From Cyanophora paradoxa CCMP329 (taxonomy: Eukaryota; Plantae; Glaucophyta), in NCBI GenBank assembly GCA_004431415.1, contig QPMI01000179.1, forward strand, positions 124,001 through 188,000: a stretch of DNA of 64,000 nucleotides. Direction: 5' to 3'. Position 1 is the stretch's first letter; each line of letters begins with the position of its first letter. Both the position numbers and the translations under genes were made by a program. The notes beneath the pieces are model-generated. The model saw only the letters and a list, made by a program, of their open reading frames with translations, was not told where the DNA came from and made no database searches. Positions 1 through 64,000 of this stretch are shown here, piece after piece.

Positions 1-3000
1 ACAAGTCTGGAGAGCGCATCGGCATCGGCATTCGACTTGCCGGGCTTGTACTGAATTTCGAAATTGAACGGTTGCATATCTAAAACCCAGCGAGTGATCC
101 GAGCACTCGGCAAATTCTTTGCCGCCTTGAAATACTGGAGAGCAGAGTGCTCTGACTTAATAATAAATTTCTGTCCGCGTAAATAATGAGAAAACTTTTT
201 AGTCACTGCCCACCAAATCGCATACAACTCCTGTTCAGTGACCGTCCACTTCTGCTGCTCCTCAGTGAGAGGTTCAGCCGCATACTCAATAACAACTTCC
301 TTATTCCATTTCTTCTCCGCTGATGTAAATTTGTGAGAAGCAAATTGCACAAACTTTTCATTTCCAGATGAGTCCACCTGGGAGAGAACTGCCCCCACTC
401 CAACTTTTGAGGCGTCAGTCTTCAAAATGAAAGGCTTGCTAAAATCAGGGAGTGCCAGAATAGGCGCTGAACACAAAATCTCCTTCAATTTTCGAAATGC
501 AAGGTCCTCCTTGGGACTTCAATAGAAATGTGTGCCTTTGGAGCACAAATCATGAAAAGGTGCCGCAATCAAGGCACAACCCATGATAAGAATTCTATAA
601 TATCCTACCTTACCTTAGAAAGTACGAACTTCAGATATAGATCGTGGAGTCGGAAATTTCCGAACTGCCTCCACTTTAGCCTTGGAGGGCTTGATTCCTT
701 TTCTAGTAACTGTAAATCCTAAATATTCCAGTTCAGCCTTGAAAAACTTCGATTTCTTGGGCTTGAAGAACAAATTAGCCCTCCTCATAGCATCGAAGAC
801 CCACTGAAGATCAGCAAGGTGCTGCTTCAGGGATTTTGAAAAGACACAGATGTCATCAAGGTAAACCAGAATGAAAATATATAGATAAGTTCCAAATACA
901 CTATCCATCATAGTCTGAAAAGTGGCCGGCGCAGTCTTGAGCCCTTGAGGCATAACATTCCACTGAAACAGTCCAATGGGAGTCCTGAAGGCGGTCTTCT
1001 CCTTGTCTTCCTCCTTCATTTCAACTCCACAATAGCCGTCCGGCGCATCCATAGCTGAAATATATATAGAACCTGTTAAAGCTTCCAAAGCATCATCAAT
1101 TCGAGGAAGGGGATAAGCATCATCCATAGTAACGGAATTTAACTTCCGATAGTCAATGCAAAACCGCAAAGTTCCATCCTTCTTGCGCACAAGGACCACT
1201 GGGGCAGCCCAAGGCGAGCGAGAGGGACGAATTAAATTGCGACTCAACAATTTCTTGGTCTCATTGACGATTAAATCCTGCTCCTGTTGAGAGTGTCTGC
1301 GAGGAGGCTCAGCAATAGGAGGAGCATCACCAGTGTTGATAGCATGCTTGACAGGCAGATGAGGCCCATCAGGATCATAAGGCGGTAACTCAGCCTTAGC
1401 TCGATCCAAATTTCCAGCAAGGAAATCCAGCATAACTGCACGTTCGTCAGCCTTGTCCTCAGGGCTGCCAACGTCAACACTTTTAAGAAAGTCCAAAACA
1501 TTTTGTCCAAATCGCTGGCGAATCCTCGTGAATAAGTTCGGAGGCATTTTCTATGGGAACTGCATGTAAATTCGAGAACTGCTTCAATCTATCATCAAGG
1601 GGATAGGTGAACTCTGGGAGTCCATAAGAAAACTCAGATTTTTTAGAATCCAAATTCGCATCCAAATTCGAAGATTGAGGTCTAGCTTCTGGACTAGCTT
1701 CTTTCTTCGACTTGACAGTTGAATTAATCTTGGCATCGGTAGAGCCGACTTGGATTGAGTCTGCGCAGGCGTACTCAGAGGTGTATGTTTGCGCTGAAGG
1801 GGGAACTTCTTTTGGTTCCACTTCCTTCACATACTCTCCTTTCCCCTCCTGATCGTAACTCAATTTAATTCCAAGGTCGTGCAATTCGGCGTCGAAACGA
1901 AATTCAGGAATAAATGTAGCAAGTCTCACGCCTTTTCTCAGAAGGACTGGCTTCTCATCAAAGCGATTGCTCAAATTCGAAACCAATCCACCAACTCTAC
2001 CTCCACGACACTTCGTCGGTCCGGCCGCTAAGCGGACCTCCGGATTGTCGTCCCATGTGAAAAACTCTTTGAGAAAACCATCGCAGTCCGGCACATAATG
2101 ATTGCCACGGACTTTAAACTCTACAAACCGCTGAACTCCAGGCTCAATTTTAGCATCCTTGGCAACTTCCAAAACAAATCCATAGTCCTCAACAACTCTG
2201 CAATTGCTGGAATTAGTTGAGGGAATATTGTCTTGAGCATCTTGCGAAGATGATGGCTGCTCTGATGCGCCACCCAGCACAGGAAGAACCTTGCACTGAA
2301 CTGGCTTGTCCGGAAATCGGGCGAAAGTCAAAGTCCGATCTGTAGGTCCAACATTCGCATAAGTGACTCCATTCTCGGAAAAGAAATCCTGGCCTAGAAT
2401 GCCATCGAGCGCATAACCAGGAAAATCCACAACAAGCAATGGAAAACTCTTGGTGAGCGGCCCAATTGTGGCCGATAAGCTGATCTCACCAGGAACAGTC
2501 ACAAGCGTCGAGTTTGGCAGCTTAACAGATGGAGTGAAATGGTTGCAAAACACTTTATGATGAAGTCCAAGTTGGGAAACAGTTTTTGAGAGGATAATAG
2601 AAACATCTGCCCCGCTGTCCAATAAGAAAGAGTAGGGTTTGCCGTGGATAATAACTTCCACAATCGATCTCCCTGGAGCCTGCACGAATCGCCGCTCAGC
2701 TGGAGCTTTATTGTGGGAGTCCAAGGAACAAATTTGCAATGAGGCACGGCCGTCGTCGTCGAAATTAATTCCAAGAGATACAATTTTTCGATGTCTTTCA
2801 AGTGGGAGAAAGTGTTTGCGCGAGTGCGAGTGCTCGCGAAGTCTTGAAGTAGCCGAAATGAAAGAACCAAAGTGGCCTCTCTCGAACTGTCCAACACTTT
2901 TTGAAACAAACACTTCTCGGGGAAGATCCCCTTTTCCACTCGAAATTTGTTGATCTAAACTACGCAAATGCGGCTGACCTTCCGGCGCATTGACCGGGAT

Positions 3001-3183
3001 TGTATCCAAAGAAGAAACTCCACAACTACTAGCATCTTTCTTGTCGTTGGCAACGATAGGGAAATTGGATGATTGGGAAACGTTGGATGGTGAAATAGAA
3101 GAAGAGGAAGAAGGATCGAAACAACTGCTGACTTGTTTTCCAATTCGCCGAAGAAATTCATTAAATGAAATCAAAGGAATCAA
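1..3183 (-). pseudogene. pol: pol of family A (aspartic protease, RT, RNase H), several frameshifts
   Basis: LLDSGAD, ILGQDF, YPLPRID, YLDD, ADALSR motifs split over several frames. Confidence 0.92.
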
Positions 3184-3227
3184 ATTACACAGTCCAATAA
3201 CAGCTGCTCCGAAAGTGGCTGGTTTAG

Positions 3228-3276
3228 ACGCCGCCCCAGCCTGGCGGGCAGAAACAGGCTGGTTTAGGCGTTTTTC
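3228..3276 (-). promoter_or_regulatory. Putative -1 ribosomal frameshift signal at the gag-pol junction
   Basis: G_AAA_AAC just before the gag stop, 7-nt spacer, 8-bp stem CCAGCCTG/CAGGCTGG; -1 frame is open into the protease ORF. Confidence 0.6.
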
Positions 3277-4467
3277 GGGCGGGGCTGCGAACCGCCCCGA
3301 CCCTTAGGGTCAGAAGAAGACCCATGGCGCTCAACGGAGCGACCGCGATCACCACCACCAGAATAATGTCCAGAATCATGAGAATCGCGCTGGGTATAGT
3401 GCCCACGACCGCGACCTCCATATCCTCCACGTCCAAAATTATAATTACCGCGCCAAGAGTCACCCTGGGGGCGAGAACTCACTTGGCGACCAATCTGATC
3501 CAACTTATCAAGAACTGCATTATTTGTGCGCTTAATTTCAGAGCGCAAATCATCAATCTTCTCATCTACTTTCAATCCAAAACTTTTCAATTTCTCATCC
3601 ATCAAATATTCTACTTCAGACTTAGTCATGAGAGAAGAGGAAGAACCAGAGCCACGCTCTGTAGTAAGAGACGTGAAACCCAGGTCTCCCTTGGAATGAG
3701 AGCCCGCTGCAGAGTCCTGCAATTTCTTCTCCCAACAACTGTTTGAGTCTGAAATACAATTTCTGTTTATTATTCAATTCCAAAGGCAAATCTCCAGGCA
3801 GATTCAATTCATTCCAAATATCCTTCATTACTACATCCTCAGTCAAATCGCGAGAGTTACACTCCTCAGCACGCTTGAACTTCTCCATGGCAAAAGTCAC
3901 GAAGGGAACAATCGCACCAAAGGTGAGGCAAGCGAACTGATAGGTGTAGTTCCAATACAACTTATTTGTCTGGCTTCGCACTGCATTGTACAAGAAATGG
4001 GCAGAAAATCTCGCAACAAAATCCGGCCAGTCAGCAGACTGCAGGACCTCTGGGCAGAAATCCTGAGCTGGACCAGTCGAAAAACAATTAGAGATTTTCA
4101 TGCGAAGCTGAGTCCAAATATAATCATGATTGGCCTGAGTCTGGGCGACCCAAGTGTTGACGGCCAACTCATCATTTGCATTGGGAATGATGTCCACCGA
4201 AACGAAAAGCCGACGAAGCTGAGACAGGAAACGATTCGGTGCATTTGAATCAAAAATAACTAAATTGCTGGTCTTGATGAACGCCTTAAGGACGTCCTGG
4301 TTAGGCGGTGGGGCACCCATTTCTTCAAGTTCAATATCGACAGAAACCCGGTCTTCTCCGTCCGAGTCGGCCAGTGCTTCGAGCACAACCCGACGAAGCA
4401 ATTCCGGAAGGAACGAGTCTATTACGACATCAAATATGGCAGAATCGCGACGGGTGAAACGATCCAC
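3264..4467 (-). pseudogene. gag: gag of family A (frameshift near 3700)
   Basis: Lies between PBS and protease; two overlapping ORFs; C-terminal FGRGGYGGRGRG, no CCHC knuckle. Confidence 0.75.
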
Positions 4468-4620
4468 TGTTTTTTTTGTACTGCGTTACACGCAATGCAC
4501 GTACGCTGCAACAGGAACACAAGCAGGACACCGATACATCGGCATTCCGCCGGAAAACACCAGAAAAAAAATAAAGAAATTCCGAAATCCACTAAGATCC
4601 ACAGAACGCGTGTTAAAATC

Positions 4621-4636
4621 CGCGGTATTGGCCCCA
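4621..4636 (-). promoter_or_regulatory. Primer-binding site of family A (TGGGGCCAATACCGCG)
   Basis: Starts TGG 2 nt after LTR end ...GGGACA; cognate tRNA not identified. Confidence 0.7.
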
Positions 4637-4638
4637 AA

Positions 4639-4815
4639 TGTCCCGTAGTACACTATGGGTTCACACGCTGATCTACCAGGACAAGTTCCTGGTCACCACA
4701 CTGTATTTCCACACAACACACCAACTGAGGGGCAAGCCCCCGTACATCAGGCTGATCTTGGGTACATCAGGGGGTACTAAGACACACTGACTTAGGCGAA
4801 CTACGCTTCAGCTCA
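4639..4815 (-). repeat. 177-bp LTR of family A (TGAGCTG...GGGACA)
   Basis: Same 177 bp at 45603-45779; boundaries supported by the TSD-flanked copy 45603-46007. Confidence 0.85.
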
Positions 4816-5069
4816 ACTCGCTCTGTAGTAAGAAAAGGCGACGTCCTCGCTCGCCAATAAGTGAAGAAAGAACTACTCAGTCCAAGGCGCCATCCTGGAA
4901 GCATGAACCATAATGCGAGACTTCAATTTAGGCGCATCGCGAGCCTTAGGTCCAACATACTCCACAAGGAAAGTAACACCTTTGCCATGAGAAACTTCCT
5001 TCAAGATAATCCAAGGGCCAGTGTAGCGAGGGGACAACTTGTCTGAACGACGAGTCGAAGACTCGTCCT
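4816..5069 (-). mobile_element. Integrase C-terminus (GPY/F motif) and 3' region of an upstream tandem family A copy
   Basis: KLSPRYTGPW...VHASRMAPW* directly precedes the LTR. Confidence 0.85.
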
Positions 5070-5690
5070 GGACCCACCAAGTCCGCCTACTCAAATCCCA
5101 GCTCCAATCTGCAATCTCGATCCTCACCACAAAAAAGATTACCATTCACGAGTTCCAAGTGATCTTACACCGGGTTCTCTTCCCTAAACTGTCATACCTT
5201 TTTCGCATCATGACTTTAACGCCATCCCAATGCCAGTCCCTCGATGCTGTCTGGCTCACCGTGGCTAAACATACTGCCAACTTGGCCCAATCCGCCTCCA
5301 CGGCTGCATTCTCTTCAATCTATCGCCTTCCCTCAATAGCAGTCATCCAACGCCGACAGCAGTGCGTCAACGAGCGCCTCCGCCAGGAACTAGCCTCCCA
5401 CACATCATCACTCTACGGCCAAATATACCGACAACGTGTCCTCAACACCCAGGCCCGATACGGGCTCCCCCTTCTTCCACACGAATATCCGAACCTCCCC
5501 TCGGGGCCCCTTACACTACAGAAAAATATTACGCTTGCCATCACGGCAGACCTGACCTCCACCTCCCATCACATCCTCACAACGTGCGACTCCTAGACAC
5601 ACGGCCTCCCCTCCCGCCGGTCCCATCTTCGACGAGAATATATTATATCAACGCAATTGTCGCCCCTCACCCTCCAACATGCCGGTCAGC
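5070..5690 (+). mobile_element. LINE ORF2 fragment (post-RT region), copy of 20171-20790
   Basis: High nucleotide identity to the LINE at 19870-23563. Confidence 0.9.
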
Positions 5691-5940
5691 GATATAGGCC
5701 AGGTACACTTCTCGAGTCAGTTAAAAGGTCGGGATCTTTTCCGGGCATCATGATCAATTCTCATGAACACCATGACCAATGCATGCATGGGTGCTGAGAT
5801 GCTCACTGCGAGCCATATTAAAACCTAGGGCCCATATCTCATACACCCCTGAGCATGCTGTTGAGCGTTCTCGAGGGAGCTGGATTTGATTGTGAAGTCG
5901 GTTTAAGACAATTGCGAGTCTGTGCTGCCTTGCAAATCGG
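5691..5940 (+). repeat. Partial ~346-bp satellite monomer
   Basis: Matches the 32025-35803 unit (gatataggccaggtacac...gcaaatcgg). Confidence 0.9.
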
Positions 5941-5965
5941 CTTCAAAAAATTCTCGGTTTCACGG

Positions 5966-8209
5966 GTACCCCCCCGGTTGGCCATCGGCCCCATTTCTGG
6001 CCTCTGGCCCACATACCTCTCGCCCCGTGTGCACGGGTGCGCTCTTTACGCAGATCCTGGCCGCCAGCTGCGCGCTTAGACGCCGATTTGTGGCTCGCCC
6101 AGCCAACGTTCAAATCTTTCCATCTCGGACAATCCTGACCTTTGCTCCACTGTACGCAGCTTTTAGAATGTCCGCCAATCCGCCCCGTGCTCCGGGGCAG
6201 CGCCGCCAGCAGCAGGGACCGCCGCCGGCTCCCCGTGCACTTGAGGGTTCTGTGGAGGTTGCCGACTTCTTCGCTGTTGATGCTCAGTCACCATGGCTTT
6301 CGGGCAATTCCCGCGTCCCTGACTACCACCACCTTCCTCGCGTCCGTGAGTTTGCCGCGTTCATGATTGGCGGCCTGCCCAAGGCAAGATTGGCGGCCTG
6401 CCCAAGTACATGCATGTTCAGACTGTCCTTGCCGATGTGCTTCGCTCTTGCAAGCCCTTCGATGATGTCTCCGTCGCCATGCGCTTCTGTATCCAGGAAG
6501 GTGTCATCGTGAATGAACCTGCAGACTTTGGCCGTGACCTCCCTGAATCTGTCCGCCTCTCGGCCTTCCAGAACCGCCTTGCTCCCATCAATTCCATGTT
6601 CTCTCAGCACCCATGGTCCTCCTCCGCGAAGCACGGCTTTGTTAAGCAGTCCACTTCTCAGGATTCCTATAGTGGTGCTACCTTCAATGCTTTCACTTAT
6701 CAGTTTTACTTTCGCTCAGTTGTTGGTGGCTTTGGCGCCTATTTAGCTCATCATCGTACCTTGTCCTCGATTTTCAACTGTACTCCAATTTCTCACCCGG
6801 CTCGTACCATGCTTTCGACCCTCACTCCTTTGCAGACCAAGCCCCATTTCCTTCAAGCATATGATGTCTTTTATGGCCTTAAGACTGTTGGTGTCTCTGA
6901 TGTGGTAGACCAATTTTTCCCGATCGAGCTTTCTTATTATCAATCTGTTCTCCGTACTACCCCTGAGTCCTCAAATGGTGCTGGCCCCTCTGGTGCTAAG
7001 CCACCCCGCTTCCTCATTCGCCTTGGCGCCCAAGCCTTCCTGGCTGAACTCAAAACGATGGCACTTAACCTTTCCAAGCCAGATTGTGTCTTCATGTCGT
7101 CGCTTCCTGTTGAGTGTGTAGAGCTGAATTCTGAGAACACCATCCCCTTCAATCCCTTCAAACTCGCTGGCTTGGATAAGTCCATTCCTTCTCCAGTTTT
7201 TCTGGAAGCTGCCTTTACTCAGCCTGTACTTGATATGGTCGCTAAGACCACTTTCACTGGCTCTGGCTCCTGCTATGATCTTCTTTGTCGCCCTGAGCTC
7301 GGTGATTTCCCTGCTGCTCATACCGATCGTGCTCATCTTAGTCTCATTTTGAAAGTGCCCTTGGCTTCTATGCTCTTCCAGAGCCTCGAGCGTCGTACTA
7401 GTTTCATCAAGCCTCGGCCCGCTCGGCCCCTCGCCATGCGTTCCCTCATGATTCTTGGCTCGGGTAACTACATTCACAAATTTTATGTGCAGACTCTTCT
7501 TCCTGAGTACTCTTCTCTTGAGTATTATTCCTCTCTTGCTCACAATGGCAAGGCTCTCGATCCTTCTTCTTACTCTTTTGCCTCTACCTCTCCTTGCTAC
7601 CAGATCCCTTGCCAGGAGCCTGACAAAAATTACAGCATTCTTGATGTCGATGAGCACACCTTCTTGTACCACTTCCATCAGGATCCCATGTTTTACTTTT
7701 TGCCTGCCTCTGTGCGCCCCCCCCTCGATGCTTTTTATGATGAGGCTCGCAAGCAGCTGGCCCTTGAGAAATCGTTTTCTGATTCATTTGAGGAAGGTCA
7801 GCATCTCGATGGCACTGGCCGTAGCCCTAGTGCTAAGCGTTCTCGCCCCTCTGATCCCTCTACTCCTTCTGGTTCTAATGACACAATTGTGTAATTTTCT
7901 TCTGTACTTCTAATCTTGAATGATTGTCTTCGGTTTCCCTCTCTCCCGTCTTCCCTAACACCCTGTCTGGCCTGTTAGGGAGCAGGTCAGTTCAGGAAGT
8001 TAGGGCTTTTTCTTTGCATGGGGACCCTACGGCCCGGGTAGGGACTTTGTGCAGCTTGTCTTTCGCAGGTTCTCGAGAGCATCTCTCATCACTACCCACG
8101 CTAGTGGGTCCCTGACGGAGCCTTGCAAGCTCCTTTAGGGGCCTCTGCGGTTCTGTCATACCCAGTCTTGCTGGCGTGGGCGTGTCTTTTACTTGCTCTC
8201 TCTCTCTCT
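5966..8209 (+). mobile_element. Non-autonomous, single-ORF (RT-less) non-LTR retroposon with (CT)7 tail and 9-bp TSD
   Basis: GTTTCACGG at 5957-5965 and 8210-8218; rejoined flanks resemble family A pol; 3' motif shared with inserts at 26461 and 42450. Confidence 0.75.
6168..7894 (+). pseudogene. Orphan ~567-aa ORF (possible ORF1/RNA-binding protein), broken by a 23-bp-period duplication
   Basis: GATTGGCGGCCTGCCCAAG at 6365-6383 and 6388-6406; removing 23 nt fuses ATG 6168 with the 494-aa ORF 6410-7894. Confidence 0.7.
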
Positions 8210-8218
8210 GTTTCACGG

Positions 8219-8861
8219 CGTTCCCATTTTGCGAATTCATGATATTATTTATCAAGAGGTTGAACAGCGGTATGGCCCTGAAGTTGCCTAATTGTTGCGA
8301 GAAATTAAAAAGATTGGAGATGAAAATGAATAGCCTGAGAAATATGCTGCTATGCATGATTTTATGCTTGGAAACATTTCTGCTGCTAAACCCAGCACTC
8401 CTAATTACAGTCCTCTTGAGCCTCACCCACCTATTATGCATAATATCAACACTGGAGATGCCAAGCCTATTGCTGAGCCCCCACGGCGACACTCCCAACG
8501 TGTACGTTCCGCCAGAATATTCTTTTCTCCGTCCCGAGTGGGGGCAGGAGCTCGCACCGGAAAGGGCTTAAAGATTACGCGAAAACATTTTCTAACCTAT
8601 ATGGTAGAGAGATGCCACGCAAGCTGCTGTCGCCCGAAGAGCGAAAGACATGGGACAAACATTTGCCTTTCGCACTTCTCCCTGTGCGCAATTATAAAAA
8701 CCCTTCAACTGGTAACACTCCTTTCGAAATGGTTTATGGACGGCCTTGTGTGTTGCCGACGGATTTGTTGGTGACTCCTGAACTTGTTCTGGATCCCACT
8801 GATGCTGGTTCATACCCGCAGCAGTTGGCTCGCAGATTTTCACAGATTTATTCTGATATCC
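8219..8861 (+). mobile_element. Degraded gypsy pol fragments (pre-RT HNINTGDAKPIAEPPRRHS; integrase WDKHLPFAL..TGNTPFEMVYGR)
   Basis: Translations paralogous to family A pol and to the integrase core end. Confidence 0.85.
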
Positions 8862-9847
8862 AAGGTTCTTGTTTGGGGTCAGTGCTCCCCCTGTTGGCCC
8901 CCAAAAATTCACAGGGGTCCACATCCATACAAATCAGTGGGCAGGGAGCCCTGGTTTGATTCAGAGCACTCTGTAAGGTTTGGATTATGCAAATGTGTGC
9001 CTCTTTTTGGGGTTCTTGTTTGGGGTCAGTGCTCCCCCTATTGCTCCCCAGAATCTCACAGGGGTCCCCACCCACACAAAACAGTGTGCAGGGAGCCCTG
9101 GGGGGTTCCAGAGCACTCTGTAAGGTTTGATTTATGCAAATGTGTGCCTCTTTTTGGGGTTCTTGTTTGGGTTCAGCGCTCCCCCTGTTGTCCCACAAAA
9201 CCTCCCGGGGTCCCCACCCACACAAAACAGTGGGCAGGGAGCCCTGGGGTGCTTCAGAGAACTCTGTCAGGTTTGAATTATGCAAAAGGGTGCCTCTTTA
9301 AGGGTTCTTGTTTGGGGTCAGTGCTCCCCCTGTTGTCCCCCAAAAATTCACAGGGGTCCCCATCCATACAAATCAGTGGGCAGGGAGCCCTGGGGTGTTT
9401 CAGAGCACTCTGTAAGGTTTGGATTATGCAAATGTGTGCCTCTTTTTGGGGTTCTTGTTTGGGGTCAGTGCTCCCCCTATTGCTCCCCAGAATCTCACAG
9501 GGGTCCCCACCCACACAAAACAGTGGGCAGGGAGCCCTGGGGTGCTTCCGAGCACTCTGTCAGGTTTGAATTATGCAAATGGGTGCCTCTTTTTGGGGTT
9601 CTTGTTTGGGGTCAGAGCTCCCCCTTTGCTCCCCAAAATCTCACAGGGGTCCATGTCCATACAAAACAGTGGGTAGGAAGCCCTGGGGGGTTCCAGAGTG
9701 AATGGGTGTCTCTTTTTGGGGTTCTTGTTTGGGGTCAGTGCTCCCCCTGTTGCGCCGTCCAAATTTCACAGGGATCCCTGTCCACACAAAGCCGTGGGTA
9801 GGAAGTCCTGGGGGGTTCCAGAGCACTCTGTCCAGTTGGCATGAGGG
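8862..9847 (+). repeat. ~147-bp satellite block (forward orientation)
   Basis: GGTTCTTGTTTGGG recurs at 8864, 9011, 9158 etc. Confidence 0.97.
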
Positions 9848-9889
9848 GTCTGCTCCGAGCCACCGCTGCTCTACACCTGCCTCACGCAG

Positions 9890-10290
9890 GGTGCAGCGGC
9901 CGCGGCTGTTCGACGGGCTTCTGTTCTGCTTGTGGGGCACATTCAAAGACCTGGTGAACAAGCAGAACGAACCCCCGTGGAAGAGCATCATCGAACTAGT
10001 TGAGGGCGCTGGTGGCTCAGTCCTGCATCTTGCAGCCAATGAGACCTATGCCACGGGCTGCATACTGCAGTGTCAATGCCCCCGGGACCTATGCCACTCG
10101 GTGCAAACGGCAGTGACGGCTGCTTACATTGTATGGTCCCGGGAAACGGTGCGGGCTGAGGGCGCCATGGATACCGAGGAGCTGCTGCGGCCCTTCCAGC
10201 TGGAGCCCCAAGTGCAGGAGCTCTTCAAGACCGCACACGTCGTCACCTCCAAGTGGCTCATCGACTCCATCTCCTGCTACGCCCTTTGCA
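9890..10290 (+). pseudogene. BARD1/BRCA1-like C-terminal BRCT domain fragment
   Basis: PRLFDGLLFCLWGTFK...IIELVEGAGGSVL...VVTSKWLIDSISCY matches the second-BRCT pattern; candidate acceptor CAG at 9887-9889. Confidence 0.75.
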
Positions 10291-10294
10291 CCGA

Positions 10295-10625
10295 CACCGC
10301 CAACTGCTCTACCTCATCATCTGCGACGCAGTCCGCCTGAGGAGGACACCCGACTGGTGGAACAAGGTGACAACCGTCGGAATCAGCAAGATCCTGACGT
10401 GGGATGGAAAACTGAAGAACGTACGACCCATCACACTGCTCGAGGTGGGGGACAAGCTCATGAAGGGGATACTGGCGGACCGCCTCCAGGACATGCTCGT
10501 GAAGCAAGGCGCGCTCAAGGGCCAGAACTCGGGTTTTCTGAAAGGAAAAACGACGGAGGACCCCCTCTTTATCCTGCAGGGAATCCTAGAGGACGCGCAC
10601 CAGGACGACAATCAGGAGGTCCGTG
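10295..10625 (+). mobile_element. LINE RT N-terminal fragment (second family)
   Basis: PDWW..NVRPITLLEV..KGQNSGF..STT-like KTTEDPLFIL..ILEDA. Confidence 0.85.
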
Positions 10626-10642
10626 TGGCAAATGGATCCAAA

Positions 10643-10830
10643 ACAATAAACTAGAGATACAACACCCATTCTCCTCATGTGAACCTGACAGAGTGCTCTG
10701 GAACACACCAGCACTTCCTACGTACTGTTTTGTGTGGAAGGGGACCCCTGTGAATTTTTGGGGGACGACAGGGGGAGCGCTGACCCCAAACAAGAAACTA
10801 GACTAGAAATAACGACACCCATTCTCCTCA
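10643..10830 (-). repeat. ~147-bp satellite fragment (reverse)
   Basis: Reverse complement of the satellite consensus. Confidence 0.9.
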
Positions 10831-10968
10831 CGCTTGCCCCGTAGTTCTCAACTCACCACTCTTTCACTGTGTAGCGAGCACGAGCGGCCTGCGTTTGAAG
10901 GACGTGCCATCCACGTTCGCTGCCGATGCTAAAGGCATGCCTTGCTCTGGCCGAAGTCATGGGGCCTT

Positions 10969-11047
<79 letters not shown>

Positions 11048-11090
11048 CGAGCGAGAGAGAGAGAGCGAGAGAGAGCGAGCGAGAGAGAGC

Positions 11091-11127
<37 letters not shown>

Positions 11128-11129
11128 CG
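10969..11129. repeat. (GA)n microsatellite with GC interruptions
   Basis: Direct reading. Confidence 0.98.
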
Positions 11130-14100
11130 ATCCCAGGGCTCCCTGCACACTGATTTGTATGGATAGGGACCCCTGTAAATTTTTGGGGGACAACAGGGGG
11201 AGCACTGACCCCAAACAAGAACCCCAAAAGAGGCACCCTTTTGCATAATTCAAACCTGACAGAGTGCTCTGAAGCACCCCAGGGCTCCCTGCCCACTGTT
11301 TTGTGTGGGTGGGGACCCGGGGAGGTTTTGTGGGACAACAGGGGGAGCGCTGAACCCAAACAAGAACCCCAAAAAGAGACACCCATTCACATTATCCAAA
11401 CCTGATTGAGTGCTCTGGAACACCCCAGGGCTCCCTGCCCACTGTTTTGTGTGGGTGGGGACCCCTGTGAGATTCTGGAGAGCAATAGGGTGAGCACTGA
11501 CCCCAAAACAAGAAACTAGAAATACAACACCCATTCTCCTAATGTGAACCTGACAGAGTGCTCTGGAACACCCCAGGGCTCCCTGCCCACTGTTTTGTGT
11601 GGGTGGGGACCCCTGTGAGATTTTGGAGAGAGCAATAGGGTGAGCGCTGACCTCAATACAAGAAACTAAAAATACAACACCCCTTTTCCTCTTGTGGACC
11701 TGGCAGAGTGCTCTGGAACCCCCCAGGGCTTACTACCCACTGTTTTGTATGGACATGGACCCCTGTGAGATTCTGGGGAGCAATAGCGGGAGCTCTGACC
11801 CCAAACAAGAACCCCAAAAAGAGGCACAAATTTGCATAAATCAAACCTGACAGAGTGCTCTGAATCGAACCAGGGCTCCCTGCCCACTGATTTGTATGGA
11901 TGTGGACCCCTGTGAATATATGTGGGACAACAGGGGGAGCGCTGAACCCAAACAAGAACCCCTAAAAGAGACACCCATTCACATTATCCAAATCTGATTG
12001 AGTGCTCTGGAACCCCCCAGGGCTCCCTGCCCACTGTTTTGTGTGGGTGGGGACCACTGTGAGATTCTGGAGAGCAATAGGGTGAGCATTGACCCCAAAC
12101 AAGAACCCCAAAAAGAGGCACACATTTGCATAATCCAAACCTGACAGAGTGTTCTGAAACATCCCAGGGCTCCCTGCACACTGATTTGTATGGATAGGGA
12201 CCCCTGTAAATTTTTGGGGGACAACAGGGGGAGCACTGACCCCAAACAAGAACCCCAAAAGAGGCACCCTTTTGCATAATTCAAACCTGACAGAGTGCTC
12301 TGAAGCACCCCAGGGCTCCCTGCCCACTGTTTTGTGTGGGTGGGGACCCGGGGAGGTTTTGTGGGACAACAGGGGGAGCGCTGAACCCAAACAAGAACCC
12401 CAAAAAGAGACACCCATTCACATTATCCAACTCTGATTGAGTGCTCTGGAACCCCCCAGGGCTCCCTGCACACTGTTTTGTGTGGGTGGGGACCCCTGTG
12501 AGATTCTGGGGAGCAATAGGGGGAGCACTGACCCCAAACAAGAACCCCAAAAAGAGGCACACATTTGCATAAATCAAACCTGACAGAGTGCTCTGAATCA
12601 AACCAGGGCTCCCTGCCCACTGATTTGTGTGGCTGGGGACACCTGTGAATTTTTGGGGACAACAGGGGGAGCACTGACCCCAAACAAGAACCCAAAACAG
12701 GCACCCATTTGCATAATTCAAACCTGACAGAGTGCTCTGAAGCACCCCAGGGCTCCCTGCCCACTGTTTTGTGTGGGTGGGGACCCCAGGAGGTTTTGTG
12801 GGACAACAGGGGGAGCGCTGAACCCAAACAAGAACCCCAAAAAGAGACACCCATTCACATTATCCAACTCTGATTGATTGCTCTGGAACACCCCAGGGCT
12901 CCCTGCACACTGGTTTGTGTGGGTGGGGACCCCTGTGAGATTTTGGAGAGGCAACTGGGGGAAGCCCTGACCCCAAAACAAGCAACAAAAAATAAAACAC
13001 TCATTCTCCTCATGTGAACTTGACAGAGTGCTCTGGAATACCCCAGGGCTTCATGCCCACTGTTTTGTGTGGATGGGGACCCCTGTGAGATTTTGAAGGG
13101 GCAACTGGGGGAAGCGCTGACCTCAATACAAGAAACTAAAAATACAACACCCATTTTCCTCTTGTGGACCTGGCAGAGTGCTCTGGAACCCCCCAGGGCT
13201 TACTACCCACTGTTTTGTATGGACATGGACCCCTGTGAGATTCTGGGGAGCAATAGCGGGAGCTCTGACCCCAAACAAGAACCCCAAAAAGAGGCACAAA
13301 TTTGCATAAATCAAACCTGACAGAGTGTTCTAAATCAAACCAGGGCTCCCTGCCCACTGATTTGTATGGATGTGGACCCCTGTGAATATATGTGGGACAA
13401 CAGGGGGAGCACTGACCCCAAACAAGAACCCCAAAAGAGGCACCCATTTGCATAATTCAAACCTGACAGAGTGCTCTGGAACACCCCAGGGCTCCCTGCC
13501 CACTGTTTTGTGTGGGTGGGGACCCCGGGAGGTTTTGTGGGACAACAGGGGGAGCGCTGAACCCAAAAAAGAACCCCAAAAAGAGACACCCATTCACATT
13601 ATCCAAACCTGATTGAGTGCTCTGGAACACCCCAGGGCTCCCTGCCCACTGTTTTGTGTGGGTGGGGACCACTGTGAGATTCTGGAGAGCAATAGGGTGA
13701 GCACTGACCCCAAACAAGAACCCCAAAAAGAGGCACACATTTGCATAATCCAAACCTGACAGAGTGTTCTGAAACATCCCAGGGCTCCCTGCACACTGAT
13801 TTGTATGGATAGGGACCCCTGTAAATTTTTGGGGGACAACAGGGGGAGCACTGACCCCAAACAAGAACCCCAAAAGAGGCACCCTTTTGCATAATTCAAA
13901 CCTGACAGAGTGCTCTGAAGCACCCCAGGGCTCCCTGCCCACTGTTTTGTGTGGGTGGGGACCCCAGGAGGTTTTGTGGGACAACAGGGGGAGCGCTGAA
14001 CCCAAACAAGAACCCCAAAAAGAGACACCCATTCACATTATCCAACTCTGATTGAGTGCTCTGGAACCCCCCAGGGCTCCCTGCACACTGTTTTGTGTGG

Positions 14101-15090
14101 GTGGGGACCCCTGTGAGATTCTGGGGAGCAATAGGGGGAGCACTGACCCCAAACAAGAACCCCAAAAAGAGGCACAAATTTGCATAAATCAAACCTGACA
14201 GAGTGCTCTGAATCAAACCAGGGCTCCCTGCCCACTGATTTGTGTGGCTGGGGACACCTGTGAATTTTTGGGGGACAACAGGGGGAGCACTGACCCCAAA
14301 CAAGAACCCCAAAACAGGCACCCATTTGCATAATTCAAACCTGACAGAGTGCTCTGAAGCACCCCAGGGCTCCCTGCCCACTGTTTTGTGTGGGTGGGGA
14401 CCCCAGGAGGTTTTGTGGGACAACAGGGGGAGCGCTGAACCCAAACAAGAACCCCAAAAAGAGACACCCATTCACATTATCCAACTCTGATTGATTGCTC
14501 TGGAACACCCCAGGGCTCCCTGCACACTGGTTTGTGTGGGTGGGGACCCCTGTGAGATTTTGGAGGGGCAACTGGGGGAAGCCCTGACCCCAAAACAAGC
14601 AACTAAAAATAAAACACTCATTCTCCTCATGTGAACTTGACAGAGTGCTCTGGAATACCCCAGGGCTTCATGCCCACTGTTTTGTGTGGATGGGGACCCC
14701 TGTGAGATTTTGAAGGGGCAACTGGGGGAAGCGCTGACCTCAATACAAGAAACTAAAAATACAACACCCATTTTCCTCTTGTGGACCTGGCAGAGTGCTC
14801 TGGAACCCCCCAGGGCTTACTACCCACTGTTTTGTATGGACATGGACCCCTGTGAGATTCTGGGGAGCAATAGCGGGAGCTCTGACCCCAAACAAGAACC
14901 CCAAAAAGAGGCACAAATTTGCATAAATCAAACCTGACAGAGTGTTCTAAATCAAACCAGGGCTCCCTGCCCACTGATTTGTATGGATGTGGACCCCTGT
15001 GAATATATGTGGGACAACAGGGGGAGCACTGACCCCAAACAAGAACCCCAAAAGAGGCACCCATTTGCATAATTCAAACCTGACAGAGTG
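11130..15090 (-). repeat. ~147-bp satellite array with 1617-bp (11-mer) higher-order repeat
   Basis: Private variant TGATTGATTG at 12871 and 14488; ORF-track pairs 12855/14472 and 13123/14740. Confidence 0.95.
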
Positions 15091-15114
15091 TACAAAACTT
15101 CCTGCCCCTTGAGG

Positions 15115-15240
15115 GCGGAGACCTCCGTGAAATTTTGTAGGACATGGGAGGGGAGGGGCGCGATCCTGAGCAAGAAATCGGGGGTGGAGACCTCTGAAAA
15201 TTTTGAAGGACATGGGGGGGGGCGATCCTGGGCAAGAAAC
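15115..15240. repeat. ~70-bp dimer repeat
   Basis: GGAGACCTC..AAATTTTG..GGACATGGG..CGATCCTG..CAAGAAA occurs twice. Confidence 0.75.
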
Positions 15241-15360
15241 ATGACTGTCAGTGCCTACCTGTTCTGTGAGAGCACTGGGGAGCTCACCAGGGAATCTGCA
15301 CTCAGTCAGGGAACCATAATTTCGCTGGCAGAGGGCTCTGTCTTGGAGTTGGGCCTCACA

Positions 15361-16311
15361 TCAAAAAGGCGAGCAAGTAAATATCCGACAGTGCTCTAGT
15401 TCGTGAAGCCCAGACCATGTAACAACACCATCTCTTTGATTTGGCAAGTCAACTGAACGGTAAGAACACACGTGCCTCTTACCTCCCATTATGCAGGAGC
15501 GACGCAAATGATCTAAGCTCCAGAATGCAGGGTGAAGGTCCGAATCATTGAATGGATGCCTGAAATCTGGAATGTAGCGAGCACCATACGCTCGTCCTCC
15601 CCATTTTTGACGCACATACTCACAGCTATCTGCTCGAAATGACATCTGGAGAGCATCAGCTGCTGAATCAATACCCATGGATCTTGCAACCCATGTGCCT
15701 GCTAAACCTGGCACTGAAACATTTCGATGCATGAAAAATCCACCCTCTATTACAAGGGACATTCCGTTCGCAAAGAGACGGGCCTCGTACTCAACGTCTT
15801 CACAATACACTGGAAAAATGTTTTCATCAAAAATACCAAGGCGGTGAACCGCTGCAGCCGTCAATGCGAACGCTGAGAAGTGAATGTTTGACAGAATCAT
15901 AGCGACATTCGAATCTTCTAGAACAACTCTATCTACACGTGCTGCAAAATCCTCAAGAGATCCTTTGGGAAACCAGGAATCGCCGTTGACAACAAGCCAC
16001 CATGCTGAATGTGGAGATCTAGACAGCATAACATTCCACGCCCCAGCGCAGCCGATATTCTCTGCAATGTGAATTATAGTGGCCCGGGGATGAATCGTGG
16101 CTACGGTCTCACGTGCAGACCATAACGACGAATCGCTTCCAGAAGTAAGGACAATAAGGTCATCAAAATCGCAGTCGATTGACTGGACAGCGCGAATCAA
16201 GAATTCGCCCTCGAATGACGCACTAATCAGTATTGCAGGAACTCGGCACGCCCTCGTGTTGACAGACGAGAGAAGCACGAGCGCGAGAACGAGTCTGAAG
16301 GGTGAGCACAT
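15361..16311 (-). CDS. Glycosyltransferase, GT2-like (GT-A fold), N-terminal signal/anchor, intronless, 316 aa
   Basis: NIGCAGAWN, WWLVVNGD, FDENIFPVYCEDVEY motifs; hydrophobic N-terminus; intact ORF. Confidence 0.85.
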   Translation of the reverse strand: MCSPFRLVLALVLLSSVNTRACRVPAILISASFEGEFLIRAVQSIDCDFDDLIVLTSGSDSSLWSARETVATIHPRATIIHIAENIGCAGAWNVMLSRSPHSAWWLVVNGDSWFPKGSLEDFAARVDRVVLEDSNVAMILSNIHFSAFALTAAAVHRLGIFDENIFPVYCEDVEYEARLFANGMSLVIEGGFFMHRNVSVPGLAGTWVARSMGIDSAADALQMSFRADSCEYVRQKWGGRAYGARYIPDFRHPFNDSDLHPAFWSLDHLRRSCIMGGKRHVCSYRSVDLPNQRDGVVTWSGLHELEHCRIFTCSPF

Positions 16312-16339
16312 CGACAGCTAATTCGGACCAAGGGAGTCA

Positions 16340-16560
16340 GCTGTTGCCTCTCCTATTGCTCAAGGGACCCCAGTAAGAATTTGAGGGGCGATAGGGGGAG
16401 CCCTGAACCCAAACAAGAAATCAGAAAAGAGACATGCCTCCTCGTCATTCAAACCTGCTAGATTGCTCTCGTGCACCCCAGGGCATCCAGTCCTCTGTCA
16501 TGTGCGGGTGCGGACCCCTCTAAGGTTTTGGGGGCAAAGGAGGGAGCACCAAACGCAAAC
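16340..16560 (-). repeat. Diverged ~147-bp satellite monomers in the intergenic region
   Basis: GGGGCGATAGGGGGAGCCCTGAACCCAAACAAGAAATCAG etc. Confidence 0.8.
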
Positions 16561-16649
16561 GATATACTGGCGGAAAAGAGGAGCCTATTGGTCACCCCAC
16601 GAAAGAGGAGCCTATTGGTCACCCAACGCCTTGTTAAAAAAATTGTTTT

Positions 16650-17740
16650 ATGAAATTGTTCAAACAGAACAACATTCCATTCATTCTTTTGTTGTTATAT
16701 TTATCGCAGGCGTCGCTCTCCAGAATTCCCAATTCTGTTCACTTTGTTTGGGCTTGCAGCTCAGAAAACTGTGACGGTTTTGGATTTCTAGAAGTGTCAG
16801 CACTGAGAGCAGCGAAATCAGTTTTTCCGGAATACAACCTGTACTTGCACGTGTCGCCATTAAAAAACTTTCCACGAAATAACTGGACGGCGGCGGCTGG
16901 CCTCTACGCATCAATCATGAATGTTGATCAAATTTCGAATACAGCAGTCCAGCATGTAGAGCACAAGACCGACATACTACGTCTGGAGCTTCTGGTTCAA
17001 TTTGGTGGCGTGCTTCAACTAATTTCCTAGTTTCTGACTCTAACATTCATACATGTAGGGGGGGTGTACATGGATCTGGATCACATCTCGATGAAGAGTT
17101 TGAGCGAATTTCTCGAAGGTGCCAGTGTTGTGCTGTGCAGTGCCTACGAGGGCGGGATCTCCAACGGGGTCTGTAATCGTGATTTGCCTCCTCTCTTGCC
17201 TCCTGATTTTATATCCGTGCAGTTTATTGCAGCTGAAAGAAATAATTCTTTCATCCGAGAGTGGTTGGACCAGTACTTGTACTTCAACGACACAGACTGG
17301 GATTTTTTCTCTGTTCGTCTCCCTTTCGAGGTACGCCTCATGGGCCTGCCCTGGACCTGCGTCCTCTAAAGATCTGAAGTTACTGAAAACTGCGCATTTC
17401 ACTGCTGGAAGGATTTTGATTCTCTCCTGGAATACAATGCTGTACCCTGGAGCATTCTACGTGAGTAAATCTCCTCAAATCTTTTGCTCAGCCTAAATAA
17501 TCAAACATTCAGATGCCACTGATGTACGAATTCCTAGTAGATGTAAGCGAGAGCTATGCAGTTCACTTCTATTCCCCTGGAAGAAAATTTGTAAATGACC
17601 GTGTATGGGATGTGCTGTGCCTCCCACGAAACACAACTGCGAAGTTTGTTTTGCAAAACTTATGGCAAAACTCTTTTGAATGTGACTCGAGGTCAGCTAC
17701 CATGAAATTTGAGTTTCTGGTGACATTTTCCAGTAACTAG
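16650..17740 (+). CDS. Glycosyltransferase GT32-like (DXD sugar-binding), 5 exons: 16650-17004, 17059-17168, 17223-17330, 17380-17460, 17513-17740; ~293 aa
   Basis: RIPNSVHFVW, HKTDILRLELL..FGGVYMDLD, SNGFIAA after splicing; four GT..AG introns of 54/54/49/52 bp keep frame (intron 3 acceptor least certain); CTAAC branch site in intron 1. Confidence 0.85.
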
Positions 17741-17856
17741 TGTTCTCAAAGGGGCCCCCACCCACACAAAAACAATGGGCAGGGAGCACCGGGGTGTTCC
17801 AGAGCACTCTGTCAGGTTTGCATGACGAGGAGGGGTATCTCTTTTCTGATTTCTTG
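17741..17856 (+). repeat. ~147-bp satellite fragment (forward)
   Basis: CCCCACCCACACAAAAAC..CAGAGCACTCTGTCAGGTTTG. Confidence 0.85.
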
Positions 17857-18289
17857 TACAATAACAATCAGGGTCAATCATATTAATCGGGACAACAGGG
17901 ATGTGCCTTAATAGTAAGACATATCTATCCGCACCTACAGGCCAAGGTATGCATTGCACATACAAAATGCTGTCCTAAACTTCGCCGTCACTGACGGCGC
18001 GCCTCTGCCCACCTACCCCCCCCCCCGACTCCCCCTACCCCCCCTGAATCCCCCCCAGGGCGGATGGTGATCGTGACTCAGTACGCGACAGGGGGGCACC
18101 GCCCGGCCACCTGATCTAGTGACAACTCTCAGCAGGTTCGAGCACGGGCAGCATCCGCTGATGCACACATAGTGGAATTGACACACACTCTGCACACGCC
18201 TAATGATTGCAACACATCTTTTCCTTCAGGCACCGTCTGGCCATTTATGCCAAACAGATTCTTTGGATGCAATTTCTTGTTGTCAAAAA

Positions 18290-18500
18290 TAATACGTGCT
18301 GCTCCTGCGATGAAAGAATAGTTGATTTAAGATGATCCGGTACGCAAATACGGACAAGTTTGTCCGAAGGCCGAGTGTGGACGAGAACGCCATCTTGCAC
18401 AGAAAACTTGCCTCTCTTGAGTTGGCGTTCGGCCTCCTTGTTGACACCTTGTGGTTCTGATGGGTTGCGGCCAGAAATGATCAAAGAACACTTAGGAGAA
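18290..18500 (-). mobile_element. Gypsy pol fragment (RNase H-integrase linker)
   Basis: KFSVQDGVLV...VRICVPDHLKSTIL. Confidence 0.7.
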
Positions 18501-18502
18501 CA

Positions 18503-18912
18503 TGTTTACCCGTCATTTGCAAGAGTCTCGTGTATTTATTCCAAAAGCCAGTTCAAGCCCCCAACTGACTATCACCCACCAGGCACAGAGCTATGCTACG
18601 AGGGGGAGTTTGGGTTCGATATACAACATTTCGCTCCGTAGTTGAGAGGGCCACGTCCTCGCTGGCCAACTCAATCACGCTCAACGTAGGGGATGAGACG
18701 ATCAGCGTGAACCGTAACCTGGTCACCGGTAGAATAGCCAAGCTTGTTGTCACCACCAACAAAATGAACCACGTAGGACACACCATGTCCACGAGAGGCA
18801 TCAGCAACGATCTCCCAAAGACCAGTGAACTTGGGGTCCATCTTGCGCAAACGAGTCGAAGGGGTCTTGACGCAGACCAGTTCACCTTGAACGAACAACG
18901 GGTCACCCGAGG
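18503..18912 (-). mobile_element. Gypsy family E 3' end: integrase GPY/F tail plus ~126-bp LTR (18628-18503)
   Basis: KMDPKFTGLW...VHADRLIPY*; pre-LTR motif homologous to family A; LTR TGTT...AACA containing AATAAA. Confidence 0.75.
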
Positions 18913-19698
18913 GTGAATGATGAGGTTTGTGGTTTAGAATCCACAGAGAGACCCAATTTAAATGATAACTCCTTTGATAAAATTTTGATTATTCGAGTTA
19001 AAGAGCTGAGAGCTGATAAGAACTCTGGTGTGGTTAAAACAACTCGACTTCTTGTCACAAATGCTAACTTCTTTCAGCCTACTAATGGAGGTCGTGATGC
19101 CTATGGGCATCCTCTGAAAGCTCTTGATTTTGATAAAAACACTGCTGCTGTAACTGTGAGATCAGGAGGAGCTTTCATTGGTGGTGGCTGTCGAGTGTCT
19201 GGTCTTTTCTCTGCATCAGTTTCGTATAATGATGTCCCAGATCCCTCTGATACACCTGAAAACGTAGACAACCCCCAAAGAGTTCGCCTATATAATCCAA
19301 TCGCTCAGCAGCCATTTATAAATTTCTATCTCACAACAGAAGTGACCCTTGCAAACTCAGATGCTTTCTTGGCTGTCACAGGTGAAAGAATCGTGAGAGA
19401 TAAACCAATCCGCAAAGCTAAGATAGCTCTTTGCCAACCAGGAAATAGCCAAGCAGGCAATAAGTATCTGTTCTTTGTTTTCCCAGTGATGGACTATGGA
19501 CAGGGATTCTGCTCTTTAAATGCAGATGGTGTTACATATGACTTGAATGTCAACAAAATAGGAGCCTATAATATTCAGATGGTGGGGCTGCGAACTGATA
19601 TTGCTGCTGTTACTTCTCTTCGAGGCTTCAATGCTGCCAACATTATTCAAACAGGCAGATACAATGAACCTGATGTAATTGACACACCAACAGTTTAA
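18913..19698 (+). CDS. 5'-truncated AT-rich orphan ORF, possibly a viral structural protein
   Basis: 261 open codons, T/A-ending codon bias unlike flanks, beta-rich composition; no motif recognised. Confidence 0.45.
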   Translation: MNDEVCGLESTERPNLNDNSFDKILIIRVKELRADKNSGVVKTTRLLVTNANFFQPTNGGRDAYGHPLKALDFDKNTAAVTVRSGGAFIGGGCRVSGLFSASVSYNDVPDPSDTPENVDNPQRVRLYNPIAQQPFINFYLTTEVTLANSDAFLAVTGERIVRDKPIRKAKIALCQPGNSQAGNKYLFFVFPVMDYGQGFCSLNADGVTYDLNVNKIGAYNIQMVGLRTDIAAVTSLRGFNAANIIQTGRYNEPDVIDTPTV

Positions 19699-19806
19699 TT
19701 AAATTGCTGCTGTTACTTCTCTTCGAGGCTTCAATGCTGCCAACATTATTCAAACAGGCAGATACAATGAACCTGATGTAATTGACACACCAACAGTTTA
19801 ATTAAA
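19601..19806 (+). repeat. Exact 103-bp tandem duplication of the ORF 3' end
   Basis: TTGCTGCTGTTAC...TTTAATTAAA at 19601 and 19704. Confidence 0.95.
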
Positions 19807-19869
19807 TGTCTGCTTAATGCAAAATGGCAGCACCAACACCAATAGAACTAATTAAATGTCTGCTTAATC

Positions 19870-22800
19870 CCGCCGGCCCCTGCCCCAAAGTCTCTGTGCT
19901 CGCCTATGCCGATGACACAACCATGCTTGCCAGCTCGGCTCAGGGTCTCCAACATATGCTCGACTGGCTGTCTGAATTCTTACACATTCATGGCATGAAC
20001 CTAAACGCAAAAAGACGGAAATATTTCACTGGAAGCCACCATGATCCGAAGAGCCCACCAATAGCAAATATTACGTCCGGATTGGTGGCACTCGGGCTGA
20101 GGTTGGCCACGTTCTCTCCCCCACCTCGCCCTTCCGGGTCCTTGGCGTCCAGTTCACTGCCAACCTGTCTTGGACCCACCAAGTCCGCCTACTCAAATCC
20201 CAGCTCCAGTCAGCAATCTCGATCCTAGCCACGAAGAAGATTACCGTTCACGAATTCCAAGTGATTTTACACCGGGTTCTATTTCCTAAACTGGCATACC
20301 CCCTCCGTATCATGACCTTAACGCCATCCCAATGTCAATCCCTCGACGCTGTCTGGCTCAGCGCGGCCAAACACACTGCCAACTTGGCCCAATCCGTCTC
20401 CACGGCTGCATTCTCTTCCATTTATCGCCTTCCCTCCATAGCAGTCATCCAACGCCAACAGCAGTGCGTCGACGAGCGCCTCCGCCAGGAACTCGCCTCC
20501 CACACATCATCACTCTACGGCCAGATATACCGGCAACGTGTCCTCGACACCCAGGCCCGGTACGGGCTCCCTCTTCTCCCCCACGAATATCCGAACCTCC
20601 CCTCGGGGCCTCTTACACTACAAAAAAATATCACGCTTGCCATCACGGCAGACCTGACCTCCACCTCCCATCACATCCTCACAACGTGCGATTCCTGGAC
20701 GCACGGCCTCCCCTCCCGTCGGTCCCATCTCCGACGCGAGTATATTATATCATCGCAATTGACGCCCCTCACCCTCCAACAAGCCGGACAACGACTCTAT
20801 CGCTGCGGCCTCCTCACAATCCGTGACATTACGGCCTCTGACGGCTCCCTTGCTGACTGGTCCCTCCTCTAGAGTCATGGCCGTGTCCCGGCATACTACA
20901 AACGTGCCCCCTCCTGGTGGGACGCGGTCCGCGAAGAACTCTCTCTCCCCCGCCTTTCCACCCGGTCCCCTTTCCTCCCCTGATACCCTCTGCCCCCGCC
21001 GCCCTCCATCCCAGACATTCGTCGCTCTCTCCAAGCCAATGCCGTCCTTGCGGGACTCAAAATTGGTGACTTTGTCTGGACATCCCAAGGCCTAGTTGGC
21101 CGCGTCGTAGGGAAACCCCCTATCCCGGACGAAAACCCGGACGAACTGGCTTCCGAGGACTCCGACGCGGACCCTGACTGCTCCCGAGATTCAGAGTATA
21201 ACTATGGGGTGGAACTCGTCCATTACTGCCTCATCCCGTACGATGAACTTTCCGCGCGCGACCCCCGTCTATCGGCTCTTGAACTCGACCCCGCCTGGCG
21301 TGAACGCAAACTGGAATTCCAATTCTGCCCTCACCCAAAGTATTGCGGCTCTGAACAGCTTCATCGCGAACTGGGCCTCTCTACGACTGCTTGCCGATGG
21401 GTCGAGTACGCATCTCACGTTCGGCGAATTCCAGCAAGCTCCTCGTGCGAATCGAAGGGCTGGTCCCCGAGCCTCTCCAACCTAAATAGGCCGGCTCCCA
21501 CCTGCTCCCGGCAGCTGCCCGACTCCACCTCTGCTTTCACATGTTCCCACTCCAGAGGGCAGCAGACCACCCGCTCTCAGCCCACACGAGCAGCTAAAAA
21601 GGCCCGCCTTGACCCCTCCTCCGACACCTCCTCGGCCCAATATGACCCCGAACTTCCCCCTCCCAACCTCCCCCGCGAAATCACACATATTGGCTTCATC
21701 GATCTCTGGCTCCGGGAAACTGACTGGTGGGACTCTTTCCGCGCGGAGGCCCAGGCCACCAATGTTGCCCTCGAGCGACGCCCACGTCCGATGACCCCTG
21801 CCTCACAAGCCGACCGTGAATTCTATGAATCTTCGGCCGGGCTCGACTTTGTCTTCGCCACCTCTCGAGCCCTCTTTGCCGAGCTCTGCCCTACGCTCTG
21901 TGCCCTAAACTCCCCGCCCCCTCCCCCCGGCCCTACTCCCCGGGTAATATACACGGACGCCAGCACACAAAAACAGGGCTCTGCCTCTGTCCGAACCACC
22001 TACGCTGGCCTTGCACCTCTCGAAAATAATCCCGACCTGCCTGACAAAATCGAGTTTGCCCGCCGCCTCCCCGGCGTCCAACACAACGTGAACCTGGGAG
22101 AGCTAGCAGGCGCGATCTCCGCAGCATTCACGTACTTCGGGCCCGTGGGCGGGAAAATTATCACGGACAGTCAGAACACTATCGGAGCCCTGACAGCTTT
22201 CGCCTTTCGAGACCCTTCATCCTTCTCCCATCCCATCAATTTCCGCACCCTGCTCCGCTGAGAAGACGGGGCCTTTCTCCTCAACGCTCGAACGCAATAC
22301 GCCATCCGTATTGCCCAAGACCCGAACTTCCAAGTCACGCTACAATGGGTCCCCTCTCACCAACCAAAGACCATTCCGCGGCCGACTCCACCGGCTCCGA
22401 CCCCAACGACGACCCGCCGCCCGGCCCCCTCCTCCCCCCGCCGACCCCGCATCCCCCTCAGCGGACCAGCTGCCCTCCTACCTACTGCCCCGCAGACGTT
22501 CCCTGCCTCGGCTCCTTACCACTATATTGGTGGAATGGACATCCCTGATGCCCGACTCCTTTTTTCGGACGACTCCTCCCCGCGCCTCCCCCCGTCACTC
22601 TTCTCGTCCCTCTTCCCGCCTCGCCGGCACCTTGGCACATATATTCTAGCTGACAGCCCCGCCGACTACAATTTCCTCCGATGCCAAGCGGACCTCGTTG
22701 ACTATGTAGATGCCTCCGAGACTACCAACACCCACCTGGCCCTTGACCTCGTCCCCCTCGCGTCCGCCAGACTTGAACGCGCCTTCACGGCGGCGGAAAC

Positions 22801-23563
22801 CGTCATCTGGAACCGCTGCATCCGACTTCCCAAAGATCATACTCTTTTTCTCTCCGACGAACACCTGACCATTGTCTCGGACTGCGACATCCTCCGCGCC
22901 TACTCCGCTTTCCTTGAAGCCTTAGGACGCAGAGACATCACCCACAACATCTCCTTCCAGTGCTGCTCCCCTCCCAACCCAATCTTCCTTCAACCACTCC
23001 CCGAGGATGCCCCTGATGCTGACTACCCTGATCCCGGGCCTACAAGGAAACTTGTCCTCGACTACTACTTAGCCCATCCTAGGGCTTCCGGCCCCGCCTG
23101 GAATTTCTACCAAACTTCCCTCTGCAAACCTGCTGTCCCTGCCGACTGCGACACGCCTCTTCCCGCCTGGTACTGGGACGAGGATCTCACACTCGCCCCC
23201 ACCTCCCAGACTGAGGCTGGCACCCCTCTGGTTGCGTACCACCGTTGCGACCCTGGCATGTGGGGCATCCCTATTTCCTCCCTGATCGCAGAACAATGGG
23301 CACGGGGACCCGCCCTGTCCTGCCCGCACTGCCACCCCACTCCCGCTCCGCCTGGCCCCCCACCCACGTTCCCTCTCCGCGACCAAACCGGCGCCCTTCC
23401 TGTTTTATTCGAACGCTATGGACGCCGAGCCATCCCCTACTCAGCTGCCATCGATCCTGACGGCCCCCGGTATGATCGCCGAGTACTTCCCCTCCTCGAC
23501 GGCATAAAATCTCGCCTGGCCGCCCTTAAAGCGGCCCCCCTCTCCCTCATCAACCCCAACCCT
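19870..23563 (+). mobile_element. Degenerate LINE ORF2: RT C-terminal half, RNase H and long C-terminal region
   Basis: LAYADD at ~19900; RNase H VIYTDAS..GELAGAISA..IITDSQ..LQWVPSH (21945-22360); C-rich sense strand; stops and frameshifts. Confidence 0.88.
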
Positions 23564-23565
23564 AG

Positions 23566-25255
23566 GAAACAGGGGAGCACTCACCCCAAACAAGAACACC
23601 AAAAAGAGACACCCATTCACATCATCCAAACCTGATAGAGTGTTCTGGAACACTCCAGCAATCCCTGCACACAGTTTTTTGTGGGTGGGGACCCCTGTGA
23701 GATTCCAGGGGCGATAGGGGGAGCACTGAGCCCAAACAAGAGATCAGCAAAGCGACACCCCTCCTCGCCATGCACACCTTACAGAGTGCTTCAGACCACC
23801 CAAGGGCTCCCTGCACACTGTTTTGTGTGGGCTGGGACCCCTGTGACATTTTGGGGGGGCACCTGGGGGAGGCGCTGACCCCAAAACAAGAAAAAAGAAA
23901 TACAACACCCATTCTCCTCATGTGAACCTGACAGAGTGCTCTGGAACACTCCAAGGCTCCCTACCCAGTGTTTTGTATGGATGGGGACCACTGTGAATAT
24001 TTGTGGGATTACAGGGGGAGCGCTAACCCAAAACAAGAAACTTGAAATAACGAGACCCATTCTCCTCATGCCAACCGGACAGAGTTCTGTGGAACCCCCC
24101 AGGGCTTCCTACCCACGGCTTTGTGTGGATGGGGACTCCTGTGACATTTTGGGGGGCAACAGGGGGAGCACTGACCCCAAACAAGAACACCAAAAAGAGA
24201 CACCCATTCACCTCATCCACACCTGATAGAGTGTTCTGGAACACTCCAGCAATCCCTGCACACTGTTTTGTGTGGGTGGGGACCCCTGTGAGATTTCGGA
24301 GGGGCAACTGGGGGACGTGCTGACCCCAAAACAAGAAACTAGAAAAACAACACCCATTCTCCTCATGTGAACCTGACAGAGTGCTCTGGAACACTCCAAG
24401 GCTCCCTTCCCAGTGTTTTGTATGGATGGGGACCACTGTGAATATTTGTGGGATAACAGGGGGAGCGCTGACCCCAAACAAGAACCTAGAAATAACGACA
24501 CCCATTCTCCTCATGCCAACTGGACAGAGTTCTGTGGAACCCCCCAGGGCTTCCTACCCACGGCTTTGTGTGGACAGGGACTCCTGTGACATTTTGGGGG
24601 GCAACAGGGGGAGCACTGATCCCAAACAAGAACACCAAAGAGAGACACCCATTCACCTCATCCAAACCTGATAGAGTGTTCTGGAACACTCCAGCAATCC
24701 CTGCACACTGTTTTGTGTGGGTGGGGACCCCTTTGAGATTCCAGGGGGCGATAGGGGGAGCACTGAGCCCAAACAAGAGATCAGCAAAGCGACACCCCTC
24801 CTCGCCATGCACACCTTACAGAGTGCTTCAGACCACCCAAGGGCTCTTTGCAACACTGTTTTGTGTGGGTGGGGACCCCTGTGAGATTTCGGAGGGGCAA
24901 CTGGGGGACGTGCTGACCCCAAAACAAGAAAAAAGAAATACAACACCCATTCTCCTCATGTGAACCTGACAGAGTGCTCTGGAACACTCCAAGGCTCCCT
25001 ACCCAGTGTTTTGTAAGGATGGGGACCACTGTGAATATTTGTGGGATAACAGGGGGAGCGCTGACCCCAAACAAGAACCTAGAGATAACGACACCCATTC
25101 TCCTCATGCCAACCGGACAGAGTTCTCTGGAACCCCCCAGGGCTTCCTACCCACGGCTTTGTGTGGACGGGGACTCCTGTGACATTTTGGGGGGCAACAG
25201 GAGGAGCACTGGCCCCAAACAAGAACACCAAAAAGAGACACCCATTCACATCATC
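23566..25255 (-). repeat. ~147-bp satellite subfamily 2 (reverse)
   Basis: Monomer variants shared with 25690-28836. Confidence 0.95.
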
Positions 25256-25689
25256 TCCCCCACGAATATCCGAACCTCCCCTCGGGGCCTCTTACACTAC
25301 AAAAAAATATCACGCTTGCCATCACGGCAGACCTGACCTCCACCTCCCATCACATCCTCACAACGTGCGATTCCTGGACGCACGGCCTCCCCTCCCGTCG
25401 GTCCCATCTCCGACGCGAGTATATTATATCATCGCAATTGACGCCCCTCACCCTCCAACAAGCCAGACAACGACTCTATCGCTGCGGCCTCCTCACAATC
25501 CGTGACATTACGGCCTCTGACGGCTCCCTTGCTGACTGGTCCCTCCTCTAGAGTCATGGCCGTGTCCCGGCATACTACAAACGTGCCCCCTCCTGGTGGG
25601 ACGCGGTCCGCGAAGAACTCTTTCTCCCCCGCCTTTCCACCCGGTCCCCTTTCCTCCCCTGATACCCTCTGCCCCCGCCGCCCTCCATC
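25255..25689 (+). mobile_element. Near-identical duplicate of LINE segment ~20575-21010
   Basis: Direct comparison shows only a few substitutions. Confidence 0.95.
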
Positions 25690-28600
25690 TGCCCCTCCGA
25701 AATCTCACAGGGGTCCCCACCCACACAAAACAGTGTGCAGGGAGCCCTTGGGTGGTCTGGAGCACTCTCTAAGATGTGCATGGCGAGGAGGGGTGTCTCT
25801 TTGCTGATCTCTTGTTTGGGCTCAGTGCTCCCCCTATTGCCCATGGAATCTCACAGGGGTCCCCACCCACACAAACCAGTGTGCAGGGATTGCTGGAGTG
25901 TTCCAGAACACTCTATCAGGTTTGGATAATGTGAATGGGTGTCTCTTTTTGGTGTTCTTGTTTGGGGTCAGTGCTCCCCCTGTTGCCCCCCAAAATGTCA
26001 CAGGAGTCCCCGTCCACACATAGCCGTGGGTAGGAAGCCCTGGGGGGTTCCAGAGAACTCTGTCCAGTTGGCATGAGGAGATTGGGTGTCGTTATTTCTA
26101 GTTTCTTGTTTGGGGTCAGCGCTCCCCCTGTCATCCCCCAAAAGTTTACAGGGGTCCCCGTCCACACAAAATAGTAAGTAGGGAGTGCTGGTGTGTTCCA
26201 GAGCACTCTGTCAGGTTCACATGAGGAGAATGGGTGTTGTATTTCTAGTTTCTTGTTTTGGGGACAGCACGTCCCCCAGTTGCCCCTCCGAAATCTCACA
26301 GGGGTCCCCACCCACACAATACAGTGTGCAGGGAGCCCTTGGGTGGTCTGGAGCACTCTCTAAGATGTGCATGACGAGGAGGGGTGTCTCTTTGCTGATC
26401 TCTTGTTTGGGCTCAGTGCTCCCCCTATCGCCCCTGGAATCTCACAGGGGTCCCCACCCAGAAGAAGAAGAGTATGTATAAGACATGCCCACCCACAAAA
26501 ACCAGTGTGCAGGGATTGCTGGAGTGTTCCAGAACACTCTATCAGGTTTGGATGATGTGAATGGGTGTCTCTTTTTGGTGTTTTTGTTTGGGGTCAGTGC
26601 TCCCCCTGTTGCCCCCCAAAATGTCACAGGAGTCCCCGTCCACACAAAGCCGTGGGTAGGAAGCCCTGGGGGGTTCCAGAGCACTCTGTCCAGTTGGCAT
26701 GAGGAGATTGGGTGTCGTTATTTCTAGTTTCTTGTTTGGGGTCAGCGCTTCCCCTGTCGTCCCCCAAAAGTTTACAGGGGTCCCCGTCCACACAAAATAG
26801 TAAGCAGGGAGTGCTGGTGTGTTCCAGAGCACTCTGTCAGGTTCACATGAGGAGAATGGGTGTTGTATTTCTAGTTTCTCGTTTTGGGGACAGCAGGTCC
26901 CCCAGTTGCCCCTCCAAAATCTCACAGGGGTCCCCACCCACACAAAACAGTGTGCAGGGAGCCCTTGGGTGGTCTGGAGCACTCTCTAAGATGTGCATGG
27001 CGAGGAGGGGTGTCTCTTTGCTGATCTCTTGTTTGGGCTCAGTGCTCCCCCTATTGCCCCTGGAATCTCACAGGGGTCCCCACCCACACAAACCAGTGTG
27101 CAGGGATTGCTGGAGTGTTCCAGAACACTCTATCAGGTTTGGATGATGTGAATGGGTGTCTCTTTTTGGTGTTCTTGTTTGGGGTCAGTGCTCCCCCTGT
27201 TGCCCCCCAAAATGTCACAGGAGTCCCCGTCCACACATAGCCATGGGTAGGAAGCCCTGGGGGGTTCCAGAGAACTCTGTCCAGTTGGCATGAGGAGATT
27301 GGGTGTCATTATTTCAAGTTTCTTGTTTGGGGTCAGCGCTCCCCCTGTCATCCCCCAAAAGTTTACAGGGGTCCCCGTCCACACAAAATAGTAAGTAGGG
27401 AGTGCTGGTGTGTTCCAGAGCACTCTGTCAGGTTCACATGAGGAGAATGGGTGTTGTATTTCTAGTTTCTTGTTTTGGGGACAGCAGGTCCCCCAGTTGC
27501 CCCTCCAAAATCTCACAGGGGTCCCCACCCACACAAACCAGTGTGCAGGGAGCCCTTGGGTGGTCTGGAGCACTCTCTAAGATGTGCATGACGAGGAGGG
27601 GTGTCTCTTTGCTGATCTCTTGTTTGGGCCCAGTGCTCCCCCTATCGCCTCTGGAATTTCACAGGGGTCCCCACCCACAAAAACCAGTGTGCAGGGATTG
27701 CTGGAGTGTTCCAGAACACTCTATCAGGTTTGGATGAGGTGAATGGGTGTCTCTTTTTGGTGTTCTTGTTTGGGGTCAGTGCTCCCCCTGTTGCCCCCCA
27801 AAATGTCACAGGAGTCCCCATCCACACAAAGCCGTGGGTAGGAAGCCCTGGGGGGTTCCACAGAACTCTGTCCGGTTGGCATGAGGAGAATGGGTCTCGT
27901 TATTTCTAGTTTCTTGTTTGGGGTCAGCGCTTCCCCTGTCGTCCCCCATAAGTTTACAGGGGTCCCCGTCCACACAAAATAGTAAGCAGGGAGTGCTGGT
28001 GTGTTCCAGAGCACTCTGTCAGGTTCACATGAGGAGAATGGGTGTTGTATTTCTAGTTTCTCGTTTTGGGGACAGCAGGTCCCCCAGTTGCCCCTCCAAA
28101 ATCTCACAGGGGTCCCCACCCACACAAAACAGTGTGCAGGGAGCCCTTGGGTGGTCTGGAGCACTCTCTAAGGTGTGCATGGCGAGGAGGGGTGTCTCTT
28201 TGCTGATCTCTTGTTTGGGCCCAGTGCTCCCCCTATCGCCCCTGGAATCTGACAGGGGTCCCCACCCACACAAACCAGTGTGCAGGGATTGCTGGAGTGT
28301 TCCAGAACACTCTATCAGGTTTGGATGATGTGAATGGGTGTCTCTTTTTGGTGTTCTTGTTTGGGGTCAGTGCTCCCCCTGTTGCCCCCCAAAATGTCAC
28401 AGGAGTCCCCGTCCACACAAAGCCGTGGGTAGGAAGCCCTGGGGGGTTCCAGAGAACTCTGTCCAGTTGGCATGAGGAGATTGGGTGTCGTTATTTCTAG
28501 TTTCTTGTTTGGGGTCAGCGCTCCCCCTGTCATCCCCCAAAAGTTTACAGGGGTCCCCGTCCACACAAAATAGTAAGTAGGGAGTGCTGGTGTGTTCCAG

Positions 28601-28836
28601 AGCACTCTGTCAGGTTCACATGAGGAGAATGGGTGTTGTATTTCTAGTTTCTTGTTTTGGGGACAGCAGGTCCCCCAGTTGCCCCTCCGAAATCTCACAG
28701 GGGTCCCTACCCACACAATACAGTGTGCAGGGAGCCCTTGGGTGGTCTGGAGCACTCTCGAAGATGTGCATGACGAGGAGGGGTGTCTCTTTGCTGATCT
28801 CTTGTTTGGGCTCAGTGCTCCCCCTATCGCCCCTGG
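25690..28836 (+). repeat. ~147-bp satellite with 591-bp (4-mer) higher-order repeat
   Basis: ORF-track periodicity 26542/27133/27724/28315. Confidence 0.96.
26461..26487 (-). mobile_element. 27-bp 5'-truncated (TTC)n-tailed retroposon insertion, 8-bp TSD CCCACCCA
   Basis: This HOR unit is 626 bp instead of 591; insert matches the 3' end of the 42450 insertion. Confidence 0.85.
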
Positions 28837-30016
28837 AACAAGAGATCAGCAAAGAGACACCCCTCCTCGCCATGCACATCTTCGAGAGTGCTCCAGACCA
28901 CCCAAGGGCTCCCTGCACACTGTTTTGTGTGGGCGGGGACCCCTGTGACATTTTGGAGGGGCAAGTGGGGGATGTGCTGACCCCAAAACAAGAAACTAGA
29001 AATACAACACCCATTCTCCTCATGTGAACCTGACAGAGTGCTCTGGAACACACCAGCACTCCCTACTTACTATTTTGTGTGGACGGGGACCCCTGTAAAC
29101 GTTTGGGGGATGACAGGGGGAGCGCAGAAAATCGATTTCCTTTCTGATCAACCATGTGCACCAACAACAGAAGTGCCAACAAGTGTGGAGGCATCCAGCG
29201 ACTGTAGGACTGTCCCAGAACGTGCGCACATTCTGGTTTTGGAACACGACGTGGAAGTTCCGGCTGGCCAACAAGTAAAGGTGTATTTGCAGACAAGAAA
29301 TTACTTTTCCGACTGCAAAGGCTACCTGGAGAACTTCCACCAATTAGATTCAAATCCTGAGATCAAAATAACGAATATCTTGAACCGTTGTCGAGGCGGG
29401 AGGTTATTTGCTCACGTGGCCAACCTTAGAAGCCGTTTTGATGCGCCACATGTGATTTTGCGGAAAGGCATGAAAGTAGCCCGATTTGTACCACATACAC
29501 TCGGTAGACAAACTCAGCAGAACTTTCCCAAAGTGTATGACTGTGGAATCGCATTGAATTATGATCAGTTGGGAAACGGAACATACCTTACAGAGTGCTC
29601 CAGACCACCTGAGGGCTCCCTGCACACTGTTTTGTGTGGGTGGGAACCCCTGTGAGATTCCAGGGGACGATAGGGGGAGCACACAGCCCAAATAAGAGAT
29701 CAGCAAAGAGACACCCCTCCTCGCCATGCACATCTTAGAGAGTGCTCCAGACAACCCAAGGGCTCCCTGCACACTGTTTTGTGTGGGTGGGGATGCCTGT
29801 GAGTTTGGAGGGGCCACTGGGGGAAGCGCTCCCCCTGTCGCTCACCCAAAATCTCACAGGGGTCCCCAGACACATAAGACAGTGGCAGGGAGCCCTTCGG
29901 GGTTCCAGAGCACTCTGTCAGCTTTGCATGATGCAAATTGGTGTCTCTTTTTGGGGTTCTTGTTTGGGGTCAGTGCTCCCCCTGTTGCTCGCCCCAAATC
30001 TCCTAGGGGTCCCCAC
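28837..30016. repeat. ~147-bp satellite pieces with orientation flips, interrupted by a gypsy fragment
   Basis: Reverse at 28837-29125 and 29585-29825, forward at 29826-30016. Confidence 0.85.
29126..29585 (+). mobile_element. Gypsy pol fragment (protease-RT spacer, family A-related)
   Basis: DCKGYLE..NPEIK..CRGGR..NLRSRFD..LRKG aligns with ORF 1483-3183. Confidence 0.85.
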
Positions 30017-30572
30017 ATACTGCCCTTACTTCTCTCCCGCAGACTTCGACATCCCAGTTGGCGACATCCCCATGGAACTGGAAGGAGTCCAGACCCAGGG
30101 GAAGAAGAGCGCAATTTAGTCGATCCTGTAATGGAACATTTGAATCAGAAGATTAAACCTGCTTACTGTGGAGGCCTTCTGGAAGCAGGTTGGGAGTCAC
30201 AGGTGGCCCCCTCAACTCGAAGTCGCCACGCCGCCGTGGTCCGCGACTGACTCGCAAGATGCCTCCCTCCCATTTCGAGGGTGGAATCCAAATTACATGT
30301 TCCTGCCAGCTTGTTCACGCCCCCTAAGCTCCCGGCGGCGAGCTCGCGATTTTTTGCACATGAATCTGCACGTTCCATGACACGGTTACCAAGTCGGCGG
30401 CCCCTGTGAGCCCGGGAGAGGGAACTGGTGCCTGCGGAAGTACATGCAGAGTATTTGGCTTGGAAGCACACGTCGCCTGGGCACTGCGCTGGGGGAGAAC
30501 GACTCCCTAATTGGGTTCACCCGAGATCAAATTCTTGGGGGCCGGTATCCGGTCTGTCCGTGCCTTTCTAGC

Positions 30573-31281
30573 TACAATGAGCGTCGAACGACTTTGAGAA
30601 GGTAATCAAATCATCGACAAAAATCAGAACTGAAATCCACAAATTGTCATTAAACATTCCTTCCATTATGTGCTAAAAGGTAGGAGGGGCATTGGTCAAG
30701 CCCATTGCCATAACATTCATCTGAAAAAGACCAAAAGGAGTCCTGAAGGCTGTTTTCTCCTTATCTTCCGGATTCATTTTGACCTGCCAGAAGCCCGATG
30801 TGAAATCCATGTTGGAAAAATACTCGTTGCCTTGCAGAGCATCAAGCATATCTTTTGGTGACAGCATTCAACTGACGATAATTTGTAACGAGACGTTTCT
30901 CATCTGTGCCGTGCTTGGAAACAAAGAATGCAGGTGCAGCCCGAGGAGATTCACTGGGCTCTGCAGTGCTCCTGTGAATGAGATCTTCCAGAGTGATTTT
31001 AAACAATTCGTGGTCCTTAGGAGAGAAATTCATGTGTCGTGCATTGATAGGGTGAGCATCGCCAATATCAATTGCATGATGTCCAGGCAAACACTTCAAA
31101 GGGTCAAATATAAACTTGTCGACAAACAGATCACAATTATTCTTCAATAGGGACTCCATCATCTGCCTCTGCTCCTTCGAATCACCAGAATGTCCAAAAT
31201 CCAAGTCCTTTATTTTCTCAAAATAGGATTTTTCAAAGCTGGGGTTGATAGTTGAAACTTCGTTTTTGTAAAACTTGTCCT
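30573..31281 (-). mobile_element. Family C RT fragment (second copy; lacks the 67-bp insertion)
   Basis: Nearly identical to 42293-43100 apart from indels. Confidence 0.93.
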
Positions 31282-31385
31282 CGGATCACTCGCTGGGTTA
31301 CCGATATGCAGGAGTTCAATTTTGAAATTCAGTATAAACCCGGCAAGTCGAATGCCGATGCCGATGCTCTTTCCAGACTTGTTCG
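31282..31385 (+). mobile_element. Family A-like RNase H end
   Basis: RITRWVTDMQEFNFEIQYKPGKSNADADALSRL. Confidence 0.85.
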
Positions 31386-32024
31386 GACGGCGGTAGTTGT
31401 CGATTCCGCCATTCTGCGGAGAACATAAGCTTGTTGCATTACAATTCGCTCATGGATATCATTTTCGAAGCTCTGTGCGCTCTTGGCCGGCTTGCCGAGG
31501 TCGCTTGTTCGTGATATCTCCGTTTTCTTTGGAATTCCGTGATTTTGCGGAGCTGTCTCTTTTCTTTCACTTTGGAATCTTTCAAATTCATTCTTTCTTT
31601 CTTTTGGATTGATCTGAAATGTTTTCTTGAAAACTGGACTCGTCAAGCAACACTATTCGAGCAGTGTACTGTTGTAGACTAGGGCCCTTCCTTAGGTCCT
31701 TAGTTAACGACTGTATCGTGGATTCGTGGATTCAATCGTGGATTCCGTCCACCAGTCCGGCTTTGTGTTGTTGTTTGTTGTCGGCAGACCTTCGGTTATC
31801 TTGATGTGATGTCAAAAGGAAGCGCATAGCAGAAGCGTAGGATTTGGTTAGTTTAGTAGCATAGCGCTATGCGCACAGACAGTTTTCATCGAATTTTGAG
31901 TGCGCTGTATTGTTAGGCCGTCCTCCCAGTTCACTCTTTCACGGCCTAGCTCTGTCTATGTCGCGAAGCGAAGTTCCTCTCCCCTTTCGCCGTAGCGAAT
32001 GTGACATGTGCGCTAGTGATACCC

Positions 32025-35000
32025 AACACTGCATGCATGGGTGCTGAGATGCTCAGTGCCAGCCATATTGAAACCTAGGGCCCATATCTCATACACCCCT
32101 GAGCAAGCTGCTGGGGGTTCTCAAGGGCGCTGGATTTGATTGTGAAGTCGGTTGAAGGCAGTTGCGAGTCTTTGCTGCCATGCAAATCGGCACAAATGAA
32201 GTGTTGGCAATTGGGGCCTGCTATTGCTTGGCAAGGCAAGAGCACCTTTTCGGCGCTTTCTGCAATCAAAATCAAATTTAGTGCCCATGATATAGGCCAG
32301 GTACACCTCTCCGTCAGTAAAAATGTCGGGATCTTGCAGGCATCATGATCAATTCTCATGATCATCATGAACACTGCATGCATGGGTGCTGAGATGCTCA
32401 GTGCGAGCCATATTGAAACCTAGGGCCCATATCTCATACACCCCTGAGCATGCTGCTGGGGGTTCTCAAGGGCGCTGAATTTGATTGTAAAGTCGGTTCA
32501 AGGCAGATGCAAGTCTGTGCTGCCATGCAAATCGGCACAAATGAAGTGTTGGCAATTGGGGCCTGCTATTGCTTGGCAAGGCAAGAGCACCTTTTCGGCG
32601 CTTTCCGCAATCAAAATCAAATCTAGTGCCCGTGATATAGGCCAGGTACACTTCTCCGTCAGTACAAAAGGTCGGGATCTTGCAGGCATCATGATCAAGT
32701 CTCATGATCATCATGAACACTGCATGCATGGGTGCTGAGATGCTCAGTGCGAGCCATATTGAAACCTAGGGCCCATATCTCATACACCCCTGAGCATGCT
32801 GTTGGGGGTTCTCAAGGGCGCTGAATTTGATAGTGAAACCGGTTGATGGCAGTTGCGAGTCTTTGCTGCCATGCAAATCAGCACAAATGAAGTGTTGGCA
32901 ATTGGGGCCTGCTATTGCTTGGCAAGGCAAGAGCACCTTTTCAGTGCTTACTGCAATCAAAATCAAATCTAGTGCCCGTGATATAGGCCAGGTACACCTC
33001 TCCGTCAGTAAAAAGGTCGGGATCTTGCAGGCATCATGATCAATTCTCATGGAGTCTGGGCTGCCATGCAAATCGGCACAAATGAAGTGTTGGCAATTGG
33101 GGCCTGCTATTGCTTGGCAAGGCAAGAGCACCTTTTCGGCGCTTTCTGCAATCAAAATCAAATTTAGTGCCCATGATATAGGCCAGGTACACCGCTCCGT
33201 CAGTAAAAATGTCGGGATCTTGCAGGCATCATGATCAATTCTCATGATCATCATGAACACTGCATGCATGGGTGCTGAGATGCTCAGTGCGAGCCATATT
33301 GAAACCTAGGGCCCATATCTCATACACCCCTGAGCATGCTGCTGGGGGTTCTCAAGGGCGCTGAATTTGATTGTAAAGTCGGTTCAAGGCAGATGCAAGT
33401 CTGTGCTGCCATGCAAATTGGCACAAATGAAGTGTTGGCAATTGGGGCCTGCTATTGCTTGGCAAGGCAAGAGCACCTTTTCGGCGCTTTCCGCAATCAA
33501 AATCAAATCTAGTGCCCGTGATATAGGCCAGGTACACTTCTCCGTCAGTACAAAAGGTCGGGATCTTGCAGGCATCATGATCAAGTCTCATGATCATCAT
33601 GAACACTGCATGCATGGGTGCTGAGATGCTCAGTGCGAGCCATATTGAAACCTAGGGCCCATATCTCATACACCCCTGAGCATGCTGTTGGGGGTTCTCA
33701 AGGGCGCTGAATTTGATAGTGAAACCGGTTGATGGCAGTTGCAAGTCTTTGCTGCCATGCAAATCAGCACAAATGAAGTGTTGGCAATTGGGGCCTGCTA
33801 TTGCTTGGCAAGGCAAGAGCACCTTTTCAGTGCTTACTGCAATCAAAATCAAATCTAGTGCCCGTGATATAGGCCAGGTACACCTCTCCGTCAGTAAAAA
33901 GGTCGGGATCTTGCAGGCATCATGATCAATTCTCATGGAGTCTGGGCTGCCATGCAAATCGGCACAAATGAAGTGTTGGCAATTGGGGCCTGCTATTGCT
34001 TGGCAAGGCAAGAGCACCTTTTCGGCGCTTTCCGCAATCATAATCCAATCTAGTGCCCGTGATATAGGCCAGGTACACTTCTCCGTCAGTAAAAAGGTCG
34101 GGATCTTGCAGGCATCATGATCAAGTCTCATGATCATCATGAACACTGCATGCATGGGTGCTGAGATGCTCAGTGCCAGCCATATTGAAACCTAGGGCCC
34201 TTATCTCATACACCCCTGAGCATGCTGTTGGGGGTTCTCAAGGGTGCTGAATTTGATTGTAAAGTCGGTTCAAGGCAGTTGCGAGTCTGTGCTGCCATGC
34301 AAATCTGCACAAATGAAGTGTTGGCAATTGGGGCCTGCTATTGCTTGGCAAGGCAAGAGCACCTTTTCGGCGCTTTCCGCAATCATAATCCAATCTAGTG
34401 CCCGTGATATAGGCCAGGTACACTTCTCCGTCAGTAAAAAGGTCGGGATCTTGCAGGCATCATGATCAAGTCTCATGATCATCATGAACACTGCATGCAT
34501 GGGTGCTGAGATGCTCAGTGCCAGCCATATTGAAACCTAGGGCCCTTATCTCATACACCCCTGAGCATGCTGTTGGCGGTTCTCAAGGGTGCTGGATTTG
34601 ATAGTGAAACCAGTTGAAGGCATATGCAAGTCTGTGCTGCCATGCAAATCGGCACAAATGAAGTGTTGGCAATTGGGGCCTGCTATTGCTTGGCAAGGCA
34701 AGAGCACCTTTTCGGCGCTTTCCCCAATCAAAATCAAATCTTGTGCCGGTGATATAGGCCAGGTACACTTCTCCATCAGTACAAAAGGTCGGGATCTTGC
34801 AGGCATCATGATCAATTCTCATGATCATCATGAACACTGCATGCATGGGTGCTGAGATGCTCAGTGCGAGCCATATTGAAACCTAGGGCCCATATCTCAT
34901 ACACCCCTGAGCATGCTGCTGGGGGTTTGCAAGGGCGCTGGATTTGATTGTGAAGTCGGCAGATGCAAGTCTTTGCTGCCATGCAAATCGGCACAAATGA

Positions 35001-35803
35001 AGTGTTGGCAATTGGGGCCTGCTATTGCTTGGCAAGGCAAGAGCACCTTTTCGGCGCTTTCTGCAATCAAAATCAAATTTAGTGCCCATGATATAGGCCA
35101 GGTACACCTCTCCGTCAGTACAAAAGGTCGGGATCTTGCAGGCATCATGATCAATTCTCATGATCATCATGAACACTGCATGCATGGGTGCTGAGATGCT
35201 CAGTGCGAGCCATATTGAAACCTAAGGCCCATATCTCATACACCCCTGAGCATGCTGTTGGGGGTTCTCAAGGGTGCTGGATTTGATAGTGAAACCGGTT
35301 GATAGCAGTTGCGAGTCTTTGCTGCCATGCAAATCAGCACAAATGAAGTGTTGGCAATTGGGGCCTGCTATTGCTGGCAAGGCAAGAGCACCTTTTTGGC
35401 GCTTTCCGCAATCATAATCAAATCTAGTGCCCGTGATATAGGCCAGGTACACTTCTCCATCAGTACAAAAGGTCGGGATCTTGCAGGCATCATGATCAAT
35501 TCTCATGATCATCATGAACACTGCATGCATGGGTGCTGAGATGCTCAGTGCGAGCCATATTGAAACCTAGGGCCCATATCTCATACACCCCTGAGCATGC
35601 TGTTGGGGGTTCTCAGGGGCGCTGGATTTGATTGTAAAGTCGGTTCAAGGCCGATGCAAGTCTGTGCTGCCATGCAAATCGGCACAAATGAAGTGTTGGC
35701 AATTGGGGCCTGCTATTGCTTGGCAAGGCAAGAGCACCTTCTTGGCGCTTTCCGCAATCAAAATCAAATCTAGTGCCTGTGATATAGGCCAGGTACACCT
35801 CTC
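32025..35803 (+). repeat. ~346-bp satellite array; 886-bp higher-order unit (2 monomers plus a 195-bp partial)
   Basis: CCTAGGGCCCATATCTC periodicity; ORF-track 32466/33352/34238. Confidence 0.96.
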
Positions 35804-36090
35804 TGATAGCCCCCCCCCCCCTGATGACTCTTGTCCCTTGGGTCTTGATAGTGTCTTGTCTTTTCGTCTTGTTTTTGTCTAAAAGAACTATTTCAACTCT
35901 TCAAATTACCACTGTAAGCTCTTCGCTTACAAGTGGTAGCATCGGATCTCACGATCCCTTGCTTGATTCTCCAAAAATTTCACATTACAACCTCAGGCAA
36001 ACCCTTGCGCGATTACAGCGCATTAATTTGGACACCGTGGAACAAGACGTAGAAGTAGACGTTGAAGACGATCAGGAAGACGAAGACGAA

Positions 36091-36920
36091 ATGGCTGCTG
36101 AAAAATCAAAGTTCTTGCTGTCGCTGCGATCAATTCCTGCTGAGGAACGCTTTTCTGGAAGTGGAACTTCTTCCATTGATTACAGTGATTTTCTTATGAA
36201 AGTAAAAATGGACTTCGAATTCATGAATCTCCAGTTCACAGAGCGGGAAAAAGTGCAGATAATCACGTACCACACTTCTGGAATGGCCAATAAACATGTT
36301 ATGCAAAAGTTATCGGGTGCTCCCGTTGTCGTGCCCAACGGGTTTTCTGCTGAGCTTTTAGAGGAGTACGAGTGAAATTTGACCTATCGGAACATGAGTA
36401 TAAGCGTCGGCTGGACGCGCTCAGCCCAAAGCTTCCAAATTCGAACGAAATTTGTCTTAAAACATTTTTGAATGAGGCTATTCCATTGGTTGAGAAGGCT
36501 TTCCCAAATGCGTCTGATAAGGCTAAGGTAACTGAATTGGCAGCACGCTTATCCAAAATTCCCGGCTTTGAAGAAAAAATTCAAATGCTTATTGTTACTG
36601 GCGGAATTCAAACGCTTTCGGATTTCGCTAAGGCCCGTGAGAAATTGGATCACGTTGCTGAGATCGAAGACAAAGCAATGAAGCTCAAGGCTCCAGTACC
36701 TGAAATTGGTGTGGCAAAAAGTAGTTCTACTTCTTCGACATCATCTGCGATTGCCACCTCTGGAACTGCTAATGTTGATATTAAAATTGATGGATCGCAA
36801 AATTCTGGAAATATGGACAAGAAATGTCCTGTTTGCAACATTCCGTATGCCCTTGGCCCGCATCCGTATCCAAATGTTTGCCGAGCCCGCCAAGAGGGCT
36901 ATGGTAGTGTGGGAGTGTGC
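36091..36920 (+). CDS. gag: gag of family B (frame break near 36370), CCHC-like knuckle
   Basis: ERFSGS..IDY..FL; CPVC-x8-H-x5-C; position after the PBS. Confidence 0.8.
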
Positions 36921-39900
36921 CGCAACGGACGCCCCCTTCTGGATTTCGTGGTGGGATGCAACAGCGCCCTGGAAGTTATCGACCCCCTATTCAGTACCAA
37001 GGTGCTCCCCGACGTGTGAATGTTGTGGAGTCTGAAGCAGATAATGTACCTGATCTGAACAATTCAACTACTGATGCGTACACCAAACGCACAAAGCGGA
37101 TTTATGTGGCCCAGGAAATGCTAAGATTAAAGCCAGAAATAGAAATAAAGGCAGGGACTGTGCCGCTGGTGGTTCAAGGGGTACCAACACGTGCACTGTT
37201 GGATACTGGAGCCGATGTGTCGTTAACTAGCACTAAACTGATTAAAAGGGTGCAAATGCCGCCTAATATCAGGAAACCTTCAGTGCCTTTGAAGGGTTTC
37301 ACTCAGAACATTGTTCAGCCATTAGGTCAAGCAAATGTCACAGTAGAACTTGGCTCTTTGAAAACCAGTGAACCAGTGATTGTAATGGATAAGTTATCTC
37401 ATGAAGTTATCCTTGGTGGTGATTATATGATTAAGAATAACGTGGATATTTCGCATTCAAAAGGTGTAGTCTATTCAGACAACAAACCAGATTTATTTGT
37501 TCCGATTGCATTGGAAAAGAACAAACACAAGCTTATGGTTGCAAAAACAGTTGACATTCCAGCACAAAATGGTGTTCGAGTGACTCTTCAAGGAAATGTT
37601 GACAACAAAGAAGGGCTTCTTCATTTTGAGCGAACTGAAGTTCTCCCAGGGATCTTTGCAATTTCTGGACTCCAGTCAATGGAGAACAATACCACTTGGG
37701 CAGTAATGTATAATACAAATGATGAGTTGTTTCGACTGGAATGTGGGAAAGAAATTGGAGAGTGGCATGATTTGGACAGTTATAATATTGAACAGGTAGA
37801 AATTTGCAATGTAAATTTGCATCAGCATTCAAATCCAGTCAAATCTACAATTGACGAAGCGTTTAATAAATCTTTCTTTGATCAGATCAAGAGGGAAATT
37901 GACTATGGCGAAACTGATGCATCACCTGAACAACTCGCCTGCATGGAAGAAATGCTTCGTAATAATTGTGATTTATTTGTTGAAAAATTCAAGTTTGACC
38001 CAGCGCACTGCTTGCCTGGTGAACACAGCATTGAAACTGGTAATGCAGCTCCAATAAATGCTCGACCTATGCAGCATTCACCAAAGGACCGCGAGCTGTT
38101 CAAGAAAACTATTGACGACTTGCTTCAGCGAAACATTGCAGAACCAAGCGAGTCTCCATGGGCAGCTCCAGCATTCTTTGTTAGCAAACATGGAACTGAT
38201 GAAAAGAGGCTTGTTACAGACTATAGACGGCTCAATGCTGTCACTAAGCGGGATGTTTATCCGCTGCCTAAAATACAGGATATGCTGGATGCGCTGCAAG
38301 GCAATGAATATTTTTCTAACATGGACTTTGCTTCCGGTTTCTGGCAAGTTAAAATGAGGACTGAGGACAAAGAAAAGACGGCCTTCAAAACTCCATTTGG
38401 CCTTTTTCAAATGAATGTTATGGCAATGGGGTTGACAAATGCCCCACCTACATTCCAACGTATTATGGAGCAAATGTTCAATGATTACTTGTGGATTTCT
38501 GTCCTGATTTTTGTAGATGATCTAATCACTTTTTCGAAGTCATTTGATGATCATTGCAGGGACCTGCAGCTAGTGTTCAACAGGCTCCGCAAAAACAATG
38601 CGAAATTGAAGCCTTCAAAGTGTCATTTCTTCAAGAAACAACTGAAATTTCTTGGACACATAGTTTGCAAGGAGGGAAGGAGACCAGATCCAGAGAAACT
38701 AAAGGCCATCAAGAAGTTTCCAGTTCCAACAAATGCAACTGCTCTTCGTTCCTTCCTTGGCACTTGCAATTATTACCGGGACAATGTACAAGACTTTTCT
38801 AAAACAACATCGATTTTGTATGACCTAACTCAAAAGGACGTCATCTGGAGGTGGACTCTCGATCATCAATCAGCATTTAATAAAATTAAAGATGATTTGC
38901 TTCAGGAAACCATGCTTCACTATCCCGACTTCAACAAACCATTTGTTATCGAAACTGATGCAAGTGATAAGGGCATTGGTGGAATTCTCTCGCAAGAACA
39001 ACATGGAGTGCTAAAGCCCGTTTATTTTTACAGTAGGAAATGGAAGAATTTTGAGCGCAATATGCCGGCCTCAGAGGCTGAGTGTGCTGCTGTGGTGGAT
39101 TGCTTGAGTAAATGGGATATCTATCTCAAGGGAGCTCCTAGATCTATTTTGTACACTGATTGCAAAGCTCTTGAATGGCTCTTAACGTTGAAACCGGAGA
39201 AGGGCAAGTTGGCTCGCTGGGCTGCCCTCATCCAGCAGTATAATTTGGAGATTAAGTATCGAAAGGGAATCTTGAATCGCGCAGATGGACCTTCCAGGTA
39301 CCCTGTGGACTCTACACTGAAAATGGAGGAGGAGAACGCAATTAAGATTCTGAACTTGGAAGTTATGTCAAATGAGGACACGTTTTCACTTTTATTTGAG
39401 TCACAACGCTCAGATAAGCACTTACGAAGCATAATTAACATATTAGAAGGACATCCAAGCAGCGATGAAGCAATCAACCGGAAGGCAAAACTTTTCCGGC
39501 TGAACAAGGATGGTATCCTGGTTTTTGCGGCATCCAACCTGAACCCACGAGTAGTTATTCCCTCTTCCATGTCATTGGATCTCATTCGAGACGCTCATGA
39601 TAATCCCTTGTCTGGTCACTTCGGCGTTGACAAGGTGCTCGCGCAACTCCGCAAAAATTACTTTTGGGAGAGCATGCAAGAAGATGTCAAAAAGTATATT
39701 GCACAATGTCAGAAATGTCAGTTTCGGAAACCTTTAACTGGTCGTTCGCAAGCACCTCAGCTGACAGTTCCGGCATCAAGACCCTTCGAAGTTGTTGAAC
39801 TTGATTTTATCGGTCCTCTTCCGACTACATCTCGTGGAAATCGTTTTATCTGCACTGCAATCTGCGTTTACACAGGTTACGCTGAGGCCGAGGCGACTCC

Positions 39901-40606
39901 TTCCATGTCTGCTAAGTCCGCGTGCAACATGATCTACAATCACATTATATGTCGCCATGGCTCTCCGCGGATGATCTATACGGACCAAGGCGGAGCATTT
40001 GCAAGCAAGGTGACGAAGCTTCTGTTGTCAAAACTCGGCATCAAGTCAGTTCTCAGCACTGGTTATCGGCCTATGGCTACAGGAAAAATCGAACGGCTGA
40101 ATCAGACGCTCAAGAACATCATCTACAATTATATTAACGAGGACCACGACAACTGGGATAAATATTTGGCTCCGGCGTTGTTTGCAGTTCGGACGCACGT
40201 AAACGCAACCACCGGAACATCGCCGTTCTTTTTGACGTACGGTCGTGACCCGGTGATGCCATACGACACCTATGTTCCAACTGCGGAATCGCGACCTCCC
40301 GATTACGTGACACAAATGATTTCCGATTTGAACGCTGCGATGGCGAAGGTGGATACAATTAGGCTCAAAAAGGATTCAAAAATTGCGGAGGCAGCGGCCA
40401 AAAACGACTGGACAGAATTTTGCATCGACGACATGGTCCTTCTACGCGACCCATCCTCATCTGGTTTTGAGCCTCGATTTACAGGGCCATATGCGGTGCT
40501 CAAGCGTACCTCAGCGGTCAACTACCTGCTCTGGGACCCGGAACGCCCAAAGTTTCCCTTCGTAGCGCACGTCGATCGAATGCGGCCCTACGTAGCTCAG
40601 ATCTAG
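36917..40606 (+). CDS. pol: Intact pol polyprotein (protease, RT, RNase H, integrase), 1229 codons
   Basis: ALLDTGAD; FVDD; ETDAS..AEC..TDC; H-x6-H..CQKC; ELDFIGP, TDQG, IERLN; FTGPY; no chromodomain. Confidence 0.98.
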   Translation: MPQRTPPSGFRGGMQQRPGSYRPPIQYQGAPRRVNVVESEADNVPDLNNSTTDAYTKRTKRIYVAQEMLRLKPEIEIKAGTVPLVVQGVPTRALLDTGADVSLTSTKLIKRVQMPPNIRKPSVPLKGFTQNIVQPLGQANVTVELGSLKTSEPVIVMDKLSHEVILGGDYMIKNNVDISHSKGVVYSDNKPDLFVPIALEKNKHKLMVAKTVDIPAQNGVRVTLQGNVDNKEGLLHFERTEVLPGIFAISGLQSMENNTTWAVMYNTNDELFRLECGKEIGEWHDLDSYNIEQVEICNVNLHQHSNPVKSTIDEAFNKSFFDQIKREIDYGETDASPEQLACMEEMLRNNCDLFVEKFKFDPAHCLPGEHSIETGNAAPINARPMQHSPKDRELFKKTIDDLLQRNIAEPSESPWAAPAFFVSKHGTDEKRLVTDYRRLNAVTKRDVYPLPKIQDMLDALQGNEYFSNMDFASGFWQVKMRTEDKEKTAFKTPFGLFQMNVMAMGLTNAPPTFQRIMEQMFNDYLWISVLIFVDDLITFSKSFDDHCRDLQLVFNRLRKNNAKLKPSKCHFFKKQLKFLGHIVCKEGRRPDPEKLKAIKKFPVPTNATALRSFLGTCNYYRDNVQDFSKTTSILYDLTQKDVIWRWTLDHQSAFNKIKDDLLQETMLHYPDFNKPFVIETDASDKGIGGILSQEQHGVLKPVYFYSRKWKNFERNMPASEAECAAVVDCLSKWDIYLKGAPRSILYTDCKALEWLLTLKPEKGKLARWAALIQQYNLEIKYRKGILNRADGPSRYPVDSTLKMEEENAIKILNLEVMSNEDTFSLLFESQRSDKHLRSIINILEGHPSSDEAINRKAKLFRLNKDGILVFAASNLNPRVVIPSSMSLDLIRDAHDNPLSGHFGVDKVLAQLRKNYFWESMQEDVKKYIAQCQKCQFRKPLTGRSQAPQLTVPASRPFEVVELDFIGPLPTTSRGNRFICTAICVYTGYAEAEATPSMSAKSACNMIYNHIICRHGSPRMIYTDQGGAFASKVTKLLLSKLGIKSVLSTGYRPMATGKIERLNQTLKNIIYNYINEDHDNWDKYLAPALFAVRTHVNATTGTSPFFLTYGRDPVMPYDTYVPTAESRPPDYVTQMISDLNAAMAKVDTIRLKKDSKIAEAAAKNDWTEFCIDDMVLLRDPSSSGFEPRFTGPYAVLKRTSAVNYLLWDPERPKFPFVAHVDRMRPYVAQI

Positions 40607-40745
40607 CGGAGAGGGGGTGATAGCCCCCCCCCCCCTGATGACTCTTGTCCCTTGGGTCTTGATAGTGTCTTGTCTTTTCGTCTTGTTTTTGTCTAAAAGA
40701 ACTATTTCAACTCTTCAAATTACCACTGTAAGCTCTTCGCTTACA

Positions 40746-41107
40746 TCTCCGTCAGTAAAAAGGTCGGGATCTTGCAGGCATCATGATCAATTCTCATGAT
40801 CATCATGAACACTGCATGCATGGGTGCTGAGATGCTCAGTGCGAGCCATATTGAAACCTAGGGCCCATATCTCATACACCCCTGAGCATGCTGTTGGGGG
40901 TTCTCAAGGGCGCTGGATTTGATTGTGAATCCGGTTGAAGGCAGTTGCGAGTCTGTGCTGCCATGCAAATCGGCACAAATGAAGTGTTGGCAATTGGGGC
41001 CTGCTATTGCTTGGCAAGGCAAGAACACCTTTTCGGCGCTTTCCGCAATCAAAATCAAATCTAGTGCCCGTGATATAGGCCAGGTACACCTCTCCGTCAG
41101 TAAAAAG
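40746..41107 (+). repeat. ~346-bp satellite continuation
   Basis: Resumes exactly at the interrupted position of the monomer. Confidence 0.96.
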
Positions 41108-44100
41108 AGGAGCTGGAGACCGACCAGTTAATGGTTTGCGGAATTGGCACTTCTGGCACTGCTCCACATATCTCTTGACGTCTTCAGGCATTGTTCTCCA
41201 ATAGTATTTCTTGCGAAGATCACCCAGAACCTTGTCAACTCCAAGGTGACCAGATAGAGGGTTGTCATGCGCCTCACGGATCAAATCCAGCGACATAGAG
41301 GAAGGAATGACCACACGCATCATCCTGTGCGAAGGTGCAAAAAGGAGGATGCCATTCTTATCCAGCTTATAGAAATTAGAGATGTTGTTGACTTGATCAT
41401 CAGTACTGGGATGGCCTTCCAACACGTTGATAATAGCCTTGCAGAAATTGTCAGAACGTTGAGCCTCAAACAGAACGGAAAATTTGTCATCATGCATTAG
41501 AATTTCCAAGCTCAAGATGTCTTTAAAGTCGTCCACATGTTCAACAGGGTACCTAGAAGGTCCATCTGCTCGATTTACAATTCCCTTTCTGTATTTGATG
41601 TCCAAATCGTACTGTTGAATAAGTGTTGCCCAACGTGCCAACTTTCTCTTGTCAGGCTTCAAGTTGAGAAGCCATTCGAGAGCTTTGCAATCCGTATACA
41701 ATGTAGATTTTGGAGCTCCTTTGAAATAATGGTCCCACTTGTGAAGACAATCCACCACCGCTGCACATTCAGCTTCAGTAGCAGGCATATTCTTTTCGGA
41801 ATTTTTCCATTTTCTGCTGTAGAAATAAACTGGTTTGAGTACTCCATCATGCTCTTGCGATAGTATTCCGCCAATGCCTTTATCACTAGCATCCGTTTCT
41901 AAAACGAAGGCTTTATTAAAATCTGGATAATGCAACATAGTTGCCGCTAACAAATCATTTTTGACTTTATCAAAAGCTGATTGGTGATCTGAAGTCCAAT
42001 GCCAACTGACATCCTTTTGAGTGAGATCATAAAGAATGGATGTGGTTTTTGAAAAATCCTTCACATTATCCCTGTAATAGTTGCATATTCCAAGAAAAGA
42101 ACGCATACTGGAAGCATTTGTTGGCAGAGGAAACTCTTTGATGGCCCTGATCTTTTCAGGGTCGGGTCTTCTGCCATCCTTGCAGACAATATGTCCCAAA
42201 AATTTGAGTTCCTTCTTGAAGAAATGACATTTAGAGGGTTTTAATTTAGCATTGTTCTTTCTTTGCCGGTTGAACACAAGTTGCAAATCTCGACAATGAG
42301 CGTCGAACGACTTTGAGAAGGTAATCAAATCATCCACAAAAATCAGAACTGAAATCCACAAATAGTCATTAAACATTCCTTCCATTATGCGCTGGAAGGT
42401 AGGAGGGGCATTGGTCAAGCCCATTGCCATAACATTCATCTGAAAAAGAAGAAGAAGAAGAAGAGTATGTATAAGACACGCCCAAGCCGGTTGTGCGGAA
42501 AAACATCTGAAAAAGACCAAAAGGAGTCTTGAAGGCTGTTTTCTCCTTATCTTCCGGCTTCATTTTGACCTGCCAGAAGCCTGATGCAAAATCCATGTTG
42601 GAAAAATACTCGTTGCCTTGCAGAGCATCAAGCATATCTTGAATTTTTGGAAGTGGGTAAACATCCCTTTTGGTGACAGCATTCAACTGACAATAATCTG
42701 TAACGAGACGTTTCTCATCTGTGCCGTGCTTGGAAACAAAGAATGCAGGTGCAGCCCGAGGAGATTCACTGGGCTCTGCAATGTTCCTGCGAATGAGATC
42801 TTCCAGAGTGATTTTAAACAATTCACGGTCCTTAGGAGAGTAATTCATGTGTCGTGCATTGATAGGGTGAGCATTGCCAATATCAATTGCATGATGTCCA
42901 GGCAAACACTTCAAAGGGTCAAATATAAACTTGTCTACAAACAGATCACAATTATTCTTCAATAGGGACTCCATCATCTGCCTCTGCTCCTTCGAATCAC
43001 CAGAATGTCCAAAATCCAAGTCCTTCTTTATTTTCTCAAAATAGGATTTATCAAAGCTGGGATCGATAGTTGAAACTTCGTTTTTGTAAAACTTGTCCTT
43101 GGGCCAAACTTCCAGCTGCATCACATCAAACTCAACCAGGGACTGCCAATTGCCAACTTCCATCCTTGCTGGTAAAACAGCATCCTTGTCCCTCATGTTG
43201 TAAATAACTGCCCAACAACAACCATTATCCATTGTCTGGATTCCGGAAACTGCAAAGATTCCAGGCTCTAATTCTAAGCTGTCAAATTGAACAATCCCAT
43301 CACCATCAGGGGCATTGGAGGAAAGAACAACTTTAACTCCACATTCAGCAGGTATAGACACATCTTTGTTTAGTTTAAGGCGAGTATTCGTGCCCAACTC
43401 TATTGGAACTTGCAAATTCTTGTCGATTTTTGATGTCACACACCCCTCAGAAAAGGACACATCAACTTGGTTCTTGATCAGATAGTCTCTTCCCAAAATA
43501 ACATCATGGGCAAGCTTATCCACTACAACTACAGGTTCCGTCGTTTTCAAAGATCCAAGCTCCACGGTTACTTGCATTTTACCAACTGCTTCTACAACAT
43601 TGTTGTTGAATCCTTTAAGTTTGGGCACAGTGGCATCAGAGAGCAGTGCTGGTTTCTCTGAGGCTTGATTTAACAAACTCGTTGTAGCTAGCGAGACATC
43701 AGCTCCAGAATCCAGCAGTGCTTTAGTCCTCACACCTTGGATGGAGATTGGAACTGTGCCTTCCCTTGGGCGAAGTTGTATGAGCTGCTGCTTTGTGTAC
43801 ACTCTTTTTTTCCTAACCAAGTACCCAGAGTTGGTTTCATTAGACACATTTTCCTCAACATCTTCCTGGACATTATTTACCTGGCGGGCAGGACGCTGAT
43901 TTACAATCTGGGGGCGATAAGAACCTCTCTGCTGAAACCTGCCTCGATTGGGTCCAGAATAACCACGAGATCCATAATAAGGTGTCCGAGGTGGCGCCCC
44001 AGGTCTATTTTGACACTGATCCGGATCGTGCCAGGAGAACAAATCCAGAAACCGTCCACAATGTGGGCATCCAGGCCGTGACCCAGCAGATCCAGAAGGC

Positions 44101-44910
44101 ACATTTCCAATGTTAATTCCTACATTTCCAACATTTCCCAGCCGATTTGTTGCATTCGCAGCTGAAGTTGACATAGCATTTCCAACAGCTGACACTCCCA
44201 CCTGTTGCACATTTGATTGGCTAAACACCAACGGAACACTTTTCGCATTCTCTGCTTTCTCCCGACATTTAAGAAAATCATCGACGGTCTTAATATCACC
44301 ATTCCAGATGTAAAAACCAAAGTACGTGCACCCACGCTCAACCAAAATTCCATTAACTTTGGAAACTTTGTTGCTGTCGTCAGGAGCTTTGGAAACTTTG
44401 GAAACTTTTAACTTTGGAAACTTTGGGGCCATCGTCAACTTCCATTAACTTTGGAAACTTTGGGGCCAAGCCTTAGGAGCCGTCAGGGCAGCCCGAGCCA
44501 GGAAGACTCGCACATCGAATTCATTAGTGGGCGCATTTCGTGGATTGTAAGTCTCAAGTTCCTTGCGGTAATCAAATTCACTAAAATCAAACTGCGCCTT
44601 TATTTCGCGCAAAAGTGTCGCAATAAAATTCTTCGCGCCTTCGTCGGCCTCTTCTGGTTCAATTTCAACGATGGGATCCGTCCTGATGAGACGGTTTCCA
44701 GTCCTATGCCACAGTACAGCTTGGGATTTGGAATCGGACGCAATGATTGAGTTATTATTTCTTAAAAGATAGGATCGGTTTTTAACACCGATGCTACCAA
44801 CTGCAAGCGCAAGGGCTTATGCAGTGGTAGACTTTGTTTTTGTATTATAAGAACCCAAGATTAACAACCCCCTACACCTTAACAGCACTAGTAGTAGCGG
44901 GGGGCTATCA
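41108..44910 (-). mobile_element. Ty3/gypsy family C (relative of B), 3'-truncated in integrase; 109-bp 5' LTR 44910-44802; PBS 44799-44788
   Basis: Single-frame gag-pol 44438-42369 (ALLDSGAD) continuing in 42520-40904 (FVDD, RNase H, HHCC); LTR starts TGATAGCCCC like B; same PBS. Confidence 0.95.
42450..42503 (-). mobile_element. 54-bp 5'-truncated (TTC)n-tailed retroposon insertion in RT, 13-bp TSD CATCTGAAAAAGA
   Basis: TSD at 42437-42449 and 42504-42516; empty site seen in the paralog at ~30718-30730. Confidence 0.92.
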
Positions 44911-45070
44911 CTGCAACACCCCAGGGCTCCCTGCCCACTGATTTGTATGGATGGGGACCCCTGTGAATTTTTGGGGGACAACAGGGGGAGCACTGACCCC
45001 AAACAAGAACCCCCAAAGCGGCACCCATTTGCATAATTCAAACCTGACAGAGTGCTCTGAAGCACCCCAG
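44911..45070 (-). repeat. ~147-bp satellite monomer (reverse)
   Basis: Consensus match. Confidence 0.92.
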
Positions 45071-45225
45071 TGCTAACATACATATTTTCCGCCATACAAT
45101 ACAAATCCTTAAGACTGTTCAGAGGCTGTGCTATGCACAAATGACATGCTGGTGAAAGGGGCCCACTATTGCCCGGCGAGGTACAAGCATGTTTTCAGTG
45201 CTTGCCACTATCAAAATCAAATCTA

Positions 45226-45500
45226 GATCCCTTGAAATACCCCAGGCGCCTCCACCCGGCCCGGCAAGCCGCGCCGCCCCCCGAGGAGGATGTAGTCGCC
45301 CTTCTTGACGCGGCTGAGCATCACGTAGAGCTGGTGCCGGTGGTTGTAGCTGGCGATCATGCCCTTCAGGTCGCCGATTGCGCGCAGGAGCGTGTGTCCC
45401 TGCGCCTTGTAGACCGTTGAGGGGAACGCAAGCCTGAAGGGCGGGCCCTTGCGCTCGTTGTTTGCGTGCACGGATGTCTGCTTCTTGAAGCTGTTCTCGT
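45226..45500 (-). pseudogene. PIF1-like/Helitron-type SF1 helicase C-terminal fragment
   Basis: FPSTVYKAQGHTL (motif V-like) and QLYVMLSRVK (motif VI). Confidence 0.7.
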
Positions 45501-45602
45501 CGAGATCTGGGGAAATATTTCAGCGTCTGAGGCAGGAGAGGTCCAAACGCAGTGGTCCAAACGCATCAGCGTGACCAGGTCGACGCTCCACAGGTCCGAA
45601 AG

Positions 45603-46007
45603 TGTCCCGTAGTACACTATGTGTTCACACGCTGATGTACCAGGACAAGTTCCTGGACACCACACTGTATTTCCACCCAACACACCAACTGAGGGGCAAG
45701 CCCCCATACATCAGACTAGGCTAGGGTACATCAGGGGGTACTATGACACACTGACTTAGGCGAACTATGCTTCAGCTCAACTCGCTCTGTAGTAAGAAAA
45801 GGCGACGTCCTCGCTCGCCAATAAGTAAAGAAAGAAACTACTCGTTCCAAGGCGCCATCCGGGAGGCATAAACCATAATGCGAGATTTCAATTTAGGCGC
45901 ATCGCCAGCCTTAGGTCCAGCATACTCCACAAGGAAAGTAACACCTTTTCCATGAGAAACTTCTTTCAATATAATCCAAGGTCCAAAGCAAACTATGCTT
46001 CAGCTCA
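45603..46007 (-). mobile_element. Internally deleted family A element (~20 nt of 5' LTR, integrase tail, full 3' LTR), 4-bp TSD AAAG
   Basis: AAAG at 45599-45602 and 46008-46011; LTR 45603-45779. Confidence 0.88.
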
Positions 46008-46827
46008 AAAGCTTTGTGTGGGAGGCAAACCGCTGGTCAGCTGCAGGATTCAGAACGGATCAGTCTGGAAGCGGCAACAGACACAATGGATCTGCACACG
46101 CTTCGCTCACATCACACCCACGCACTGTGGGAGTCGAAGCTTCGCGCGGGGGCACGCGAACGGCGGCCAATGCTGCAGCTGCGCATCCTGTCAACTTGGC
46201 TGTGGGGCGCCCCGAACTGTTCCTGCGCACCCACGTGAGCCACGATGTGGATAAAAAGCCCTTCTAGCGAGGGAAAGATGCACCGCGCGGCCCCGGGGCC
46301 TTCGCAGCTTTGCAGCGGAGAACTGCTGAGCGAGCGAGCTCGGCGCTCCGTCGAGACAGAATCAGGGCGGGAGCACGATGCCAGATGAACAGCGGGGTTG
46401 CTGGCCGCTGCATCCAGGCGAACTGGGAGTCTCCGGCGGGCAGCGAGCTGCGCAACCCGCCCGCCTCATGATCAGCCACGGGCGTCAAGCAAGCAGTTCC
46501 TGCACACTGCGGCACCTGGGTGGGCCGCAATCTGTGCAGAAGGTCTGCGAGCACAGGCCGGCGCCGGAGCGACGCTCTACGGCGGCTACCGCGACCCGCG
46601 TCGCATCGCAAGGCCTGCCGCGTCGTACAACTTTCCACAGTCGACGCTGCTCAGGCTTCCGACTCTTGAGCTACATGCTACTAGCATCCGCGGAGGCCGC
46701 ATGCACAGGCCCGACTGCTGCAAGGAGCCTGCCTGTGCCTGCCACCCTACGACGAGCCGCGCGGACACGTTCGAGCTAGCCGTGTGTAGCGCTAGCTATA
46801 GCTAGCCGCAGCATGGAGCCTTCAGCT

Positions 46828-47110
46828 CCGATCTCCCTGTCTCTGCGCAGGCCGCCGCGCTCGTCAGTCGAAGCGGCCGGCGGCTGCATCGAGTTGGCGT
46901 CCCCGTGAGCCTCCCGGCCTGCCCCCGCTCCCAACGCCCCCCACTGACTGGCGCCCTTTAGGCCTCCCGTCGTCCCTAGCCTCGTCAGCTTGCCCACCCG
47001 CCCCCCCCTCCCGCCCCCCGCTGATCTCCCTGTGTATGTGCAGGCTGCCGCGCTCGTCAGTCAAAGCGGGCGGCACCTGCATCGAGTCGTCGTCCCTGTG
47101 AGCCTCCTGG
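46828..47110 (+). repeat. Two diverged copies (193-bp period) of a candidate 54-nt exon with splice sites
   Basis: CAG|54 nt|GTGAGC at 46851-46904 and 47044-47097. Confidence 0.6.
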
Positions 47111-47142
47111 CGCATCCCCGCCCCCTGCACCCCCCGCTGACT

Positions 47143-47292
47143 GGGTTCTTGTTTGGGGTCAGTGCTCCCCCTGTTGCCCCGTCCGAATTTCACAGGCGTC
47201 CCCTCCGCACAAAGCAGTGGGTAGGAAGCCCTAGGGGGTTCAGAGCACTGTGTCCAGTTGGCATGAGGAGAATGGGTGTCGTTATTTCTAGT
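47143..47292 (+). repeat. ~147-bp satellite monomer (forward)
   Basis: Consensus match. Confidence 0.9.
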
Positions 47293-47758
47293 ACACAGTT
47301 GTAGGAATCAGCTTAATCGACTCAGCTGCTCAGCCTATGCGGCGTCGGCACGGCGGTGGCGTGCCGCGGGCGGCAGCTGCGGCGACTCAACAAGCACTTG
47401 TGCAAGGCCATCACGTGCGTGATTCCAAGTAGGGCTTACCGAGCTGCTCACTGAAGTGCAGGTCGTAGTGCTCAGCCGCAAGTGTTGTAAATTGATCCGA
47501 ATCAAACGGGTCTACCTGTGATCAGAGCAACGCCCTACTCTGCCGATGTCGTTTAAACGAGAGTGCGTATTGATAGCTTTGCCCTCTCGTAGCGTACGTG
47601 CGCTTGGCCTGAACGCCAGTCCGCCATAGGTTGAGCTCGAGCAGCTCCGAGTTGCCGAAGATGTCAAGGGGACCCCCCGCTGTGGCCGTGGCTACCGTCC
47701 ACGATGTCTCCTTCGCTGGACTGAGCTCCTTCGCTGGACTGAGCTCCCGTAGCCTCGG

Positions 47759-50700
47759 TTGTCCCAACAGAACGGCTCGGTATGACCTCTCTGCTTACAG
47801 TGAGAACACACTCATGGTTGCGAAGAAGAAGCTGAATTAGAAGCTGCATTTGGGCCTCTTCAAACAAAAGAAAAATTCTTCGTTCTTGATAATATGTCTC
47901 ATGATGTGATACTTGGCCGTGATTACTGTGTGAAAAATTCCATTGATATTTCTCACTCCACTGGATTAGTCTCATCAACCAGGCATCCTGAATTGGCTGT
48001 TCCGCTCTCCTTGCACGAAAGTTGTACTCGTCTTTCAGTCTCTGAAACCACAACTATTCCGGCTAATACTGGAGTTAACATTCAGCTCTCGAATCCAACC
48101 ATTTGTGGAAGTGGTTGTATTATATTCGATTCTTCCTATTTGCATGATAAAGAACTGTATGGAATTAATGGAACGAATGTGGTCTGCGATGGCAAAGTCA
48201 GGGCTGTGATTTTTGTGATTGTAAATTGCACTACCACTTGCAAGGGTCATATTCCCTTGCAAAGTGGTAGCATCGGGAGGTTTTTCAAAGTGAGACTGCA
48301 CAGTGGCCGCATTGTGGGGGTGCCGGGTGACCTGGATATTGAGGAAGATATTGAAATACTTATTGACGAAATCGCCAACATGGGCGACAACTTTGTGAAA
48401 ATGAGGAACAGAAGGAAGTTTATTGGCATGCTCAAAAAAGAAGTTGAAAACTACAAATTCACTGGTGACTTTTTTGGTGCTGACAATCTTGTTAGTGTAG
48501 ATGAGCTATGAATGAAATTATACAATGTAGTTTTTCGCGAAGCACCCGACCTGACAGAGGGTGAAAAATTCAGTATTTTGCTCGCGCCTACCTTTATAAG
48601 GGGCAGCTTATGAGTTTCTTTGTCAGATTGATTTTCCCAATCCCATTCCGGCTACTTTTGTCGATACTATTTTTGCAAGACTGAAGGAACGTTTCAACCC
48701 TCCAAAAACCGAGGCTAGAGAAATTTTCAACAGCTTGACCCCTTGGTCCCAGAATTACAAGTCATGCAACATCAATGGGTACTTAGACAAGTCTATTAAA
48801 ATTGTGAAATTCGCCCAACTAGGTGAACTGGAATGCAATCATGTTGAGAGTATCTTGAAGCAGTTGACTTCCACCCGTTACAAGTATTTCAATCATCTCG
48901 GAATTGCCACGCTTGCTGACTTCAGACAAAAGGTTAGCGATGCAGAAAGGCTACGCGAGATCGATCCTCCTTTTTTTCGAATGACTGGATCAGCATCAAT
49001 AGGCGGAAATAATTCTAGAACCTTGGAGAGGGTTCCTCCAGTGAAACCAAATCCAGCTTCTAATTCAATTTTCACGAAGTTCAGGGTACTTGTCCCAACA
49101 GAACGGCTCGGTATGACCTCTCTGTTTACAGTGAGAACACACTCATGGTCGCGAAGAAGAAGCTGAATTAGAAGCTGCATTTGGGCCTCTTCAAACAAAA
49201 GAAAAATTCTTCGTTCTTGATAATATGTCTCATGATGTGATACTTGGCCGTGATTACTGTGTGAAAAATTCCATTGATATTTCTCACTCCACTGGATTAG
49301 TCTCATCAACCAAGCATCCTGAATTGGCTGTTCCGCTCTCCTTGCACGAAAGTTGTACTCGTCTTGCAGTCTCTGAAACCACAACTATTCCGGCTAATAC
49401 TGGAGTTAACATTCAGCTCTCGAATCCAACCATTTGTGGAAGTGGTTGTATTATATTCGATTCTTCCTATTTGCATGATAAAGAACTGTATGGAATTAAT
49501 GGAACGAATGTGGTCTGCGATGGCAAAGTCTGGGCTGTGATTTTTCGTGCTGTGTTTTTGTTGTAAATTGCACTACCACTTGCAAGGGTCATATTCCCTT
49601 GCAAAGTGGTAGCATCGGGAGGTTTTTCAAAGTGAGACTGCACAGTGGCCGCATTGTGGGGGTGCCGGGTGACCTGGATATTGAGGAAGATATTGAAATA
49701 CTTATTGACGAAATCGCCAACATGGGCGACAACTTTGTGAAAATGATGAACAGAAGGAAGTTTATTGGCATGCTCAAAAAAGAAGTTGAAAACTACAAAT
49801 TCACTGGTGACTTTTTTGGTGCTGACAATCTTGTTAGTGTAGATGAGCTATGAATGAAATTATACAATGTAGTTTTTCGCGAAGCACCCGACCTGACAGA
49901 GGGTGAAAAATTCAGTATTTTGCTCGCGCCTACCTTTATAAGGGGCAGCTTATGAGTTTCTTTGTCAGATTGATTTTCCCAATCCCATTCCGGCTAATTT
50001 TGTCGATACTATTTTTGCAAGACTGAAGGAACGTTTCAACCCTCCAAAAACCGAGGCTAGAGAAATTTTCAACAGCTTGACCCCTTGGTCCCAGAATTAC
50101 AAGTCATGCAACATCAATGGGTACTTAGACAAGTCTATTAAAATTGTGAAATTCGCCCAACCAGGTGAACTGGAATGCAATCATGTTGAGAGTATCTTGA
50201 AGCAGTTGACTTCCACCCGTTACAAGTATTTCAATCATCTCGGAATTGCCACGCTTGCTGACTTCAGACAAAAGGTTAGCGATGCAGAAAGGCTACGCAA
50301 GATCGATCCTCCTTTTTTTCGAATGACTGGATCAGCATCAATAGGCGGAAATAATTCTAGAACCTTGGAGAGGGTTCCTCCAGTGAAACCAAATCCAGCT
50401 TCTAATTCAATTTTCACGAAGTTCAGGGTACTTGTCCCAACAGAACGGCTCGGTATGACCTCTCTGTTTACAGTGAGAACACACTCATGGTTGCGAAGAA
50501 GAAGCTGAATTAGAAGCTGCATTTGGGCCTCTTCAAACAAAAGAAAAATTCTTCGTTCTTGATAATATGTCTCATGATGTGATACTTGGCCGTGATTACT
50601 GTGTGAAAAATTCCATTGATATTTCTCACTCCACTGGATTAGTCTCATCAACCAAGCATCCTGAATTGGCTGTTCCGCTCTCCTTGCACGAAAGTTGTAC

Positions 50701-53700
50701 TCGTCTTGCAGTCTCTGAAACCACATTTATTCCGGCTAATACTGGAGTTAACATTCAGCTCTCGAATCCAACCATTTGTGGAAGTGGTTGTATTATATTC
50801 GATTCTTCCTATTTGCATGATAAAGAACTGTATGGAATTAATGGAACGAATGTGGTCTGCGATGGCAAAGTCTGGGCTGTGATTTTTCGTGCTGTGTTTT
50901 TGTTGTAAATTGCACTACCACTTGCAAGGGTCATATTCCCTTGCAAAGTGGTAGCATCGGGAGGTTTTTCAAAGTGAGACTGCACAGTGGCCGCATTGTG
51001 GGGGTGCCGGGTGACCTGGATATTGAGGAAGATATTGAAATACTTATTGACGAAATCGCCAACATGGGCGACAACTTTGTGAAAATGATGAACAGAAGGA
51101 AGTTTATTGGCATGCTCAAAAAAGAAGTTGAAAACTACAAATTCACTGGTGACTTTTTTGGTGCTGACAATCTTGTTAGTGTAGATGAGCTATGAATGAA
51201 ATTATACAATGTAGTTTTTCGCGAAGCACCCGACCTGACAGAGGGTGAAAAATTCAGTATTTTGCTCGCGCCTACCTTTATAAGGGGCAGCTTATGAGTT
51301 TCTTTGTCAGATTGATTTTCCCAATCCCTTTCCGGCTAATTTTGTCGATACTATTTTTGCAAGACTGAAGGAACGTTTCAACCCTCCAAAAACCGAGGCT
51401 AGAGAAATTTTCAACAGCTTGACCCCTTGGTCCCAGAATTACAAGTCATGCAACATCAATGGGTACTTAGACAAGTCTATTAAAATTGTGAAATTCGCCC
51501 AACCAGGTGAACTGGAATGCAATCATGTTGAGAGTATCTTGAAGCAGTTGACTTCCACCCGTTACAAGTATTTCAATCATCTCGGAATTGCCACGCTTGC
51601 TGACTTCAGACAAAAGGTTAGCGATGCAGAAAGGCTACGCGAGATCGATCCTCCTTTTTTTCGAATGACTGGATCAGCATCAATAGGCGGAAATAATTCT
51701 AGAACCTTGGAGAGGGTTCCTCCAGTGAAACCAAATCCAGCTTCTAATTCAATTTTCACGAAGTTCAGGGTACTTGTCCCAACAGAACGGCTCAGTATGA
51801 CCTCTCTGTTTACAGTGAGAACACACTCGTGGTCCCGAAGAAGAAGCTGAATTAGAAGCTGCATTTGGGCCTCTTCAAACAAAAGAAAAATTCTTCGTTC
51901 TTGATAATATGTCTCATGATGTGATACTTGGCTGTGATTACTGTGTGAAAAATTCCATTGATATTTCTCACTCCACTGGATTAGTCTCATCAACCAAGCA
52001 TCCTGAATTGGCTGTTCCGCTCTCCTTGCACGAAAGTTGTACTCGTCTTGCAGTCTCTGAAACCACAACTATTCCGGCTAATACTGGAGTTAACATTCAG
52101 CTCTCGAATCCAACCATTTGTGGAAGTGGTTGTATTATATTCGATTCTTCCTATTTGCATGATAAAGAACTGTATGGAATTAATGGAACGAATGTGGTCT
52201 GCGATGGCAAAGTCTGGGCTGTGATTTTTGTGATTGTAAATTGCACTACCACTTGCAAGGGTCATATTCCCTTGCAAAGTGGTAGCATCGGGAGGTTTTT
52301 CAAAGTGAGACTGCACAGTGGCCGCATTGTGGGGGTGCCGGGTGACCTGGATATTGAGGAAGATATTGAAATACTTATTGACGAAATCGCCAACATGGGC
52401 GACAACTTTGTGAAAATGATGAACAGAAGGAAGTTTATTGGCATGCTCAAAAAAGAAGTTGAAAACTACAAATTCACTGGTGACTTTTTTGGTGCTGACA
52501 ATCTTGTTAGTGTAGATGAGCTATGAATGAAATTATACAATGTAGTTTTTCGCGAAGCACCCGACCTGACAGAGGGTGAAAAATTCAGTATTTTGCTCGC
52601 GCCTACCTTTATAAGGGGCAGCTTATGAGTTTCTTTGTCAGATTGATTTTCCCAATCCCATTCCGGCTAATTTTGTCGATACTATTTTTGCAAGACTGAA
52701 GGAACGTTTCAACCCTCCAAAAACCGAGGCTACAGAAATTTTCAACAGCTTGACCCCTTGGTCCCAGAATTACAAGTCATGCAACATCAATGGGTACTTA
52801 GACAAGTCTATTAAAATTGTGAAATTCGCCCAACCAGGTGAACTGGAATGCAAGCATGTCGAGAGTATCTTGAAGCAGTTGACTTCCACCCGTTACAAGT
52901 ATTTCAATCATCTCGGAATTGCCACGCTTGCTGTGCTCTGATAGGGTGATAGCACTCCCGCGGGGGGCTGTGCATTTTGTTTTCCCTTTGGAATGAACCC
53001 AAATTGGATGCAAGTAACGAAACATTTCTCCCTGATCGCTACGCAGGCATCCAATTGTAGTCAACTAGTGTGTACGGTCGGCCAGGGCGAAATCGGCCGG
53101 CAAAGAGCCCCCGGCCGTCAAACAGCCCCCGGCTGGCGCGGATTGCAGGAATTGCCTCTGTACAATGTTCGCCAAAAAAAATCGTGCACAAGTGATTGCA
53201 ATCGGTATAGTAACGCTTCTCATAACAATGTACAGCAACCGCTGCTTGCGCACAACAGACGATCTCCACGAATCATTTCTGGCGCACGCCCGTTCTGCTG
53301 TTCACTCCCTCCGAATGCGGAAGCACGGCAAAAATTCCATTGATATTTCTCACTCCACTGGATTAGTCTCATCAACCAAGCATCCTGAATTGGCTGTTCC
53401 GCTCTCCTTGCACGAAAGTTGTACTCGTCTTGCAGTCTCTGAAACCACATTTATTCCGGCTAATACTGGAGTTAACATTCAGCTCTCGAATCCAACCATT
53501 TGTGGAAGTGGTTGTATTATATTCGATTCTTCCTATTTGCATGATAAAGAACTGTATGGAATTAATGGAACGAATGTGGTCTGCGATGGCAAAGTCTGGG
53601 CTGTGATTTTTCGTGCTGTGTTTTTGTTGTAAATTGCACTACCACTTGCAAGGGTCATATTCCCTTGCAAAGTGGTAGCATCGGGAGGTTTTTCAAAGTG

Positions 53701-55655
53701 AGACTGCACAGTGGCCGCATTGTGGGGGTGCCGGGTGACCTGGATATTGAGGAAGATATTGAAATACTTATTGACGAAATCGCCAACATGGGCGACAACT
53801 TTGTGAAAATGATGAACAGAAGGAAGTTTATTGGCATGCTCAAAAAAGAAGTTGAAAACTACAAATTCACTGGTGACTTTTTTGGTGCTGACAATCTTGT
53901 TAGTGTAGATGAGCTATGAATGAAATTATACAATGTAGTTTTTCGCGAAGCACCCGACCTGACAGAGGGTGAAAAATTCAGTATTTTGCTCGCGCCTACC
54001 TTTATAAGGGGCAGCTTATGAGTTTCTTTGTCAGATTGATTTTCCCAATCCCTTTCCGGCTAATTTTGTCGATACTATTTTTGCAAGACTGAAGGAACGT
54101 TTCAACCCTCCAAAAACCGAGGCTAGAGAAATTTTCAACAGCTTGACCCCTTGGTCCCAGAATTACAAGTCATGCAACATCAATGGGTACTTAGACAAGT
54201 CTATTAAAATTGTGAAATTCGCCCAACCAGGTGAACTGGAATGCAATCATGTTGAGAGTATCTTGAAGCAGTTGACTTCCACCCGTTACAAGTATTTCAA
54301 TCATCTCGGAATTGCCACGCTTGCTGACTTCAGACAAAAGGTTAGCGATGCAGAAAGGCTACGCGAGATCGATCCTCCTTTTTTTCGAATGACTGGATCA
54401 GCATCAATAGGCGGAAATAATTCTAGAACCTTGGAGAGGGTTCCTCCAGTGAAACCAAATCCAGCTTCTAATTCAATTTTCACGAAGTTCAGGTACTTGT
54501 CCCAACAGAACGGCTCAGTATGACCTCTCTGTTTACAGTGAGAACACACTCGTGGTCCCGAAGAAGAAGCTGAATTAGAAGCTGCATTTGGGCCTCTTCA
54601 AACAAAAGAAAAATTCTTCGTTCTTGATAATATGTCTCATGATGTGATACTTGGCTGTGATTACTGTGTGAAAAATTCCATTGATATTTCTCACTCCACT
54701 GGATTAGTCTCATCAACCAAGCATCCTGAATTGGCTGTTCCGCTCTCCTTGCACGAAAGTTGTACTCGTCTTGCAGTCTCTGAAACCACAACTATTCCGG
54801 CTAATACTGGAGTTAACATTCAGCTCTCGAATCCAACCATTTGTGGAAGTGGTTGTATTATATTCGATTCTTCCTATTTGCATGATAAAGAACTGTATGG
54901 AATTAATGGAACGAATGTGGTCTGCGATGGCAAAGTCTGGGCTGTGATTTTTGTGATTGTAAATTGCACTACCACTTGCAAGGGTCATATTCCCTTGCAA
55001 AGTGGTAGCATCGGGAGGTTTTTCAAAGTGAGACTGCACAGTGGCCGCATTGTGGGGGTGCCGGGTGACCTGGATATTGAGGAAGATATTGAAATACTTA
55101 TTGACGAAATCGCCAACATGGGCGACAACTTTGTGAAAATGATGAACAGAAGGAAGTTTATTGGCATGCTCAAAAAAGAAGTTGAAAACTACAAATTCAC
55201 TGGTGACTTTTTTGGTGCTGACAATCTTGTTAGTGTAGATGAGCTATGAATGAAATTATACAATGTAGTTTTTCGCGAAGCACCCGACCTGACAGAGGGT
55301 GAAAAATTCAGTATTTTGCTCGCGCCTACCTTTATAAGGGGCAGCTTATGAGTTTCTTTGTCAGATTGATTTTCCCAATCCCATTCCGGCTAATTTTGTC
55401 GATACTATTTTTGCAAGACTGAAGGAACGTTTCAACCCTCCAAAAACCGAGGCTACAGAAATTTTCAACAGCTTGACCCCTTGGTCCCAGAATTACAAGT
55501 CATGCAACATCAATGGGTACTTAGACAAGTCTATTAAAATTGTGAAATTCGCCCAACCAGGTGAACTGGAATGCAAGCATGTCGAGAGTATCTTGAAGCA
55601 GTTGACTTCCACCCGTTACAAGTATTTCAATCATCTCGGAATTGCCACGCTTGCT
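47759..55655 (+). repeat. Tandem array of a 1331/1342-bp gypsy (family D) deletion derivative: LTR end, PBS, degenerate gag, inverted zinc knuckle, protease C-half; about 5.5 units in two blocks
   Basis: SHDVILGRD at 47894, 49225, 50567, 51909, 54632; PBS TGGTAGCATCGG in each unit; interrupted at 52933-53329. Confidence 0.95.
52933..53329 (+). pseudogene. Duplicated upstream region and first 55 codons of the methyltransferase gene, fused to array sequence
   Basis: Nearly identical to 55656-56054; part of a ~2723-bp tandem duplication. Confidence 0.92.
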
Positions 55656-55889
55656 GTGCTCTGATAGGGTGATAGCACTCCCCGCGGGGGGGCTGTGCAT
55701 TTTGTTTTCCCTTTGGAATGAACCCAAATTGGATGCAAGTAACGAAACATTTCTCCCTGATCGCTACGCAGGCATCCAATTGTAGTCAACTAGTGTGTAC
55801 GGTCGGCCAGGGCGAAATCGGCCGGCAAAGAGCCCCCGGCCGTCAAACAGCCCCCGGCTGGCGCGGATTGCAGGAATTGCCTCTGTACA

Positions 55890-56808
55890 ATGTTCGCCAA
55901 AAAAAATCGTGCACAAGTGATTGCAATCGGTATAGTAACGCTTCTCATAACAATGTACAGCAACCGCTGCTTGCGCACAACAGACGATCTCCACGAATCA
56001 TTTCTGGCGCACGCCCGTTCTGCTGTTCACTCCCTCCGAATGCGGAAGCACGGCATGGAAGAGATGAAGGTCAATGAAGATCTCGCTAGGCGTCTTTATT
56101 CACGTCAATATGTGTGGGATCTTTTTGAGCCAACAGTTTCTTGCAATAAAATCAGGATCGGCGAGGTGTCAGACGGTGGGAAGTGGGTCTGCACTCCATT
56201 ACCAAAACCGTGCATTGTTTATTCATTCGGATCCCGCGATGACGTCTCTTTCGAAGAAGATATTTACAAGCTCTCTCAGTGTGAAATTCATACATTTGAC
56301 TTGAACCCGAATACCAAGCAAACACCTTTTCTGAAGTTTCACAGTTTTGGGCTCGGATCATATTCAAACTCGGGGTCTCGCGTGAAATCGCTAAGCTCAA
56401 TCAGGGAAGAGCTTGGCCATAGCCACATTGACGTGCTCAAGATCGATGTGGTAAGCTCCCCTGTAGTTAGCTATACTTCTTTTACTCAAGTCACCACAGG
56501 AAGGAGCTGAATGGGACATTTTTAGAGACATGATTGCACATGATGGACTTCATAGTATTGGCCAACTGCAGATTGAACTTCATTTAAACGCGCCTGAAGA
56601 TGGAACCCAATCACAATGGCTGAAGACTCTGTCAGAATTCGTGACAGGGCTTGAAAATCTGGGAATGTACGTGTTCCATAGAGAACCAAACATGTTTGCA
56701 CCACACATTGCGCAAGAGTATGCATTCCTGAATGTATCAAAAGAGCTGCATTATTACATCTTGGAGCACAGTAGAGCTGTCAATGCCCATCACGATAGTC
56801 ATAGATAA
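55890..56808 (+). CDS. METTL24/Methyltransf_22-like SAM methyltransferase with signal anchor; exons 55890-56450 and 56500-56808; 289 aa
   Basis: RIG..DGGKWVC, CIVYSFGS..SFE, CEIHTFD, IDVLKIDV|EGAEW, QLQIELH, FHREPN; 49-bp GTAAGC..CAG intron. Confidence 0.92.
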
Positions 56809-56969
56809 GCTACAGTGCTCATTGAAGTCTCAGAGCAGTATGGATTCAGTGAGCGGGGTGTTTGAACTTGCTATGAACCCTACAGAGGGTGCAAGATTTG
56901 CTCCGAAGTGCTCGTTTTCGTGTCGTTTTTCAATGAAAGGGTAGTGGCATTGCCCCCCCCCCCCCCGAC

Positions 56970-57295
56970 CCCTTTTGCCCCCCAAAATCTCACAGGGCCC
57001 CCATTGCGCCGGGGCCGCTGGCGGCCCGGGCCAAGGTGAAGAAGCAGAAGCTGACCGAGGGGTCCGCCAAGGCCACCCCTGTCGCCCCCAGCACTGAGCC
57101 CAAACAAAAAATCAGCAAAGGGACATCCTCTCCTCGTCATGCACACCTGACAGAGTGCTCTGGACCACCCAAGGGCTCCCTGCACACTGTTTTGTGTGGG
57201 TGGGGACCCCTGCGAGATTTTGGGGGGCAACTGGGGGAAGTCCTGACCCCAAAACAAAAAACTAGAAATACAACACCCATTCTCCTCATGTGAAC
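56970..57295. repeat. ~147-bp satellite fragments (mostly reverse)
   Basis: Consensus match at 57090-57295. Confidence 0.85.
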
Positions 57296-57955
57296 AATAC
57301 GGATATCTATAACAAACGGATATCTATAACAAATACGGATATCTATAACAAACCCACGATATTTTCCAGAAACTACAATGATTTGACCAATAGACCAACT
57401 CTTGATTCCTTTACAGCTACCACTATCAGAGCCATTAATACAATGAATGTAGGATCGGGTCAGATTGTAGAGCCATTAATACAATGAATGTAGGATCGGG
57501 TCAGATTGTAGAACCAGCAGGACCTATGTTTGAAGAAACATGGTTTTTCCTCAATTCCCAAAATTACTTTGATGAGACCTTACTTGTTTGAAGAAATGCA
57601 TCTGCGAGGAATTTCTATGCTATGAACCCTTCAAATAATGCGACTATCAGTAGATGTATTACAGAAGCAGATCTTTCCATTCAACTCAATTCATGGTTTA
57701 ATGGGAAAATTCAAGCAGGGAAGAATGTTTACACTACTCCAGTTTTAAAATACAACAATCTATATGTTTTCAATCTAACTATCTATTTTAACAATGCCTT
57801 TGCTTCTCCTTCTGTTGTGACAGCATCAGTAAGGCATGAAGGACAAGATCCAAATTATCAACAATCTATGAAAATCCCAAACTATGAACTTGGAGCAAAA
57901 TCACCACATAGCACCTCTCATGAAATCTTTGATTCTACACCCTGAAATATATCCA
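57296..57955 (+). pseudogene. AT-rich fragment resembling a viral fibre/tail protein C-terminus
   Basis: FSRNYNDLTNRPT motif; IQAG..TIYFNNAFASPSVVTAS; 41-bp duplication and an internal stop. Confidence 0.45.
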
Positions 57956-58553
57956 CTGGGTCCCCACCCACACAAAACAGTGGGCAGGGAGAACTGGATT
58001 GTTCCAGAGCACTCTGTCAGGTTCACATGAGGAGAATGGGTGTTGCAGTTCTAGTTTCTTGTTTGGGTGTCAGCGCTTCCCCCTGTTGCCCCCCAAAAAC
58101 TCACACAGGGGTCCCCATCCATACAAAAAAGTGGGCAGGGAGCCCTGGGGTGTTTCAGAGCACTCTGTCAGGTTTGGATTATTCAAATGGGTGCCGCTTT
58201 TGGGGTTCTTATTTGAGTTCAATGCTCCCCCTATTGCTTCCCAGAATCTTACAGGGGTCCATGTCCACACAAAACAGTGTGCAGGGAGCCCTGGGGTGTT
58301 CCAGAGCACTCTGTCAGGTTCACATGAGGAGAATGGGTGTTGTTTTTCTAGTTTCTTGTTTGGGGGTCAGCGCTTCCCCCTGTTGCACCCCAAAAACTCA
58401 CAGGGGTCCCCACCCACACAAAACAGTGGGCAGGGAGTGCTGGAGTGTTCCAGAACACTCAATCAGGTTTTGGATGAGGCGAATAGGTGTTGTTTTTCTA
58501 TTTTTTGTTTTGGGGTCAGCACTTCCCCCAGTTGCCCCTCCAAAATCTCACAG
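57956..58553 (+). repeat. ~147-bp satellite block (forward, diverged)
   Basis: Four monomers. Confidence 0.93.
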
Positions 58554-61500
58554 GACCCACCCACCAGCAAGTCACTTAGTTGAAGGCCCCAGGTTTCTGA
58601 TCCGCCACAAAATAGAAGAAGGATGCACCCCAAATCTCTCTGGGGGAATATGCACAAGGCGCTAGCCTTAGGCAGATGACCCACCCACCAGCAAGTCACT
58701 CAGTCAAAGGCCCCAGGTTTCCAATCTGCCAGAAAAAAGAAGAAAGATGCACCCCAAATCTCTCTGGGGAATATGCACAAGGCGCTAGCCTTAGGCAGAT
58801 GACCCACCCACCAGCAAGTCACTCAGTTGAAGGCCCCAGGTTTCTGATCCGCCACAAAATAGAAGAAAGATGCACCCCAAATCTCTCTGGGGGAATATGC
58901 ACAAGGCGCTAGCCTTAGGCAGATGACCCACCCACCAGCAAGTCACTCAGTCGAAGGCCCCAGGTTTCTGATCCGCCACAAAATAGAAGAAAGATGCACC
59001 CCAAATCTCTCTGGGGGAATATGCACAAGGCGCTAGCCTTAGGCAGATGACCCACCCACCAGCAAGTCACTCAGTTGAAGGCCCCAGGTTTCTGATCTGC
59101 CACAAAATAGAAGAAGATGCACCCCAAATCTCTCTGGGGGAATATGCACAAGGCTCTAGCCTTAGGCAGATGACCCACCCACCAGCAAGTCACTCAGTTG
59201 AAGGCCCCAGGTTTCCGATCTGCCACAAAATAGAAGAAGGATGCACCCCAAATCTCTCTGGGGGAATATGCACAAGGCGCTAGCCTTAGGCAGATGACCC
59301 ACCCACCAGCAAGTCACTCAGTCGAAGGCCCCAGGTCTCCGATCTGCCACAAAATAGAAGAAGGATGCACCCCAAATCTCTCTGGGGGAATATGCACAAG
59401 GCGCTAGCCTTAGGCAGATGACCCACCCACCAGCAAGTCACTCAGTCGAAGGCCCCAGGTTTCGATCGCCACAAAATAGAAGAAAGATGCACCCCAAATC
59501 TCTCTGGGGAATATGCACAAGGCGCTAGCCTTAGGCAGATGACCCACCCACCAGCAAGTCACTCAGTCGAAGGCCCCAGGTTTCGATCGCCACAAAATAG
59601 AAGAAGATGCACCCAAATCTCTCTGGGGAATATGCACAAGGCGCTAGCCTTAGGCAGATGACCCACCCACCAGCAAGTCACTCAGTCAAGGCCCCAGGTT
59701 TCGATCTGCCACAAAATAGAAGAAGGATGCACCCCAAATCTCTCTGGGGGAATATGCACAAGGCGCTAGCCTTAGGCAGATGACCCACCCACCAGCAAGT
59801 CACTCAGTCAAAGGCCCCAGGTTTCCGATCTGCCACAAAATAGAAGAAGGATGCACCCCAAATCTCTCTGGGGGAATATGCACAAGGCGCTAGCCTTAGG
59901 CAGATGACCCACCCACCAGCAAGTCACTCAGTCAAAGGCCCCAGGTTTCCGATCTGCCACAAAATAGAAGAAAGATGCACTCCAAATCTCTCTGGGGGAA
60001 TATGCACAAGGCGCTAGCCTTAGGCAGATGACCCACCCACCAGCAAGTCACTCAGTCGAAGGCCCCAGGTTTCCGATCTGCCACAAAATAGAAGAAGATG
60101 CACCCCAAATCTCTCTGGGGGAATATGCACAAGGCGCTAGCCTTAGGCAGATGACCCACCCACCAGCAAGTCACTCAGTCGAAGGCCCCAGGTTTCGATC
60201 TGCCACAAAATAGAAGAAAGATGCACCCCAAATCTCTCTGGGGGAATATGCACAAGGCGCTAGCCTTAGGCAGATGACCCACCCACCAGCAAGTCACTCA
60301 GATGAAGGCCCCAGGTTTCCGATCTGCCACAAAATAGAAGAAAGATGCACCCCAAATCTCTCTGGGGAATATGCACAAGGCGCTAGCCTTAGGCAGATGA
60401 CCCACCCACCAGCAAGTCACTCAGTCGAAGGCCCCAGGTTTCGGATCTGCCACAAAATAGAAGAAAGATGCACCCAAATCTCTCTGGGGGAATATGCACA
60501 AGGCGCTAGCCTTAGGCAGATGACCCACCCACCAGCAAGTCACTCAGTCAAGGCCCAGGTTTCCATCTGCCACAAAATAGAAGAAGATGCACCCAAATCT
60601 CTCTGGGGAATATGCACAAGGCGCTAGCCTTAGGCAGATGACCCACCACCAGCAAGTCACTCAGTCAAGGCCCCAGGTTTCGATCGCCACAAAATAGAAG
60701 AAGATGCACCCAAATCTCTCTGGGGAATATGCACAAGGCGCTAGCCTTAGGCAGATGACCCACCCACCAGCAAGTCACTCAGTCGAAGGCCCCAGGTTTC
60801 CGATCTGCCACAAAATAGAAGAAAGATGCACTCCAAATCTCTCTGGGGGAATATGCACAAGGCGCTAGCCTTAGGCAGATGACCCACCCACCAGCAAGTC
60901 ACTCAGTCGAAGGCCCCAGGTTTCGGATCTGCCACAAAATAGAAGAAAGATGCACTCCAAATCTCTCTGGGGGAATATGCACAAGGCGCTAGCCTTAGGC
61001 AGATGACCCACCCACCAGCAAGTCACTCAGTCGAAGGCCCCAGGTTTCGATCTGCCACAAAATAGAAGAAAGATGCACCCAAATCTCTCTGGGGAATATG
61101 CACAAGGCGCTAGCCTTAGGCAGATGACCCACCCACCAGCAAGTCACTCAGTCAAGGCCCCAGGTTTCCGATCTGCCACAAAATAGAAGAAAGATGCACC
61201 CAAATCTCTCTGGGGAATATGCACAAGGCGCTAGCCTTAGGCAGATGACCCACCCACCAGCAAGTCACTCAGTCAAGGCCCCAGGTTTCCGATCTGCCAC
61301 AAAATAGAAGAAAGATGCACCCCAAATCTCTCTGGGGAATATGCACAAGGCGCTAGCCTTAGGCAGATGACCCACCCACCAGCAAGTCACTCAGTCAAGG
61401 CCCCAGGTTTCCGATCCGCCACAAAATAGAAGGAAGATGCACCCCAAATCTCTCTGGGCGAATATCCACAAGGCGCTAGCCTTAGGCAGATGACCCACCC

Positions 61501-64000
61501 ACCAGCAACCCAGTCACTGCAAAATAGAAGATGCACCAATCTCTCTGGGAATATGCACAAGGCCTAGCCTTAGGCAGATGACCCACCACAGCAAGTCACT
61601 CAGTAAGCCCAGGTTTCGATCGCCACAAAATAGAAGAAGATGCACCCCAAATCTCTCTGGGGAATATGCACAAGGCGCTAGCCTTAGGCAGATGACCCAC
61701 CCACCAGCAAGTCACTCAGTCGAAGGCCCCAGGTTTCCGATCTGCCACAAAATAGAAGAAGATGCACCCAAATCTCTCTGGGGAATATGCACAAGGCGCT
61801 AGCCTTAGGCAGATGACCCACCCACCAGCAAGTCACTCAGTCAAGGCCCCAGGTTTCCGATCTGCCACAAAATAGAAGAAAGATGCACCCAAATCTCTCT
61901 GGGGAATATGCACAAGGCGCTAGCCTTAGGCAGATGACCCACCCACACAGTCACCAGTCAAAAGTCACCAATTCTCTGGGAATATGCACAAGGCTAGCCT
62001 AGCAGATGACCCCCCAGCAAGTCACTCAGTAAGCCCAGGTTCGATCGCCACAAAATAGAAGAAAGATGCACTCCAAATCTCTCTGGGGGAATATGCACAA
62101 GGCGCTAGCCTTAGGCAGATGACCCACCCACCAGCAAGTCACTCAGTCGAAGGCCCCAGGTTTCCGATCTGCCACAAAATAGAAGAAGGATGCACCCCAA
62201 ATCTCTCTGGGGGAATATGCACAAGGCGCTAGCCTTAGGCAGATGACCCACCCACCAGCAAGTCACTCAGTCGAAGGCCCCAGGTTTCCGATCTGCCACA
62301 AAATAGAAGAAAGATGCACCCCAAATCTCTCTGGGGGAATATGCACAAGGCGCTAGCCTTAGGCAGATGACCCACCCACCAGCAAGTCACTCAGTCGAAG
62401 GCCCCAGGTTTCCGATCTGCCACAAAATAGAAGAAAGATGCACCCCAAATCTCTCTGGGGGAATATGCACAAGGCGCTAGCCTTAGGCAGATGACCCACC
62501 CACCAGCAAGTCACTCAGTCGAAGGCCCCAGGTTTCCGATCTGCCACAAAATAGAAGAAAGATGCACCCAAATCTCTCTGGGGGAATATGCCCAAGGCGC
62601 TAGCCTTAGGCAGATGACCCACCCTCCAGCAAGTCACCCAGTCAGAGACCGCAGGTTTCTCATCTGCCACAAAATAGAAGAAAGATGCACCCAAATCTCT
62701 CTGGGGAATATGCACAAGGCGCTAGCCTTAGGCAGATGACCCACCCACCAGCAAGTCACTCAGTCAAGGCCCAGGTTTCCGATCTGCCACAAAATAGAAG
62801 AAAGATGCACCCCAAATCTCTCTGGGGAATATGCACAAGGCGCTAGCCTTAGGCAGATGACCCACCCACCAGCAAGTCACTCAGTCAAGGCCCCAGGTTT
62901 CCGATCTGCCACAAAATAGAAGAAAGATGCACCCCAAATCTCTCTGGGGAATATGCACAAGGCGCTAGCCTTAGGCAGATGACCCACCCACCAGCAAGTC
63001 ACTCAGTCGAAGGCCCCAGGTTTCCGATCTGCCACAAAATAGAAGAAAGATGCACCCAAATCTCTCTGGGGAATATGCACAAGGCGCTAGCCTTAGGCAG
63101 ATGACCCACCCACCAGCAAGTCACTCAGTCGAAGGCCCCAGGTTTCCGATCTGCCACAAAATAGAAGAAAGATGCACCCAAATCTCTCTGGGGAATATGC
63201 ACAAGGCGCTAGCCTTAGGCAGATGACCCACCCACCAGCAAGTCACTCAGTCGAAGGCCCCAGGTTTCCGATCTGCCACAAAATAGAAGAAAGATGCACC
63301 CCAAATCTCTCTGGGGAATATGCACAAGGCGCTAGCCTTAGGCAGATGACCCACCCACCAGCAAGTCACTCAGTCAGAGGCCCCAGGTTTCCGATCTGCC
63401 ACAAAATAGAAGAAAGATGCACCCAAATCTCTCTGGGGGAATATGCACAAGGCGCTAGCCTTAGGCAGATGACCCACCCACCAGCAAGTCACTCAGTCGA
63501 AGGCCCCAGGTTTCCGATCTGCCACAAAATAGAAGAAGGATGCACCCCAAATCTCTCTGGGGGAATATGCACAAGGCGCTAGCCTTAGGCAGATGACCCA
63601 CCCACCAGCAAGTCACTCAGTCAAGGCCCCAGGTTTCCGATCTGCCACAAAATAGAAGAAAGATGCACCCCAAATCTCTCTGGGGGAATATGCACAAGGC
63701 GCTAGCCTTAGGCAGATGACCCACCCACCAGCAAGTCACTCAGTCAAGGCCCCAGGTTTCCGATCTGCCACAAAATAGAAGAAAGATGCACCCCAAATCT
63801 CTCTGGGGAATATGCACAAGGCGCTAGCCTTAGGCAGATGACCCACCCACCAGCAAGTCACTCAGTCGAAGGCCCAGGTTTCCGATCTGCCACAAAATAG
63901 AAGAAAGATGCACCCAAATCTCTCTGGGGAATATGCACAAGGCGCTAGCCTTAGGCAGATGACCCACCCACCAGCAAGTCACTCAGTCAAGGCCCCAGGT
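58554..64000 (+). repeat. Homogeneous ~124-bp satellite array (about 44 copies, runs off right edge)
   Basis: GACCCACCCACCAGCAAGTCACTCAG...GCCTTAGGCAGAT repeated head to tail. Confidence 0.99.

What the first reader, a model, noticed from the sequence alone, without database searches (positions are those of the whole stretch)
5957..8218. RT-less 2.24-kb retroposon carrying a single orphan ORF, structured 3' UTR, (CT)n tail and 9-bp TSD
Seen: GTTTCACGG flanks both sides of 5966-8209. Rejoining the flanks gives ttctcggtttcacggcgttcccatt, which resembles family A pol (ttctcgaatttacatgcagttcccata, FSNLHAVPI), so this is a clean insertion into a gypsy fragment. Inside are a ~200-nt 5' UTR, one ~567-aa ORF with no RT, endonuclease, integrase or recombinase motif, a 315-nt 3' UTR and (CT)7. 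Established: a TSD plus a simple-repeat tail is the signature of target-primed reverse transcription; ORF1-only non-autonomous LINEs exist (mammalian HAL1). Inference: a protein-coding parasite of a LINE that supplies its own ORF1-like protein. Two segments (FMIGGLPKY, FKLAGLDKS) look vaguely like RRM strand 1. Alternative: a retrotransposed RNA-virus segment, e.g. a capsid gene.
Basis: partly seen in the sequence, partly recalled or inferred. Interest (0 to 1): 0.85.

Follow-up and report, generated by a model that had tools for sequence, protein, structure and literature searches.

The report
RT-less retrocopy with one orphan gene
A 2.2-kb piece of DNA, copied from an RNA, was pasted into an old gypsy element; it carries one protein gene with no known relatives, a strongly folded tail region and no copying enzyme of its own, so it probably borrows the machinery of a LINE, but only this one copy could be examined.

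Summary
Window 5966-8209 (2,244 bp, + strand) is a clean insertion flanked by an exact 9-bp duplication, GTTTCACGG. Rejoining the flanks restores colinearity with a paralogous gypsy pol.

The insert is laid out like an mRNA:
- a 202-nt leader;
- one ORF, broken once by a frame-shifting 23-bp tandem duplication;
- a 315-nt trailer that ends in (CT)7.

It has no LTRs, TIRs, RT, endonuclease or integrase. The ORF is really coding (third-position A 6%). It has no detectable relative in Pfam, PDB, 5.8 billion word-indexed proteins, 1.84 billion HMMER-scanned representatives, metagenome or viral contigs. The trailer is the only part of the element with exceptional RNA structure (z about -5 to -6).

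My best reading is a young retrocopy of an RT-less, protein-coding non-LTR retroposon, made by target-primed reverse transcription and mobilised in trans by a LINE. This is the HAL1 / HeT-A layout with a SINE-like "stringent" 3' end.

Not supported or not testable here:
- the RRM or ORF1p resemblance;
- whether it belongs to a multi-copy family;
- a partner LINE;
- the host organism.

No second copy exists in the 64 kb, and no genome of the host was searchable. Interest is moderate.

The parts
5690..5945 (.). Partial unit of the 345-bp satellite directly upstream of the target site (context, not part of the element)
   Evidence: 88-89% identity to units at 32.0-35.8 kb and 40.75-40.97 kb
5946..5956 (+). 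Left stub of the target: gypsy pol-like sequence before the duplicated 9-mer
   Evidence: It aligns contiguously with family A pol across the junction
5957..5965 (.). Target-site duplication, copy 1 (GTTTCACGG)
   Evidence: Counting the 5 nt before it, the repeat is 13/14 identical to 8205-8218
5966..8209 (+). Whole inserted element, 2,244 bp, with no LTR or TIR
   Evidence: It is unique in the window by blastn, tblastn and nhmmer
5966..6167 (+). 5' leader, 202 nt, 60% G+C. It is open in the ORF's frame but lacks the ORF's codon-position pattern
   Evidence: Coding score is -0.09 per nt in the ORF frame, against +0.004 and +0.045 for the ORF pieces. Fold z is -0.7
6168..6386 (+). ORF piece A (73 codons from the ATG): an N-terminal region rich in Pro, Arg and Gln
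6362..6407 (+). 23-bp tandem duplication (two units, 21/23 identical) that shifts the reading frame; the only lesion seen in the ORF
   Evidence: (family D1)
6389..7894 (+). ORF piece B (501 codons plus TAA); an orphan protein
   Evidence: Third-position composition is A 6%, T 43%, C 33%. The stop-free run is 514 codons against a maximum of 414 in 2,000 shuffles. No homologue was found
7271..7336 (+). CX4C-X10-HX4H motif 1 (possible zinc-binding site; a lead only)
   Evidence: Two or more such motifs occur in 5 of 5,000 shuffles, but the pattern was defined after seeing it
7595..7672 (+). CX4C-X14-HX4H motif 2 (possible zinc-binding site; a lead only)
7631..7783 (+). The only confidently modelled unit: three beta-strands followed by a long helix
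   Evidence: AF2 on the 87-residue segment gives core pLDDT 84-87. Foldseek gives no significant match; the best E is 0.78
7895..8195 (+). Structured 3' UTR: several long hairpins and no AATAAA
   Evidence: MFE is -123.6 kcal/mol. z is -5.25 on the sense strand and -3.09 on the antisense strand. It is the only outlier among 315-nt windows of the element, where the others range from -1.4 to +2.3. No Rfam family matches
8196..8209 (+). (CT)7 tail at the 3' end
8210..8218 (.). Target-site duplication, copy 2 (GTTTCACGG)
8219..8502 (+). Right part of the target: a degenerate gypsy pol fragment (the region between protease and RT)
   Evidence: tblastn with family A pol gives 45% identity, E 6e-21

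Best explanation
Window 5966-8209 is a recent retrocopy of an RNA of about 2.2 kb, organised as 5' leader, one ORF, a strongly folded 3' UTR and a (CT)n tail. It was inserted into a dead gypsy pol fragment by target-primed reverse transcription, using a reverse transcriptase and endonuclease supplied in trans by an autonomous LINE.

I take the RNA to be that of a non-autonomous, protein-coding non-LTR retroposon. The layout is that of HAL1 or HeT-A: its own ORF1/Gag-position protein and no pol. The 3' end looks like that of 'stringent' LINE/SINE pairs, where the partner's RT would recognise the structured 3' UTR and the short repeat tail rather than a poly(A). This copy can no longer make the full protein, because a 23-bp tandem duplication shifts the frame after codon 73.

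Shown:
- the insertion, the TSD and the tail;
- the absence of RT, endonuclease, integrase, LTR and TIR;
- that the ORF is coding;
- the exceptional 3' UTR structure on the sense strand;
- the pyrimidine-rich, A-poor sense strand.

Inferred:
- TPRT as the mechanism;
- dependence on a LINE;
- recognition through the 3' UTR;
- that the protein acts as the element's RNA-binding or coat protein;
- that it is a family rather than a one-off.

I put about 0.8 on 'TPRT-type retrocopy of an RT-less RNA'. I put about 0.5 on the more specific 'member of a protein-coding non-autonomous retroposon lineage'.
For: - There is an exact 9-bp TSD. The rejoined flanks are colinear with a paralogous gypsy pol, and the 9-mer maps once in that paralog.
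- There are no terminal repeats of either kind.
- A simple-repeat tail abuts the 3' TSD.
- The layout is mRNA-like, with a real ORF: third-position A 6%, and a stop-free run beyond all 2,000 shuffles.
- The leader lacks the codon signal, so the ATG at 6168 is the likely true start.
- Only the 3' UTR has outlying structure, z -5.3 to -5.9 and stronger on the sense strand.
- The whole sense strand, UTRs included, is A-poor (16% A) and pyrimidine-rich. The window's LINE-like element shares the pyrimidine bias at third positions, 65-73% against 52-58% in gypsy and the putative host ORFs.
- A LINE-like RT-RNase H element is present in the same window, so a source of RT exists in this genome.
- Precedents exist for pol-less, protein-coding non-LTR elements: HAL1 (PMC5753468) and HeT-A (PMC5537684).
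Against: - Only one copy is available, so a family, a 5'-truncation series and differing TSDs could not be shown.
- No LINE in the window shares the 3' UTR or the tail. The window's LINE copy is cut off by satellite before its 3' end.
- The protein shows no similarity to any ORF1p or Gag type, RRM or zinc knuckle.
- The protein model is of low confidence.
- No Rfam LINE 3' element matches.
- No relative of the ORF exists among 1.84 billion representative proteins. That fits a lineage-specific TE gene, but it equally fits other orphan origins.
Confidence: 0.5

Rival explanations
1. It is a one-off internal deletion derivative of an autonomous LINE. The ORF would be that LINE's ORF1, the 3' UTR and tail would be the LINE's own, and ORF2 was lost in this copy or in its immediate source only.
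For: The footprint is the same as for the best explanation. HAL1-type elements are known to arise repeatedly from L1 by loss of ORF2 (PMC5753468). Only one copy was seen.
Against: The ORF ends in a natural-looking Ser/Pro-rich tail and a stop, followed by a compact, highly structured UTR. There is no remnant of ORF2 coding signal in the 315 nt (3' UTR coding scores are negative in all frames). There is no similarity to the window's LINE.
Confidence: 0.2
2. It is a retrocopy of a host, lineage-specific gene transcript. It may be chimeric: the LINE RT would have started on a LINE 3' end carrying the (CT)n tail and then switched template to an mRNA.
For: The layout is mRNA-like, with an A at -3 of the ATG. 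The ORF is an orphan. The element is single-copy in the window.
Against: There is no poly(A) tract and no AATAAA in the trailer. The A-poor strand bias runs through the UTRs and the ORF alike and resembles the LINE more than the putative host ORFs. The structured 3' UTR is unusual for a plain mRNA.
Confidence: 0.12
3. It is an endogenised segment or mRNA of a non-retroviral RNA virus, for example a capsid gene, reverse-transcribed and inserted by a LINE.
For: It is a single ORF with a basic, disordered N-terminus, a long structured non-polyadenylated 3' UTR and no cellular homologue.
Against: There is no match to any viral protein by sequence or by fold in BFVD (that model was poor). The termini are not complementary. 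The strand composition resembles the resident LINE.
Confidence: 0.07
4. It is an ordinary 5'-truncated LINE copy. The ORF would be the C-terminal, post-RT part of a much longer ORF2 or ORF3, and the '5' UTR' would be coding sequence.
For: The ORF's frame stays open through the whole 202-nt leader and beyond the element's 5' end. The window's LINE has more than 700 codons downstream of its RT.
Against: An open frame of 67 codons has about a 20% chance in sequence this A-poor (my calculation from the composition). The leader lacks the ORF's codon-position pattern. The ATG is followed by a typical disordered N-terminus. There is no RT, RNase H or CCHC trace and no similarity to the LINE's post-RT ORFs.
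Confidence: 0.06
5. It is a non-autonomous DNA transposon with 9-bp TSDs (MULE-like) that has captured a gene.
For: A 9-bp TSD is typical of Mutator-like elements (my own knowledge).
Against: There are no terminal inverted repeats. There is a one-sided simple-repeat tail and a strand-asymmetric, transcript-like layout.
Confidence: 0.03

Closest known systems
HAL1 (half-L1) of mammals
   Same: It is a non-LTR retroposon that keeps one ORF in the ORF1 position, has no ORF2 or RT, and depends on a LINE in trans (PMC5753468).
   Different: The HAL1 ORF is recognisably L1 ORF1p and the element ends in poly(A). Here the protein matches no ORF1p family and the tail is (CT)7 after a structured UTR.
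HeT-A telomeric retrotransposon of Drosophila
   Same: It is a non-LTR element that encodes only a Gag-position protein, lacks pol, has a long 3' UTR, and uses RT from another element (PMC5537684).
   Different: HeT-A transposes to chromosome ends without a nick or TSD and ends in oligo(A). This element sits internally with a 9-bp TSD, and its protein has no Gag or zinc-knuckle hit.
Stringent-type LINE/SINE partnerships (for example eel UnaL2/UnaSINE1; from my own knowledge)
   Same: In those pairs a structured 3' UTR plus a short tandem-repeat tail is the part the partner RT recognises. The 3' UTR here is the only strongly structured part, and the tail is a short repeat.
   Different: SINEs are short, non-coding and have Pol III heads. 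This element is 2.2 kb, protein-coding and has no tRNA, 5S or 7SL head. The Rfam search, whose library I recall includes a UnaL2 3' element family, gave no match at all in 5500-8700. No partner was found.
Kibi (Tx1/L1-group LINEs that target (TC)n microsatellites)
   Same: They are APE-type LINEs associated with TC repeats (PMC3812793). Here a (CT)7 tail abuts the target, and the 5 nt before the TSD read TCTCG.
   Different: Kibi elements carry an RT and sit inside (TC)n arrays. This target is gypsy pol sequence, not a microsatellite.
Processed pseudogenes and retrogenes
   Same: They are intronless UTR-ORF-UTR copies with a TSD.
   Different: They carry poly(A) tails. Here there is none.

Membership tests
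TPRT-generated non-LTR retroposon insertion | Target-site duplication of variable length flanking the insert | tested here: met
   There is an exact 9-bp GTTTCACGG on both sides, and the paralog shows a single copy.
TPRT-generated non-LTR retroposon insertion | 3' end is poly(A) or a short simple repeat; no LTRs or TIRs | tested here: met
   (CT)7 lies at 8196-8209 and there are no terminal repeats.
TPRT-generated non-LTR retroposon insertion | Dispersed copies with a common 3' end, variable 5' truncation and different TSDs | tested here: inconclusive
   There is no second copy in 64 kb, none in metagenome or viral contigs, and no host genome was available.
Non-autonomous partner of a stringent-type LINE | An autonomous LINE in the same genome shares the 3' UTR end and tail repeat | tested here: inconclusive
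   nhmmer of the 3' UTR against the window found nothing. The only LINE-like copy in the window is cut off before its 3' end.
Non-autonomous partner of a stringent-type LINE | Conserved structured 3' element | tested here: inconclusive
   The single-sequence structure signal is strong (z -5.3 to -5.9), but there are no homologues for a covariation test, and no Rfam family matches.
HAL1-like ORF1-only LINE derivative | The ORF is homologous to the ORF1p of the parent LINE (coiled coil, RRM, CTD or zinc knuckles) | tested here: not met
   Pfam finds no family at E<=1 for the whole protein or E<=10 for segments. PDB by sequence finds nothing. The parent LINE's ORF1 was not available.
HAL1-like ORF1-only LINE derivative | No ORF2 or RT between the ORF and the 3' UTR | tested here: met
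   The stop is at 7892-7894, followed by 315 nt without coding signal.
   There is no RRM hit, even for 6389-6700 alone at E<=10. The AF2 model of that part has pLDDT of about 35 and no strands.
SINE | Pol III head derived from tRNA, 5S or 7SL; short; non-coding | tested here: not met
   There are no tRNA or Rfam hits. The element is 2.2 kb with a 567-codon ORF.
Processed pseudogene or retrogene | Poly(A) tail; intron-containing parent gene | tested here: not met
   There is no A tract and no AATAAA. A parent gene was not testable.
Endogenous non-retroviral RNA-virus element | Detectable homology to a viral protein | tested here: not met
   Searches found nothing; the fold search used a low-confidence model.
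LTR retrotransposon or solo LTR | Terminal direct repeats, TG..CA ends, 4-6-bp TSD | tested here: not met
   The ends are GT..CT and the TSD is 9 bp.
MULE-type DNA transposon | 9-10-bp TSD plus terminal inverted repeats | tested here: not met
   The TSD length fits, but there are no TIRs.

The most novel reading that the evidence does not exclude
It is the first seen copy of a 'coding SINE'. That would be a multi-copy, RT-less non-LTR retroposon mobilised through a structured 3' UTR and a (CT)n tail shared with a stringent-type LINE. It would carry its own lineage-specific protein with two CX4C...HX4H motifs, unrelated to any known ORF1p or Gag type, in place of the partner's ORF1p.
Probability: 0.3. 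Interest if true: 0.65.

Novelty: new variant of a known kind. Interest (0 to 1): 0.45.

Why it matters
Non-autonomous retroposons are usually non-coding (SINEs) or obvious halves of a known LINE (HAL1). An RT-less element that keeps a protein of its own and is recognised through a structured, non-poly(A) 3' end would raise a question: what must a parasite of a LINE supply for itself, RNA packaging or nuclear import for example, and what can it borrow? The orphan protein would be a new candidate retroelement RNA-binding or coat protein. If instead it proves to be a single deleted LINE copy or a retrogene, it is an ordinary by-product of LINE activity in a satellite-rich, TE-nested region.

Tried and rejected
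Homology of the ORF. Nothing was found in:
- Pfam, NCBIfam and PHROGs;
- PDB by sequence;
- the word-indexed 5.8-billion-protein search;
- the full HMMER scan of 1.84 billion representatives;
- the exact-product look-up;
- metagenome and viral contigs by peptide patterns;
- metagenome and viral contigs by a 24-mer from the 3' end.

Structure.
- The single-sequence AF2 model of the 501-residue piece was poor (pLDDT 37.6).
- Foldseek against BFVD and PDB gave no match at E<=0.001, and TM-scores were below 0.2.
- The C-terminal 87 residues folded better (core pLDDT 84-87). They are a generic three-strand-plus-helix unit with no significant match. Polo-box, SH3-like and chromo-shadow folds appear only at E of 0.8 or worse. 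I drop the chromo-shadow idea, which came from a remembered sequence, as unsupported.

Other checks that led nowhere.
- Rfam found nothing in 5500-8700 at E<=1, or in the whole window at gathering scores. No tRNA was found.
- The dinoflagellate spliced-leader relic in the leader is no better than chance.
- Similarity to the window's LINE ORFs: none.
- The second (CT)n tract, at 10968-11127 on the minus strand, is a microsatellite inside satellite DNA and not another element's tail.
- The antisense 235-codon ORF at 6971-7678 has no family and is expected opposite a pyrimidine-rich ORF.

Host identification failed.
- The best relatives of the intact gypsy pol are only about 32% identical (chelicerates).
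- A METTL24/FkbM-like ORF is 35-45% identical to rotifer, green-alga and dinoflagellate proteins.
- Nothing suggests a human contig.
Full report
**Observation.** The 9-mer GTTTCACGG occurs exactly twice in the 64-kb window, at 5957-5965 and 8210-8218. Two occurrences are not rare in themselves: 10 of 100 shuffles give two or more. Their position is what counts.
- When 5966-8218 is removed, the flanks align as one uninterrupted stretch to a paralogous gypsy pol ('family A', about 1500-1590 on the minus strand). The score is 40 against 21 +/- 4 for shuffles, and the 9-mer region maps only once in that paralog.
- The downstream flank 8248-8502 translates into a pol fragment 45% identical to family A (E 6e-21).
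- Only about 20 nt on the 5' side (5946-5965) are gypsy-like. Positions 5690-5945 are a partial unit of the 345-bp satellite that fills 32.0-35.8 kb. Positions 5065-5692 are a fragment of a LINE-like element.
- So the element landed in a nested patchwork of satellite and dead transposons. The site is a clean insertion with a 9-bp target-site duplication.
- Including the preceding 5 nt, the repeat is 13/14 (TCTC[G/T]GTTTCACGG). The CT tail therefore has a little microhomology with the target. That may be chance.

**Anatomy.** The insert is 2,244 bp.
- It has no terminal direct or inverted repeats.
- It reads like a transcript: a 202-nt G+C-rich leader (5966-6167), an ATG at 6168 with A at -3, an ORF ending at TAA 7892-7894, and a 315-nt trailer ending in (CT)7 (8196-8209) that abuts the second TSD copy.
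- There is no poly(A) and no AATAAA.
- The ORF is in two frame pieces, 6168-6386 (73 codons) and 6389-7894 (501 codons plus stop). A 23-bp tandem duplication at 6362-6384 / 6385-6407 shifts the frame. This is the only lesion I see.
- Together with the perfect TSD, this points to a young insertion.
- I searched the two pieces separately.

**Is the ORF real, and where does it start?**
- Third codon positions are 6% A, 43% T, 33% C and 18% G. Second positions are 27% A.
- The stop-free run of 514 codons exceeds all 2,000 composition-matched shuffles, whose maximum is 414 even in this stop-poor, pyrimidine-rich sequence.
- The ORF's frame stays open through the whole leader. That raised the possibility of a 5'-truncated longer ORF. 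However, the leader lacks the ORF's codon-position pattern: -0.09 bits per nt, like the 3' UTR, against positive and frame-specific values for both ORF pieces.
- By my estimate from the composition, 67 stop-free codons have about a 20% chance here.
- I therefore take 6168 as the true start, with modest confidence.

**What the protein is.** It has no detectable relative.
- The sequence, exact-product and contig searches all returned nothing; they are itemised under Tried and rejected.
- There is no RT, endonuclease, RNase H, integrase, recombinase, L1 ORF1p, zinc-knuckle or RRM signal.
- The single-sequence AlphaFold model is poor (pLDDT 37.6). Foldseek against viral and PDB libraries gives nothing credible.
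- The C-terminal 87 residues fold with a confident core (pLDDT 84-87) into three strands plus a long helix. That unit is generic and matches nothing significantly.
- Descriptively, the N-terminus is rich in Pro, Arg and Gln and looks disordered. The C-terminus is Ser/Pro-rich with a KRSRP patch.
- Four of the nine cysteines form two CX4C...HX4H motifs (7271-7336 and 7595-7672). Two or more such motifs arise in 5 of 5,000 shuffles, but I defined the pattern after seeing it. This hints at zinc-dependent nucleic-acid binding and is no more than a lead.

**The 3' UTR.** On the sense strand, 7895-8209 folds to -123.6 kcal/mol, z = -5.25. The antisense strand gives z = -3.09 and the leader z = -0.7. 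In a sliding scan of the whole element, the two windows over the trailer are the only outliers (z -4.2 and -5.9). All other windows lie between -1.4 and +2.3. No Rfam family matches.

**Strand composition.** The whole sense strand, UTRs included, is A-poor (16%) and pyrimidine-rich. The LINE-like element at 19.8-23.6 kb shares the third-position pyrimidine bias (65-73%). That element has an RT motif (RVT_1, E 3e-5), a weak RNase H match (E 0.01) and the by-eye motifs YADD and YTDAS..DSQ. The gypsy elements and the putative host ORFs do not share the bias (52-58%). This is weak evidence that the element shares the lifestyle of the resident LINEs rather than that of host genes.

**Mechanism.** The simplest account of these features together is target-primed reverse transcription of an RT-less RNA by a LINE enzyme acting in trans. 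The features are the TSD, the one-sided simple-repeat tail, the absence of terminal repeats, the transcript-like polarity and a structured 3' end.
- By analogy with stringent LINE/SINE pairs (my own knowledge), the structured trailer and the repeat tail would be what the partner's RT recognises.
- The protein would serve the element's own RNA, in packaging or nuclear import, as ORF1p or Gag does.
- Precedents for pol-less, protein-coding non-LTR elements are HAL1 (PMC5753468) and HeT-A (PMC5537684).
- LINEs associated with TC repeats exist (Kibi, PMC3812793). The target here is not a microsatellite.

**What could not be settled.** The element is unique in the window by blastn, tblastn and nhmmer. 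The window's LINE copy is cut off by satellite before its 3' end. No collection available to me holds this genome. The best public relatives of its intact gypsy pol are about 32% identical. A METTL24/FkbM-like ORF gives only 35-45% identity to a taxonomically mixed set.

My probabilities are:
- about 0.8 that this is a TPRT-type retrocopy of an RT-less RNA;
- about 0.5 for a protein-coding non-autonomous retroposon lineage;
- about 0.2 for a one-off ORF2-deleted LINE;
- about 0.12 for a host-gene or chimeric retrocopy;
- about 0.07 for an endogenised RNA-virus gene;
- about 0.06 for a 5'-truncated LINE tail;
- about 0.03 for a TIR-less DNA transposon.

**Verdict.** The retroposition reading is well supported. 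The 'ORF1-like/RRM' and 'parasite family' parts are unproven. If the family is real, it is a new variant of a known kind: the HAL1 / HeT-A logic with a SINE-like 3' end and an orphan protein. Interest is moderate (0.45). A single BLASTN against the source genome would decide most of it.

Noticed in passing
window 19824-23540 (+): A degenerate LINE-like element. It has an RT motif (LAYADDTTMLASS; RVT_1 E 3e-5), a thumb-like ORF, a weak RNase H match (E 0.01; YTDAS...DSQ) and a further 366-codon ORF of unknown function containing CPHCH. The sense strand is very C-rich (third positions 47-53% C). The 147-bp satellite cuts it off at about 23541 before any 3' tail. It is a candidate source of RT in this genome.
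   Followed up: partly
window 5065-5692, 20167-20794, 25254-25473: Three copies of the same LINE segment (91-92% identical) all end at the same LINE coordinate (equivalent to 20794). In two of them the segment is followed by different satellites (the 345-bp type at 5690 and the 147-bp type after 25473). This shared breakpoint is unexplained.
   Followed up: no
window 35824-40606 (+), flanked by 32025-35816 and 40751-41107: An apparently intact gypsy element with a 1,229-codon pol carrying protease, RT, RNase H, integrase and an SH3-like C-terminal domain. It sits inside an array of the 345-bp satellite. Its best public relatives are only about 32% identical. A second, inverted gypsy pol lies at 40904-44438 (-).
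   Followed up: partly
window 8864-15100, 23541-29000, 57900-63900: Large arrays of roughly 147-bp and 124-bp satellites in both orientations, with higher-order periods (about 295, 445 and 591 bp). They spuriously generate ORFs of 170-260 codons.
   Followed up: no
window 10968-11127: A 160-bp (AG)n/(CGAG)n microsatellite ((CT)n on the minus strand) at the edge of the 147-bp satellite array. It is not the tail of another copy of the element.
   Followed up: yes
window 47660-55250 (+): A tandem repeat of about 1.34 kb carrying copies of a 113-205-codon ORF (starts at 47894, 49225, 50567, 51909 and 54632; MSHDVILGRDYCV...) with no Pfam family. An overlapping 163-codon antisense ORF is also repeated.
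   Followed up: no
window 55890-56510 (+): An ORF with a Methyltransf_22 (FkbM/METTL24-like) domain (E 6e-20), possibly a host exon. Its nearest proteins are 35-45% identical and taxonomically mixed (bdelloid rotifers, Cymbomonas, Symbiodinium, Vitrella).
   Followed up: partly
window 15361-16311 (-): A 316-codon ORF with a weak glycosyltransferase family 2 match (E 4e-5), lying between satellite arrays.
   Followed up: no
window 6971-7678 (-): A 235-codon ORF antisense to the element's ORF. It has no family and is probably a by-product of the pyrimidine-rich sense codons.
   Followed up: partly
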